This document shows positions 1 through 64,000 of a DNA stretch of 64,000 nucleotides, one piece after another. Origin of the DNA: Selaginella moellendorffii. Lineage: Eukaryota; Plantae; Lycopodiophyta. The notes below the pieces were generated by a model, which was not told the DNA's origin, ran no database searches, and saw only the letters and a program-made list of their open reading frames with translations. The stretch lies in the NCBI RefSeq assembly GCF_000143415.4, contig NW_003314270.1, positions 2,697,668 through 2,761,667 of the forward strand, read 5' to 3'. Made by a program: the position numbers and the translations under genes. Position 1 is the stretch's first letter. Every line of letters begins with the position of its first letter.

Positions 1-276
1 GGGCTCGGACTCATTCTATATGAGCTCCTTAGCGGAAGGGTGGCGTTCCCTGAATACCACTCTGATTATGTGGAGTTATTGCTGAAAAGCGTGGACAATG
101 TGGAGTTCGCATTGGATTGGAGTGATGTGTCGAGCGAGGCAAAGGATTTGATCATGGGGATGTTGGAGGTTTATCCGAGCCGGAGGCTGACGGTGGAGCA
201 AGTGCTTGGTCACCCCTGGATCGTGAACAACACCAGCGAGCTGTTTACCAGGAACTTGATTTGCAAGATTATGTAA
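1..276 (+). CDS. Ser/Thr protein kinase (CAMK/PPCK-like), C-terminal part, cassette copy A (truncated by window edge)
   Basis: Near-identical to 6809-7084; encodes the GLGLILYELLSG...RRLTVEQVLGHPW kinase C-lobe. Confidence 0.85.
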   Translation, partial: GLGLILYELLSGRVAFPEYHSDYVELLLKSVDNVEFALDWSDVSSEAKDLIMGMLEVYPSRRLTVEQVLGHPWIVNNTSELFTRNLICKIM

Positions 277-613
277 GAACAAGACACAAAGAAACTGTTT
301 GTAGGTTATCGGATCCCCATGTAAAATCAAGTGACACTTGCCATTTTGCAGAGATTTGTTTCCGGTTGCTATTCATGTAGCAAAATGCCAGAATCAGTTT
401 GACTTGTAAGAACAAAACAATACATATGATTATTTGTGGCAAGTCGTGGCAAGTCGCTTATCGTGCGGCAAATACCGATTCAAGGCATTCCACGGAATCT
501 AAAGAATATATAGTGTGTTTTGCTGGTCGATCAAGGCCATGTGATCCATCTTAGCACTCCCATCATCCCGCTCAACAAAATCGGCAGCTTGCAGGGGAAG
601 GACTTTGAGTTTA

Positions 614-1150
614 ATGGAAGAAGCGGGAAAGATTGCAGAAGCTAATGCTGCCCCCAACAAAGAAGCATTGAAGTTTGCCAAATTGCTGATTACGCCTTTC
701 ACTTTTGTGGCTTCTACATGCCTCCAGTCAGGAATCTCCCTCATCAAAGAGAATGCCACACCAGTGGAAAAGGGGCGTTGCTTCCACTTCCTTCTCGCTT
801 CAGCCATCTCAGCATTTGGATTGGCATGGTGTCTAATAGCATTTCTTGATAACGATCAGGGAAAAGCTCTAGAGGCCAAAAGGCTCATGCTCTCTATGTG
901 GATGATCTTCTTTGCGAGCTTGTCCGTGATGATGACACCACTCTTTTTCAGCCTCCTCTATGTTGTCTACGACTTTAGTGACGCGAAGGCATCGTGGTCG
1001 ACCATGGGTGCGTGTGTTCTCGTCGGCATTCTAATCCTCGTTGGTTCCTACGTGAAAAGGCTGATGAGAATTCCTCTGAGGGGCACTTATATCACGTTCG
1101 TGATCATCATCGCTGCTAATTCGTATGGTTACACCCTATACAAGAAGTGA
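614..1150 (+). CDS. Small multipass (4-5 TM) membrane protein, PGG-domain-like, type A
   Basis: Intronless 178-aa ORF from ATG 614 with several hydrophobic helices; paralogs at 4031, 7411, 21457, 24331. Confidence 0.65.
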   Translation: MEEAGKIAEANAAPNKEALKFAKLLITPFTFVASTCLQSGISLIKENATPVEKGRCFHFLLASAISAFGLAWCLIAFLDNDQGKALEAKRLMLSMWMIFFASLSVMMTPLFFSLLYVVYDFSDAKASWSTMGACVLVGILILVGSYVKRLMRIPLRGTYITFVIIIAANSYGYTLYKK

Positions 1151-1248
1151 AGAAAGAACACAAGAATTTCATTTCGTGTGGTAAATCGCCTACAAAAGAA
1201 AATCCAAAAGCCTTTGTTTGTTGTTACTTGTGAGAGCTAGCAAGCAGA

Positions 1249-2808
1249 CTAGCCCTTCGTTGTCTCTCCCTGCGCTGGAGGAGGCTTCTTATTCTTCTTG
1301 CTCTTCGATTTCTTGTCCTTGGCTCGCCGCTTCTTCTCGTTCACGTCCACCCAGGTGTAGTCACTGGGGATGAGAAACGGATCCACCAAGTCGGGCCCGT
1401 GATCGTCCGACACCGCCGACGAGCTTGCCTGGCTGTGAGGTCGCATCCACGAAAACCATGAACTCGCCGATGATGCCTGTGCTTGCGGAGCATCGCCCTC
1501 CTTGGCTTTTGCGTCTTGGAAGTGGCGAGGACTCGAGAGTGGCGTGGAAAACTCCTCCGACGGCGCGCGGATCTCGTCAAAGCGAGTGAAAGTCACGACG
1601 ACTCTGATGGTAGGCACTACTGGTATGGCCAGCTGAGACGAAGGAAAAAAGAAAAAAAGTTTGGTCACCGAAGAACTGGAGAAACGAGAACAGAAAATAA
1701 ACTTACCTTGACTGGAAACGTTCCAGTCGGTAGCTTGGTTGTCAAGAGCTCACGTAGCCTCCGGATCGCTTTCACTTTGTTGGACAGAATGTCCAGCAGC
1801 GGCACAAACTCCTCAGTGCTCAGAGGAAAATCCGGCGTGAGCCACAGCACCGGCCTCAATCCCTTCTGGTACTCGTTTTCAGCGCCAGCCTTTCCAGGCT
1901 TGTGAATCGACTCCCTGCTTACGCTCTTCCTGGCAGGCTTGTCCATGTATCCCTTCTTGAGCTCGAATGTGTCCTCCGCTCTATAATTCGATGGTCGCCT
2001 GTCGAAAGACTTTCTGCTGTTATTCCTGCCACCCCGCTCTACTTCTACGCTGAGAGACTTCCTTGCCGGCTCCACCTTCTTTGCGTTTTCATGCTTGACG
2101 CTCTTCTTCCCCCAGCTAAACCAGCTTTTCCTGTCCTCCCTGTGGATATCCGAGCCAGACGAAGCACCCCCTACGCTCATATCATCGTCGAGCAATCCGT
2201 CCAATATAATATCATCCCCCCCGTTCTCCAAGCGCCTGCGAAGCTTGCTGTTGTCCTTGCCACCCTTGTCAAATCCCTTCTCGATAAACTCGCCATTCTC
2301 GGCCTTGAGCGCCGAGTCCAGTTGCTGCTTCTCCTCCTCGGTTAGAAGATCGGTGTAGTCTTCGTCGTCCTCTCCCTCGGCCTCTTCTGAAGCGAACAGC
2401 TCCTCGTCTGTCATGGCTCCTGGAACCCTTCGCGACCGGACACTGACAGTCACATGATGCATGTCGTATATCTTCGCCTTCCACGAGCCCACCATCTCGG
2501 TTTTCTCTTGCCTCCTCCACGTCAAATGCGGCTGGAGCTCGGCCTGTGTGACATCGATCCCCGGCCTGTAGATGTTGGTTTGTGACAAAACCGCCACCTC
2601 TTGCGCGATCTCGGACTCCGTGGGCTGGACTCCGGCACCGTCCAAAGCGTTCATAATCTCCTTCTCTTTGTGACTGAGAACACAGAGGGTCCCGGAAGGG
2701 AGCTTGCCGTCGTCGCTTCCATCGCCCAAAAAGAGAACGCTCTGGTCCAACCTCTGGATCCTGAAACCATCGAAGCCCGCGAGTGTCATGTCCGCCCTGA
2801 GATTGGCA
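1249..2808 (-). pseudogene. 5'-truncated duplicate of the ANKRD13-like gene (lacks the ankyrin N-terminus)
   Basis: Reverse complement of 19800-21359; homology stops abruptly at 2808. Confidence 0.85.
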
Positions 2809-2896
2809 AGAATGGGGCTGCAAATGTCTGCATTGATCCGGGTCTACCAGTGTTGTCTTTGGGAAGAACGTAGAACTCGTTTTGGTTGATCCCCGT
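2809..2896 (-). other. 88-bp filler fragment of dirigent-like exon 2 at a rearrangement junction
   Basis: Matches about 23599-23686 (GINQNEFYVLPKDN..GSMQTFAAPF). Confidence 0.85.
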
Positions 2897-2972
2897 TTTG
2901 CCATTCCTTCTATTTCTACTTTCGTTGCTTGGTAGAATAGTTCTTAGCTCTTCAAGTGGAAGCGTATAGGCA

Positions 2973-3729
2973 CCTGGACCATTGGAATAACTGCGAGACG
3001 AGCATCCACGCTTCCAGAAGTTTTCTGGCAATCCTTCCAGAGCAAATTGTGCGCTGGAACATCTCCATAACTATGGTAAGGAAACGATAAATGAAGAGAA
3101 AACTACAAGTTTCTAAATACCTGGAACCAAGCTCCTTCAATCGCTGCTCGCACCAGCAAAAATGCCGGCTCTCGTCGTCCGCAACGTGAGCAAAATCCAC
3201 GAAAAACTGCGAATCGAGCTCGCCACCCGACGCCGAGAAGCGCACCACAGTGTCCCATGCAAGATCCACGGCGTTGAGCTCGATGTGTGCCAAGTTATGG
3301 ATCATATGAACTCTGGGAGATAGCCCCAGAACTTTGGCTGTTGGAACTCTCCTTGGATGCACCTATAGGCACAGCAAGAACAAACGAATGTCTAGAACTT
3401 CGAGAAAAAAAAAGAAGAATCTTACCAGCTGAGGCTGCTCTGGCCTTGCGGGAGAATCCATGGCGGCCGCTACACCAATCGGAAGAACCACTGCACCAAA
3501 GCTTGTAAGCGTGGTGCGTCAAGAGGGCTTTGGAGAGTGGACGAGGGGTGGCGAGGATCAAGGCGCCCCATTCCGCGAGGCTGCGAGGGGGAGGAGAGAA
3601 AGAACCAGCGTGATCTAAGGGAGTCGCCACCATCTCAGGGCCGGCATCCCCCCAGCGGCGCCGCTCATTGGGTGGCGCCGCCGGGGACCTCCACGACCGG
3701 AGCCCCGCCCACTTGTGGTGTTGCTGCAT
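2973..3729 (-). pseudogene. Truncated, frameshifted copy of the DUF455 ferritin-like gene (exons 1-3 only)
   Basis: Inverted copy of 25154-25900; 2-bp deletion near 3487; downstream exons missing. Confidence 0.8.
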
Positions 3730-4030
3730 TGCCCACGAGCAGCTACTAAAACCTTTAAACCCCCTCATCAAAATCTCCCAAGATTCATGCCACTATTTTT
3801 CTATGTATCTAAGAAATGGATGAGCATTAGCGACATCATCGTCCTCCATTTTCTTATCCATGCGGTCAATGAAGACATTGGCAGCCCCCTCTTAAGCTCT
3901 TTTCGCCATTGTCGGAGGCACCATAAGGTTTGAAGGAGCCACAGCACTGCGAGAGAAACGAGCAAACAAACAAAAACAATCTCTGTAACAAAGGAAATTG
4001 TAAATCTATCACGTTATAAAATTAAGTCTT

Positions 4031-4571
4031 TTATTTATATAAAGTGTACCCATATGTATTAGCAGCAAAGATGATACGTAAAATGACAGGAGTGCCTCTC
4101 AGAGGAATCCTCATCCTTTGGAATAGCTTTTTCACGTAGGAACCAGTAAAGACTACAACGACCAAAACTAAATACGCACCCATTATTGACCACGATGCCT
4201 TCGTTTCGCTGATGTCGTAGACAACATACAGGAGGCTGAAGAGGAGCGGCAACATCATCATAGACAAGCTTGCAAAGAAGATCACCTAAAGAAAGGACAT
4301 GAGATTGTCGAGCTCCTGAGCTTCTTTCCTTGTTATCAACAATTGCTATCATACACCCTGCCAATCCAAATACAGAGATGGTTGGAGCCATAAAGAGGTG
4401 GAAGCAACGCCCCTTCTCTGTGGGCGTTGCATTCTCTCTGATAAGGGAGATTCCCGACTGGAGTCATGTGGAAGCCACAAAAGTGAAAGGTGTAATCACC
4501 AATTTGGCCAGCTTCAATGATTCTTTCCCGTTAGCCTCATTAGAATTAGCAATCGTTGCCCCTTCTGCCAT
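4031..4571 (-). pseudogene. Multipass membrane protein type B pseudogene
   Basis: ATG 4571; TGA at codon 36 (4464-4466); 2-bp frameshift near 4322; TAG at 4286-4288; compared with the 24331 and 7411 paralogs. Confidence 0.85.
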
Positions 4572-4808
4572 GAACTTAAACGTGAAAAAATTGAAGCAGA
4601 ACCCTGGTTCTTGGATGTTTGTAGGAGACTAAAGTACGATCCAGATGCGAGGTTTGAAGGTAGATAACTAGTATAGGATTTCATTCCTTTTTTTTTTTCC
4701 TTGTTATCATTCCAATTTTATTTGGTGTCTCCGAAGAGACTTTTTCCTAGTTATGTCTTTTTGAGATTATATGGGAATTCAAATTTTTGTAGTCCACACA
4801 TTTTGATA

Positions 4809-5299
4809 TGTAGGATCCTATCCCTTACACCCTAAGCCAACTGGCTAAAAGAGTGATCACTTGATTGTAGGGCTCTTTCTTTATCCTATTATCCTGATTT
4901 AGTGCCTAACAATCCTCCCTGTCGTCAGGGAATGAATCCTAACAATGGTATTGGAGCCCAGTTTGATTCTCGTGGCTGACGAGTGGGACAGGAACATTCC
5001 TTCACGTGGGACAAGAATATTTTAAAGGAATATTCAACATGGTGGATCTAGAGGGAGAACCAAGGTCACTATGGTCTTTCTCTTAGGGTCTACCAAACCT
5101 TGATTCTCCCTCTAGATCCACCATGTTAAATATTCCTTCAAAATATTCTTGCCCCACTTGTCAGCCATGAGAATCAAACTGGGTTCCGATACCATTGTTA
5201 AGATCCTATCCCTTACACCTTAAGCCAACTGACTAAAGGGGTGATCACTTGATTGCAGGGCCCTTTGCTTATCCTATTATCCTGACCTGGTGCTTAACA
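4809..5299 (-). mobile_element. TRIM-like non-autonomous LTR retroelement with internal inverted repeat
   Basis: Two ~103-bp TG...CA direct repeats (4809-4911, 5196-5299); on the minus strand a PBS-like TGGTATCGGAACC follows the 5' LTR and a PPT AGGGAGGAT precedes the 3' LTR; absent from paralogous sites at ~8410 and ~24210. Confidence 0.8.
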
Positions 5300-5542
5300 T
5301 ATGAAATACACAATTCTATACTTGAGAGATCGAACAAATTATCCTTGACTGTTGTGTTGAGAAACCAACAGCGACATGCATGAGCTCTTCTTGCCAAGTT
5401 TTGTTTCACAATCTCGTCCTTCTTCAGCCTCAGCCCAGTGTTAATGGATCGACACTCACGTATTTCACGTGTACTCTGGTATCTTTCTATTTATCTAAGA
5501 TATGGAGAGCTCTAGGCTAGAGCATTCTACATAATAGGCCAA

Positions 5543-6108
5543 ATGGCCTCCTCTGGAATTGGGATCTTCTTAATCATCCTGGCATTAGCGACATCAGCAT
5601 CGTCCATCAAGGTATAGACTCCATTTTCTTATCCATGCTTTGCATTGCTAGTCAAGATCTTAAGAATTTCTACCATCTGGATCTTGTGAAACAGTGCAAG
5701 ACCTACACCTTCCAAGGCCAGTCCCTGTTTACGGACACGGGGATCAACCAAAACGAGTTCTACGTTCTTCCCAAAGACAACGCTGGTAGACCCGGATCAA
5801 TGCAGAGATTCGCAGCCCCATTCTTGGTCTCCACCAAGGGCTATACCAGGTTATGCATGGGGACATACATGGGAATCCTCGCAAACACCGGCCTGGGGAG
5901 CTTCCAGTCCTCGCATTGCTCCTTTGCTGATGGTAGCAGCCTCGAGTTTCAAGACGAGGCCGGGAGCTCGACCGCTGGATCTCAAGCTCTTTTCGCCATC
6001 GTTGGTGGCACCGGAAGATTTGAAGGAGCCATGGGCACAGCGAAAGAAACGAGCAAAGGAAACAATCTCTATGTCGTGGAATTCACCGCAAAGGTCTGCA
6101 AGTCTTGA
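5543..6108 (+). CDS. Secreted dirigent/allene-oxide-cyclase-barrel-like protein (2 exons: 5543-5611, 5695-6108)
   Basis: Signal-peptide exon MASSGIGIFLIILALATSASSIK; GT-AG intron; FAIVGGTGRFEGAMG dirigent-type motif. Confidence 0.75.
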
Positions 6109-6187
6109 TCATAACTCAATCTGGTTTGATCAAGACTTAAAGGCAGTTCCCTTTAGGTCACGCTAACAATCGTTGTTTAATCTCGCC

Positions 6188-7084
6188 ATGACTGTGTGGA
6201 GAGCGGTCGAGACTGGTGAGTTGGTTGTGAGCGAGGAGCTGTCGTCGTTGAGGAAGATGTACGATGTGGGTTTTGAGCTTGGAAAGGGAGGGCAAGGCAC
6301 TGTACACCTTGTAAGCTTTAGAATGGGTGGTAAGTTGCTAGCGGCTAAGAGCTTCGAGAGGTCGGGTGAGAGAGAGAAGGAAATCATGCTCAAACTCAAT
6401 GGCTGCCATGGTACACTAGAGATCTACGACATGGTCGAGGAGGAGCGCAAGGGCCGCTGGTGGGGATCCCTAATCTTGGAGCTCTGCTCGTGCACGCTCC
6501 GGGACAGGCTAAAGATGGTGGGGAGGCTGGCGGATGACGAGGCGGCGTTTGTGACCAAGAGCCTGGCCGAGACGCTGAGGGAGATGCACAACCTTGGGGT
6601 GGTGCACAGGGATATGAAGCTGGAAAACGTTTTGCTGACGCATCCAGCGCAACCTTACGAGGTGAAGCTGTCTGACTTTGGGGTTGCGACTGACCGGGCC
6701 GACGAGATGCACCACCTTTGTGGCACCCCTGGGTATATGTCGCCAGATGTTCTCAGGGCTGGTGAGGGCGGATGGCCGAAATACTACACTCAAGCGGTGG
6801 ACGTTTGGGGGCTCGGACTCATTCTATATGAGCTCCTTAGCGGAAGGGTGGCGTTCCCTGAATACCACTCTGATTATGTGGAGTTATTGCTGAAAAGCGT
6901 GGACAATGTGGAGTTTGCATTGGATTGGAGTGATGTGTCGAGCGAGGCAAAGGATTTGATCATGGGGATGTTGGAGGTTTATCCGAGCCGGAGGCTGACG
7001 GTGGAGCAAGTGCTTGGTCACCCCTGGATCGTGAACAACACCAGCGAGCTGTTTACCAGGAACTTGATTTGCAAGATTATGTAA
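6188..7084 (+). CDS. Intronless minimal Ser/Thr kinase (CAMK/PPCK-like, 298 aa), cassette copy B
   Basis: GKGGQG, AAK, HRDMKLEN, DFG and GTPGYMSPD motifs; no regulatory domain. Confidence 0.9.
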   Translation: MTVWRAVETGELVVSEELSSLRKMYDVGFELGKGGQGTVHLVSFRMGGKLLAAKSFERSGEREKEIMLKLNGCHGTLEIYDMVEEERKGRWWGSLILELCSCTLRDRLKMVGRLADDEAAFVTKSLAETLREMHNLGVVHRDMKLENVLLTHPAQPYEVKLSDFGVATDRADEMHHLCGTPGYMSPDVLRAGEGGWPKYYTQAVDVWGLGLILYELLSGRVAFPEYHSDYVELLLKSVDNVEFALDWSDVSSEAKDLIMGMLEVYPSRRLTVEQVLGHPWIVNNTSELFTRNLICKIM

Positions 7085-7410
7085 GAACAAGACACAAAGA
7101 AACTGTTTGTAGGTTATCGGATCCCCATGTAAAATCAAGTGACACTTGCCATTTTGCAGAGATTTGTTTCACGTTGCTATTCATGTAGCAAAATGCCAGA
7201 TTCAGTTTGACAAAACAAAGAAACGTATACATATGATTATTTGTGGCAAGTCGCTTATCGTGCGGCAAATACCGATTCAAGGCATTCCACGGAATCTAAA
7301 GAATATATAGTGTGTTTTGCTGGTCGATCAAGGCCATGTGATCCATCTTAGCACTCCCATCATCCCGCTCAACAAAATCAGCAGCTTGCAGGGAAAGGAC
7401 TTTGAGTTTA

Positions 7411-8004
7411 ATGGAAGAAGTGGAAAAGATTGCAGAAGCTAATGCTGTCCCCAACACAGAAGCATTGAAGTTTGCCAAATTGCTGATTACGCCTTTCACT
7501 TTTGTGGCTTCTACATGCCTCCAGTCAGGAATCTCCCTCATCAAAGAGAATGCAACGCACGTGGAGAAGGGGCGTTGCTTCCACCTCTTTATGGCTGCAA
7601 CCATCTCGGTATTTGGATTAGCAGGGTGTATGATAGCAATTGTTGATAACAAGGAAAGAAAAGCTCAGGAGCTCGACAATCTCATGTCCTCTCTTTGGGT
7701 GATCTTCTTTTCAAGCTTGTCTACGATGATGTTGCCGCTCCTCTTCAGCCTCCTGTATGTGGTCTACGATTTCATCGGAACCAAGGCATCGTGGTCAATA
7801 TTGAGTGCATATTTAGCTTTGGTCGTTGTAGTCTTCACTGGTTCCTACGTGAAAAAGCTGTTCCAAAGGATGAGGATTCCTCTGAAAGGCACTCCTGTCA
7901 TTTTACTTATCATTTACAATTTCGTTGTTACAGAGATTGGTTTTGTTTTTTTGCTCGTTTCTCTCGCAGTGCTGTGGCTCCTTCAAACCTTATGGTGCCT
8001 CTGA
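7411..8004 (+). CDS. Chimeric multipass membrane protein (type A N-terminus, type B core, novel C-terminus)
   Basis: 5' part matches the 614 copy; from ~7555 matches the 4571/24331 copies; a deletion at ~7913 removes the normal stop. Confidence 0.6.
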   Translation: MEEVEKIAEANAVPNTEALKFAKLLITPFTFVASTCLQSGISLIKENATHVEKGRCFHLFMAATISVFGLAGCMIAIVDNKERKAQELDNLMSSLWVIFFSSLSTMMLPLLFSLLYVVYDFIGTKASWSILSAYLALVVVVFTGSYVKKLFQRMRIPLKGTPVILLIIYNFVVTEIGFVFLLVSLAVLWLLQTLWCL

Positions 8005-8770
8005 CAATGGTGAAAAGAGCTTAAGAGGGGGTTGCCAATGTCTTCATTGATCGCATAGATAAGAAAATGGAGGATGATGATGTCGCTAATGCTCATCCAT
8101 TTCTTAGATACATGGAAAAATAGTGGCATGAATCTTGGAAGATTTTGATGAGGGGTTTTAAAGGTTTTAGTAGCTGCTCGTGGGCCAGCTTCGATGATTC
8201 TTTCCCGTTAGCCTCATTAGAATTAGCAATTGTTGCCCCTTCTGCCATGAACTTAAACGTGAAAAAAGTGAAGCAGAACCTGGTTCTTGGATTTTGTAGG
8301 AGACTAAAGTGTGATCCAGCTGCGAGGTTTAAAGGTAGATAACTAGTATAGGATCTCATTCCTTGTTTTTCCTTGTTATAGATTATATGGGAATTCAAAT
8401 TTTTGTAGTCTATGCCCTGTATGGTGCAGCTGGGACTAATATGAAATGCACAGTTCTATACTTGAGAGATTGAACAAATTATCCTTGACTGTTGTGTCGA
8501 GAAACCAACGACGACATGCACGAGCTCTTCCTGCCAAGTTTTGTTTCACAATCTCGTCCTTCTTCAGCCTCGGACCAGTGTTAATGGATCGACGCTCACG
8601 TATTTCACGTGTTGTTATACCAAATGTAAACTCTTGATTTAAACCTCAAAATCTCAAAAATCTCAAATTAAAGTTAAGTTATGCTTTAACAATGCACATT
8701 CTTATTCCCCCGTATCTAGCCAGGGAAAATATCTAAAGAGTATTTCTAATATTCCAAAAGTAACTACCAA

Positions 8771-9734
8771 TCACACTTTGCCAATCCAAATGTAATACGG
8801 CACCTTCAGAATAGGAACGTATGGGATTTTGCCAAAGCTGTTATCCTCGTAGACTGAAGAAAGATTGTCAGGTAGCATATCCATTGAAAAGAAAAGCCTT
8901 TACCAGTTGCAAGTCGATGCTCGAGATATTGTCGTTGTTCAGGTCCCAAGTCAATACAATCCAAATCAAACACGGCCCTCCAAAACCAACGACGGAGCCA
9001 AGAGTGCTGCCGCTCGGGCTTGTCAAACTTTGCAGACGTCGTGAAATCGGCCACTCCCACGATTCCATCCACGTCGAGATAGGACAGAGCCCGGTCTATC
9101 ACCTTGATAAACTGCGGTATCACTGTCATGAACGACGACGAAGGAAAACTTGAGTGTCACGGCGAGCTCGGAAACAAAACAAATGTGAAAGAGTCTGCTC
9201 TCGCTTACTTGACAGGGAGTACGAGAATGTAACGAGAGTTGCGGGAGCCGGAGGCCGAAACTCGCAAGCGTCCTCTTCAATCACCTCGACGTTGGTCCAT
9301 CCGAATCCCTCCACCTTTGCGGCAGCCACATCGCACAAGGCGGAGCAAAGATCAACCACGTAAATATTCTGGAAAGCCGAGAGGTCCAGGCACCTGGATA
9401 GCATTCTCACGTTCTCGGCGGTGCCCCCTCCCAAATCGACCCACACCATCCCGGATCGTCCCTGGAGCCGTGACGCACACTCAACCAGCATTTGTTCTCT
9501 CCCGTGGAGAAAGCCGGCACGAAAAGCGTCGTCTGCAGTTAACCATCATCTCAGTCCTTCCTCTCTCTCAAGAGAAAAGAAGCAGACAAACGAAAGAGGA
9601 TACTTACATGCCTGTGCCTGCGAGCTGTAGAATGCCTGGAGCCGCTCCTTGTGAGTGTCACCAGTGATCCTCCCAAACCACATCGCCGCCAGGCACTGCA
9701 TGTCTTGTTTCACGCTGTGGACCATCTGCGCCAT
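8771..9734 (-). CDS. SAM methyltransferase resembling the N-terminal BtaB domain of betaine lipid (DGTS) synthase BTA1, stand-alone
   Basis: Spliced: HKERLQAFYSSQAQAYD..FLHGRE, WVDLGGGTAEN, VTFSYSLS, GVADF, VPYYIWIG then TGA at 8771-8773. Confidence 0.75.
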
Positions 9735-9983
9735 AGCTGAGCTACAATCACCCAAAACAGGACAAGCTTTAAGGGAGAGAGGAAGAGAAAAATATCATCC
9801 AGAGTAAAAACAAACCTATCTTGACGTTTTGTTCTTCGATGGCTACGCCGGCGAAATAGCTCCTGCGATGATTGAGTAAGTTGCTGGAAGAACAGTAGAA
9901 CAGCAGCTCCAAGAATATATCTCCTCCCACCTTGAGTTTTCGAGTTCCTCTCCTCCACTCGAGCAGCTCCAAAGTCAAAAGCC

Positions 9984-11375
9984 ATGGGTGTGGCAGTAGC
10001 AGCGGAGTCGGAGAAACGAGGGGCGCCACGCCTCCGCTACAACAGCCCTCTTGTCCAGGTGATCCTCATCGGCTTCGTCTGCTTCTGCTGCCCCGGGATG
10101 TTCAATGCCTTGAACAGCATGGGAGGCGGAGGCCAAGTCTCCAAGACCGCCTCCAACAACGCCAACACCGCCCTCTACGCAACCTTCGCGGTGTTCGGAG
10201 TCTTGGGCGGCGGGATCTACAATCTCCTCGGCCCCCGCTTCACTCTCCTCTTCGGCTCCAGCTTCTACGTGCTCTTCGCCGGCTCGTATCTCTTCTACAA
10301 TCACCACCAAGACGCCAAAGGTGACGCCTTCAACATCACCGCCGGAGCTCTCCTCGGCATGGGAGCCGGGCTCCTCTGGGCTGGCCAGGGAGCGATCATG
10401 ATGTCCTACCCCCCGGAGAGGCTCAAAGGCCGCTACATATCCATCTTCTGGAGCATCTTCAACCTGGGAGCTATGATCGGTGGCTTCCTCCCCTTCGGCC
10501 TCAACTACAACCGGCCGAATGCCCAGTCCGTGAACGACGCCACCTACATCGGCTTCATGGTGATCATGTCCTTCGGCTCGCTGCTCACGCTGGCCCTGCT
10601 CACGCCCGACCGAGTTGTCCGAGACGATGGAAGCCGAGTCACTGCTATCCGCTACTCCAATCCTTTCACCGAGGGATGGGAGATCCTCAAGTTGTTTCGA
10701 ACACCCAAGCTGCTGCTCCTGGCCCCTGCTTGCGTCGCTAGCAATTTCTTCTACACGTACCAGTTCAACGGCTTCAATGCGTCGCTCTTCAACGTGAGAA
10801 CCCGCGGCTTCAACGGTGTCTTCTACTGGGGAGCTCAGATGCTGGGAGCCACTGTTCTTGGATTTCTCCTCGACGCCTGCCACCCGAGGAGGAAAGTTAG
10901 AGGATTCGTCGGAATCGCTGTGGTGGCGGTGTTTGGGATGGTTACCTGGGGTGGCGGCCTTGCCAAGCAGCTGGAGTACTCGCGGTATGATCTCCCTCCC
11001 GAGCTCGACTTTAAGAGCGGACCTGAGTATGCCGGACCGTTTATCCTGTTCGTCTGCTATGGACTGCTCGACGCTATGTACCAGACGCTGTGCTACTGGA
11101 CGATGGGAGCTCTCACTGACGATGCTCTAGCGCTCAGTCGCTGTGCTGGCTTCTACAAGGGAGTGCAAAGTGCTGGAGCAGCGGTGGCATGGCAACTGGA
11201 CGCACACAAGGTCAGGTTTTTAGTCCAGCTGCTCGTCAACTGGGGACTCTTGGTGCTCAGCGTCCCTCTGCTAATGCTTATAATGAAAGACGTCAAGGAC
11301 TCCTGTGCAGGAGATGCACCACTTACAGCCGAGAGTAGCACTAAAGACGGTGAGACCGCCAAGGAAACAGTATGA
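9984..11375 (+). CDS. UNC93-like MFS membrane protein
   Basis: Intronless 463 aa; YNSPLVQV..FCCPGMFNAL, GAGLLWAGQG, GFYKGVQSAGAAVAW. Confidence 0.9.
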   Translation: MGVAVAAESEKRGAPRLRYNSPLVQVILIGFVCFCCPGMFNALNSMGGGGQVSKTASNNANTALYATFAVFGVLGGGIYNLLGPRFTLLFGSSFYVLFAGSYLFYNHHQDAKGDAFNITAGALLGMGAGLLWAGQGAIMMSYPPERLKGRYISIFWSIFNLGAMIGGFLPFGLNYNRPNAQSVNDATYIGFMVIMSFGSLLTLALLTPDRVVRDDGSRVTAIRYSNPFTEGWEILKLFRTPKLLLLAPACVASNFFYTYQFNGFNASLFNVRTRGFNGVFYWGAQMLGATVLGFLLDACHPRRKVRGFVGIAVVAVFGMVTWGGGLAKQLEYSRYDLPPELDFKSGPEYAGPFILFVCYGLLDAMYQTLCYWTMGALTDDALALSRCAGFYKGVQSAGAAVAWQLDAHKVRFLVQLLVNWGLLVLSVPLLMLIMKDVKDSCAGDAPLTAESSTKDGETAKETV

Positions 11376-11427
11376 AGCCATTGTAAAGTCACTGGAAGGA
11401 ACAAAACAAAACAGAGCTAAGTGTTTT

Positions 11428-12025
11428 TCAGCACGTAGAATTCTGGCCAAGCACCTGTGGATTGCCGAATGTATCCTCGTCGCCATCCTCGACTTTCTTT
11501 CGCCTCTCCGCGATCATCTGTGTGTATGCCTGCGCGGGAAGAACAGTGAGTGCTACAAACAAAGATAGAACTAGAAAAACTTCTGAAAGTTTACCTGTGG
11601 ATACGAGTAGAGGAACACAAACCACCATGCTGCGATTACCAAGGTGACAAAAGAAGTAACCGGAATGGAGTGGAAAACTGGCCAAGACGCTCCAATCGTC
11701 AGTATTCCTGTGGCTACAATGCTCCAAGGCTGGCACCTGGAAGCAAGTAGCAAGAGTAGAACAAAGGAGGAGCTTTCAGGACGTACCAGGCAGGCTTTGT
11801 ATCCCAAACGCTCTCGTATTCCAGCGACAAATCTTCCAAGTATCGTTCCATGTCGTCCACGGCTCGCTTTCCAGCGCTCCCATTCCCTGAAGAAAATGCC
11901 ACAGTTTCCCGCTTCCTCGGTTCCCTCCTGCCAATGGCAATGGGCCTGACATTCCGGCGCTGGCTCACAGACTTGAGACAATCTACGCCCGTGAACAACG
12001 AGGGGAGGAGCAACAATGCCGCCAT
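11428..12025 (-). CDS. Small plastid-targeted membrane protein (DUF6737-like, cyanobacterial-type)
   Basis: 3 exons; transit-like N-terminus; SVWDTKPAWCQPWSI motif; two TM helices. Confidence 0.7.
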
Positions 12026-12146
12026 AGCCAGAATTAAAACGAAGCCACAAAATCCCTATAAAGGCAGTAACTCTTTAAAGAAGAAAGCTTCATTTCTTCA
12101 AACTTACACTACATTATCGTCACCATTCAGAAACACTGCTGCTTTG

Positions 12147-16740
<4,594 letters not shown>

Positions 16741-16846
16741 CGCTCCCCAGCAAATAACCTAGAATGCCGCTCCCTCCCCTTTTACTCCCTTTTCCCTCTT
16801 TCCACTACTTAAAGCCACTGGAGAAATATTATAGGGCTTGAGGGAA

Positions 16847-18287
16847 ATGGGCGGGGCGGACATGGGAGGATCCGTGAAGCGAGCGACGATCGATGCTGTC
16901 GCAGGCGCTGTAGCTGGAGGAATCTCCAGGACGATCGTGGCGCCGCTCGATGTGATCAAAATCCGGTTCCAGGTAAGGCGATTTCCTCGCTCACAGGCTC
17001 AATCGCATCGTCTTCTCGCTTCCCAGGTCCAGCTAGAGCCGACGAGCCGGCGATTGAGCCAAGGATCTTCATCCTTGCCAGGCGGTGTCTCGAAATACAC
17101 GGGCATCGCACAGGCTATGCGAGACATTTTCCGCGAGGAAGGGATCCCGGTAAGAGAAAAAATCCTTTTTCTTTCTAACAAAGGGATAGAAGATAGATCG
17201 CGTTGCATGTGATAGGGCCTATGGAGGGGAAATGTTCCAGCCTTGTTGTTAGTCATGCCGTACACTGCTATACAGTTCGTCGCGCTGCAAGGATTTCGAT
17301 CCACTTTCTCCAAGGGAGGTCGGCATCTTCTCTAGAACTTTGCATAGAGCATCCTCTTCTTTCGTCTCTTTTACTACGTGCCTCTTTTTTGGCATGCCAG
17401 CATCGATTTTTTAGCACCATTGGAGTTTGATCCTTCCTAAGTTTTAGCGGTTTGTGTGCAGGTGATGTTAGTCCCGTCCTGTCGTACGTGAGTGGAGCTG
17501 CTGCGGGGTGTGCTGCAACTATTGGATCCTATCCTTTTGATCTTCTACGTACGATTCTCGCTTCGCAAGGTGAACCAAAGGTGAATATTTTCTTTCCCGT
17601 GTTTTGCCGCTGAAATATGTATATGTTCTTCAGATTTATCGTTCTATGAGACACGCATTCGTAGATATACTACAAACAAGAGGATTTCGAGGCCTCTACG
17701 CCGGACTAACTCCTTCCCTGGTTGAAATCATACCTTATGCCGGGCTCCAATTCGGCTCGTATGACACCTTCAAGCGATGGGCACATGTAAGAAGACTTGT
17801 ATTTGGTTTCACTTAAAGTTTATCCCTATCTCTCTCTCTCATTCGTTGTGCAGCGTCTGGATCAGTGGAGGGGTGTAGACCGCCCGGAGCTTTCAGGCAT
17901 GCAACACTTTTGGTGTGGTCTAGCTGCGGGTACGTTCTCCAAGACGTGCTGCCATCCACTAGACGTTGTCAAGAAGCGATTCCAGGTGCGAAGTCTCTGT
18001 CAATCGCTTTCGTTTTTCATCTTCTTCCGGTGTAAAAACACCCTTGTTTTCTCTTGTTTTCAATCACCCAGGTGGAAGGCCTAGCTCGTCACCCACGCTA
18101 CGGTGCTAGAATAGAACTCAAGGCCTACAAAAGCATGATCGACGCGATCCGCCGGATTGTACAGCAAGAAGGCCTGGCCGGGCTCTACAAGGGGACTTAT
18201 CCGTCAGTTATAAAAGCTGCGCCAGCCGCTGCCATCACATTCGTCGTTTACGAGAAGGCTTCAAAATGGCTAGAGCTATGGTGGTGA
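16847..18287 (+). CDS. TPC: Mitochondrial thiamine pyrophosphate carrier
   Basis: Three carrier repeats [46 protein letters not shown]. Confidence 0.85.
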
Positions 18288-19245
18288 CGAGGTGATATCT
18301 ATCTTCTATCACTCACATACATGGTTTTAATTTCTCGTCAAGCACAGTGACAGGGAAAGCACGCACACCACCACCTCTGACAGCGGTGGTTCGTGAATCC
18401 ATCGCTCGAGTGCTGCTATAACTTCATCGATTTTCCTTCAGCAGATTTCTTTTGTTCTTCCCGAGAGAGGGGGAGAATTTTTGTGGAATTCAACACCGGG
18501 ACGCTTGTCTCTTCGGGGCTTGTAATGTAAAGATGAGCTCGCACTTTCACAGAAATGGGGCTTGTAAGTTAAGGTTTTTGATTGCACATGGCCCATCTGG
18601 AATCCAGCTTTTGGTTCTTGTGAGGAAAATCACTGTGATCACTGCGAAGAAACTATTTTCTAAGGTTTGTAACTCACGTAGTTTTGTTTGTTCTTGGCGA
18701 TCATAGAAAAATAGCCATAGCTCTTTCTAATGCTACAAATATCTTACCTCCATCCGGTAAAAAATTTCTTAGAATTTGAGGATCACACATGAATCAAATA
18801 TAGCAGTAGTACGTACGTGTCAAAGTAGCCAAAATTATGAGAAAATTACCTGACAGTTACTGCCAAAACTTTACCCCGCGCCGTCGAGTCGTCGTTGAGC
18901 GGAAATTATTCTTTTCTCGAAAACAACGGAATATTCGTCCGGCAGGCAAAGAGTGATGCCGTTTGCACGGCCGAGATTCGCTGCTCGTTTTGGTGCCCAG
19001 TCCGCCATAGCCAACGAAGAAAGAAGGCGAGCCAGGGTAGCCTTCTTGCTAGGGTTTCGCATTCTCTCCTACCCCAGCTGGTTTCTCTGTGCGGCTGTGC
19101 GCATTCTTCCCTCCCGTGCTGCTGGATTTCGACCATGGCGTAATCGCGTACCAGGTTTGCAAGGCATTGTGATCTTCTCCCCAGGATCCAGCTGATCCGT
19201 GGGCTAGATCTCCCGAAAGCCCTGGTTCTTGCGGGGTAGTATGAG

Positions 19246-21359
19246 ATGAGCAAGACGATGGGGCAGGAGATTAACCAGTACGCCCACAGCCCCGTCCACT
19301 GGGCCGTTGCCAGGGGCGATTACCCGGCGCTCAAGCGGATTCTCAGTGGCCTTCCCCGCCTCGCCAAGCCTGGCGAGGTTCGCACGGAGATCGAGTCGAT
19401 CCAGGCGGAGGTCAAGGCCGACGCCATCGCGGCGGTGATAGATCGCCGAGATGTGCCCAACCGGGAGACGCCACTGCATTTGGCGGTCAAGATGGGTGAC
19501 GAGACGTCGGTGGAGATGCTCATGCAAGCCGGGGCGGATTGGAGCCTCCAGAACGCGCAGGGATGGAGCGCCCTCCAGGAGGCGGTGTGCGCGCGAGAGG
19601 AAGGCATAGCCATGATCATCACGAGGTACTATCAGCCCATGGCTTGGGCGAAGTGGCTCCGGCGGCTGCCGAGAGTGGTAGGAACAATGCGGCGGATGAG
19701 AGACTTCTACATGGAGCTCACGTTTCACTTCGAGAGCTCGGTCATTCCTTTCATCTCCAGGATTGCTCCCAGCGACACTTACAGGATATGGAAGAAGGGT
19801 GCCAATCTCAGGGCGGACATGACACTCGCGGGCTTCGATGGTTTCAGGATCCAGAGGTCGGACCAGAGCTTTCTCTTTTTGGGCGATGGAAGCGACGACG
19901 GCAAGCTCCCTTCCGGGACCCTCTGTGTTCTCAGCCACAAAGAGAAGGAGATCATGAACGCTTTGGACGGTGCCGGAGTCCAGCCCACGGAGTCCGAGAT
20001 CGCGCAAGAGGTGGCGGTTTTGTCACAAACCAATATCTACAGGCCGGGGATCGATGTCACACAGGCCGAGCTCCAGCCGCATTTGACGTGGAGGAGGCAA
20101 GAGAAAACCGAGATGGTGGGCTCGTGGAAGGCGAAGATATACGACATGCATCATGTGACTGTCAGTGTCCGGTCGCGAAGGGTTCCAGGAGCCATGACAG
20201 ACGAGGAGCTGTTCGCTTCAGAAGAGGCCGAGGGAGAGGACGACGAAGACTACACCGATCTTCTAACCGAGGAGGAGAAGCAGCAACTGGACTCGGCGCT
20301 CAAGGCCGAGAATGGCGAGTTTATCGAGAAGGGATTTGACAAGGGTGGCAAGGACAACAGCAAGCTTCGCAGGCGCTTGGAGAACGGGGGGGATGATATT
20401 ATATTGGACGGATTGCTCGACGATGATATGAGCGTAGGGGGTGCTTCGTCTGGCTCGGATATCCACAGGGAGGACAGGAAGAGCTGGTTTAGCTGGGGGA
20501 AGAAGAGCGTCAAGCATGAAAACGCAAAGAAGGTGGAGCCGGCAAGGAAGTCTCTCAGCGTAGAAGTAGAGCGGGGTGGCAGGAATAACAGCAGAAAGTC
20601 TTTCGACAGGCGACCATCGAATTATAGAGCGGAGGACACATTCGAGCTCAAGAAGGGATACATGGACAAGCCTGCCAGGAAGAGCGTAAGCAGGGAGTCG
20701 ATTCACAAGCCTGGAAAGGCTGGCGCTGAAAACGAGTACCAGAAGGGATTGAGGCCGGTGCTGTGGCTCACGCCGGATTTTCCTCTGAGCACTGAGGAGT
20801 TTGTGCCGCTGCTGGACATCCTGTCCAACAAAGTGAAAGCGATCCGGAGGCTACGTGAGCTCTTGACAACCAAGCTACCGACTGGAACGTTTCCAGTCAA
20901 GGTAAGTTTATTTTCTTTTCTCGTTTCTCCAGTTCTTCGGTGACCAAACTTACTTTGTTTTTTCCTTCGTCTCAGCTGGCCATACCAGTAGTGCCCACCA
21001 TCAGAGTCGTCGTGACTTTCACTCGCTTTGACGAGATCCGCGCGCCGTCGGAGGAGTTTTCCACGCCACTCTCGAGTCCTCGCCACTTCCAAGACGCAAA
21101 AGCCAAGGAGGGCGATGCTCCGCAAGCACAGGCATCATCGGCGAGTTCATGGTTTTCGTGGATGCGACCTCACAGCCAGGCAAGCTCGTCGGCGGTGTCG
21201 GACGATCACGGGCCCGACTTGGTGGATCCGTTTCTCATCCCCAGTGACTACACCTGGGTGGACGTGAACGAGAAGAAGCGGCGAGCCAAGGACAAGAAAT
21301 CGAAGAGCAAGAAGAATAAGAAGCCTCCTCCAGCGCAGGGAGAGACAACGAAGGGCTAG
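19246..21359 (+). CDS. Ankyrin-repeat domain 13-like protein (ANK + GPCR-chaperone/DUF3424), intact copy
   Basis: ETPLHLAV, GWSALQEA, LPTGTFPVK; one intron 20902-20975. Confidence 0.9.
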
Positions 21360-21456
21360 TCTGCTTGCTAGCTCTCACCAGTTACAACAAACAAAGGCTT
21401 TTGGATTTTATTTTTTGTAGGCGATTCACACGAAATGAAATTCTTGTGTTCTTTCT

Positions 21457-21993
21457 TCACTTCTTGTATAGGGTGTAACCATACGAATTAGCAGCGATGA
21501 TGATCAGGAGCGTGATATAAGTGCCCCTCAGAGGAATCCTCATCAGCTTTTTCACGTAGGAACCAACGAGGATTAGAATGCCGACGAGAAAACACGCACC
21601 CATGGTCGACCACGATGCCTTCGCGTCGCTAAAGTCGTAGACAACATAGAGGAGGCTGAAAAAGAGTGGTGTCATCATCACGGACAAGCTCACCAAGAAG
21701 ATCATCCAAATAGAGATCACGAGCTTTTTGACCTCAGAAGCGTTTCCTTGTTCGTTCTCACCGATCGCTATTAGACACCTTGCCAATCCAAATGCTGAGA
21801 TGGTTGAAGCGAGAAGGAAGTGGAAGCAACGGCCCTTTTCCACTGGTGTGGCATTCTCTTTGATGAGGGAGATCCCTGACTGGAGGCATGTAGAAGCCAC
21901 AAAAGTGAAAGGCGTAATCAGCAATTTGGCAAACTTCAATGCTTCTTTGTTGGGGGCAGCATTAGCTTCTGCAATCTATCCCGCTTCTTCCAT
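21457..21993 (-). pseudogene. Multipass membrane protein type A with premature stop
   Basis: ATG 21993; codon 6 is TAG (21976-21978) where the 614 copy has AAG; otherwise open. Confidence 0.75.
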
Positions 21994-22339
21994 TAAACTC
22001 AAAGTCCTTCCCCTGCAAGCTGCCGATTTTGTTGAGCGGGATGATGAGAGTGCTAAGATGGATCACATGGCCTTGATCGACCAGCAAAACACATTATATA
22101 TTCTTTAGATTCCGTGGAATGCCTTGAATCGGTATTTCCTGCACGATAAGCGACTTGCCACGACTTGCCACAAATAATCAGATGTATACGTTTCTTTGTT
22201 TTGTTCTTACAAGTCAAACTGATTCTGGCATTTTGCTACATGAATAGCAACCGGAAACAAATCTCTGCAAAATGGCAAGTGTCACTTGATTTTACATGGG
22301 GATCCGATAAACTACAAACAGTTTCTTTGTGTCTTGTTC

Positions 22340-23236
22340 TTACATAATCTTGCAAATCAAGTTCCTGGTAAACAGCTCGCTGGTGTTGTTCACGATCCAG
22401 GGCTGACCAAGCACTTGCTCTACCGTCAGCCTCCGGCTTGGATAAACCTCCAACATCCCCATGATCAAATCCTTTGCCTCACTCGACACATCACTCCAAT
22501 CCAATGCAAACTCCACATTGTCCACGCTTTTCAACAATGACTCCACATAATCAGAGTGGTATTCAGGGAACGCCACCCTTCCGCTAACAAGCTCATATAG
22601 AATGAGTCCGAGCCCCCAGACGTCCACCGCTTGAGTGTAGTATTTCGGCCATCCGCCCTCACCAGCCCTGAGAACATCTGGCGACATATACCCAGGGGTG
22701 CCACAAAGGTGGTGCATCTCGTCTGCCCGGTCAGTCGCAACCCCAAAGTCAGACAGCTTCACCTCGTAAGGTTGCGCTGGATGCGTCAGCAAAACGTTTT
22801 CCAGCTTCATATCCCTGTGCACCACCCCAAGGTTGTGCATCTCCCTCAGCGTCTCGGCCAGGCTCTTGGTCACAAACGCCGCCTCTTCATCCGCCAGCCT
22901 CCCCACCATCTTTAGCCTGTCCCGGAGCGTGCACGAGCAGAGCTCCAAGATTAGGGATCCCCACCAGCGGCCCTTGAGCTCCTCCTCGACCATGTCGTAG
23001 ATCTCTAGTGTACCATGGCAGCCATTGAGTTTGAGCATGATTTCCTTCTCTCTCTCACCCGATCTCTCGAAGCTCTTAGCCGCTAGCAACTTACCACCCA
23101 TTCTAAAGCTTACAAGGTGTACAGTACCTTGCCCTCCCTTTCCAAGCTCAAAACCCACATCATACATCTTTCTCAAGGACGAGAGCTCCTCGCTCACGAC
23201 CAACTCACCACTCTCGACCGCTCTCCACACAGTCAT
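22340..23236 (-). CDS. Intronless minimal Ser/Thr kinase, cassette copy C
   Basis: 298 aa, near-identical to the 6188 copy. Confidence 0.9.
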   Translation of the reverse strand: MTVWRAVESGELVVSEELSSLRKMYDVGFELGKGGQGTVHLVSFRMGGKLLAAKSFERSGEREKEIMLKLNGCHGTLEIYDMVEEELKGRWWGSLILELCSCTLRDRLKMVGRLADEEAAFVTKSLAETLREMHNLGVVHRDMKLENVLLTHPAQPYEVKLSDFGVATDRADEMHHLCGTPGYMSPDVLRAGEGGWPKYYTQAVDVWGLGLILYELVSGRVAFPEYHSDYVESLLKSVDNVEFALDWSDVSSEAKDLIMGMLEVYPSRRLTVEQVLGQPWIVNNTSELFTRNLICKIM

Positions 23237-23313
23237 GGCGATTAAACAACGATTGTTAGCGTGACCTAAAGGGAGCTGCCTTTAAGTCTTGATGAAACCA
23301 GATTGAATTATGA

Positions 23314-23870
23314 TCAAGACTTGCAGACCTTTGCGGTGAATTCCACGACATAGAGATTGCTTCCTTTGCTCGTTTCTTTCGCTGTGCCCGTGGCTCCTTC
23401 AAATCTTCCGGTGCCACCAACGATGGCGAAAAGAGCTTGAGATCCAGCGGTCGAGCTCCCGGCCTCGCCTTGAAACTCGAGGCTGCTACCATCAGCAAAG
23501 GAGCAATGCGAGGACTGGAAGCTCCCCAGGCCGGTGTTTGCGAGGATTCCCATGTATGTCCCCATGGATAACCTGGTATAGCCCTTGGTGGAGACCGAGA
23601 ATGGGGCTGCGAATGTCTGCATTGATCCGGGTCTACCAGCGTTGTCTTTGGGAAGAACGTAGAACTCGTTTTGGTTGATCCCCGTGTCCGTAAACAGGGA
23701 CTGGCCTTGGAAGGTGTAGGTCTTGCACTGTTTCACAAGAAGAAATTCTTTAAGATCTTGACTAGCAATGCAAAGCATGGATAAGAAAATGGAGTCTATA
23801 CCTTGGAGGACGATGTTGATGTCGCTAATGCCAGGATGATCAAGAAGATCCCAATTCCAGCGGAGGCCAT
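23314..23870 (-). CDS. Secreted dirigent/AOC-barrel-like protein, copy C (exons 23870-23802, 23727-23314)
   Basis: Signal peptide exon plus FAIVGGTGRFEGATG. Confidence 0.75.
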
Positions 23871-24330
23871 TCGCCCCAATGTGTAGAATGCTCTAGCCTA
23901 GCACTCTCCATATCATAGATAAATAGATAGATACCAGAGTACACGTGAAATACGTGAGCGCATCGATCCATTAACGCTGGGCCGAGGCTGAAGAAGGTCG
24001 GTGACGACGAGATTGTGGAACAAAACTTGACAGGAAGAGCTCGTCGTTGTTTTCTCGTGGTTCTTGGATGTTTGTAGGAGACTAGAGTACGATCCAGCTG
24101 CGAGGTTTAAAGGTAGATAAAGATAACTAGTATTGCTCGTGTCTGATGTCATTCCTGTTTTTTTTCCTTTATATGGGAATTCAATTTTTTGTAGTCCACA
24201 CATTTTTTGATATGCCCTGTGTGGTGCAGCTGCGACTAATATGGAATGCACAGTTCTATACTTGAGAGACTGAACAAATTATCCTTGACCGTTGTGTGCG
24301 TTCTGCTTCAATTTTTTCACGTTTAAGTTC

Positions 24331-24873
24331 ATGGCAGAAGGGGCAACGGTTGCTAATTCTAATGAGGCTAACGGGAAAGAATCATTGAAGCTGGCCAAAT
24401 TGCTGATTACACCTTTCACTTTTGTGGCTTCCACATGTCTCCAGTCGGGAATCTCCCTCATCAAGCACGACGCAAAGCCCGCGGAGAAGGGGCGTTGTTT
24501 CCACCTCTTTTTGGCTGCAACCATCTCCGTATTTGGATTGGCACGGTGTCTGATAGCAATTGTTGAGAACAAGGAAAGAAATGCTCAGGAGCTCGACAAT
24601 CTCATGTCCTCTCTTTGGATGATCTTCTTTGCGAGCTTGTCTACGATGATGTCGCCGCTCCTCTTCAGCCTCCTGTATGTTGTCTACGACATCAGCGAAA
24701 CGAAGGCATCGTGGTCAATAATGGGTGCGTATTTAGTTTTGGTCGTTGTAGTCTTCACTCGTTCCTACGTGAAAAAGCTGTTCCAAAGGATGAGGATTCC
24801 TCTGAGAGGCACTCCTGTCATTTTACTTATCATCTTTGGTGCTAATACATATGGGTACACTTTATATAAATAA
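24331..24873 (+). CDS. Small multipass membrane protein type B (intact)
   Basis: Intronless 180-aa ORF from ATG 24331, paralog of 614. Confidence 0.65.
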   Translation: MAEGATVANSNEANGKESLKLAKLLITPFTFVASTCLQSGISLIKHDAKPAEKGRCFHLFLAATISVFGLARCLIAIVENKERNAQELDNLMSSLWMIFFASLSTMMSPLLFSLLYVVYDISETKASWSIMGAYLVLVVVVFTRSYVKKLFQRMRIPLRGTPVILLIIFGANTYGYTLYK

Positions 24874-24895
24874 AAGACTTTACAATTTCCTTTGT

Positions 24896-25060
24896 TACAG
24901 AGATTGTTTTTGTTTGTTTGCTCGTTTCTCTCGCAGTGCTGTGGCTCCTTCAAACCTTATGGTGCCTCCGACAATGGCGAAAAGAGCTTAAGAGGGGGCT
25001 GCCAATGTCTTCATTGGCCGCATGGATAAGAAAATGGAGGACGATGATGTCGCTAATGCT
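24896..25060 (-). pseudogene. Internally deleted dirigent-like remnant (further copies ~3825-3990 +, ~7928-8092 -)
   Basis: Degenerate match to the exon-2 3' end and the exon1/intron junction of the dirigent-like gene. Confidence 0.6.
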
Positions 25061-25153
25061 CATCCATTTCTTAGATACATAGAAAAACAGTGGCATGAAT
25101 CTTGGGAGATTTTGATGAGGGGGTTTAAAGGTTTTAGCAGCTGCTCGTGGGCA

Positions 25154-26623
25154 ATGCAGCAACACCAGGAGTGGGCGGGGCTCCGGTCGTGGAGGTCCCC
25201 GGCGGCGCCACCCAATGAGCGGCGCCGCTGGGGGGATGCCGGCCCTGAGATGGTGGCGACTCCCTTAGATCACGCTGGTTCTTTCTCTCCTCCCCCTCGC
25301 AGCCTCGCGGAATGGGGCGCCTTGATCCTCGCCACCCCTCGTCCACTCTCCAAAGCCCACTTGACGCACCACGCTTACAAGCTTTGGTGCAGTGGTGCTC
25401 TTCCGATTGGTGTAGCGGCCGCCATGGATTCTCCCGCAAGGCCAGAGAAGCCTCAGCTGGTAAGATTCTTCTTTTTTTTCTTGAAGTTCTTGTTCTTGCT
25501 GTGCCTATAGGTGCATCCAAGGAGAGTTCCAACAGCCAAAGTTCTGGGGATATCTCCCAGCGTTCATATGATCCATAACTTGGCACACATCGAGCTCAAC
25601 GCTGTGGATCTTGCATGGGACACTGTGGTGCGCTTCTCGGCGTCGGGTGGCGAGCTCGATTCGCAGTTTTTCGCGGATTTTGCTCACGTTGCGGACGACG
25701 AGAGCCGGCATTTCTGCTGGTGCGAGCAGCAATTGAACGAGCTTGGTTCCAGGTATTTAGAAACTTGTAGTTTTCTCTTCATTTATCGTTTCCTTACCAT
25801 AGTTATGGAGATGTTCCAGCGCACAATTTGCTCTGGAAGGATTGCCAGAAAACTTCTGCAAGCGTGGATGCTCGTCTCGCAGTTATTCCAATGGTCCAGG
25901 TGCCTATATGTTTTTTTTTTTTTTTTTTTTTCTGATCTTTAGTTCTCCAACTTTTCTATTCGAGTTTCTCTACTGTTTCAGGAAGCTCGGGGTTTGGACG
26001 CTGGGCCGAGGCTGGTGGAAAGACTGAAGCAGCTCGGTGATGATAGAAGTGCCAATATTGTGGAACAAATCTCCCAGGAAGAGCTTGCGCATGTCGCTGT
26101 TGGTGTCTCGTGGTTCCTGGATGTTTGCAGGAGACTAGAGTGCGATCCAGCCGCGAGGTTTAAAGGTGGATAAACTAGTACAGATCTTTTCTTCGATTTC
26201 GTGTCTGATCTCCTCCTTGTTTTCCTTGTTACGATCGATCAGAGTTAATGACGAGCTTGAACGTGGAGCTGAGAGGTCCATTCAACCACAAAGCGAGAGA
26301 GGCAGCTGGACTTCCTCAATCTTGGTACTTTTCATCTCATACTTCCTCGAAAATCTCTTTAACGATCGATCAATCCGGAGGTACGACACCGCTATGGATA
26401 CAAAACTGGAGCAAAAACCTCTGTCACCTCAGGTACGCTCTCGCCAAACTCGCTCTAAAAGCTTCGTACTTTGCTTTTACACAGGCCGGGACCATCTCTT
26501 CCTGCCTTCCCGAGGCAAGTTCTTCTCGGTCCGTGATCTCGTCCGTCTCACATTTTTGTGTTCTTCCAGGTTTGCTCGAGATTGGCAATTGTTGTGTCTT
26601 CCGAGAGCGACAATCTCCTCTAG
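25154..26623 (+). CDS. DUF455 ferritin-like (putative di-iron) protein
   Basis: Multi-exon; HNLAHIELNAVDLAWD, DESRHF, EARGLDAGP, EELAHV, GPFNHKAR; 5' end uncertain. Confidence 0.85.
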
Positions 26624-27006
26624 AAAAGCTCGTTTTAAGATCCGATCCGATCCAATCCAGCCCAGGTAACTAAAGATCTTTTGCTCAAACTTTACTTCGG
26701 TTTTTCTTTGGTTTGAAGTCTCGATCTGGCGGTGGATCCGCAGAGCCCTCAAAAATCCCGCGCTGCCGCTGCTGCCGCCGCTAGAAGAAAATTTTACACC
26801 AACTTTCATAAGGGAACGCGGCTACCTTATCTACCGTGCGAATATCCCGCCGCATATTCAGCCATTTAAAGCATCTCTCCAGGACGAACAACAAACTCCG
26901 AGAGGGAAAGACAAGAGAGAGAAGAGCTTCACACTCAAGGTCTCATTTTTTCTCTTGAGTCTTTCGATTTTCTCTCGAGCAAACGCGGCAAGCAGGAAGA
27001 GGTCTC

Positions 27007-28688
27007 ATGGGTCTACAGGGAGAAGTAAGATTGAGCGATCTCAAAGTGAAAGTCCACAAGATCTCGACGGTGGTTCCAGCCGGAGAGACCGAGCAATGCA
27101 CGCTCTTCATGTCCAACATCGACCAGGTACTGGCTTACTACGTCGAGACGGTCTACTTCTACGACAAGGGGGGTGACGCCGCGGCGGAACTTCTCCAGGA
27201 GGCGCTTGGGAGAGTTCTCGTCCCCTACCATTTCCTGGCTGGGAGATTCAAGCTCAATCCCAAGCTGGGGAGGATGGAGCTGGAATGCAACCGCGAAGGA
27301 GTCTCCTTTGCTGCCGCGAGCTGCGAGCTGCGAGTCTCGGATCTGGGCGATATCAGTGTTCCAAATCCGCTCTTCCGCAATCTCGTTCTCCTTCCGGACG
27401 AAGGCAAGGCTCTCAACGATGCTCCTCTCATCACAATCCAGGTTCGTTCCTTGTTTTTCTAGCGTTTGTTCTTGGTTCTTCCTTGGATAGAGCTTGGTTT
27501 CTTTGGGTGTTGAAATGCAGTTAATGCATGATGATCGTTTGGTTGCTGGCTTTACACTTTTTTATGCGGTGGTTTTCTGTTCTTGCCAGGCATCTCTTTT
27601 GCATTGCAGGACCGCATTTAATATCAGCGTGCTTGGATTCTTTACTCGTGAATTTTCTAGTCGTGACTCTTGATCTTTCCTTCGCGTTTTTACGTGAATT
27701 CTTGGACTTTGCGTCAGTGCTTGACCGATCTCGACTAAAAAATCCATTTTTTTTTCTTTCCACACTCCAGGTGACCAAGTTTTCGTGCGGTGGCTTCGCA
27801 ATGGGCGTCTACATGAGCCACGCATCGCTCGACGGCATCGGCGCGCTCGAGTTCTTCATGAACTACTGCTCGGTTGCCCGCGGCGATGGAATGCAAGTCA
27901 TCCCAAAGCCGGACCGGACGATGCTCGCCGCTCGCTCGCCACCGCAAGTAACTTTCGACCACACCGAGTACGTGAAGCTCAGCGATCTCATGGCCGCCGC
28001 CGCTGCCGCCAAGGCCACCGCCTTCACCACCCCGGACTCCGCCAACGCCGCCACCCGAGCCCCACAAAAGCACGTCTACAAGAGCTTCTCCTTCACTCCC
28101 GACCGGATCGCCCAGCTCAAGAAGGCCGTCCTCGATGAATCCACCGCGACGATCGACAAGTGTTCTTCGTTCGAGGTGATCGTCGCCCATCTCTGGCAGG
28201 CGAGAACTCGGGCCGTGGAGATGGATCCCGACTCGCCCTCCAAGCTCTTCTTCGCGGTGGACATTCGCAACAAGGTAGATCCTCCGCTGCCAAAGGGATT
28301 CGCCGGGAATGGCGTCCTCTCGGCGCCTTGCGTGAAAACTCTCGCGCGGGACGTCCGCGAGAACTCGCTGGGCTACTGCGTACGGAAGGTCCAGGAGGCC
28401 ATCGCCGCGGTGACCGACGAGTACGTACGGTCGTCCATCGACCACGGGGAGCTCTACCGCGGCGTGCCGGCGCTCCACGGTGGGATATTCATCTCCCCGT
28501 GGTGGAAGATCCCCTTCCAGGAGCTCGACTTTGGGTGGGGGCGGCCGCTCTACGCGGGGCCCGTGGTAAACGACCGGGTAGAATTTGTTTTACTGCTCCA
28601 CAATGGTAAACAGGATGGCGGGCTCAATGCATACCTGGCGCTGGAGCCGGCGGAGATGGACAAGTTTGAGAAGCTCCTCCAAGTTTAG
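27007..28688 (+). CDS. BAHD acyltransferase
   Basis: HASLDG (HxxxD) and DFGWG motifs; conserved intron after Q (27442-27770). Confidence 0.92.
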
Positions 28689-28847
28689 CGAGGAAAGCAT
28701 CTGGGCCGTTGGATCGTTTGCCTTTAAATTGAAAGGAAAAATAGGAAAATGGTTTTTTATCGGACGGTGGACGGCCTCTCCGATGTGAAGCCCATCCCGA
28801 CCGTCGGATTTGTTTCTTAAACCTCTCTTTGTTTCAAGCTTTTGGCT

Positions 28848-29794
28848 ATGGCGTCCCCATCGTCGCTGTACGCCGATCTCCGTGGCGCTCGAGCGGCGCC
28901 CGCATTGCCGTCGCAAATTTCTTCCTCCTCCTCCTCGGCCGTGGCGTTTCCTCTGCGCGCGCGGATCGGTGGATCGCTGAGCGTTTCTTCGTCGTCGATC
29001 GGACGCAGGGATCTTGGGATTGGCAAATGTAGCAGCGCAGGAGAGGCGGCGAATGTGGACATCAAGCAAGTGCCGATCGAGAAGAGTGAGTGGTTTTTCC
29101 CTCTCGATTGTCGATACTTCCCTTTGCATGTCCTTGTTTTCATGCTCTTTGGATCAGGGTTTGAAGAATTTCCTTCTGTGCTGGACATCAACAAGATCCG
29201 GGACATTCTTCCTCACAGGTACAGTGTTTATACTGTCCTTGGCATTTGTATCTCTCTTGTTTGGCTCTTGTTTTTTCATTTGATCTCTCCTGTTTTGCTC
29301 GTAGATATCCATTTTTGCTAGTAGACAGAGTGATCGAGTATCAACCCGGTGTCACGGCAGTAGGGATTAAAAACGTGACGATCAATGACAATTTCTTCCC
29401 CGGCCACTTTCCGGAGAGACCGATCATGCCTGGAGTTCTCATGGTTGAGGTAGAAAACGATGAGACAGAGAATTTTCTTGCGTAGTTCTAATACGTTCAT
29501 GCTTTTAAATCTTCTGTCCAGGCAATGGCTCAAGTTGGTGGACTCGTGATGCTCAAGCCCGAAGCTGGCGGCTCCAAGGAGATTTTTTTCTTTGCGGGCG
29601 TGGACAAGGTCCGGTTCCGCAAGCCAGTGATCGCCGGTGACACTCTGGTGATGAGGATGAACCTCGTCAAGTTCCAGAAGCGATTTGGCATCGTCAAGAT
29701 GGAAGGCAAGGCCTATGTTGGCAAGAATGTGGTTTGCGAGGGGGAATTCACCTTGGCAATGGCATCATCAGACGATGAAGCAACCAGCAAATGA
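28848..29794 (+). CDS. FabZ: Plastid 3-hydroxyacyl-ACP dehydratase
   Basis: Transit peptide; [34 protein letters not shown]. Confidence 0.93.
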
Positions 29795-30652
29795 GGTTTG
29801 GGCTTCTTTTTGCTTTCGGAGCTCATAATCAAGTTTTACACGATATTATTCTACGTTTGAATGTAAATGATAAAGATGGTCAAGCTATTGTCTGCTAGCT
29901 CCATCGATCTTATGTTCGATCTTATGCTCTTTAGTTGAACCTTGGAAAATTTAAAACACCGCCGAAGCTTTGTCTAGTCCCAAATGTTCTTCCCTGTAAT
30001 GTCGACTGATATTTCCCCATCAATTACTCGGAGTAGGACCCAAATTGCGACGCATAATAACAAACACTGCTTAATATGCAAATTACCAAGTAGATTCCAA
30101 GCTGCACAACACGTTTGCATGCCTTGTTTGAATGATCCTCCCATTGCATTTCTTTCAACACTGGAGTTTTTTCTCAATAAAAGACTAGACTTGGTCTTGA
30201 GAATTTTAGGATGTGCTTGACCAGTAAATGCACCACAATGTCATACGTTGACTCCTGCAATTCTCAAGCCAGATTATGTGGTCAAAGAATGTTTGCTACT
30301 CGTTTTGCTTGGCTCTACGTTTATGCTTCCGCTTGATCACACATTATAACACGTCTTTTTCCTTTGTTAAGTTTAGGAAACTAGAATACGCGGCTATCCT
30401 TTTTGGATGCAAGTCTCAATCGAAATAGACGTATTTATAATATACAAGACAACAATTCTGCCATACGCGACCCCATGCTCGTCCTCGTCAGAATTGGACG
30501 GCCAGACCTTCTATAAAGAAGAAGACAAGGCAAATCCAGCATAGCAATCCAGAATCCCTTTAGCCAGTGCTCTCAGTGATCTACCACGAGCAATATTGCA
30601 AGTTTGGGTTAATACCGAATTCACAGCAGTGCTACTTCGATCTATCCATTCT

Positions 30653-32224
30653 ATGGTATCTATGGCCTATCCAAAGGACAAGATTGCCTTCTTGTATATC
30701 CACACAGAGAGTGGCGAGCTTGCCTTCATGTCACAGTCTGCGTTGCAATATGTCCCAGTTACCGGCACCCGGAGTGATTTCACGTTTTCTTCCATTGTTG
30801 CAAGCAGCAATGCAGAAGATTTAGAGGAGGTCAAGAAAGGCACACGCTCCATTGCTCCGGAGATGAACAGGTACACCATTTCCATGATTGGAGTTGATTC
30901 ACGCACTTCATGGGAAGCCACAGTCTATGAGAGATACATTGGCAATGGTTTCGAGGGTGTGGTTTTCACCCAGGATCCCAGCCAGGGCACTCTTCAGGAG
31001 GCTAGCGAGATGAGTTATCTGGCCTCTCTCCTGCTGGAAAACAGCGTCATGACCAGGGATTGTCTCCTGGAGCCCTTCACTTCACACACACCTCAAGAGG
31101 TGGACGACATCACCTCCCAAGTTGTGGACATCATCGAGAAGAATTACATCCACTTTCCAAACCACGACCAGTGGTTCACCAGTGGGGGCAAGCAGAGGTT
31201 TGCCGACAAGTTGAGGTACCACGTCGCAAGAAACATTCCGCTCGAGTTCATCTTGCCGGCTTTTCCTGTCAAGTCGTGTAATCCTGACAAGACACTGGGA
31301 ATGTGCCCGGACAAAGCCGAGGAGCTGGCCATTCATTCCATGAAGATCGTGGCCGATCTCATCAAGGCAGTATACCCTCCAGGCGTGCACTACAACGTCG
31401 TCTCGGATGGCCATGTCTTCTCCGATCTCGTCGGCTCTGACGATGCTGCTGTGGAGTCTTATGGCGAGATGTTTTCGGACATGGCACACAACTTGTATCC
31501 CGGCTTGGTCAGTTTCTTCCGCCTGGATGAGTTTCTGCTGGACAACCACAGCGAGGACAGCATTACGAAGCTTATATCCAACACCACCGTGGAACATCCC
31601 GTTGCTACCGAGCTCACCGCCAATGCAGAGAATGCCAGGCGAGCTCTCATGTGCTTGTTTGGATGTGACGAGTCAACTGTCACCAAGGAGATCAAGGATG
31701 ACCCGGAGACTCGCAATCTTTATCGTGGCTTCTCCAGATTCATGCTCGAGGACTTGTACGAACACAAGAGCTGCAAGAACCTTCCGTCAAAGTCGGCCAA
31801 GAAGAAGCTGTGTAGCCAGGTTGCCTTCCTCATGATCCTCAGGAACCGTGCCTTCTCGGCCATGGTGGAGTGGCTCTTCCCGTTGCAGCTGCGCATCTCC
31901 ATCCACCCACATCCAAACAGAGGCCCCAAGTATGGCATCAACATCATTCATTCCTCTCTAGTGGCAGCACAGCGGTCCTCCGAGGAAAAAAACTTCCACA
32001 TCCCAACCCCATGGCACAATACGGTGGTGGAGCTGGCGGATGGCAAGTTCATGCTGCTGCATTCCAAAGTCATCCGAGGTTCAAGTGTGCATGCTGGAGA
32101 AATGGCATGCGAGCAACTCCAGTTGAGTCAACAGTTGCTTCTCAAGCGTGAAGGCTATAGAATGATGCTGATGAGATATCCAGATGGCAGACCCAGCCAC
32201 TACAAGCAAGTCTGCGTCTGCTAA
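30653..32224 (+). CDS. Dit1/PvcA-family isocyanide (isonitrile) synthase, fungal Dit1-type, intronless
   Basis: LPAFPVKS, PDKAEELA, VYPPG, VSDGHVFSD, LYRGFSRFMLEDL, RISIHPH, GPKYGI, HIPTPWHN motifs; TATA-like TATAAAG at ~30512. Confidence 0.88.
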   Translation: MVSMAYPKDKIAFLYIHTESGELAFMSQSALQYVPVTGTRSDFTFSSIVASSNAEDLEEVKKGTRSIAPEMNRYTISMIGVDSRTSWEATVYERYIGNGFEGVVFTQDPSQGTLQEASEMSYLASLLLENSVMTRDCLLEPFTSHTPQEVDDITSQVVDIIEKNYIHFPNHDQWFTSGGKQRFADKLRYHVARNIPLEFILPAFPVKSCNPDKTLGMCPDKAEELAIHSMKIVADLIKAVYPPGVHYNVVSDGHVFSDLVGSDDAAVESYGEMFSDMAHNLYPGLVSFFRLDEFLLDNHSEDSITKLISNTTVEHPVATELTANAENARRALMCLFGCDESTVTKEIKDDPETRNLYRGFSRFMLEDLYEHKSCKNLPSKSAKKKLCSQVAFLMILRNRAFSAMVEWLFPLQLRISIHPHPNRGPKYGINIIHSSLVAAQRSSEEKNFHIPTPWHNTVVELADGKFMLLHSKVIRGSSVHAGEMACEQLQLSQQLLLKREGYRMMLMRYPDGRPSHYKQVCVC

Positions 32225-32504
32225 GTTGCTGTTTGATTCTTTCAAGGCTTTGGGTAAATTTCCCAAGTCTAAGCCCATTCTTTTAATAAAAAATGAGTAC
32301 ATACCATTTTTTCTTTACTATCCTTACTGGATCTAGCAGCGTTGTCTTTGGGAGTGTGAGGTCCAACTGAAACGTTAAAGATCTTGTATTGCATCATAAG
32401 ATCCAGATCTCAATCTCTTTATTTACGCTCGAATCACAATCCAATGTGCATTTTTAAGATTCAAAGGCGGCCGCCTTTTAGGTCATACCAATCCTTTAAT
32501 CGCC

Positions 32505-33389
32505 ATGACTGTGTGGAGAGCGGTCGAGAGTGGTGACTTGGTCGTGAGCGAGGAGCTCTCGTCCTTGAGAAAGATGTATGATGTGGGTTTTGAGCTTGGA
32601 AAGGGAGGGCAAGGCACTGTACACCTTGTAAGCTTTAGAATGGGTGGTAAGTTGCTAGCGGCTAAGAGCTTCGAGAGATCGGGTGAGAGAGAGAAGGAAA
32701 TCATGCTCAAACTCAATGGTTGCCATGGTACACTAGAGATCTACGACATGGTCGAGGAGGAGCTCAAGGGCCGCTGGTGGGGATCCCTAATCTTGGAGCT
32801 CTGCTCGTGCACGCTCCGGGACAGGCTAAAGATGGTGGGGAGGCTGGCGGATGGCGAGGCGGCGTTTGTGACCGAGAGCCTGGCCGAGACGCTGAGGGAG
32901 ATGCACAACCTTGGGGTGGTGCACAGGGATATGAAGCTGGAAAACGTTTTGCTGACGCATCCAGCGCAACCTTACGAGGTGAAGCTGTCTGACTTTGGGG
33001 TTGCGACTGACCTGCACCACCTTTGTGGCACCCCTGGGTATATGTCGCCAGATGTTCTCAGGGCTGGTGAGGGCGGATGGCCGAAATACTACACTCAAGC
33101 GGTGGACGTCTGGGGGCTCGGACTCATTCTATATGAGCTCCTTAGCGGAAGGGTGGCCTTCCCTGAATACCACTCTGATTATGTGGAGTTATTGCTGAAA
33201 AGCGTGGACAATGTGGAGTTTGCATTGGATTGGAGTGATGTGACGAGCGAGGCAAAGGATTTGATCATGGGGATGTTGGAGGTTTATCCGAGCCGGAGGC
33301 TGACGGTGGAGCAAGTGCTTGGTCACCCCTGGATCGTGAACAACACCAGCGAGCTGCTTACCAGGAACTTGATTTGCAAGATTATGTAA
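32505..33389 (+). CDS. Intronless minimal Ser/Thr kinase, copy D (4-aa activation-loop deletion)
   Basis: 294 aa; ATDLHHLCGT versus ATDRADEMHHLCGT in the other copies. Confidence 0.85.
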   Translation: MTVWRAVESGDLVVSEELSSLRKMYDVGFELGKGGQGTVHLVSFRMGGKLLAAKSFERSGEREKEIMLKLNGCHGTLEIYDMVEEELKGRWWGSLILELCSCTLRDRLKMVGRLADGEAAFVTESLAETLREMHNLGVVHRDMKLENVLLTHPAQPYEVKLSDFGVATDLHHLCGTPGYMSPDVLRAGEGGWPKYYTQAVDVWGLGLILYELLSGRVAFPEYHSDYVELLLKSVDNVEFALDWSDVTSEAKDLIMGMLEVYPSRRLTVEQVLGHPWIVNNTSELLTRNLICKIM

Positions 33390-33543
33390 GAACAAGACAG
33401 AAAGAAACTGTATGTACATTATACATTATCATGTAAAATGTACATAGCAGAATGGATTCCATGTAGTAAGAACAAGACAAAGCTATAATCTATTTAACGA
33501 TTCTTCCGTAATCATTCTTTCGATGATTGTATGTACATTTGTT

Positions 33544-34913
33544 TCATTTCTTCTCCGTTGCAACGCCAACGACGACGTTGCTCACCTGTTATCAAGCATC
33601 CTCGTTACATTGGTCGCAGGATCAAAACGCACGGACGTACCAGTTTTCCACTCTCGTCAATCGTCATCGGGTTTTCAACGACGACTGTCTGAGGCTGTGG
33701 TCGAGGCTGCGGCTGCACAAGCAACAAGAACAGCAAATCATTCTCGAGAAACTGCAAGGAATAGTTACCAATTCCTGAGTTTGGAGCAGCGGCATGTATG
33801 GAGGAGGCGTGTGCGGCGGGAAAGGAAACCTCACATTGCTCATCTGTTGGAGAGAAAGATCAGAGAAAAACACACCGATGGAAAGGATCCTTACAGTGAT
33901 TGGTGTGATGTATTGGCACAAAGCGCATTTCACCGATTGTGCTCCGAACGCATAAACAAGCGTTGTGCTGCATCCTCCACAGTTTACGTGCGCTATCTGG
34001 TTCGCTGCGAGGAAGAGAAAAGATATCTCAAGGACTGGAAAAATCTACGAACTTAACTTACCATCCATTGCAACGTTTACTGTGTGGCAGCACGAGCACT
34101 GAACGCTCGTCGCTCCACGGATGTAGAGAAGCAAAGTCCGACATCCTCCACACACAAGTTGTGCCATCTCTGGTCCTGGACGTTCACAACTAGAAACCCA
34201 GACATCCGCAATCAAAAGGAGGAAGAGGAACATACCTTGCGGTGAAACTGGTGTGATGCAGCTACACAGAGCACACCGGACGTTGGTTGCTCCATGTGGA
34301 TATATGAGAAGTGTTCTACAGCCACTGCAAATCAACTGGCTTTGAGCACCTGGAAGAAGTTACATCAGCTCACTATTCTATCAATGATTCAGTACTATAG
34401 ACAGTGATAACTATTTTATCAAGCAATGAAAGTAACAAGAACTCTTCTATCAGGGAACGAAAGTAGCAAGAGCTAAGAACAATTCTACCAAGCAATGCAA
34501 GTAACAAGAACTCTTCTATCAGGCAACGAAAGTAGCAAGAGCTAAAAACTAGTCTACCAGTAGAAATAGAAGGAATGACATTAGTTCTATCGATCGAGAA
34601 CAATGAACAAACCTGGAAGAGGAAGGAATGGGAGAAGAGGAGGATGTGATGGATATGGCGCGATAGGAGCGGGCAGAGAAGGCGGCGTCCATGGATTGCT
34701 CCTGATCAAGCTGCTGCTGCTGCTAGAACCAGCCAAATTGTTGGCGGCGCTGGTATCAGCTTCAGCAGGCGATCCAGACGGCGCCGCCGAGCTCCCCAAT
34801 CCCGCCCCTCCCTGCGCCGCTACTAGCACCACCGCGGCAGCCTCATTCTGATCCGGTGGCGGAGGCGCGTCGCCCCCGCCTCCAGCGATCAACGCACTGT
34901 TGCCGCCGAGCAT
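33544..34913 (-). CDS. LSD1: LSD1/LOL-type zinc-finger protein (cell-death regulator)
   Basis: Three CxxC..(RTLL/STTL)xY..GAxxVxCxxC fingers; C-terminal [25 protein letters not shown]. Confidence 0.9.
34420..34557. repeat. 69-bp tandem duplication in LSD1 intron 1
   Basis: caagcaatg..aagtaacaagaactcttctatcagg..aacgaaagtagcaagagctaa present twice. Confidence 0.85.
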
Positions 34914-35199
34914 CTTCCTCGCGAATCATTATCCTCTGGAGAAATACAGCGAGAGAGATGAATGGAGGTGGAATCACAGCGCGCTAGGGCGGTAGAGACC
35001 TTGGAAGAAATCCTCGCGCATTGCTCATCATTGCTAGGGTTCTTGGGCAGCCGTTGAAATCTCCTTTTTCGCTACTTGCTGACGTGTCCTTCTTTAGTCT
35101 AAATCTCATGTTCTTTCTTACATTCCTGTCTTATAATCTAGTGTCCAGTGCATCTGGACACTACCACTACACTGGGTTTATTTAGGGTTCTTCCTCGCG

Positions 35200-38100
35200 A
35201 TGGAAGGCGATGGCGCATTGCGAGCGATCATCTACAATCGGGGCAGCTTGCGCCTTCTTGACCAGGTGTGGATTGGATGCGAGCGACACTAAGCCCGAAA
35301 TTCTCTGTTTTCTTGGCAGAGGGAGCTCCCTTTCAAGATTGTGTACCTCGATGTGAACGATTCGGGCACTGGATGGTTAAAATTGATGATTCTTTCCGCG
35401 AGGGATCTCTGATTGAGGTGTGATTTTGGCAGGAAAGCAATCAAAGATATGGTTGTTCGTGGAGCTCCTGCGATTGCCATTGCCGCAGCGTTGTCTTTGG
35501 CTGTGGAGGTCCACAATCTTCGCCCTGGCGAGGTCACGACTCCGCAAGACGCTCACCTCCTTTTGCGGAAGCGTCTCGACTATTTGGTTTCGAGGTACGT
35601 ATGATTCATTGTTCCTTCCTTTTTTCCACTTTGGAATCCTTCTTTTTCTTTTGTAGCCGACCAACAGCCGTCAATCTCGCGGATGCCGCAGAGAAACTTA
35701 AGAGAGTGGCTTCAGTGGCAGCTAGTACCGATAATGCTAGCGCACAGGATGTGTTCCAGGTACTCGAGCACTTTGTCCATCCACATTGTGATCCATCCAT
35801 GGATGCAGGCATACATTGAAGCCGCGGAGGCTTTTCTCGAAGAAGACGTCTCTTCCAACAAAGCGATTGGGGACTACGGCTCGGCGTTTCTTCTCAATGG
35901 AGCTGACGAGTCTCGCAAGCTGGCTGTTCTAACGCATTGCAATACTGGGAGGTGAGAACGACCTCTTTTGTGTGTTTTACGTAGCACTTTCTTACTTTCC
36001 TGCAGTCTTGCTACTGCCGGGTATGGGACAGCTCTGGGAGTCATTAGAGCTTTACACTCGCAGAACCGCTTGCATACGGCATTTTGTACAGAAACAAGGC
36101 CGTACAACCAGGTGCGAAAGACGTCTCGTAGAACTTTGTATTGGTGGTAATCGATAATTAGCAGGGATCGCGATTGACAGCCTTTGAGCTGGTGCACGAC
36201 AATATCCCCGCCGTGCTCGTTGCAGACTCTGCAGCAGCGTCGCTTCAATCTTCCGGGCGTGTGGATGCTGTCATAGTTGGCGCTGATAGAGTTGCGGCGA
36301 ATGGTAAGGCCTAGCATTGTGTTTCATCTCCGTGATTTTTTGTTTCTTCAGGTGATACCGCAAATAAGATTGGAACGTACAGTCTGGCCGTGTCTGCCTC
36401 GCGCCACGGGATACCGTTTCTCGTAGCAGCGCCATTGACTTCGGTGGATTTGTCTATCTCGTCCGGCGACCAGATTTCTATCGAGGAGAGGTCAGCTTTG
36501 GAACTGACTCATACTCAGGGTGGACAAGGACATCGAGTTGCTGCCGAGGGAATATCGGTGTGGAATCCGGCGTTTGATGTAACACCAGCAGCCTTGATCT
36601 CGGCCATCATAACTGATAAGGTACATGTCACCCGCCATGCAACTAAAGCGAAAGTGATGTTTTGCTACGTGCAGGGTGTCATTACGAAAGCTGATGAATC
36701 CGGCACCTTTGACATTCCTGCATTTGTGAAGAGCTTAGCAACAACCGCTCCCGGAAAAGCCACCACTTTTCGTCCCCTGAGCGAGAACACTGTGGCAGAT
36801 TACGTGCAAAGTGTTTCGCACCTTGCGAAGCGACTTGGGGGTAGTAAACAAGACTGGGCGGTTAAAGAAGTTGGAGATGGCAATCTCAACTTTGTCTACA
36901 TTGTTACGGGTGCAAGCGGCTCTTTCGTCTTAAAACAGGTAAGATTTATCGCAGCATTCATCCATTACAATGGCTCTTGTTTTCTCCATCCACAGGCCCT
37001 TCCTTATGTACGATGTGTTGGCGATAGCTGGCCATTGTCACTGGAGCGTGCTTATTTTGAAGTTACGGCTTTGCAAGAGCACGGAAAGCACTGCCCAGAA
37101 CACGTCCCGGAAGTGTATCACTTCGACCACCCGATGGCATTGTTTGCAATGCGCTATCTAGCGCCGCCGCATATCATTTTGCGGAAAGGACTAATCGCTG
37201 GAACGAAGTATCCCTTACTGGCGGAACACATGTCGGACTACATGGCCAGGACGTTGTTCAACACTTCGCTTCTGGCAACTTCTACAACTGAACACAAGGC
37301 GGCAGGTTATATCCTCGTTTTTTTTTTTTCCATTCACCTTGGAATCACGTCGTCATGTGCAGTCGCCAAGTTCTGTGGGAACGTCGAGCTTTGCAGATTG
37401 ACAGAACAGGTGGTCTTCACGGAGCCGTATATGATCGCGTCAAACAATCACTGGACAACACCTCAGCTAGATGAGGACGCTAAGTCCATCCGCGAAGATG
37501 ATTATTTAAAGCTCGAGATTGCCTCGCTGAAGTCCAAGTAAGCCTTTCGTGCTTTCTTTTGCACAGCACCTACATTCATTCTGCTGTTGTTTGCAGGTTT
37601 TGTGAAAAGTCACAAGCATTGATTCATGGAGACTTACACACGGGATCAGTGATGGTCACTCAGGAGTCGACACAAGTGATTGATCCAGAGTTCGCATTCT
37701 ACGGGCCAATGGGGTTTGACATTGGAGCCTTTCTCGGGAACCTTGCTCTTGCGTACTTTTCACAAGACGGTCATACGTCTGACAACAGCAATAGAGATGT
37801 AAGTCACTGCTCAAACTTGCAAGGCCTTTAACGCAAACGTCCACCGCTTTTTCAGGAATACAAAGAATGGATATTGAAAGTTCTACAGGATACCTGGAAT
37901 TTATTCAAAGAGAAGTTCCTTCTCTTGTGGACAGACAAATCCCAGAGGATGGGCGACGCATATCCGGCGGGCGTTTACACGTCGCTTGAGACTCATAAAC
38001 TGGCCCAGAAGATTTATCTCAGGGACTTGTTCGAAGATACGCTGGGTTTTGCCGGGGCAAAGATGATAAGGTAACAACAATAAGTTCTTTCGTATTGTTA

Positions 38101-38287
38101 ACGTAAACTTTGTGCGAGCAGGAGAATCGTGGGCATTGCACACGTGGAAGATTTCGAATCGATCGAAAACCCAGAGTTGCGGTCACAATGTGAAAGACGC
38201 GCGTTAAATTTTGCCAAGGACTTGCTCAAGACGAGGTCCAAGCTCGCGTCAATTGAGGAAGTAATTCAGCTTATCAGAAAAGTGTGA
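35200..38287 (+). CDS. MTI-MTK: Fused methylthioribose-1-phosphate isomerase + methylthioribose kinase
   Basis: [41 protein letters not shown], then with no stop [42 protein letters not shown]. Confidence 0.88.
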
Positions 38288-38425
38288 GATAACAATCATA
38301 CAATCAAACTCCCAACGTACTCAGCTTTCCTGAAAATAAGCCGAAAATCGAAATAAGAAACAGTTGAGAACTTCAAGCGTGGTGATTCACTTACCAGCTT
38401 AATTATATTTAGTGGAAGAGAAAAT

Positions 38426-41107
38426 TTACTTTGCGTAAAGCACGTCTTCCCAAGGATGTCTGTAGAGTGGCTGTTTTAATCTCTTTTGATCGAAGGTATG
38501 CCTGGCAAAGCACGCGTTGTAAAAATGTGAAAGAAAAGAAGAATCAGCCATACCCGATCAAGCCGATAGTCCTAGCAAGAACAAAAAGTCCGTTGAGGTA
38601 TCCGATTCCTACGATCTCATCTATTTCCTGCTGGCTGAACATCGCGCAGCTCGCGAGAAGATCTAAGAAGAGCGAGCCAATGGCACCGTCCACGTTGAGC
38701 ACCAAGTTGTTCGACTTGGATAGTGTGTAACTCTCGACACGAACTGCATACTCCATGTACTTGACCGACGGAAAGAAAGTTCGGCCATAGTGCTGGAGTA
38801 GCTCAACCCTCTTGTCACGATTGTCACCTCTCTTAATTCTGCAGGTATGAAGTATAAGAGATCATATATTTCGAGAAACAACGGCAAGTACCTGTGACCA
38901 ATCCCTGGTACACGAATTCCTTTCTTTTTCATGGACTCCACGAAGTCATATGGTGTCAAGTTCTGTAGAACACGCACTGTGACGAAAAAATAGAAGAAGA
39001 GAGGGTTCCACCTTGTCGTAAGCATCTTTGAAGTAGCGGGCTGCATCATCAATAGCTCCGCCAAAACGAGGTCCTATTGTAAGAAGGCCTGCACAAGCAA
39101 ATAGTTGTAAAAATACAAATGAAGGAGTCACACGAACCTGAGACTAGAGATGATACTAGATCCTTGCCAGCACGGGAAGTTACAATCGTATTGTGCGCGC
39201 CAGAAACGCAAGGACCATGGTCTGCACAGAGGATGATACACATCTGCAAAATTTGAACGAAGATTTAAACGCGAGTCTACAAAGACATAACATGCCTCAA
39301 TGAATTTTGTGCAGTATTTTGGAAGGCTTCTCTTGAACCAGAGCAACGATATTACGTCACCAAGGCCATAGTCCTTTTCAATGATTGTGGAAATTTGTAC
39401 ACCAGCGTAAGTTGGTTCATCACCTTCAGGAATAACAGGCGGACTATTAGCTCTTTGGCCTTCCATAATTCCTAACGAACCTCTGTCATCGCAGATTGTA
39501 GAGACAATGTGCGTCGGAGCTCGAACTTTTCCGTTCTTCACAGCAACATGAAGATCTTCCGGCACGGTTGGCGGTTTTGGCTCGGGAGCGGGAACAATTG
39601 TCTGGTTCGAAACCTGAGATATGGACAACAATGCGTAGGATTTGGGATCAGAAATAGTACTTGAGAAATACCAGTTTGTCGTATACGCCTTTGACGGCAC
39701 TTTCCAATCCTTCGTATGACGTAGGCACAATTGCACCGGCCTCTTGAAGGGCCTTATTCTTTCCCTGTGCTGATTCCATATCACCACCGCTCTTAGCACC
39801 CTACAAACGCGAAAGAATGGCGGTGACGTAAAGGAGAATCGGTCTTGAAGCACTTACGGCATGTCCAAATTGCACTTCTGACTTGAAGAGTTTGGCACAG
39901 GTTCCACTGACCCACGCGACGACAGGTTTCGTCACTTTGCCTTGCTTCAATGCCTCAACCAAAGAATACTCGTCCCTTCCGCCTAATTCTCCAAGCACTA
40001 CGATCATCTTGATCTGTAAGGAGCAAAATCAAACACAAACACAGCAACCTTTATGATCGTCTGCTAACCTGGGGGATGTTGTTAAATCGTAGTACATGAT
40101 CTGAGAGAGTTGACCCAGGATAAACATCCCCACCGATAGCGATTCCTGAACAAAAACTAGATTTCGTCAAACTCAATGCAAACTCAAACTCAAATGCTTG
40201 ATAGACATACCTTCATAAAGTCCATCAGTTACACGCGCTATGACATTGTACATCTCGTTAGACATGCCACCCTGTGAAAAGAAAAGTCGTTGTCAATCAG
40301 AGGAAAGATCCATTTTTCCAAATCATTTTACCGATTTTGAGACGAAACCAACTGATCCGGGCCTGTAGAGTTTGGACTGGATTATGTTCTCTAAGGTACC
40401 AGCCGTGTCTCCGATTTTGAAAGCTCCGGCTTGGATGCCTCCCACTGTAGCAGGACCAATCACAACCTGAGTATAATCCATTCCATCAGAAACAAACAAA
40501 CGAAAAAAAACAGGAAGTTTTGGTTACTACTTTGTGATTTAAGGCAGCAAACGCAATGAGCTTCTTTGTGTCAGCTTCCGGAACTCCTTCCGCGATAATC
40601 ACGATCACACGAATTGTAGACTGCTTCAGAGCGTCCATGGACGACTGAAAGGCACTGCAAGAGCCAAGAGGAAGTAAAGACCAACCAAGGAACCAAAAAA
40701 CAGATCGATCACCTTCTAAACGATGCAAAATTGATGAACACATCCGCCACTGGATGAGCTCTACACGCAGCTTGAACACTAGAAGAAAGAACCAAGAAAC
40801 TAATCCACAATGTGATCCATCCAATCCGAAGTTACATACCTCCCATAGACAGGAACAGCGATCTCTTCTTGCCCGAAGAAGAGCTTCTGGAATCCATCCG
40901 ATCCGGGATTGACAATGCCGGCCACGGAAGGAATCTCGCGGCCTGGAAAGAAATCGAATGAGAGATCGATGGACAAGCGAGAGAATTCTCGAGCCGCAGG
41001 ACATTACCGCACAAGAAATCGTAGTCGAGCATTCGCTGCACGGGGCTCTGCTTGTAGTTGTAGAAGAGCGCCTGCGTCGTCCGCGAGAAGAGCTGCCCCG
41101 TCGCCAT
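38426..41107 (-). CDS. ACLB: ATP-citrate lyase subunit B
   Basis: [20 protein letters not shown]; QFGHAGAKS; [12 protein letters not shown]; [13 protein letters not shown]. Confidence 0.95.
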
Positions 41108-41483
41108 GGGAGCTAGCTAGGGCAATACGATCCCTCCCCCGCCCCAAAGCGCGCTCGCGACTCGCGAGTCACGCAATTCGAGATCCCAGACCTAAAAACT
41201 GTATCGCATTCTCGCGAATTCGAGCTTTATAAGAGCGATTCTCGCGAGTGACGCCAAACGCATGCTTGTATACCAGCCCGTCAAAATGGTACGAAAGAAG
41301 GGTCTCCGGCTCGATTCCAGAGAGCTACCTATAGAGGAGCTACCTTTAGGGTTCTTGAGTAGGGGTAAAGAGGATCCCTCTTGTAGGTAGTGCGCTGTCG
41401 AGGTATCCGGGAGGGGCGTGAATTCGTCACGCAGCAGCTCTACATTTTTCGATCTCTAGGGTTTCTCGAGCAGGGAAGGAGCC

Positions 41484-42471
41484 ATGTCGGCATACGCAGA
41501 ATCTTATCAGCCGGCGGTGACGCATTTCTGCCACGGGTGTAATCTCTCGGTGCGCGCAGTGACCACGGACGATGTGATCTGCCCGTTTTGCCAGGGGGGT
41601 TTTGTGGAGGAAATCTCTAGCGATGAGGAAATTCCGGTGGCCGCAAGCACGAATTCCGCCCCTGGCAGCGCCGCTCCTCCTCCTCCTCCTCCTCCTCCGC
41701 CAGGGCCAGGATCCACAGCGCCTGAATATCCACCCAGAGTTATTCCACAGCGCCATATGTTTATCCAAACGCTGACAGCCTTGATGCAAGGTTCTTCAAT
41801 CTTTTTTTTTTTGGTTTTCTTCCACGCATTGTTTACGCTTTTCTTTGCTTTGCCTTTTCCCAGGTGGTGGAGTTGGGAACGTAGAGTTCGTTGTAGACCA
41901 TGGCGGCAACCAGGGTTTCGCTGTCGACAATGGCGCCAACCCGGGCTCCAACCCGGGCTCGCGCCGCACGTTTGGCAACTTTGGGGACTACTTCTTTGGT
42001 GCAGATTATGATCACCTTCTCCAGCAGCTTGCCGAGAATGATTTGAACCGCTACGGCACTCCGCCCGCGTCCAAGACAGCAGTGGAAGGCATGCCGACTA
42101 TGAAGATCACAGACGAGCACCTGGCCCAGGATTCCGCTCCGTGTGCGGTTTGCAAAGACGAATTTGAGTTGGGAACAGAGGTCCGCGAGATGCCGTGCAA
42201 GCATTTGTACCACCCGGACTGTATACTTCCTTGGCTCAAGCAGCATAACTCATGTCCGGTGTGCCGGTTTGAGTTAGCGACGGATGATGCAGATTATAAC
42301 CAAGCTCGGATGCCTGGAGCTGCTGGCAGTGGCGGAGGAGGTGGTCGCAGGGGCCGAGAATTTCTCCGGGGCCATCCGTATCGGGTCCCCGTGCCTCCAT
42401 GGTTATTGGGGAGTGAAGCGTCTGGGTCTGGGGGTGGCGAGGAATATGATAGCTTGCGGGATGTGGATTAA
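41484..42471 (+). CDS. RING-H2 E3 ubiquitin ligase (RNF126/RING1-like)
   Basis: N-terminal zinc ribbon FCHGC..CPFCQGGFVEE; CAVCKDEF..MPCKHLYHPDCILPWL..CPVCR. Confidence 0.9.
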
Positions 42472-42690
42472 GCTCTTGATTTCATCTGATTGTTTTTTCC
42501 TACAGCACCTAGCTGCAGCAGCAATGTTTCATTTCTTACATTTGGCACAAGAGGGACACTATAAATGTAAATTGCATCTGTCAAACGAGGATCTTCTTCT
42601 CCTAGTGTTATCTGCATTCTACTTGTTGAGAAGGTAAGAGGTTTGTGAGGGTGGCAGTCTTTGTACACTGTCAAGAGCCTTCTGGTTATA

Positions 42691-44982
42691 CTACTTTCGA
42701 GCCTTCTTCTTTCCCTTCTCCGTGACATCCCAAGCAGCAGAGCACAGCTTCTGCTGCAATTGCCGCTTCTCCGTGGGAGGCTTGAAGTTGAAACAGCCTG
42801 GAAGGAAGCCATCAAACCACAAAAGAGTGAGAACAAGATGGATGAATCTCCAAGCTTTTACTGTGATCACCTGTGTCCGAGGGAGTCTCCTTAAAACCAT
42901 CAAGGATTGCAATGATGCCTCCGTCCTGCAACGAAGAGGAGAAGCCAGTTCGGGAACCAAGAGGATCAAGACGCAGCCTTACCTTGTCGTGAGCTATGGT
43001 CTGATTTCTCCAGTACGCCAGTGGAGGTACAAGCAGCCTTCCTGTAAATGTTCTAGAGCCGTCACCGAAATGATCCAGCTTTTAGTCAAGAGCGCTTACC
43101 ACTCCTGGAAGTCTTCAAACCATAAGCCTCGATCACCTCGTCTTGCTTCACACGGGACGCTGGCAGCGGCGGGGGCACATTCTGCGAACACATCAAGTCA
43201 GGGACATGCACAAGGAAAAGATTGGACTTACGGAGGAGCGCTTTGGTCTCCGCTTGGTACGTTTCGACTGGGCAGTAGACGCCCCGGCCTCAATCTGGTT
43301 GTTAGTGCCAGAGACCACCTGCTGTTTCATACTATCCTGTCCCACTTCTTGAGGAGTAGCAAGAAACTCTGATCCTGGTTGCTCAGTTTGCTCACGAGCC
43401 TCTTTATCTTCCTCGATAGAGCTCGGCTCTCCCGAGTCCACTGGAGGTGGTGGCGGAGCTTCCGCTTCCTCCTGTGGAAGCTTGTTCTTCCTAGGCCGGC
43501 CACGCTTTCCTGACGGCTTCGACAAGGGCCTCTTCCGTCCCCTCGCCGGTGATGGCTTTATGCTCTTCCGCTGCTCGGCAGTGGTGTCGTTGTTTTCAAC
43601 CACGGACTCGGCCCGGGCCTCGATGGTATCTCTCGGCTTTGGGCTCGGCGGCTTCTCGGAACCTGGCCCTTCGTGGACTTCAGCAGCCACGGTATGTTCC
43701 GGAGATCCGGCACCTGCTTGTTTCAGAGTAAGTTCTGCCACTGTACGTTCTCGAGTTTCTGTTCCCACGTCTTGTTCTCGCTCAGTCCCGAAAAGTTCCT
43801 CCACGATGGCTTCGGCAGCAACATCAGCCTCACTTTCGGCAACCGGTTCTTTGCAAGTAATCTCTGCAACAGTAGCCACCTCATTCTGGACCTCAGTCAC
43901 TACTATAATAGGTTCTGTGTCGCCATGAGCAACGGTAGTCTTCGTCTCCACACTTGGTTCTTTGCTGACCACTTGTGTTTCTGTTGTTGGTGATGCGGCT
44001 TGACTCTCACTCGCAGCTGCCCCTTTGCTGCTACAGGGACTTGATCCCCCGAGCGAGCGCTTAGTGTCGCCGACTTTCTTGGTCATTCTCGAGACTTCGG
44101 TGTCGTCTTGGAGAACTCTCTCCCACGTACACGGGAAACCAGAATAGAATATATCAGCGACCTGAAATTCGCAGTAAGAACCAAGTGAAGAAACAGCCAA
44201 ACTAGACCAGCTTACCCAGGCTGAAAACCCATTGGCAATAGTTGTTTCCTCGTCCATGGACCCCATCAAACGAACCTCAACTCCATCACAAGTTTTCAGT
44301 CTGCTCTTGTCAGTGCGCTTGGCAATCGGGCCAGTCTTTACGAATTCCGAGTCCATCCTAAAGCATAGAATGCTCAACAAGTATCCCGATAGCAAATGAA
44401 GAACTTACCCGTACTGAAAGCCACCCAAGGCTACTTGCAACCTTCCGGACGTAGTGTCGGATTCTTCGAGCTTGATAAGAAACCATTTGTGCAGAACGAT
44501 CTGGAAAGAACGATAGAACAACTCAAAAACAAGCAAAGAGAAAACCGGACGACAAAAAAGAGGAAACCAGAGCTTTCCACAACCAAACTCTCCCTGGAAT
44601 TTTTTAGAACCCCTCCTATCTCCTCTCTTCTTAAACAAACCCACTCAAACAAGCAAAATCTCCCAGACCAAACCTGGTTCTCCGGTCGATATCTCGGCAT
44701 GGAGCACGGCCATCGCCACAAAGAAGCCCTGTCGCCGGTACTACAAGGAGGAGACTCCACTGCGATGTCCCTCCGCAGCGTCATCTCCCGCTTGAGCGGC
44801 GTGGCCGGGAAGAGCATCCCACCACCGCCGCAGCCACTCCAGTGCCCAGATTCCGCCGCCGCTCCTCCCGCCTCGCAAAAGAATTTGTGCGATTTGCCCC
44901 TGTACTCGTGCTTCGTGACGCACGAGTGGCAGGAGCAAGCCTGCTGCTGTCGCGGATCCATGGATCTCCGCGACGGGATCAT
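42691..44982 (-). CDS. KNL2: Kinetochore null 2 (SANTA domain + CENPC-k motif)
   Basis: SANTA (LHKWFLIK..TGPIAKR..NGF..F.SGFP.TW); spliced SRSGRLLVPPLAYWRNQ CENPC-k motif; AT-hook-like KRGRPRK. Confidence 0.82.
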
Positions 44983-45033
44983 AGCGCGCGCGCGCCCGCC
45001 CCTGCTCTTCACTAAAACCCTACTCCACTGTCA

Positions 45034-45755
<722 letters not shown>

Positions 45756-46263
45756 GGCTCCTCCTCCCTGCGCGGCGCTTTCGAAAGCAGTAAGCCCTAG
45801 AGAGCGGCTTCTAGGGTTAGGGCTTTACTGCAAAACCGCTGCCGTCGATCTGAAAATATTTGGTTTTGAAAGGACGGCCAGGATTTTTGTTGTATATACT
45901 GTGGGATATTCTTTGTACGGCCTAGAAATGAGGGAAAGAACCATGCCTCAACTTTCAAAGGTAACCTTTCTCTTTCTTTTGAAGGGTTTGTTTGATATCT
46001 ACTGTTTATTTTGAGAGTCTACTAAAAAAGTATAAATTTCAATGTATAAAATGTAATTAAGCAGCTAAGCATATTATAACATTTTCAATGAAATATTTTT
46101 ATTTCTATTTAATTCATATATTTATATTTATAAATAAACATGCATTTTGATAATAAAAAAACTTGAAGCAGCGAGATATTTATCACTAACAATTCTCACC
46201 TTCAAGAGTTTGGTAGTACAAAAATACACATTTTAGTTAACAACAGAAAGCACAGAAGTTTTT

Positions 46264-48102
46264 CTAGCGAGGAACTTGAGGCGCTGGAGGATAGAAGTTA
46301 ATTCCTGGAGGGATTTGAAGCGAGTGATACGACGGCGCTGGAGCACAGACCGGTGGTAGCGGAGGGCCTGGCGGGAGCGGCGGGAGTTGAGGCGGCGGCT
46401 GCTGTGGCGGCGGTGGCGGCGGCGGAGGTTGTCCCATCCCTGGATATGGATACGGCATTCTCAAGTTAGCGGTGCTCAAGAACTGTGAGTGCTGTGGCTG
46501 GAAACTCGAGTGAAGAACTTGAGCTTGTGGTGGCGGCGGCGCTTGCGAGTGAAGAACTTGAGCTTGCGGTTGCGGCGGTGCTTGCGAGTGGAAAGCTTGA
46601 GCTTGCGGAGGTGGCGCTTGCGAAAACGCTGGATGGATAAACTGCTGTGCGAGGCCTTGATTCGTGCCGCCGCCGCTGCTCGAGTCGACGAGCTTGGGCC
46701 TCTTGTTGTCCGGCTGGAAGCCGAATTCTTCCGGTGTCAGTGACGAGAAAATTGACGAGAGCATGGCTGCCGAGGACGACGAGGCAGCGAGTTTGGCTGC
46801 AACCTCCGCCGCTGTGGGAGTTTCCTTGACTTTCTTGCTTCCGTCGTCTATGGAAGCCATGCTTTGGACGACTGGAGGAAGCGGGCTCGGTGTCACGGAT
46901 GGGAGAGCTTGTGTTCTCGTCACCGGCTTGGCTGGAGAAGAAAATTCCTGAAAGAACGAAGATTTATGCTTATAGGACAACAAAAGAGAAACCACATTTC
47001 TCACCTCTATCTGGCATCTAACGAGCTCCAACTTTCTCTCCTGTGCGAGTAAAAATTTGTATTTGTTACAGGAACAAGCACCGAAGAAACAGTGTTACCT
47101 GGTCTTCAAGAGCTTCCCTTAAGTAAGTTACAAGTTTAGACCGACTCCTTTCGATGGTTTCGAGCTGCTCGACCAGCTGCGAGAGATTTCCTCGCTGCTG
47201 TTGCAGCTCATCGCGCACAGTGGAATTTTCATTTTCCTGGCCTGCAAAATCATAGCGAAAATGCTATGAGAAACAAAGTACAAGTATTCCTCACCGTGGC
47301 TGGCAGCCTCCTTGCCTAACGCTTCTATTCGCCGTTTAATAGAGTTACATTCTTCGATCGTGGCTTCTTCATTAGAGAGACCGTCGTTTACATCCTGGAA
47401 TGCTTTGGCCACCTTCTCAAGGATGCTACCGTCTAGTTTCTGTCACGTAGAAGCGAAAAACAAAAGCTATGATTTTAGAAGCTGAGCTCGGGAATAGTCT
47501 CTTACGATCTTTATAAAACTCGAAGAAGTGGTTGGTTTGTCCTTCCCTTTCTCCTTTTCTTTATCCGGGATCTCGAAGTCCGGAACTGGATTATTTCCCA
47601 GCAGAGTCTCTTTGAGGCTTTGTGCACGAGAGCCAAAGACTTTTCTTTCCTCCCATATGTTTACCTGTGCAAAAACAATGTACAAACAACGTTAAAACTC
47701 CGGCTCAAAGCAAACTAATGACTTACAAGTCGAGAGACTGCGGTGCGGCCATTCTCGTCTCCATTTGCTTTCACGTCCTTGAGAGCCCCGTTCAACACCT
47801 TCCAAAACTCCGACACAAACTCCGATCCTTTCCTCCGGCTGTTCTGTATGATGTCGTTCGCGAGATACAGAAACGAGACGCGCTTCTCTTTCGGTGCCGA
47901 GAAAAACTCCTTCTCCCAGGTCTTGGCGATCTGCTTTGCTCGCTTGCGATGATAGATGCACCAGTGTGACAGAGCTGCAAACGAAAACCCGCGTAAAGCG
48001 AACGAATTTCATGGACACGAACTTACTTTCAATACTTTGCTGCGAAGCGTTTAGCTTGATAAGCTTCTCGGACAGGACTTCCACTGAAAACGCTCCAGTC
48101 AT
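46264..48102 (-). CDS. RNA Pol II CTD-interacting (CID/RPRD-like) protein with Pro/Gln-rich tail
   Basis: LNASQQSIE, LYLANDIIQNSR, VNIWEERKVFGSR. Confidence 0.88.
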
Positions 48103-48643
48103 CCCTTCGTTTCACGACGCTAGCTCCTCTAGAAACGAGAAATCTCCGCTCTAAGTCACTCGATTTCCACCACTATCACTACCGAGAAAAATCTAGTAAA
48201 CCAAGCAGCGAGATTTCTTGAGCGAGGGACGCGCTTACCTGTATGCTGCTATAGAGAATCCCTCCATTCCCAGAATGCCCGCCATAGCCACCACAACGAG
48301 CGCTCCATCGCGCAAGAACAAGGGTTTTGCAAATGCCACTGAGTAAGACGGCATATTCCGTGAACAGAAGAGGCCCTTGCTTAAGATTAAGCACTCGATA
48401 ATTATTCGCATCAACAGTTCCTATGTTCGAGAATATGCGCTCGCGTATCCTTCCTTCGGTTGCTAATCCTGGGGAGTGAAGCTGCTCATCACATTTATTA
48501 GGGATGAATCGCTTATGCGGTGGCTTTTGGCGATCGTTCTCTCCCTTCGTACGAGCACTCTTCTTGAGCTCCCACGATCGGTAAAGAGGGATTCTCCAAA
48601 TCTTGCTCGCAGGAGTGCCAGCGGCATCGCGGCGGCCGATATT

Positions 48644-50638
48644 ATGGATCTCCCGGCGTCGCCAAGCAAGGATTGCGGCAGCAAGAAGCACGTCGTCGAG
48701 GTTTTCGAGCCCGGATCGTTCGAGCCGTCGGAGCATTTCTATCCGCGGGTCCTCAACGCGCAGATTCATCCCCTGGTGCGATCTTTCATGGCCCTGGGCA
48801 ACGATCGCATCAAGAAACGCTACTGCCATCTCCACCCGGAGGCAAACCATGACGCCGTGGCCAGGGCCTTGAGCTTCTCGACCAGGTAGCGCTTCTTTGT
48901 TGTCAATGTAGCTTCTCTAGAGAGACTCTTGCGATCGTCTTAAAGAATTCTTTCCCAGATTCTTCCAGTGGGGAGGGGCGGATTTGTTTTCCACGACTAC
49001 CGAGCACGGGCAGAAGCGTTTCGTGGTCGTCGAGACGAACTCGTGTCCATCCGGCCAGAAAGCCATGCCGCTAGCCAACGAAGAACTCGAGTTTGCTGGC
49101 TACCGCACGCTGCTCGAGAAATCTCTCATGCCATACATTCGCGCTGGGAGCTACAATGGTCACCAGCTTCCAGAGGGCAGGCTCGCGGTTTTATACGACA
49201 AGAACAGGATGGAGTCGTCCGGCTATGCTGCTACGCTAGCCGAGCTCGCGGGCGAGCCAGTTTTCCTGGTTCCATGCTACGAGGACGATCCCGATCCTTT
49301 GATGAAGTGCCGCGAAGATGGTATTATCATGATCAACACCGCCAAGCTTTTGTGGAGGTCTCGCGAAGAAAACGGCAGTGGTGGTGGTGATAAGAGCTTG
49401 TTCGTTCCAGAGCCCGTGTGGGAGCCTGTCCGAGCGGCACTGAGATATGTGACACAACGTCCATGGAGCAGAATTCCACCACTCACGCGGACTCTCGTCT
49501 TTAATCCAATCCTCGCGTGCTTGGCTGGTGGAAGGAACAAGATGCTGGCTGCCAAAGCTTATGATCTCCACAATGCCGAGATAGCTGCGAGTGGCCTGAG
49601 CATCCTGACTCCGGATACTATATGGGACGTTTCCAAGACCGAGATTCCGCTTTGGGTCCGGAGGATGGGAGGACTCGCCGTCGTGAAAATTCCTTACGCG
49701 AATGCCGGTATTGGCGTCTGGACTATCACTCACGAAGGTGAGCTTCAAGAGTTTATGGGAATGGACCATCGCTACGATCGCTTCATTGTCCAGGTAAGAG
49801 CTTTCAATTGCGAAAACTTGAATTCACTGGTGTTATATGTTCGCAGGCTTTGATCGGCAATCACGGTTGGAGCAGCTTAAATCATGGTGGACGTCTCTAT
49901 CATGTCGGAACAATTCCAAATCTCAAAGGGAACATTTATGCCGCTGATCTCCGGCTCATGGTTGGCTCATCCCCGGAAGGCTTTTTCCCTGTGGCGATTT
50001 ATGCTCGACGGGCACGGCTCCCTCTGTCCGAGAAGCTGGAACGAGGAATGAACTCCTGGGACATGCTCGGGACAAATTTGTCCGTCAAGGTATGTGATGT
50101 CCTAACATTCTTGTTTTTTTATTTTTGAAAAAGCTGACGACGACCGAAACTTCTCTACCTTTTTTATAAGAATCCTGACGGCACCTGGGGAACTGAAACG
50201 GAGCGACTGCTTCTGATGGACAGCAGAGATTTTAATCGTGTCGGGATCGGGCTAGATGACTTGATAGAGGCTTACATGCAGGCAAGGAAGATTTAATCTT
50301 GTTTTCTAAAGAGTGTTTCTTTGTCTTTGCTAGACTGTGCTAGCAGTGACCGCCATCGATGGCCTGGCTTGCAAGCTTATAACATCAGAGGTAACGAATT
50401 CATCTCGTTCCAAGTTTCTCCCCGCGCTTCTCTGAAGCAAAACTTACAGGGAAATTTTGGCTTGAAGCTGTTCCAGTCCTTAAACCCGGATCCCAAGCTC
50501 TTGGCGGAGATGTATCCAACAGAGCTCAAGCCGCCCTTGGCCGCGAGTACTATGGAGCAGCAAAGCGCCGAGTGTAAAGAAAATCGAGAAGACGAAGAAC
50601 AACCTCTGCAATTGGTACGCATGAGAATCGAGCCATAA
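48644..50638 (+). CDS. Uncharacterised circularly permuted ATP-grasp-like protein
   Basis: Multi-exon; [15 protein letters not shown] precedes [23 protein letters not shown]; the start could be the upstream ATG at ~48515. Confidence 0.65.
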
Positions 50639-51002
50639 TTTTTTTTCTCTCTCTCTTTTTTCGTTGTTCTTCCATCGTTGATGATGTGTGATTTTCAGGT
50701 GGCAAGACAAAAGCCTCTTCCAGCGCTTGCAGTCTTTTGACACTTACAAAGAGTATAGATAGAACTACTATGATGAAAAATCACTACATAGTTACGTCTA
50801 ATGGAGAGCTCCAAGTTCTTTTGACGCTTTCTCTATCGTCGAAGAACCAGGATACTTGTAAATATTTGGAGTACAAAACTTTTCATCTTCTTACCAGGTT
50901 GCTCAAGTATTTACTTTACTGCCTTTTGTGAGTGGCACGTTCGTAAGTAGTGCTTAGGGTTCTTCGACGAGAGCGCGAGGAGCCGCATCGGCGGCACGGG
51001 AG

Positions 51003-54000
51003 ATGATATCAGCTTGCGCTTGCGATTTTTCATCTTCAGTGACCAGGTGAGCTTGGCGCTGCTAGAAGTCCCACGAATTTCCAGTGATTTCGTGCAGGAT
51101 CGTGCGAGGGAGTATTTCGATCCGCGCTTTGTCTTCGCTAGCAAGAGTAAGCCTTCTCGATCGGGTTTTACCCTTCTCTGATTCATCCATATTGCAATGA
51201 CAAGGAAGGATATGAATCGTGAAGTGGATCTAAGAGCTGCATTGGGTGTGGTACGCGCCGAGAAGAGAATGAGAAGGACACAAAATGCAGGTATTTCTTT
51301 CGTGACTTTCTCGGAGATTTTCCAAAGCGATTTGTTTATCAGATTGAAGCATAGAGATATTTGCAGTGCCGACTGGACAAACGATGAAGCACCATGGAAT
51401 GCAGCTTTGGAGGCCCAAAGTTACGGCTCAATGTGTATCTTCCGGTAAGTTGGCACAGTTTCGGTCATCTGATATTCGCTTGATTTGTTTAAGATGCTGG
51501 AACTTTGGAACCAAATGTTGTTACCAGCACGGGATCCTTGGACCAACTTACAGCCGTCTTTGAAGATGTCACGAGCAACAAACCGGAGAACAAGTTCTCG
51601 GCTTCTGTAGAGGTATGAGCCAAGAACTGAATGTTTTTTCTCAAGTAGATGACTCTTATAGGTGAATCAAGCGGTTATTCAGTCAATCAAAGCGAAAAGG
51701 TACTACGCTATTCGAAAAATGCCTTGAACATCCGTGAATATCAGAAACAAAATGAAGCGAAAAATTGAAGCGGAATCCAATACCTCGTTGACATTTTCGA
51801 AGCAAAAATCAGGATTCTACATAGGTCAGCATGACTCCCTTGGTAACTTTTTATTCTTTTTAAACTTCTCAATTTTAGTTGTTGAGGGTCTGTCGGACGA
51901 AGCCGTGCAGCAAGCTACAAGGCTTTTACAACCGGTGATAGACAAGGTATTAGTACCTTTCGAGTTCATTTTTGTGTCTCATGGAAAATTGTCAGAAAGA
52001 CACCAAAGCTGAGTCAGTTACGGAAAAGTCTGCTAGCAGTAGGAGCTCTTCTCTGAACCCAGGTAAATGCCTTTGCTATTTATTTTTTTTAATTTGGAAA
52101 TGGATTGTTCTAGCTTCGACAAAACGATTAGCGAGTGGGAGTTTGCAATGGATGCCGAAAGCAGGCAATTTCTTTCTCTCTTTTTTTTCCTAAAAGCTGA
52201 TTGTGCGCATTATGTGCTAACAGTGAGAACCATGCACACCGTAGCAGATGAATGTAAAGATGTCAGTGATGTCGAACCTAACGACAGCGAAATGGTCTCT
52301 GGCTCTATACAGGTATACTGCATTTCATCTGCTCTTCCGGTGTTGATGCTACTACTTTTACAGGTTGACAAGAAGCTGCTACGTCTAGTTAAAGGACACA
52401 AGTAGGTTCATTGTGCAGTTGCGTAAGCTGATCTTATTGTTACTCCGCAGGAATGAAGTCAAACAACGGATTGAAAAAGACACAAACACAACCATACGCT
52501 TCGGAAACCCTGTCGGTATGCCTATTCGTTATCTGTAAGATATTTTCACGCTAGCGCCTGGTGAGCTTTTGTTTTAGTTGTGGAGGGGTCTTCCGAGGAT
52601 TCGGTAAATAAAGCGCTAGAGGAGATACAAAGAATAGTTGAGGAAGTAAGTGTAAGTCGATATTCTTGTTCATTTGCTGACACATTTTTACAGGGTGTGA
52701 ACGACGCGAAATTTCAGTACTCGCATTTCCTTTCTCTGCCACTTAGCGTCCATCCTTCTCTGGTCCAAAAACTGGAGGCCTTTCAAGAATCCGTACTAGT
52801 ATCGCTGGGAATTCCTCTCGTTGATGAAGAACAAACAGCAGCAGCTGATGCAGAGGAAACACCAGAACAGGAGGCGCCAGAAGAGGAAGCAGCAGCTGCA
52901 GCAGCAGAAACTGTGACTTCCGGAGTGGAGGAACATGTGGATGATACTCGCTCGGTCGAAGCAGCAGTAGAGGACGCGTTTCGTCAGTCTGTCCTCGGTT
53001 CGTTGGGTATGCAGCCAAATGAAGGAGATGAAACTGATGCCGCTACTCAAGGAACTGTACTTTCGGAGATACAAGTCGAGGAAGAACCAGCAGCCACGGA
53101 AACCGTAGGCGAGGAAGAAACAGAATCAGGAAGTCAGTTGCACGTAGAAGATGAAACACTGGCCACTGAAGCCGAGGAAACTGTTGCTGAAGAGGTAACG
53201 GAAACAGATAACACCGCCGCATCAGAAACCCTGGAAACCGTAGCTGCTGACGAGGATACGGAACAGGAACAGCAAAATGCTGTTTCTGAGGTGCGGGTGG
53301 AAATGGAAACAACCGCAGATTTGCCTGAAGAGAAAGCGGAAGGAACCGAGCCACTGCAAGACGTGCCTCTAACGCTAAAAAAGAAGAAAGGTCTGTGATT
53401 GTTTTTCCTCTCTCAGCTAACCGTAGCCGGTTTCGTAGATTCTGGAGTCGAGAAATCGATCTTTATCAAGCCTACGAGATTTCACTTGACGGTTTTAATG
53501 CTGAAGCTCTGGAATGAAGAGCGCGTGGAGAAAGCCCGTGGCGTTTTGGAGGTAATCAAGTTCATGCACGTAAATTCTCGGGGTTTTCTTAACTCGTTTC
53601 TTCTCTCCCAGAAATGCTTGCCAGATGTAGCTGCAGCTTTGGACGAAAGACCGGTCTCGGTGTCCTTGAAGGGATTGGTATGGAATATCGTCCTTGTTCT
53701 GCTTTGGAATATCGACTTTGATTTTTGCAAAAACAATTGCAGGAGATCATGAGGGGAAGTCCCAAAAACACGCGTGTGCTGTTTGCAAAGGTGGCGGACG
53801 CTGATGGTGGAAGTCGACTTTCAAAAGTTTGCCGTATCCTTTCTTTTTTGCCTTTTCTGCACTTTAGATCGTATCTAACAGCTCTTACCTCCATTTCCTT
53901 AGCATCTCATCACCACAGAGGTCATGATTGACGCTTTCGTTGAAGCCGGCCTAGTGCTTGGAAAAGATGGCGAGCAAGAACTAAAGGTAGATTAAAAATT

Positions 54001-54380
54001 GCTCGCTTTTTCGCTTTGCAATTGTTTCTAACGAAGTATCTCTCTTTTCTCTGACAGTTGCACGCGACAGTTATGAACACAAGCCACAGAAGGAGGTACT
54101 GTCAGTCATGTTCTTTTTCCTTTCTTTTTGTGATTGTGGGTGTTGACTCTGTGCTGCTCGCAGCAAAAGTCGATACAGGAACAAGGGATTCGATGCCACG
54201 GATATCCTCGCGAAGTTTGGAGAAGAGACCTGGGGCGACTACCAAATCATGGAGGCACACCTCTCGGAGCGTTTCAAGTATGATGAGAATGGTTACTACC
54301 ACTGCTGTGGCTCTATACCCTTCCCTGGAAGCACTGTTGAAACGGGCGTATCGCAAGGAACAAGCCAACACGATACTTAG
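51003..54380 (+). CDS. ASCC1: ASCC1-like protein (KH-like + AKAP7-type 2H phosphodiesterase) with acidic insertion
   Basis: YSHFLSLPL, FHLTVLMLKLW and LHATVMN HxT motifs, GYYHCCGSIPFP; 5' exons uncertain. Confidence 0.75.
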
Positions 54381-54489
54381 TGAGGTAGAGCAAAAGAAGA
54401 ATGCAATTTTTTTTCTACCTGGGAGATTGATTGTATGTGATTGTTTTGCTCCATAATATATCTGCCATGGCTTTGAATTAGCAAGCTTA

Positions 54490-56843
54490 TTACGATATCA
54501 TCAGCGTTGTTTTCTCTTCGTTGGCATCGTTATTATTGTTCTCGCCACCTGATGCTGGTTCTTCCTGTGAAAAGAATTCCACTGTGTCATTAAATGAGAA
54601 AGAACACATTTGCTTCACCTTTGGCTGCTGCAAGAGAGCTCGGCTTTGCTCGAAGTATTGATTTGGATGGTTGATGCCATCGCTAGAACACCCGTGCACG
54701 GCTTCGAAAACTTCGGCACAGGCCAGCTGCCAAGGACGGGAAAAGTTAGCTGAGCTTTAAAGCCTTTGTCCCCGGAACGAACCTGGTAATGCTGGCTTCG
54801 GGTCTTTTCAAGCGCGGAAGATACTTGCCTGGAATTTAATCCCAGACCACCTAGAGAAGCACGCAATTTGTCCTCGCTGCGTGTCACTAGCAACGAATGA
54901 ATGGGAGCGTCTTTTTGAAACTGGACAGACCACACCTGAAGTGGCGATAGGGACATCCGTGATGATCTCCAACGCCAGGAGTTGACATGATCAGTTTCAC
55001 ACATGAATAAGGTGTATAGTCCTGCACGAGGAGCCACATGTAAGTATTGTTTCCACAAATCTTAAAGAAACCTACCGTTCGCTTTCCTTCTTTTCCATAG
55101 TTGTGACGGACGTTATACGCGTACTCTTTGTCAAACTTTTCAACACCCACCTAATAAATTACTCCCGTTAGATACTCGAAACTTGTCAAGTTTTTGCGCA
55201 CCTTTCGAGAAAACTCGGCTCTCCAGAATGCCAAGGCATCTTCCAGCTTTAGACCGATCCCCTGCACCGTAGAAACTTTAGTATAAAGAATCAAACGAAA
55301 GACAAGCATCTCACCTTTAAGAAGAGTCCAAGTTGCTGCCGGCCGCCGTGCCTCAAATGATGGTCATCACGCAGCTGAAACAACGAAGATAAAGCCGTTA
55401 ACTGATTACTAGATAAGCCAAACCTGAAAGAATAAACTTCGCATGCACAGTGGAAATGAAGCCTTTGCCAGTTGATCAAGATCTTGCAAAGAGATCTCAT
55501 TCGATGATTTTGGCTGCGAACGAACGTAAATTGAGCTGCCTTTACAAACATCAATACCTGAGTGTAGTCAGGTCCTAGGTATCGTGTACTCAAAGCCTCA
55601 ACCATCTAAAAAATGCCATGTTGCGTGAAGTCAACCATAAAAATACTCTGAACTTTACCGGTGCCAGTCGATCTTTCTCTTCTCCAGCAATGAACGAAAT
55701 CCACTTTCTGCGTTCAGGCAGATTAAATCAGTAGTGTGTTGTAGATATCGACGCTTACCGGTTAGTTAGAACGAGAGCTTTCGACAAGCGAGACCGAAAT
55801 TGGCCAACAACCAAAAAGCTTAGCTGCAACAAATAAAAGTAATTAAATGCCTTTTGTCAGGAATCTTACTTGCTCTCTGGGAACAAAAGCTTCACCACGT
55901 CGAAGATAAACCTTACGGCCGCTTACAAGCTCTGGCACGTCTTCAAACGGAACCTTGTAGTACATTTTAGCTGCACGTAAATGTACAGTATAAAAGATTA
56001 GAAAGTGACCGCATATACAATCGAAGGCTTACAGTTCGAAACCTGATTTGTCGAACGCGCCACACTCTCTAAATTTTCCTTCACCGCCTGCAAGACCAAG
56101 GGAGTTACTTGGGGCGCCTTTGAAATGAATACCTCAATTTCAGCACTGGTCATTGCTTTGTAAGGCAGATTGCAATCGTCCATAAGTTTTTGCTGCAAAC
56201 GAACACGAGAACTTGAAAACAAAAAGAGAAGGAAATGAAACTTTCCAGACCTGTGCAGCCGGCATTTCACATCGGAAACGATGACGAAACAAAACAGACT
56301 CGATTCCAAGGAACCACCGGCGCAGATCCTCGCTGAAGACACGAGAGTTAAACAATCTGGATATCCAAAACAAAGAAAAACGAAAAAAAATGCCATACGT
56401 GCGACAATAAGCTAGGCGCAAGATGAAATGCGAAATCACGTCCTTCTTGCTGGAATCGCTCCCCATATGTTTCCTCCAGAGATCGCTCACCTGGCAAAAT
56501 CAAAATTTGGAACGCATTACAACGGCCCCATTCTCACATCTCACAGACACGCACCAGCGGATCCATCTCCTCCATCTTCTTCCCCCTCGACCGCTCTTCC
56601 TCGATTCCTTTCAGCACTGAGCCGGCAACGAAACGTTCCAGCAGCCGAGATTTTCATGAAATTTGATCAAAGCAACAAACCTCGCAGCCGATCCAGCGCG
56701 TACTCCTCAAAATCTTCCAGCGAGATCTCCTCATCGGGCGCCGCCTCGTAGAAACTGAGCTTGCCAGAGCCGGCGCCTCCACCACGGCTATCCTCGCCCC
56801 CATCCTCTGCCCTACCACCGGCCCCAATGCTCCTAAACGCCAT
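54490..56843 (-). CDS. PRIM2: DNA primase large subunit
   Basis: [66 protein letters not shown]. Confidence 0.95.
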
Positions 56844-56862
56844 AGCCGAAACACAAAAAAAT

Positions 56863-56871
56863 GGCGGGAAA
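56863..56871 (-). promoter_or_regulatory. E2F-binding element TTTCCCGCC upstream of the primase gene
   Basis: Canonical plant E2F site about 20 bp before the primase ATG. Confidence 0.65.
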
Positions 56872-57060
56872 TTAACCCCATCGAATATCCGAGCACAAGT
56901 GCTACGTACAGCAAAAGCACATTTATCAGGATATTCGTTAGGGTTCTTGAGCGCGAGGCGCGCGAGCGAGGGAGAGAGCTAGCGAGAGCTGGATTTTCCC
57001 ATTCTTAGATGGTCCGGAGGCGGCGGCGGTGCGGCGCGGCATTGGTAGTGATCCCGGCGA

Positions 57061-58122
57061 ATGGCGAGCTTGATCGAGGGGCTCCCGGATGCGATTGCAA
57101 TGCAGTGCCTGGCGCGGGCGCCGCTAGGGATGCACAGGGCAATGCGGGCGGTGTGCCGGTCGTGGCGCGCGGCGCTGCGCAACGGCGGCGGCGGCGGTGG
57201 TGGCGCCGAGCTCTTCCGGGTAAGGTCCGCGGCGGGGCTGCGCGAGGAGTGGCTCTTCGTCACATCCTTCGAGCCCGACCGCGTGTGGGAGGCCTACGAT
57301 CCATCCGGCGGCCTCTGGCACACCCTGCCACTCTTCCCCTCCTCCATCGCGCGCCTCTCCAACTTCGGCACCGCCGCGCTCCACCGCCAGCTCTTCGTCG
57401 TCGGCGGCGGCAGCGACGAGGTGGATCACGCCACCGGCGAGCGCGACCGCCCGTTCGCCAGCGCCGCCGTGTGGTGCTTCGACGCGCTCCAGGGGCGATG
57501 GGAGGCGCGATCGCCCATGCTCACGCCCAGGTCCCAGTTCGCCTGCGCGGCGGTGGCGGGCAAGATCGTCGTGGCGGGGGGATTCGGCTGCTCGCGCCGC
57601 CCGCTCGCCTCGGCGGAGATCTACGATCCGGAGGCCGACCGCTGGGAGGCCATCGCGGACGTGGGCGAGGTCCACAACGCGGCGTGCTCGGGGCTTGTTC
57701 TTGGCGGCGCCATGGCGCTGCTGTACAAGGGCCACTCGCTCGTCCAGCTCTACGATCCGGCGCTGGATTCGTGGACGCTGCATGGGTCGCAGTGGCGGGA
57801 GTTCCCGGGGAGATTGGCGGTGGTGGGAGATGAGGTTTGCGGGGTGGCGAGCTCCTACTTGATCCGGGGCCTGAACGAGCCGCAGCTATGGCGGCACTGG
57901 GCCGAGTACTTCCACAGGATAGGGTTTGGGGTGGCGGGGATTGGAAACGACTTGTACGTGGTTGGGGGGATCTTGGGGCCGCAGCAGGAGAGCATGAGGA
58001 TTCACGTATTGAAGGAGGTGGATATCTGGAGCGTGGAGGGTGGCGAATTCGAGAAGAAGGGGACGACGAGCATGACTTGGTGCTCCGGGACGGTGTTGGG
58101 CTGCGCGGTTGTGAGCCTGTGA
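57061..58122 (+). CDS. F-box/Kelch-repeat protein
   Basis: LIEGLPDAIAMQCLAR F-box; Kelch repeats LFVVGG, IVVAGG, AEIYDP..W. Confidence 0.9.
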   Translation: MASLIEGLPDAIAMQCLARAPLGMHRAMRAVCRSWRAALRNGGGGGGGAELFRVRSAAGLREEWLFVTSFEPDRVWEAYDPSGGLWHTLPLFPSSIARLSNFGTAALHRQLFVVGGGSDEVDHATGERDRPFASAAVWCFDALQGRWEARSPMLTPRSQFACAAVAGKIVVAGGFGCSRRPLASAEIYDPEADRWEAIADVGEVHNAACSGLVLGGAMALLYKGHSLVQLYDPALDSWTLHGSQWREFPGRLAVVGDEVCGVASSYLIRGLNEPQLWRHWAEYFHRIGFGVAGIGNDLYVVGGILGPQQESMRIHVLKEVDIWSVEGGEFEKKGTTSMTWCSGTVLGCAVVSL

Positions 58123-58519
58123 TCGGTCGATCGATCGGTCTCTTGATTCTTCGTCTCTGGGCTTTGGAGAGATTGATGATCGTGTAGTAGCATAGCAGCA
58201 AAACTCGATCTTTCATATCCAGAGCTCTACTTGGATCTTAAAGGTAAACAATGTGAGAGGTTCTCAAAAACCCTAAAAGCATTCTTAGTCTTTCGCATTA
58301 GCAACAAAGTATCTTAAAGGTAAACAATGTCCTCAAGAACCCTAAACGCAGAGGAATATACCCCGTCCAGGCAAGTGGGGACAAGATATATCCACGTTGT
58401 CCTCACACAACCGAGAGGGATTTTGCCTCTCGAAAGCGTTGTTACTTTTTAATCGTTGCGCTCTGCCACAACAACAACAACAACAAAACTTTATTCCCAT
58501 TTTTCCTTCTCCTCTTTTG

Positions 58520-58522
<3 letters not shown>

Positions 58523-58551
<29 letters not shown>
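58523..58551. repeat. (CT)n microsatellite; (CAA)n nearby at ~58468-58485
   Basis: Direct reading. Confidence 0.9.
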
Positions 58552-58554
<3 letters not shown>

Positions 58555-58750
58555 GTTGCGCCATTGCCATATCACCACGTCGGAGAGCGATGGTAAGTCT
58601 CTTCTAACTTCTCCTTCTTCCCCGTGTCCATCCATCCACACTCTTTCCCTTTCTTCTCTCCTCTTTAATTTTCTTCTCTCCTCGCGCATCCATTGCCGCG
58701 GGCGCCGCTGGTAGGGAGGAGGCGCCGCTAGTGTCACCAATCTTTTAGTC

Positions 58751-59344
58751 ATGCTGATGTCGCCCACGCTAGTCCTCGCCAGGTCTCCCCTGTTCTTCCT
58801 CCCCCGCGCGCTACTAGCTCCAATCTCCATCTCCATCGTCGCGCTTCTCCTCGGGGGAGGAGCGCGTCCGTGCTGGGCCACGATTCCTTGCAGCCCCACC
58901 GTCCAGTGCCCCCAGAACTGCTGCTGTGGAGTGAATGGCTACTGCGGGACCGGGGATGGATACTGTGGAGCCGGGAATTGCCTGAGCCAGTGCCCCAAGA
59001 GCCCATCTCCGCCCAATCCTCCGCCGCAAGCACAAGCACCGCCGGTGCCCCCCTCCTCCTCCGCCAATTACCCGCCGCCGACGTCGTGGGGATCCTCCGG
59101 GGCTAGCCGCTACGCTCCTCCGCCTCCGCAGTACTTCTACGCTGGCGGCTCCGACTCCAACATTGCCGATCTAGAGTACCACGACATCCATCACCACCAC
59201 TACTACGTCGACAATGTGTGGAGAATTGTGGGGATCGCGTGTGGCATCGCGGCGCTGGTGCTCATCGCCGCGTTCCTCATCGTCTTGCTGGCCAGATCTG
59301 CCAAGCGCCGCAAGAATGCGTGTGATTGCGATGGCGATCACTGA
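58751..59344 (+). CDS. Membrane-anchored hevein-like (CBM18) protein with Pro-rich linker
   Basis: Signal-like N-terminus; [35 protein letters not shown]; Pro-rich stalk; TM helix; KRRK stop-transfer. Confidence 0.75.
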
Positions 59345-61189
59345 TCATGGTAATCCGGTGGGGGGGATGGATCTACATCGGATCGCCCATCTGGACGCGC
59401 TTGCGAGGAATCGTCCTTGACCATTATCTTCTTCGGGGGGAATTCTAGCGAAATTTTAGAGCTCTAGTTTTTCGGGGGAGAGCCATTGTCCTAATAATGT
59501 TCTGACTCTAGCTCTAGTGGTACCATTGTTTTTGGTAACAATCTGATCTCATGGGGTGGGTAACATCAGTAAAAATTGTAGAAAAAAAAATTGGAAAATT
59601 TTGCTTTTGCTTCGCGAAGCTCAGCGCGTCTGTGTAACGTACGCAGGAAATTTCTCAGGCAAGAACAGGGGGTCAATACCTGCATTCAATTAAACAGCAG
59701 GGAGTGAAACATTTTGGATTTTCTATTTTTATTTTAGTTATATGTGGCTGTTTTGGTTTTTGTTTTTTTTTTAATATCAAAAGCTATTCTGTTGAAATCA
59801 ACGTCAAACGCACGTGAAAGAACAGCGTCCAAACCATACCATGCTAACACAGGTTGGTCCACTCACGGCAAGATCAATCAACTCGGGATTAGAACCTACT
59901 TAAGCGCTTACTACTTGCCATCCCAAACACTCTGCTGCAATCAAGTCTTCCAGAACCGAACATGCTTTTGCGAAAAGCTGTCGGCAACTAATACACAGCT
60001 TTAGGCCTGTATCCATTTTTTTAATTTTTTTTTCCCAAAACCAGAGAAAAGTAAAAAAAAAATTATTAAAAAAGAAAAACATATCACTGGCTGGAACCTC
60101 TGAAGCACTGGAGAAAAAAAGGGTCACTTACCTCCATCAGTGCACCAGACAGACACCTACTTGATCGTCACTCTCTTTCAGTACAAAGCAACATTGTTAT
60201 TCTAGCATCCAATTCTAATTCCGCGACTATAGGTTTTTGAGCTGCTTTTTATCACAAACAAAACCGTTGCTTCCAGAACGGTATTATGGAGATAAATCTC
60301 AATCCAAGGACAAGAAACAAATGCAAAATTGTCAATCCAAAAGCAACGGATATGTCAAGCATGAGGTGGAATCGACACCGAGGACCGCAAGGGATGCCAA
60401 TCCAGGCTCGACGAGATGATTAGGAGTTAAGCGCATATAGACAAGCTCCAAGACAAGGTTTGTGTTGCAACTCCAGTCGCTTTCCTTGGCTGCTGCCGCA
60501 ACGTCCTTTTTGCTCTCTCCTCTTTTGCTTTCAGCAAAGGCATCTTGGATACAGCTCACGAGTGCTGCGTCGTCCGGTCCAATCTCAAGTCCATGATCGT
60601 TTCTTCCATCCTCTTGACACTCTATTGAACTCGTCAAGGCGAGAAAATCGAGTTTACATTTCTGAAATATGTGAATGCTCTAATCTGTCTCTGGTGCTTA
60701 AAGAAACCAGAAATGGTTCTCGGGGGCAACATTATATGAATGAATGATTGGATTCATCTGATGCTATAGCCATTATTAGATTCGTACTGAAGTAAATTTT
60801 CTTGTTCTAAAACTTGTTTCATAAGTACAGCTATAGTATCAGATTGTAAATCAAACCAGCAAATCGAAAGTTCACATGTGATTGAAGAGTGTTTCCAGTA
60901 GCAAGGTGTTGAGGAGCTGTCTCTTTCCCATATCGGGCACAGCGGTGGGACCAATTCTCAGCAGCAACAAGCTTGAAGAACTTGTCAGCTCGCAACCATA
61001 GATCTCATATCTCGATCACTGTGAAAACCAGCAAGGAATTACCCGTCATGACAAGAAAGATGCAACTAGATTGAAAACCAGAGCTAATCTCTTTCTCTTG
61101 CTGGAATAAATGGATTGTCTTGTTAGATGTCGCGGCCTTTCTTATACCGTGGTGGCCCAGTCGTTGATAATGCAGATAAGTTTTGCTTA

Positions 61190-61262
61190 GGGGGTGTAGC
61201 TCAGATGGTAGAGCGATCGCTTCGCATGCGATAGGTAAGGGGATCGATGCCCCTCACCTCCA
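61190..61262 (+). tRNA. tRNA-Ala(CGC)
   Basis: Full cloverleaf, G3:U70 Ala determinant, anticodon arm ATCGC-TTCGCAT-GCGAT, downstream T-run. Confidence 0.88.
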
Positions 61263-62005
61263 TTGTTTTGTGTTACCACGTTCAGTAAGTTCTGTGATCC
61301 ATCGAGTACTTTTTCTATACCAAAACTTTGATCCCGAACTTTTGTCTCTCGCATTTCGAGGTGGCGTCTCCATCTCTGCCTCCACATTGGGGGTAATGCA
61401 TGGCATGAGCTCCCCATATGGTGCTGGCACTCGCTTTTGAGAGTCTATCCTGGACGAGCTTCTTGAGCTCACCCATCTAAAAAGCCAATTCCACGATCAG
61501 AACATGAAACTTTTGTTCATCAAACTTCTGAATCACCATCGTAACTAGAGCGTCTGATAGTAAATATCGACCATTCCAAGTGCTCTGGGGCATTTCTATA
61601 ATTCAGTCAGTCATACCGTGCCTTTTCCCATCGGAACGTTTCCAAACTTTGTGTTAATGTAGCCAGGCATTTTAGTTAACCTCCCTGAATCTTTCAAAAG
61701 CTGAAAGAAAAAAGAAAGGTAAATACCTTTCCAACGTTCGTGAATGTCGACGACAGAATAAAATGGAATAAAATGGTGTATGAACACGATTGCAACGGTT
61801 GTGGGAGAAGACTCTAGCCATTGTGCTTACAGCTGCATCCATAGCCGTTGAAAAGAAACATCATATCTAAACTAAATTTCATAGTAGTAATGAAGAAAGA
61901 TGCGAAGTGCTAGTGTACACTAGATAGAAAACCATATTTTGCTGGAATAAATGGATTGATATGTAGTGGACGTGCTTTTGCATACATGCTGATTAATTTT
62001 GCTGA

Positions 62006-62077
62006 GGGGGTGTAGCTCAGATGGTAGAGCAATTGATTCACATGTGATAGGTAAGGGGATCGATGCCCTCACTTCCA
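62006..62077 (+). pseudogene. tRNA-Ala pseudogene
   Basis: Copy of the 61190 tRNA with the anticodon arm broken mostly by CpG->TpG/CpA changes. Confidence 0.75.
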
Positions 62078-62166
62078 TTTTTTTTGTCATGGTTGAAAAG
62101 ATAAAATCGGAAAATGCCGGATCAAAAGCATTTCTCCTCTCTATTATCTTCACTTAAATTTGGAAG

Positions 62167-62239
62167 TGGAGGAGAGGGGCATCGATCCCCTCACCTATCG
62201 CATGCAAAGCGATCGCTCTACCATCTGAGCTACGCCCAA
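62167..62239 (-). tRNA. tRNA-Ala(UGC)-like, probably a pseudogene (poor acceptor stem)
   Basis: Intact D, anticodon and T arms; 3 acceptor-stem mismatches. Confidence 0.55.
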
Positions 62240-62605
62240 GAAATTTGAGTCCACTCTTTTAAGGTCCAACGAATTTGTTCAATAGCATCATCGACCACGA
62301 AGATCTCCCACAAGATCTGGCCAGCAAGAGCAAGTTACTTTTGGATTTTAATCAAATCCCAGCTCTCATCCAGTCCATAATGTTAGAATCGACGATCATA
62401 TTTCTTGCAGTTGGTCCTACCATTCATTCGAGAAAATCAAAGATGAGGAATAAGGAATATTTGACTATTCTTAATAGTTAGAATTCGTTAACGATGGTTA
62501 AGATTTAGGGCTTGCGAGGAGCAAGCCATCGCAGGAAATGTAAGCGCCTATCACTGTTTCCGATCGATCGCGAGCGAAATCTCTCCTCTTCTAACTCTAC
62601 TGCAG

Positions 62606-63758
62606 ATGGAGGCGATGCTGAAAATCGTCCTGGCGATGCTTGTGGCGGCTCTCGTCGCCGCGCGGGGACTTGTGAAGAAATCCCTCTCGCCATCGGGAGC
62701 TGTGGCGGGTTTCGTGGTGCTATCGCTGTCCATGGCCTCGGGAATCCGGTAGAAATCTTGTCCTGGTTGTGTGGGAATTCTTTTCTGTGCTTCTTTGTTC
62801 TTGGACTGTTGTGTGTTGAAATTCTTTTTTTGATTTTCAAGGTTTGGAGCTCTCGTCCTGGCGTTTTACTTGAGTTCCTCGTTCCTCACGAAGTATAAGT
62901 CCGATGAAAAACGAGGCGTGGACGACGATTTCAAGGAGGGTGGCCAACGAGACTGGTAAGTTTGTAGATTTTGCCCAAGTTTTTCCTACTTTGTGAGTTT
63001 GTTCTTGTAGAGAGTGTTGAATAAATTCTTTTCGTAGGCTCCAGGTTCTTGCCAACAGTGCGGGTGGAACTTTGCTATCGCTCGCTGTGGCATATTATAC
63101 TGGCTGGGAAGACAAGTGTATGGATTCCAAGGGGGATGCTCTTGTCACTGGCCTTCTCGGAGGAATTCTCGGCTACTATGCTTGCTGCGCGGGAGATACT
63201 TGGTCGTCCGAGGTTGGAGTCCTTAGCAAAAGCCAACCACGCTTGATCACGACAATGCAGGCAAGCAAAGGAAAAACTTCGAGAGTGAATTCTTTGAAAC
63301 TTTATCTTTGTCTTTCAGGTGGTACCTCGAGGTACCAACGGTGGAGTTACACTGCTGGGAACTGCTGCTGCTGCTGTTGGAGGAGCTTTCATCGGTCTGG
63401 TTTACGTTCTAACAGGGATGCTCACGACTCCATGTCGAGGAAGCACGATGCTTCGCCAGTGGGAGGCTTTGCCGCTTGGATGCCTCGCAGGATTCATTGG
63501 TAGCTTAATGGATTCGCTGCTTGGAGCAACCGTCCAGTTCTCTGGAATGTGCAAAGTGAGAAAGAAGGCAAGTTTCTTGAAAGCTTTTTGCTAGTTCTCT
63601 TGTTTACAATCTCTGCCGTGGAACAGGTTGTGGGAAAACCAGGGCCGACTGTAAAACGAATTACGGGAGAGGATTTTCTGAGCAATAACGGTGTGAATTT
63701 CGCCTCCGCGTTGCTTACTTCTTTGGTAACTGCTGCGATTAGCCTTCTCGTCTTCTAA
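62606..63758 (+). CDS. TMEM19: TMEM19/PGR (DUF92) membrane protein
   Basis: GGQRDWLQVLANS, GDTWSSEVG, VPRGTNGGVT, DSLLGATVQ, LSNNGVNF. Confidence 0.92.
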
Positions 63759-64000
63759 GAAGTCGGTTGGGCTTTCGGTGGCTAAATAACAAGATAACCT
63801 TTTAACAAACTCTCGAGAGAAGAGAGAAGAAGAGAAGGTTGACGTGTCTGACATGAATCTCTCCAGCACGGCAATCCAAGCGACAGGTACTTTATTTATT
63901 TTTTATATGCTTCACTTTAAACGTTTCTCGAGGACTAATATACCAAAATTCTACTGTGGAGGGGAGCTCTTCCACTGCAGACGTATCCTTGAGAGTCCCT

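What the first reader, a model, noticed from the sequence alone, without database searches (positions are those of the whole stretch)
30653..32224. Fungal Dit1-type isocyanide synthase embedded in a land-plant chromosome
Seen: an intact, intronless 523-aa ORF with the Dit1/PvcA motif set (LPAFPxKS, SDGHVFSD, RISIH, TPWH). It also has features I associate with ascomycete Dit1 rather than bacterial PvcA/IsnA: a ~140-aa N-terminal extension, LYRGFSRFMLEDL, GPKYGI and HIPTPWHN. It lies between intron-rich plant genes (FabZ, LSD1) and has a TATA-like box. Known: this family converts amino-acid amines plus ribulose-5-P into isocyanides (or N-formyl products in yeast spore-wall dityrosine), and is typical of fungi and bacteria rather than plants. 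Inference: a fungus-to-plant horizontal transfer that could give the plant isocyanide/formamide chemistry for metal-chelating defence or the spore wall. No TauD/PvcB dioxygenase or Dit2 P450 lies nearby, so tailoring would have to be plant-recruited.
Basis: partly seen in the sequence, partly recalled or inferred. Interest (0 to 1): 0.92.

Follow-up and report, generated by a model that had tools for sequence, protein, structure and literature searches.

The report
Fungal-type isocyanide synthase gene in Selaginella
This is a real, intact and weakly transcribed gene of the spikemoss Selaginella moellendorffii for a fungal Dit1-type isocyanide synthase. It is one copy of a large plant gene family that most likely descends from one old fungus-to-plant transfer, it is already annotated in public databases, and its product in the plant is untested.

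Summary
Window 30653-32224 (+) is an intact ORF of 523 aa (520 aa as annotated, start 30662). It matches Pfam DIT1_PvcA (E 2.5e-82) and its model has the PvcA/PIsnA fold.

The window is S. moellendorffii scaffold GL377574.1. The neighbours FabZ and LSD1 are spliced plant genes in RNA-seq. The ICS gene is transcribed at about 2% of FabZ depth.

It is not a lone insert. RefSeq names many S. moellendorffii paralogs 'spore wall maturation protein DIT1'. They form one clade (100/100) inside a eukaryotic Dit1 clade that excludes bacteria (100/100).

No other plant appears in searches of about 15 billion proteins. The nearest relatives are chytrid fungi (37-44% identity over the full length, N-terminal extension included).

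Two basal paralogs keep a phase-1 intron at exactly the nucleotide where chytrid and ascomycete Dit1 genes have one. This copy lost it precisely, so 'intronless' is a derived state.

dN/dS is 0.15-0.19, and GC3 equals that of the neighbours.

The donor lineage is unresolved by AU tests. No Dit2 P450, DTR1-type transporter or PvcB-type gene lies nearby.

The scan found this family before on other DNA of this genome, and a 2018 paper mentions it in one line. The plant's chemistry is unknown.

The parts
30512..30517 (+). TATAAA box about 140 nt upstream of the first ATG; candidate core promoter
   Evidence: Sequence read. RNA coverage begins within 30570-30766 (X17 reads, depth 1.05), and the X1 contig starts at 30637. 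Function is inferred only.
30653..32224 (+). Dit1-type isocyanide synthase gene, intact and intronless. 523 aa from the ATG at 30653, or 520 aa from the ATG at 30662 as in the public model. Stop TAA at 32222-32224.
   Evidence: The RNA contigs and reads that cover it show no joints. dN/dS is 0.15-0.19 against paralogs.
30653..31213 (+). N-terminal extension (about 185 aa) found in eukaryotic Dit1 proteins, with the YPKD..F.Y motif
   Evidence: It aligns along its length with chytrid proteins: 98% query coverage with Powellomyces P0013 and Geranomyces P0015. It is absent from bacterial homologs, which match only from about residue 183. dN/dS here is 0.23-0.26. The model gives moderate to low confidence for this part.
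31214..32077 (+). DIT1_PvcA catalytic domain (residues 188-475)
   Evidence: Pfam E 2.5e-82. Foldseek against PIsnA/PvcA gives E 4e-20 to 6e-18 and TM by target 0.78-0.83. All family-invariant residues are kept. dN/dS is 0.09-0.135.
31430..31431 (+). Site of precise intron loss, one base after the SDGHVFSDL codons. Paralogs P0005 and P0006 and fungal Dit1 genes carry a phase-1 intron exactly here.
   Evidence: Junction sequences; exon maps.
32285..32290 (+). AATAAA, a candidate polyadenylation signal about 60 nt after the stop codon
   Evidence: Sequence read. DNA similarity to paralog L002 extends to 32314, about 90 nt past the stop. Function is inferred.
27007..28688 (+). Neighbour: plant BAHD (HCT-like) acyltransferase gene
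   Evidence: PF02458. The best solved relative is hydroxycinnamoyl transferase 6dd2, E 2.2e-54.
28848..29794 (+). Neighbour: FabZ-type dehydratase gene with three spliced introns, strongly expressed
   Evidence: Joints 29085/29158, 29216/29303 and 29447/29520 are seen at depth 73-128.
32433..33439 (+). Neighbour: intronless 294-aa protein kinase gene (ORF 32505-33389). It is a dispersed duplicate of about 1 kb, matching 6132-7135 and 22289-23314. No RNA reads were seen.
33544..34913 (-). Neighbour: zf-LSD1 gene, spliced and expressed
   Evidence: CT..AC joints on the + strand, that is GT..AG on the minus strand.

Best explanation
The ORF is a bona fide nuclear gene of Selaginella moellendorffii (scaffold GL377574.1, about 2,728,320-2,729,891). 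It encodes a Dit1-type isocyanide synthase.

It is one dispersed member of a large family, with tandem arrays and several single copies. All members descend from one acquisition of a fungal-type, intron-bearing Dit1 gene, most likely from an early-diverging (chytrid-like) fungus. The family then diversified in the plant under purifying selection. In the subclade that holds this copy, the one retained fungal intron was lost precisely.

By homology (inferred, not shown), the enzyme condenses the alpha-amino group of an amino acid, most likely tyrosine or another aromatic one, with a carbon from ribulose-5-phosphate. The product would be an isonitrile, which may be released as such or hydrated to the N-formyl amino acid, as proposed for yeast Dit1.

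This copy is transcribed at a low level in the tissues sampled. It has no fungal partner gene next to it, so any tailoring or export would need unlinked or plant-derived genes.
For: Identity and integrity:
- Intact ORF; PF05141 at 276.9 bits.
- PvcA/PIsnA fold: TM by target 0.78-0.83, E down to 4e-20.
- All residues invariant across 15 plant and fungal sequences are kept.

Plant residence:
- The scaffold is 3.15 Mb and the neighbours are ordinary plant genes.
- FabZ and LSD1 introns are confirmed by RNA reads.
- GC3 is 0.665, against 0.674 and 0.684 for the neighbours.

Expression:
- Stranded raw reads with the same mate orientation as the + strand gene FabZ, depth 0.4-2.5 against 52-107 for FabZ.
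- Contigs from two further RNA-like runs, taken as RNA because their FabZ contigs are spliced, cover 30637-32187 in pieces.

Family and single origin:
- Paralogs at 71-86% identity, plus more divergent ones, all from S. moellendorffii.
- The Selaginella clade has 100/100 support.

Eukaryotic and fungal affinity:
- The clade with fungi excludes bacteria at 100/100.
- Bacteria reach at most 28-34% identity, over the domain only.
- Chytrids give 37-44% identity, with full-length coverage in two of them.
- The N-terminal YPKD and C-terminal PDGRPSHY motifs are shared with the chytrids but not with the Dikarya sequences in the alignment.
- A phase-1 intron sits at the identical nucleotide in paralogs P0005 and P0006, four chytrids and one ascomycete.

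No other plant appears among 5.8 billion clusters or 1.84 billion representatives above the chytrid level.

Selection: dN/dS 0.15-0.19 overall and 0.09-0.135 in the domain; dS 0.41-1.09.
Against: - The tree does not place Selaginella inside Fungi. Fungal monophyly with Selaginella outside is not rejected (p-AU 0.166), nor is Selaginella+Dikarya (p 0.50). Selaginella+chytrids has only 57/66 support.
- Whether other Selaginella species or lycophytes are represented in the protein collections is unknown, so 'restricted to this species' is not shown.
- Expression of this copy is very low in the runs laid, and the contig-only runs are RNA by inference only.
- No assay exists. The substrate, and whether the product is an isonitrile or a formamide, are inferred.
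- No long-read or DNA-read check of the FabZ-ICS-kinase junctions was made, because the single reads call went to RNA.
Confidence: 0.8

Rival explanations
1. Vertical inheritance: a Dit1-type gene was present in an early eukaryote or in the common ancestor of plants and fungi. It survived only in the Selaginella lineage among plants.
For: The AU test does not reject Selaginella lying outside a monophyletic Fungi (p 0.166). The shared intron shows only a common intron-bearing eukaryotic ancestor.
Against: No other plant or alga appears above the fungal hits in searches of about 15 billion proteins. This reading would need many independent losses across Archaeplastida. Lim et al. 2018 (PMC5974471) report only sporadic non-fungal eukaryotic occurrences.
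Confidence: 0.08
2. Fungal contamination or misassembly: the ORF belongs to an associated fungus and was wrongly joined to plant DNA.
For: The protein is fungal in type. No DNA-read check of the junctions was done here.
Against: - It lies deep inside a 3.15-Mb scaffold, between plant genes whose splicing is confirmed.
- GC3 equals that of the neighbours.
- Five other paralog loci were fetched; the three with called neighbours sit in different plant contexts.
- Identity to any sampled fungus is at most 44%, so no sampled fungus could be the source.
- The paralog introns are 55-57 nt, like the neighbouring plant introns of 46-86 nt.
Confidence: 0.02
3. Direct transfer from bacteria of a PvcA/IsnA-type gene.
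For: The window copy has no intron, and the family is common in Actinomycetota and Pseudomonadota.
Against: - Bacteria form a separate clade at 100/100.
- They reach only 28-34% identity, over the domain alone.
- None of the 80 listed bacterial matches reaches into the first 120 residues of the N-terminal extension.
- Basal Selaginella paralogs carry a spliceosomal intron at the fungal position.
Confidence: 0.01
4. This particular copy is a redundant, near-silent duplicate on its way to decay. It has no function of its own, even if the family is functional.
For: Read depth is about 2% of FabZ in two raw RNA runs. Many paralogs and fragmentary copies exist. An earlier scan note describes a dead half-copy elsewhere.
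Against: - The reading frame is intact after dS 0.41-0.50 from its nearest paralogs.
- dN/dS is 0.15-0.19, and 0.09-0.12 in the domain, for those two pairs.
- All invariant residues are kept.
- It is transcribed in runs from at least three studies.
- Low bulk expression is also compatible with tissue-specific or induced expression.
Confidence: 0.09

Closest known systems
Chytrid Dit1-type proteins (Powellomyces hirtus P0013, Geranomyces variabilis P0015, Phlyctochytrium arcticum P0012, Blyttiomyces helicus P0008)
   Same: Highest identity outside Selaginella, 34-44%. The alignment is full-length in two of them and includes the N-terminal extension. The YPKD and PDGRPSHY motifs are shared. Basal Selaginella paralogs have a phase-1 intron at the same nucleotide.
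   Different: The chytrid genes have 2-4 introns in the ICS part, against 1 or 0 in Selaginella. They sit next to an OPT transporter, usually with AMP-binding and beta-lactamase-fold genes nearby, or are fused to an MFS transporter. None of this is found at the plant locus.
Yeast and ascomycete Dit1 (S. cerevisiae DIT1, which works with the P450 Dit2 and the transporter Dtr1 to make spore-wall N,N'-bisformyl dityrosine)
   Same: Same Pfam family and the same eukaryotic clade. An N-terminal extension is present. The same intron position is seen in the ascomycete Emydomyces.
   Different: Identity is 31-40%. The C-terminal PDGRPSHY motif is absent in the Dikarya sequences aligned. Ascomycete dit1 is typically paired with dit2: PMC10153163 says so, and the Emydomyces locus has an adjacent P450. 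No such P450 lies in the window or near four paralogs.
Bacterial isonitrile synthases PvcA (3e59), PIsnA (9dh4/9dhm), IsnA
   Same: Same catalytic fold and the same conserved motifs: LPAFPxKS, SDGHVF, SIHP and TPWH.
   Different: They are about 300-330 aa and lack the eukaryotic N-terminal extension. Identity is 23-34%. They form a separate clade and are usually paired with a PvcB/IsnB-type Fe/2OG dioxygenase (established knowledge; PMC5974471).
Other S. moellendorffii paralogs, named in RefSeq 'spore wall maturation protein DIT1' (for example XP_002975629.2, XP_002965297.2)
   Same: 71-86% identity, the same architecture, and one clade.
   Different: This copy is a dispersed single gene, not part of the tandem arrays. 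It shares DNA similarity with the paralogs only over the coding region, plus about 90 nt of 3' UTR with L002. Like P0002 and P0003, it lacks the intron that P0005 and P0006 keep.

Membership tests
DIT1_PvcA isocyanide synthase family (PF05141) | Match to the family profile above the curated threshold | tested here: met
   276.9 bits against a cut-off of 26.4, E 2.5e-82, profile positions 2-266 of 273.
DIT1_PvcA isocyanide synthase family (PF05141) | PvcA/IsnA three-dimensional fold | tested here: met
   AlphaFold2 model with pTM 0.78, mean pLDDT 73.5 and most 10-residue blocks of the domain at 81-94. Foldseek against 9dh4, 9dhm and 3e59 gives E 4e-20 to 6e-18 and TM by target 0.78-0.83.
DIT1_PvcA isocyanide synthase family (PF05141) | Conserved motif residues (LPAFPxKS.N..K, SDGHVFSD, R.SIHPH..GPK, H.PTPWHN) | tested here: met
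   All 60 invariant columns of the 15-sequence plant and fungal alignment are present in the window protein. The motifs also align to PIsnA.
DIT1_PvcA isocyanide synthase family (PF05141) | Catalysis: amino-acid amine plus ribulose-5-phosphate gives an isonitrile | not testable with these tools
   Needs an enzyme assay. The residues that bind the substrate in 9dh4 could not be mapped without the coordinates or a paper (one search found none).
Eukaryotic (fungal) Dit1 clade | Groups with fungal Dit1 to the exclusion of bacterial homologs | tested here: met
   The eukaryote clade has 100/100 support in the careful ML tree (52 rows, LG+C20+F+G4, bacterial outgroup). SH-aLRT is 100 in the 83-row tree.
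Eukaryotic (fungal) Dit1 clade | N-terminal extension of about 150-200 aa, homologous to that of fungal Dit1 | tested here: met
   98-99% query coverage with P0013 and P0015, and a shared YPKD..F.Y motif. Bacterial matches start at about residue 183.
Eukaryotic (fungal) Dit1 clade | Phase-1 spliceosomal intron one base after the SDGHVFSD[L/C] codons | tested here: not met
   The intron is absent in this copy: the sequence is continuous across 31430|31431. It is present at the identical nucleotide in paralogs P0005 and P0006, in Powellomyces, Phlyctochytrium, Geranomyces and Spizellomyces, and in the ascomycete Emydomyces. It is absent in Violaceomyces. The reading is secondary loss within the family.
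Eukaryotic (fungal) Dit1 clade | Linked partner genes (Dit2-type P450; Dtr1-type MFS transporter, either fused or as a neighbour) | tested here: not met
   tblastn with a Dit2-like P450 (P0124:1-560) and the MFS part of P0122 found nothing at E<=1e-3 in the 64-kb window or within 10 kb of four paralogs. The rest of the genome was not searched.
Horizontally acquired gene (fungus to plant) | Absent from other plants while widespread in the donor group | tested here: met
   Every hit above chytrid level is S. moellendorffii in a word-indexed search of 5.8 billion clusters, a profile search and an exhaustive phmmer of 1.84 billion representatives. The odd fragments were identified by name. Caveat: how well other lycophytes are represented in these collections is unknown.
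Horizontally acquired gene (fungus to plant) | Recipient clade nested inside the donor group with support | tested here: inconclusive
   The backbone among two chytrid clades, Selaginella and Dikarya is unresolved. AU p is 0.166 for fungal monophyly and 0.50 for Selaginella+Dikarya. Selaginella+chytrids has 57/66 support.
Horizontally acquired gene (fungus to plant) | Physically integrated in host DNA and adapted to the host | tested here: met
   It lies on a 3.15-Mb scaffold with spliced plant neighbours. Its GC3 equals theirs. The paralog introns are of plant size. It is transcribed in S. moellendorffii runs. Long-read junction support was not tested.

The most novel reading that the evidence does not exclude
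Selaginella moellendorffii uses its expanded, selected Dit1-type family to make isonitrile or N-formyl amino-acid metabolites. I know of no report of this chemistry from land plants, and found none in the papers searched. Tailoring would be done by recruited plant enzymes rather than by the fungal partners. Hints: two plant 2OG-Fe(II) oxygenase genes lie 4-9 kb from paralog P0005, and unrelated BAHD acyltransferase genes lie within about 3 kb of both this copy and paralog P0006.
Probability: 0.3. Interest if true: 0.75.

Novelty: new member of a known kind. Interest (0 to 1): 0.45.

Why it matters
Isocyanide synthases make reactive, metal-binding natural products in bacteria and fungi, and the spore-wall dityrosine precursor in yeast. 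A lycophyte family of a dozen or more copies under purifying selection suggests that a plant lineage adopted this chemistry after a fungal transfer.

This can be tested directly: express a copy, feed amino acids plus ribulose-5-phosphate, and look for isonitrile or formamide products. It would add a clean, intron-marked case of fungus-to-plant gene transfer.

The claim needs tempering. The genes are already annotated in RefSeq as DIT1. A 2018 paper notes the family in 'one species of moss'. This scan has reported the family several times from other parts of the same genome. This locus adds detail (precise intron loss, no linked partner genes, low expression) rather than a new discovery.

Tried and rejected
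1. Conserved gene cluster around the ICS. tblastx among the window and the five paralog loci fetched (L002/L003 overlap) found no shared sequence outside the ICS coding region, apart from the overlapping tandem loci L002/L003. blastn shows that similarity ends within about 90 nt of the CDS. The BAHD genes near this copy and near P0006 are therefore not co-duplicated. Their co-location may be chance, so it is recorded only as a hint.

2. The kinase as a partner of the ICS. It is a dispersed duplicate of about 1 kb, with 94-96% identical copies elsewhere in the window. It is absent from paralog loci L002/L003 and has no RNA reads. Rejected.

3. Fungal partner genes (Dit2 P450, Dtr1 MFS). None in the window or near four paralogs.

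4. Pinning the donor. Two trees and three AU or constraint tests left the backbone unresolved. The shared intron is also present in an ascomycete, so it does not single out chytrids.

5. Literature. No paper combines Selaginella with isocyanide synthase or dityrosine. The 'DIT1' hits were the plastid dicarboxylate transporter. No accessible paper on the 2025 PIsnA structures was found, so substrate-binding residues were not mapped.

6. The sigma-70 and terminator scan of the upstream region is irrelevant for a eukaryotic gene and was ignored.

7. An early notebook offset for converting L001 to window coordinates was wrong (20652). The correct offset is 20661, and all coordinates in this report use it.
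Full report
**1. The observation**

An open frame runs from 30596 to 32224 on the + strand. The public gene model starts at the second ATG (30662, 520 aa), which matches the MAYPKD-type starts of the paralogs.

Pfam DIT1_PvcA matches residues 188-475 with 276.9 bits, against a threshold of 26.4 (E 2.5e-82). The best solved relatives by sequence are the isonitrile synthases PIsnA (9dhm, 9dh4) and PvcA (3e59).

An AlphaFold2 model (pTM 0.78, most blocks of the domain at pLDDT 81-94) superposes on those structures. Foldseek gives E 4e-20 to 6e-18 and TM 0.78-0.83 by target length.

**2. Where it is**

The exact protein is encoded on Selaginella moellendorffii GCA_000143415.2, scaffold GL377574.1 (3.15 Mb), near position 2.728 Mb. 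In window coordinates, the called neighbours are:

- DUF455 (25022-26784)
- an HCT-like BAHD acyltransferase (27007-28688; best solved relative 6dd2, E 2.2e-54)
- FabZ (28848-29794)
- the ICS gene
- a 294-aa protein kinase (32505-33389)
- zf-LSD1 (33544-34913, minus strand)
- an IF-2B/APH fusion
- ATP-citrate lyase
- a RING protein

I laid two raw stranded RNA-seq runs and the contigs of two further runs on 28600-34500.

- FabZ has three GT..AG introns supported by 73-128 reads each, at depth 52-107.
- LSD1 has five or six minus-strand introns, at depth 10-20.
- The ICS gene has depth 0.4-2.5. Nearly all reads share the mate orientation of the + strand gene FabZ, and there are no joints.
- Contigs of the two other runs cover 30637-32187 in pieces, at 3-48x word depth. 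Their FabZ contigs are spliced, so they are RNA.
- The kinase gene has no reads at 97% likeness.

The ICS gene is therefore transcribed, unspliced, at roughly 2% of the FabZ level in these samples.

A TATAAA lies at 30512-30517 and an AATAAA at 32285-32290. GC3 of the gene (0.665) equals that of the kinase (0.684) and of the last FabZ exon (0.674).

Contamination is not a tenable reading.

**3. It is one member of a family**

The homolog search returned S. moellendorffii paralogs at 71-86% identity (P0002-P0006), plus more divergent or partial models at 49-61% (P0007, P0010, P0014, P0049).

The members of four of these 90%-identity clusters are all S. moellendorffii. RefSeq names them 'spore wall maturation protein DIT1'. 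Many of them lie on two scaffolds of 1.97 and 2.09 Mb, so these are tandem arrays. P0002 occurs twice, 13,960 bp apart.

The window copy is a dispersed single gene. Its DNA similarity to four paralog loci is confined to the coding region, plus about 90 nt of 3' UTR with L002. No flanking gene is shared between loci.

Pairwise dN/dS against four paralogs is 0.15-0.19 overall. It is 0.09-0.135 in the catalytic domain and 0.23-0.26 in the N-terminal extension. dS ranges from 0.41 to 1.09. The duplications are therefore old, and the genes have been held under purifying selection.

**4. Origin**

*Distribution.* Outside Selaginella, the best hits are chytrid fungi: Blyttiomyces, Cladochytrium, Zopfochytrium, Phlyctochytrium, Powellomyces and Geranomyces, at 34-44% identity. 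Ascomycete Dit1 proteins follow.

A profile search with Selaginella and chytrid sequences added Borealophlyctis and Spizellomyces, and still found no other plant. An exhaustive phmmer against 1.84 billion representatives found nothing above the chytrid level except Selaginella. The odd high-identity fragments all proved to be S. moellendorffii gene models.

*Bacteria.* Bacterial homologs reach 28-34% identity. They cover only residues from about 183 to 467 (up to 517 in a few) and lack the N-terminal extension.

*Trees.* In ML trees rooted on 12 bacterial sequences (LG+C20+F+G4):

- the eukaryotic sequences form a clade at 100/100
- the Selaginella sequences form a clade at 100/100
- the backbone among two chytrid clades, Selaginella and Dikarya is unresolved

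AU tests reject neither fungal monophyly with Selaginella outside (p 0.166) nor Selaginella+Dikarya (p 0.50). Selaginella+chytrids is in the best tree with only 57/66 support. The tree therefore shows a single origin and a eukaryotic, non-bacterial affinity, but it does not name a donor.

*Rare characters.* Selaginella shares two motifs with the chytrids in the alignment but not with the Dikarya sequences: the N-terminal YPKD..F.Y motif and the C-terminal PDGRPSHY motif. It also shares a one-residue insertion (LPSK) with two chytrids. These could be ancestral states.

*The intron.* This evidence is more telling.

- The basal paralogs P0006 and P0005 each carry one GT..AG intron of 55-57 nt. 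It lies one base after the codons for SDGHVFSDL (phase 1, splitting a GTT codon).
- Powellomyces, Phlyctochytrium, Geranomyces and Spizellomyces have a phase-1 intron at exactly the same nucleotide, and so does the ascomycete Emydomyces.
- The basidiomycete Violaceomyces lacks it.

The plant genes therefore derive from an intron-bearing gene of the fungal Dit1 type. This excludes a direct bacterial source. Because the intron is also ascomycete, it does not single out chytrids.

The window copy, P0002 and P0003 read straight through this site (CTC|GTC at 31427-31432). These three, with P0004, form a derived subclade (99/98). The intronless state is therefore a precise secondary loss, not a sign of a recent or prokaryotic insertion.

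*Weighing.* Transfer from a fungus, probably an early-diverging one, followed by expansion in the plant is the best reading (about 0.8). It rests on the following:

- the gene was found in no other plant sampled
- it is broadly present in Fungi
- the similarity is full-length
- the intron position is shared

Vertical descent with massive loss remains formally possible (about 0.08).

**5. Likely function**

By homology, the enzyme should convert the amino group of an amino acid into an isonitrile, using a carbon from ribulose-5-phosphate. That is the chemistry established for PvcA/IsnA. Yeast Dit1 is thought to yield N-formyl-tyrosine through such an intermediate (background from PMC10153163, and PMC5974471). 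This step is inferred, not shown.

The partner genes of the fungal systems are missing at this locus.

- No Dit2-like P450 and no Dtr1-like MFS transporter was found in the 64-kb window or within 10 kb of four paralogs.
- By contrast, chytrid genes sit beside an OPT transporter, usually with AMP-binding and beta-lactamase-fold genes nearby, or are fused to an MFS transporter.
- The Emydomyces gene has a divergent P450 neighbour.

Two weak, post hoc hints of plant-side partners exist. Two plant 2OG-Fe(II) oxygenase genes lie 4-9 kb from paralog P0005. Unrelated BAHD acyltransferase genes lie within about 3 kb of both this copy and paralog P0006.

**6. What is known already**

RefSeq annotates these genes as DIT1. 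Lim et al. 2018 (PMC5974471) state that ICS proteins occur in 'one species of moss' among Ensembl genomes. That is presumably this spikemoss, and the paper does not analyse it further. No paper in the library combines Selaginella with isocyanide synthase or dityrosine.

Earlier notes of this scan reported the same family from other pieces of the same genome, with the same general conclusion. I re-tested two of their leads here, the 2018 paper and the fungal intron position, and both hold.

**7. Verdict**

It belongs to the DIT1_PvcA family and to its eukaryotic Dit1 clade. Fungus-to-plant transfer is well supported in outline, but its donor and date are unresolved.

This locus adds the following:

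- the precise intron loss
- the absence of linked fungal partners
- the low expression
- the finding that the adjacent kinase is an unrelated dispersed duplicate

Interest is moderate (0.45). The possible plant isonitrile chemistry is attractive and testable, but the existence of the family is already on record.

Noticed in passing
window 1-8600 and 19800-26000; also 32433-33439: Two large inverted segmental duplicates at 92-97% nucleotide identity. Each carries a 294-298-aa 'minimal' protein kinase gene, at 6188-7081 (+) and 22343-23236 (-), and a partial copy sits at 1-273. A third copy of about 1 kb, holding only the kinase gene, lies right after the ICS gene and shows no RNA reads.
   Followed up: partly
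L087 (Powellomyces), L088 (Phlyctochytrium), L089 (Geranomyces): In three Spizellomycetales genomes the Dit1-type gene sits beside an OPT oligopeptide transporter. In Phlyctochytrium and Geranomyces, AMP-binding (one of them NRPS-like) and beta-lactamase-fold genes also lie nearby. This looks like a conserved chytrid biosynthetic cluster.
   Followed up: no
P0009, P0121, P0122, P0123, P0185; L090: A second chytrid clade (Spizellomyces, Borealophlyctis, Cladochytrium, Irineochytrium) encodes Dit1 fused to an MFS transporter. In effect this is a Dit1-Dtr1 fusion. In Spizellomyces, an aminotransferase and a TRI12-type MFS gene are neighbours.
   Followed up: no
L084 15331-16510 and 19821-20999: Two plant-type 2OG-Fe(II) oxygenase genes lie 4-9 kb downstream of ICS paralog P0005. 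Bacterial and fungal ICSs usually work with an Fe/2OG dioxygenase of a different family. This could be chance.
   Followed up: no
window 27007-28688; L085 5858-7239: BAHD acyltransferase genes lie within about 3 kb of two ICS paralogs, this copy and P0006. The two BAHD genes are not close relatives of each other (no tblastx hit at E<=1e-8 and above 60 bits). The RNA-like run X1 shows a contig at word depth about 71 ending at 28794, just past the BAHD 3' end.
   Followed up: partly
L002/L003 (GL377593.1): P0002 is encoded twice, 13,960 bp apart. The two repeat units are nearly identical (96-100% over many kb), so this is a very recent tandem duplication inside the ICS array.
   Followed up: partly
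window 28870-29716: In both raw RNA runs, FabZ reads carry alternative bases at about 35-45% frequency at eight sites. This is consistent with the two haplotypes of S. moellendorffii. Contigs over the ICS gene differ from the window at about 1% of sites, probably the other allele.
   Followed up: no
window 34174-34236 (minus-strand LSD1 gene): Two alternative joints, 34174/34235 and 34189/34236, occur in the same LSD1 intron. This indicates alternative splice-site use.
   Followed up: no
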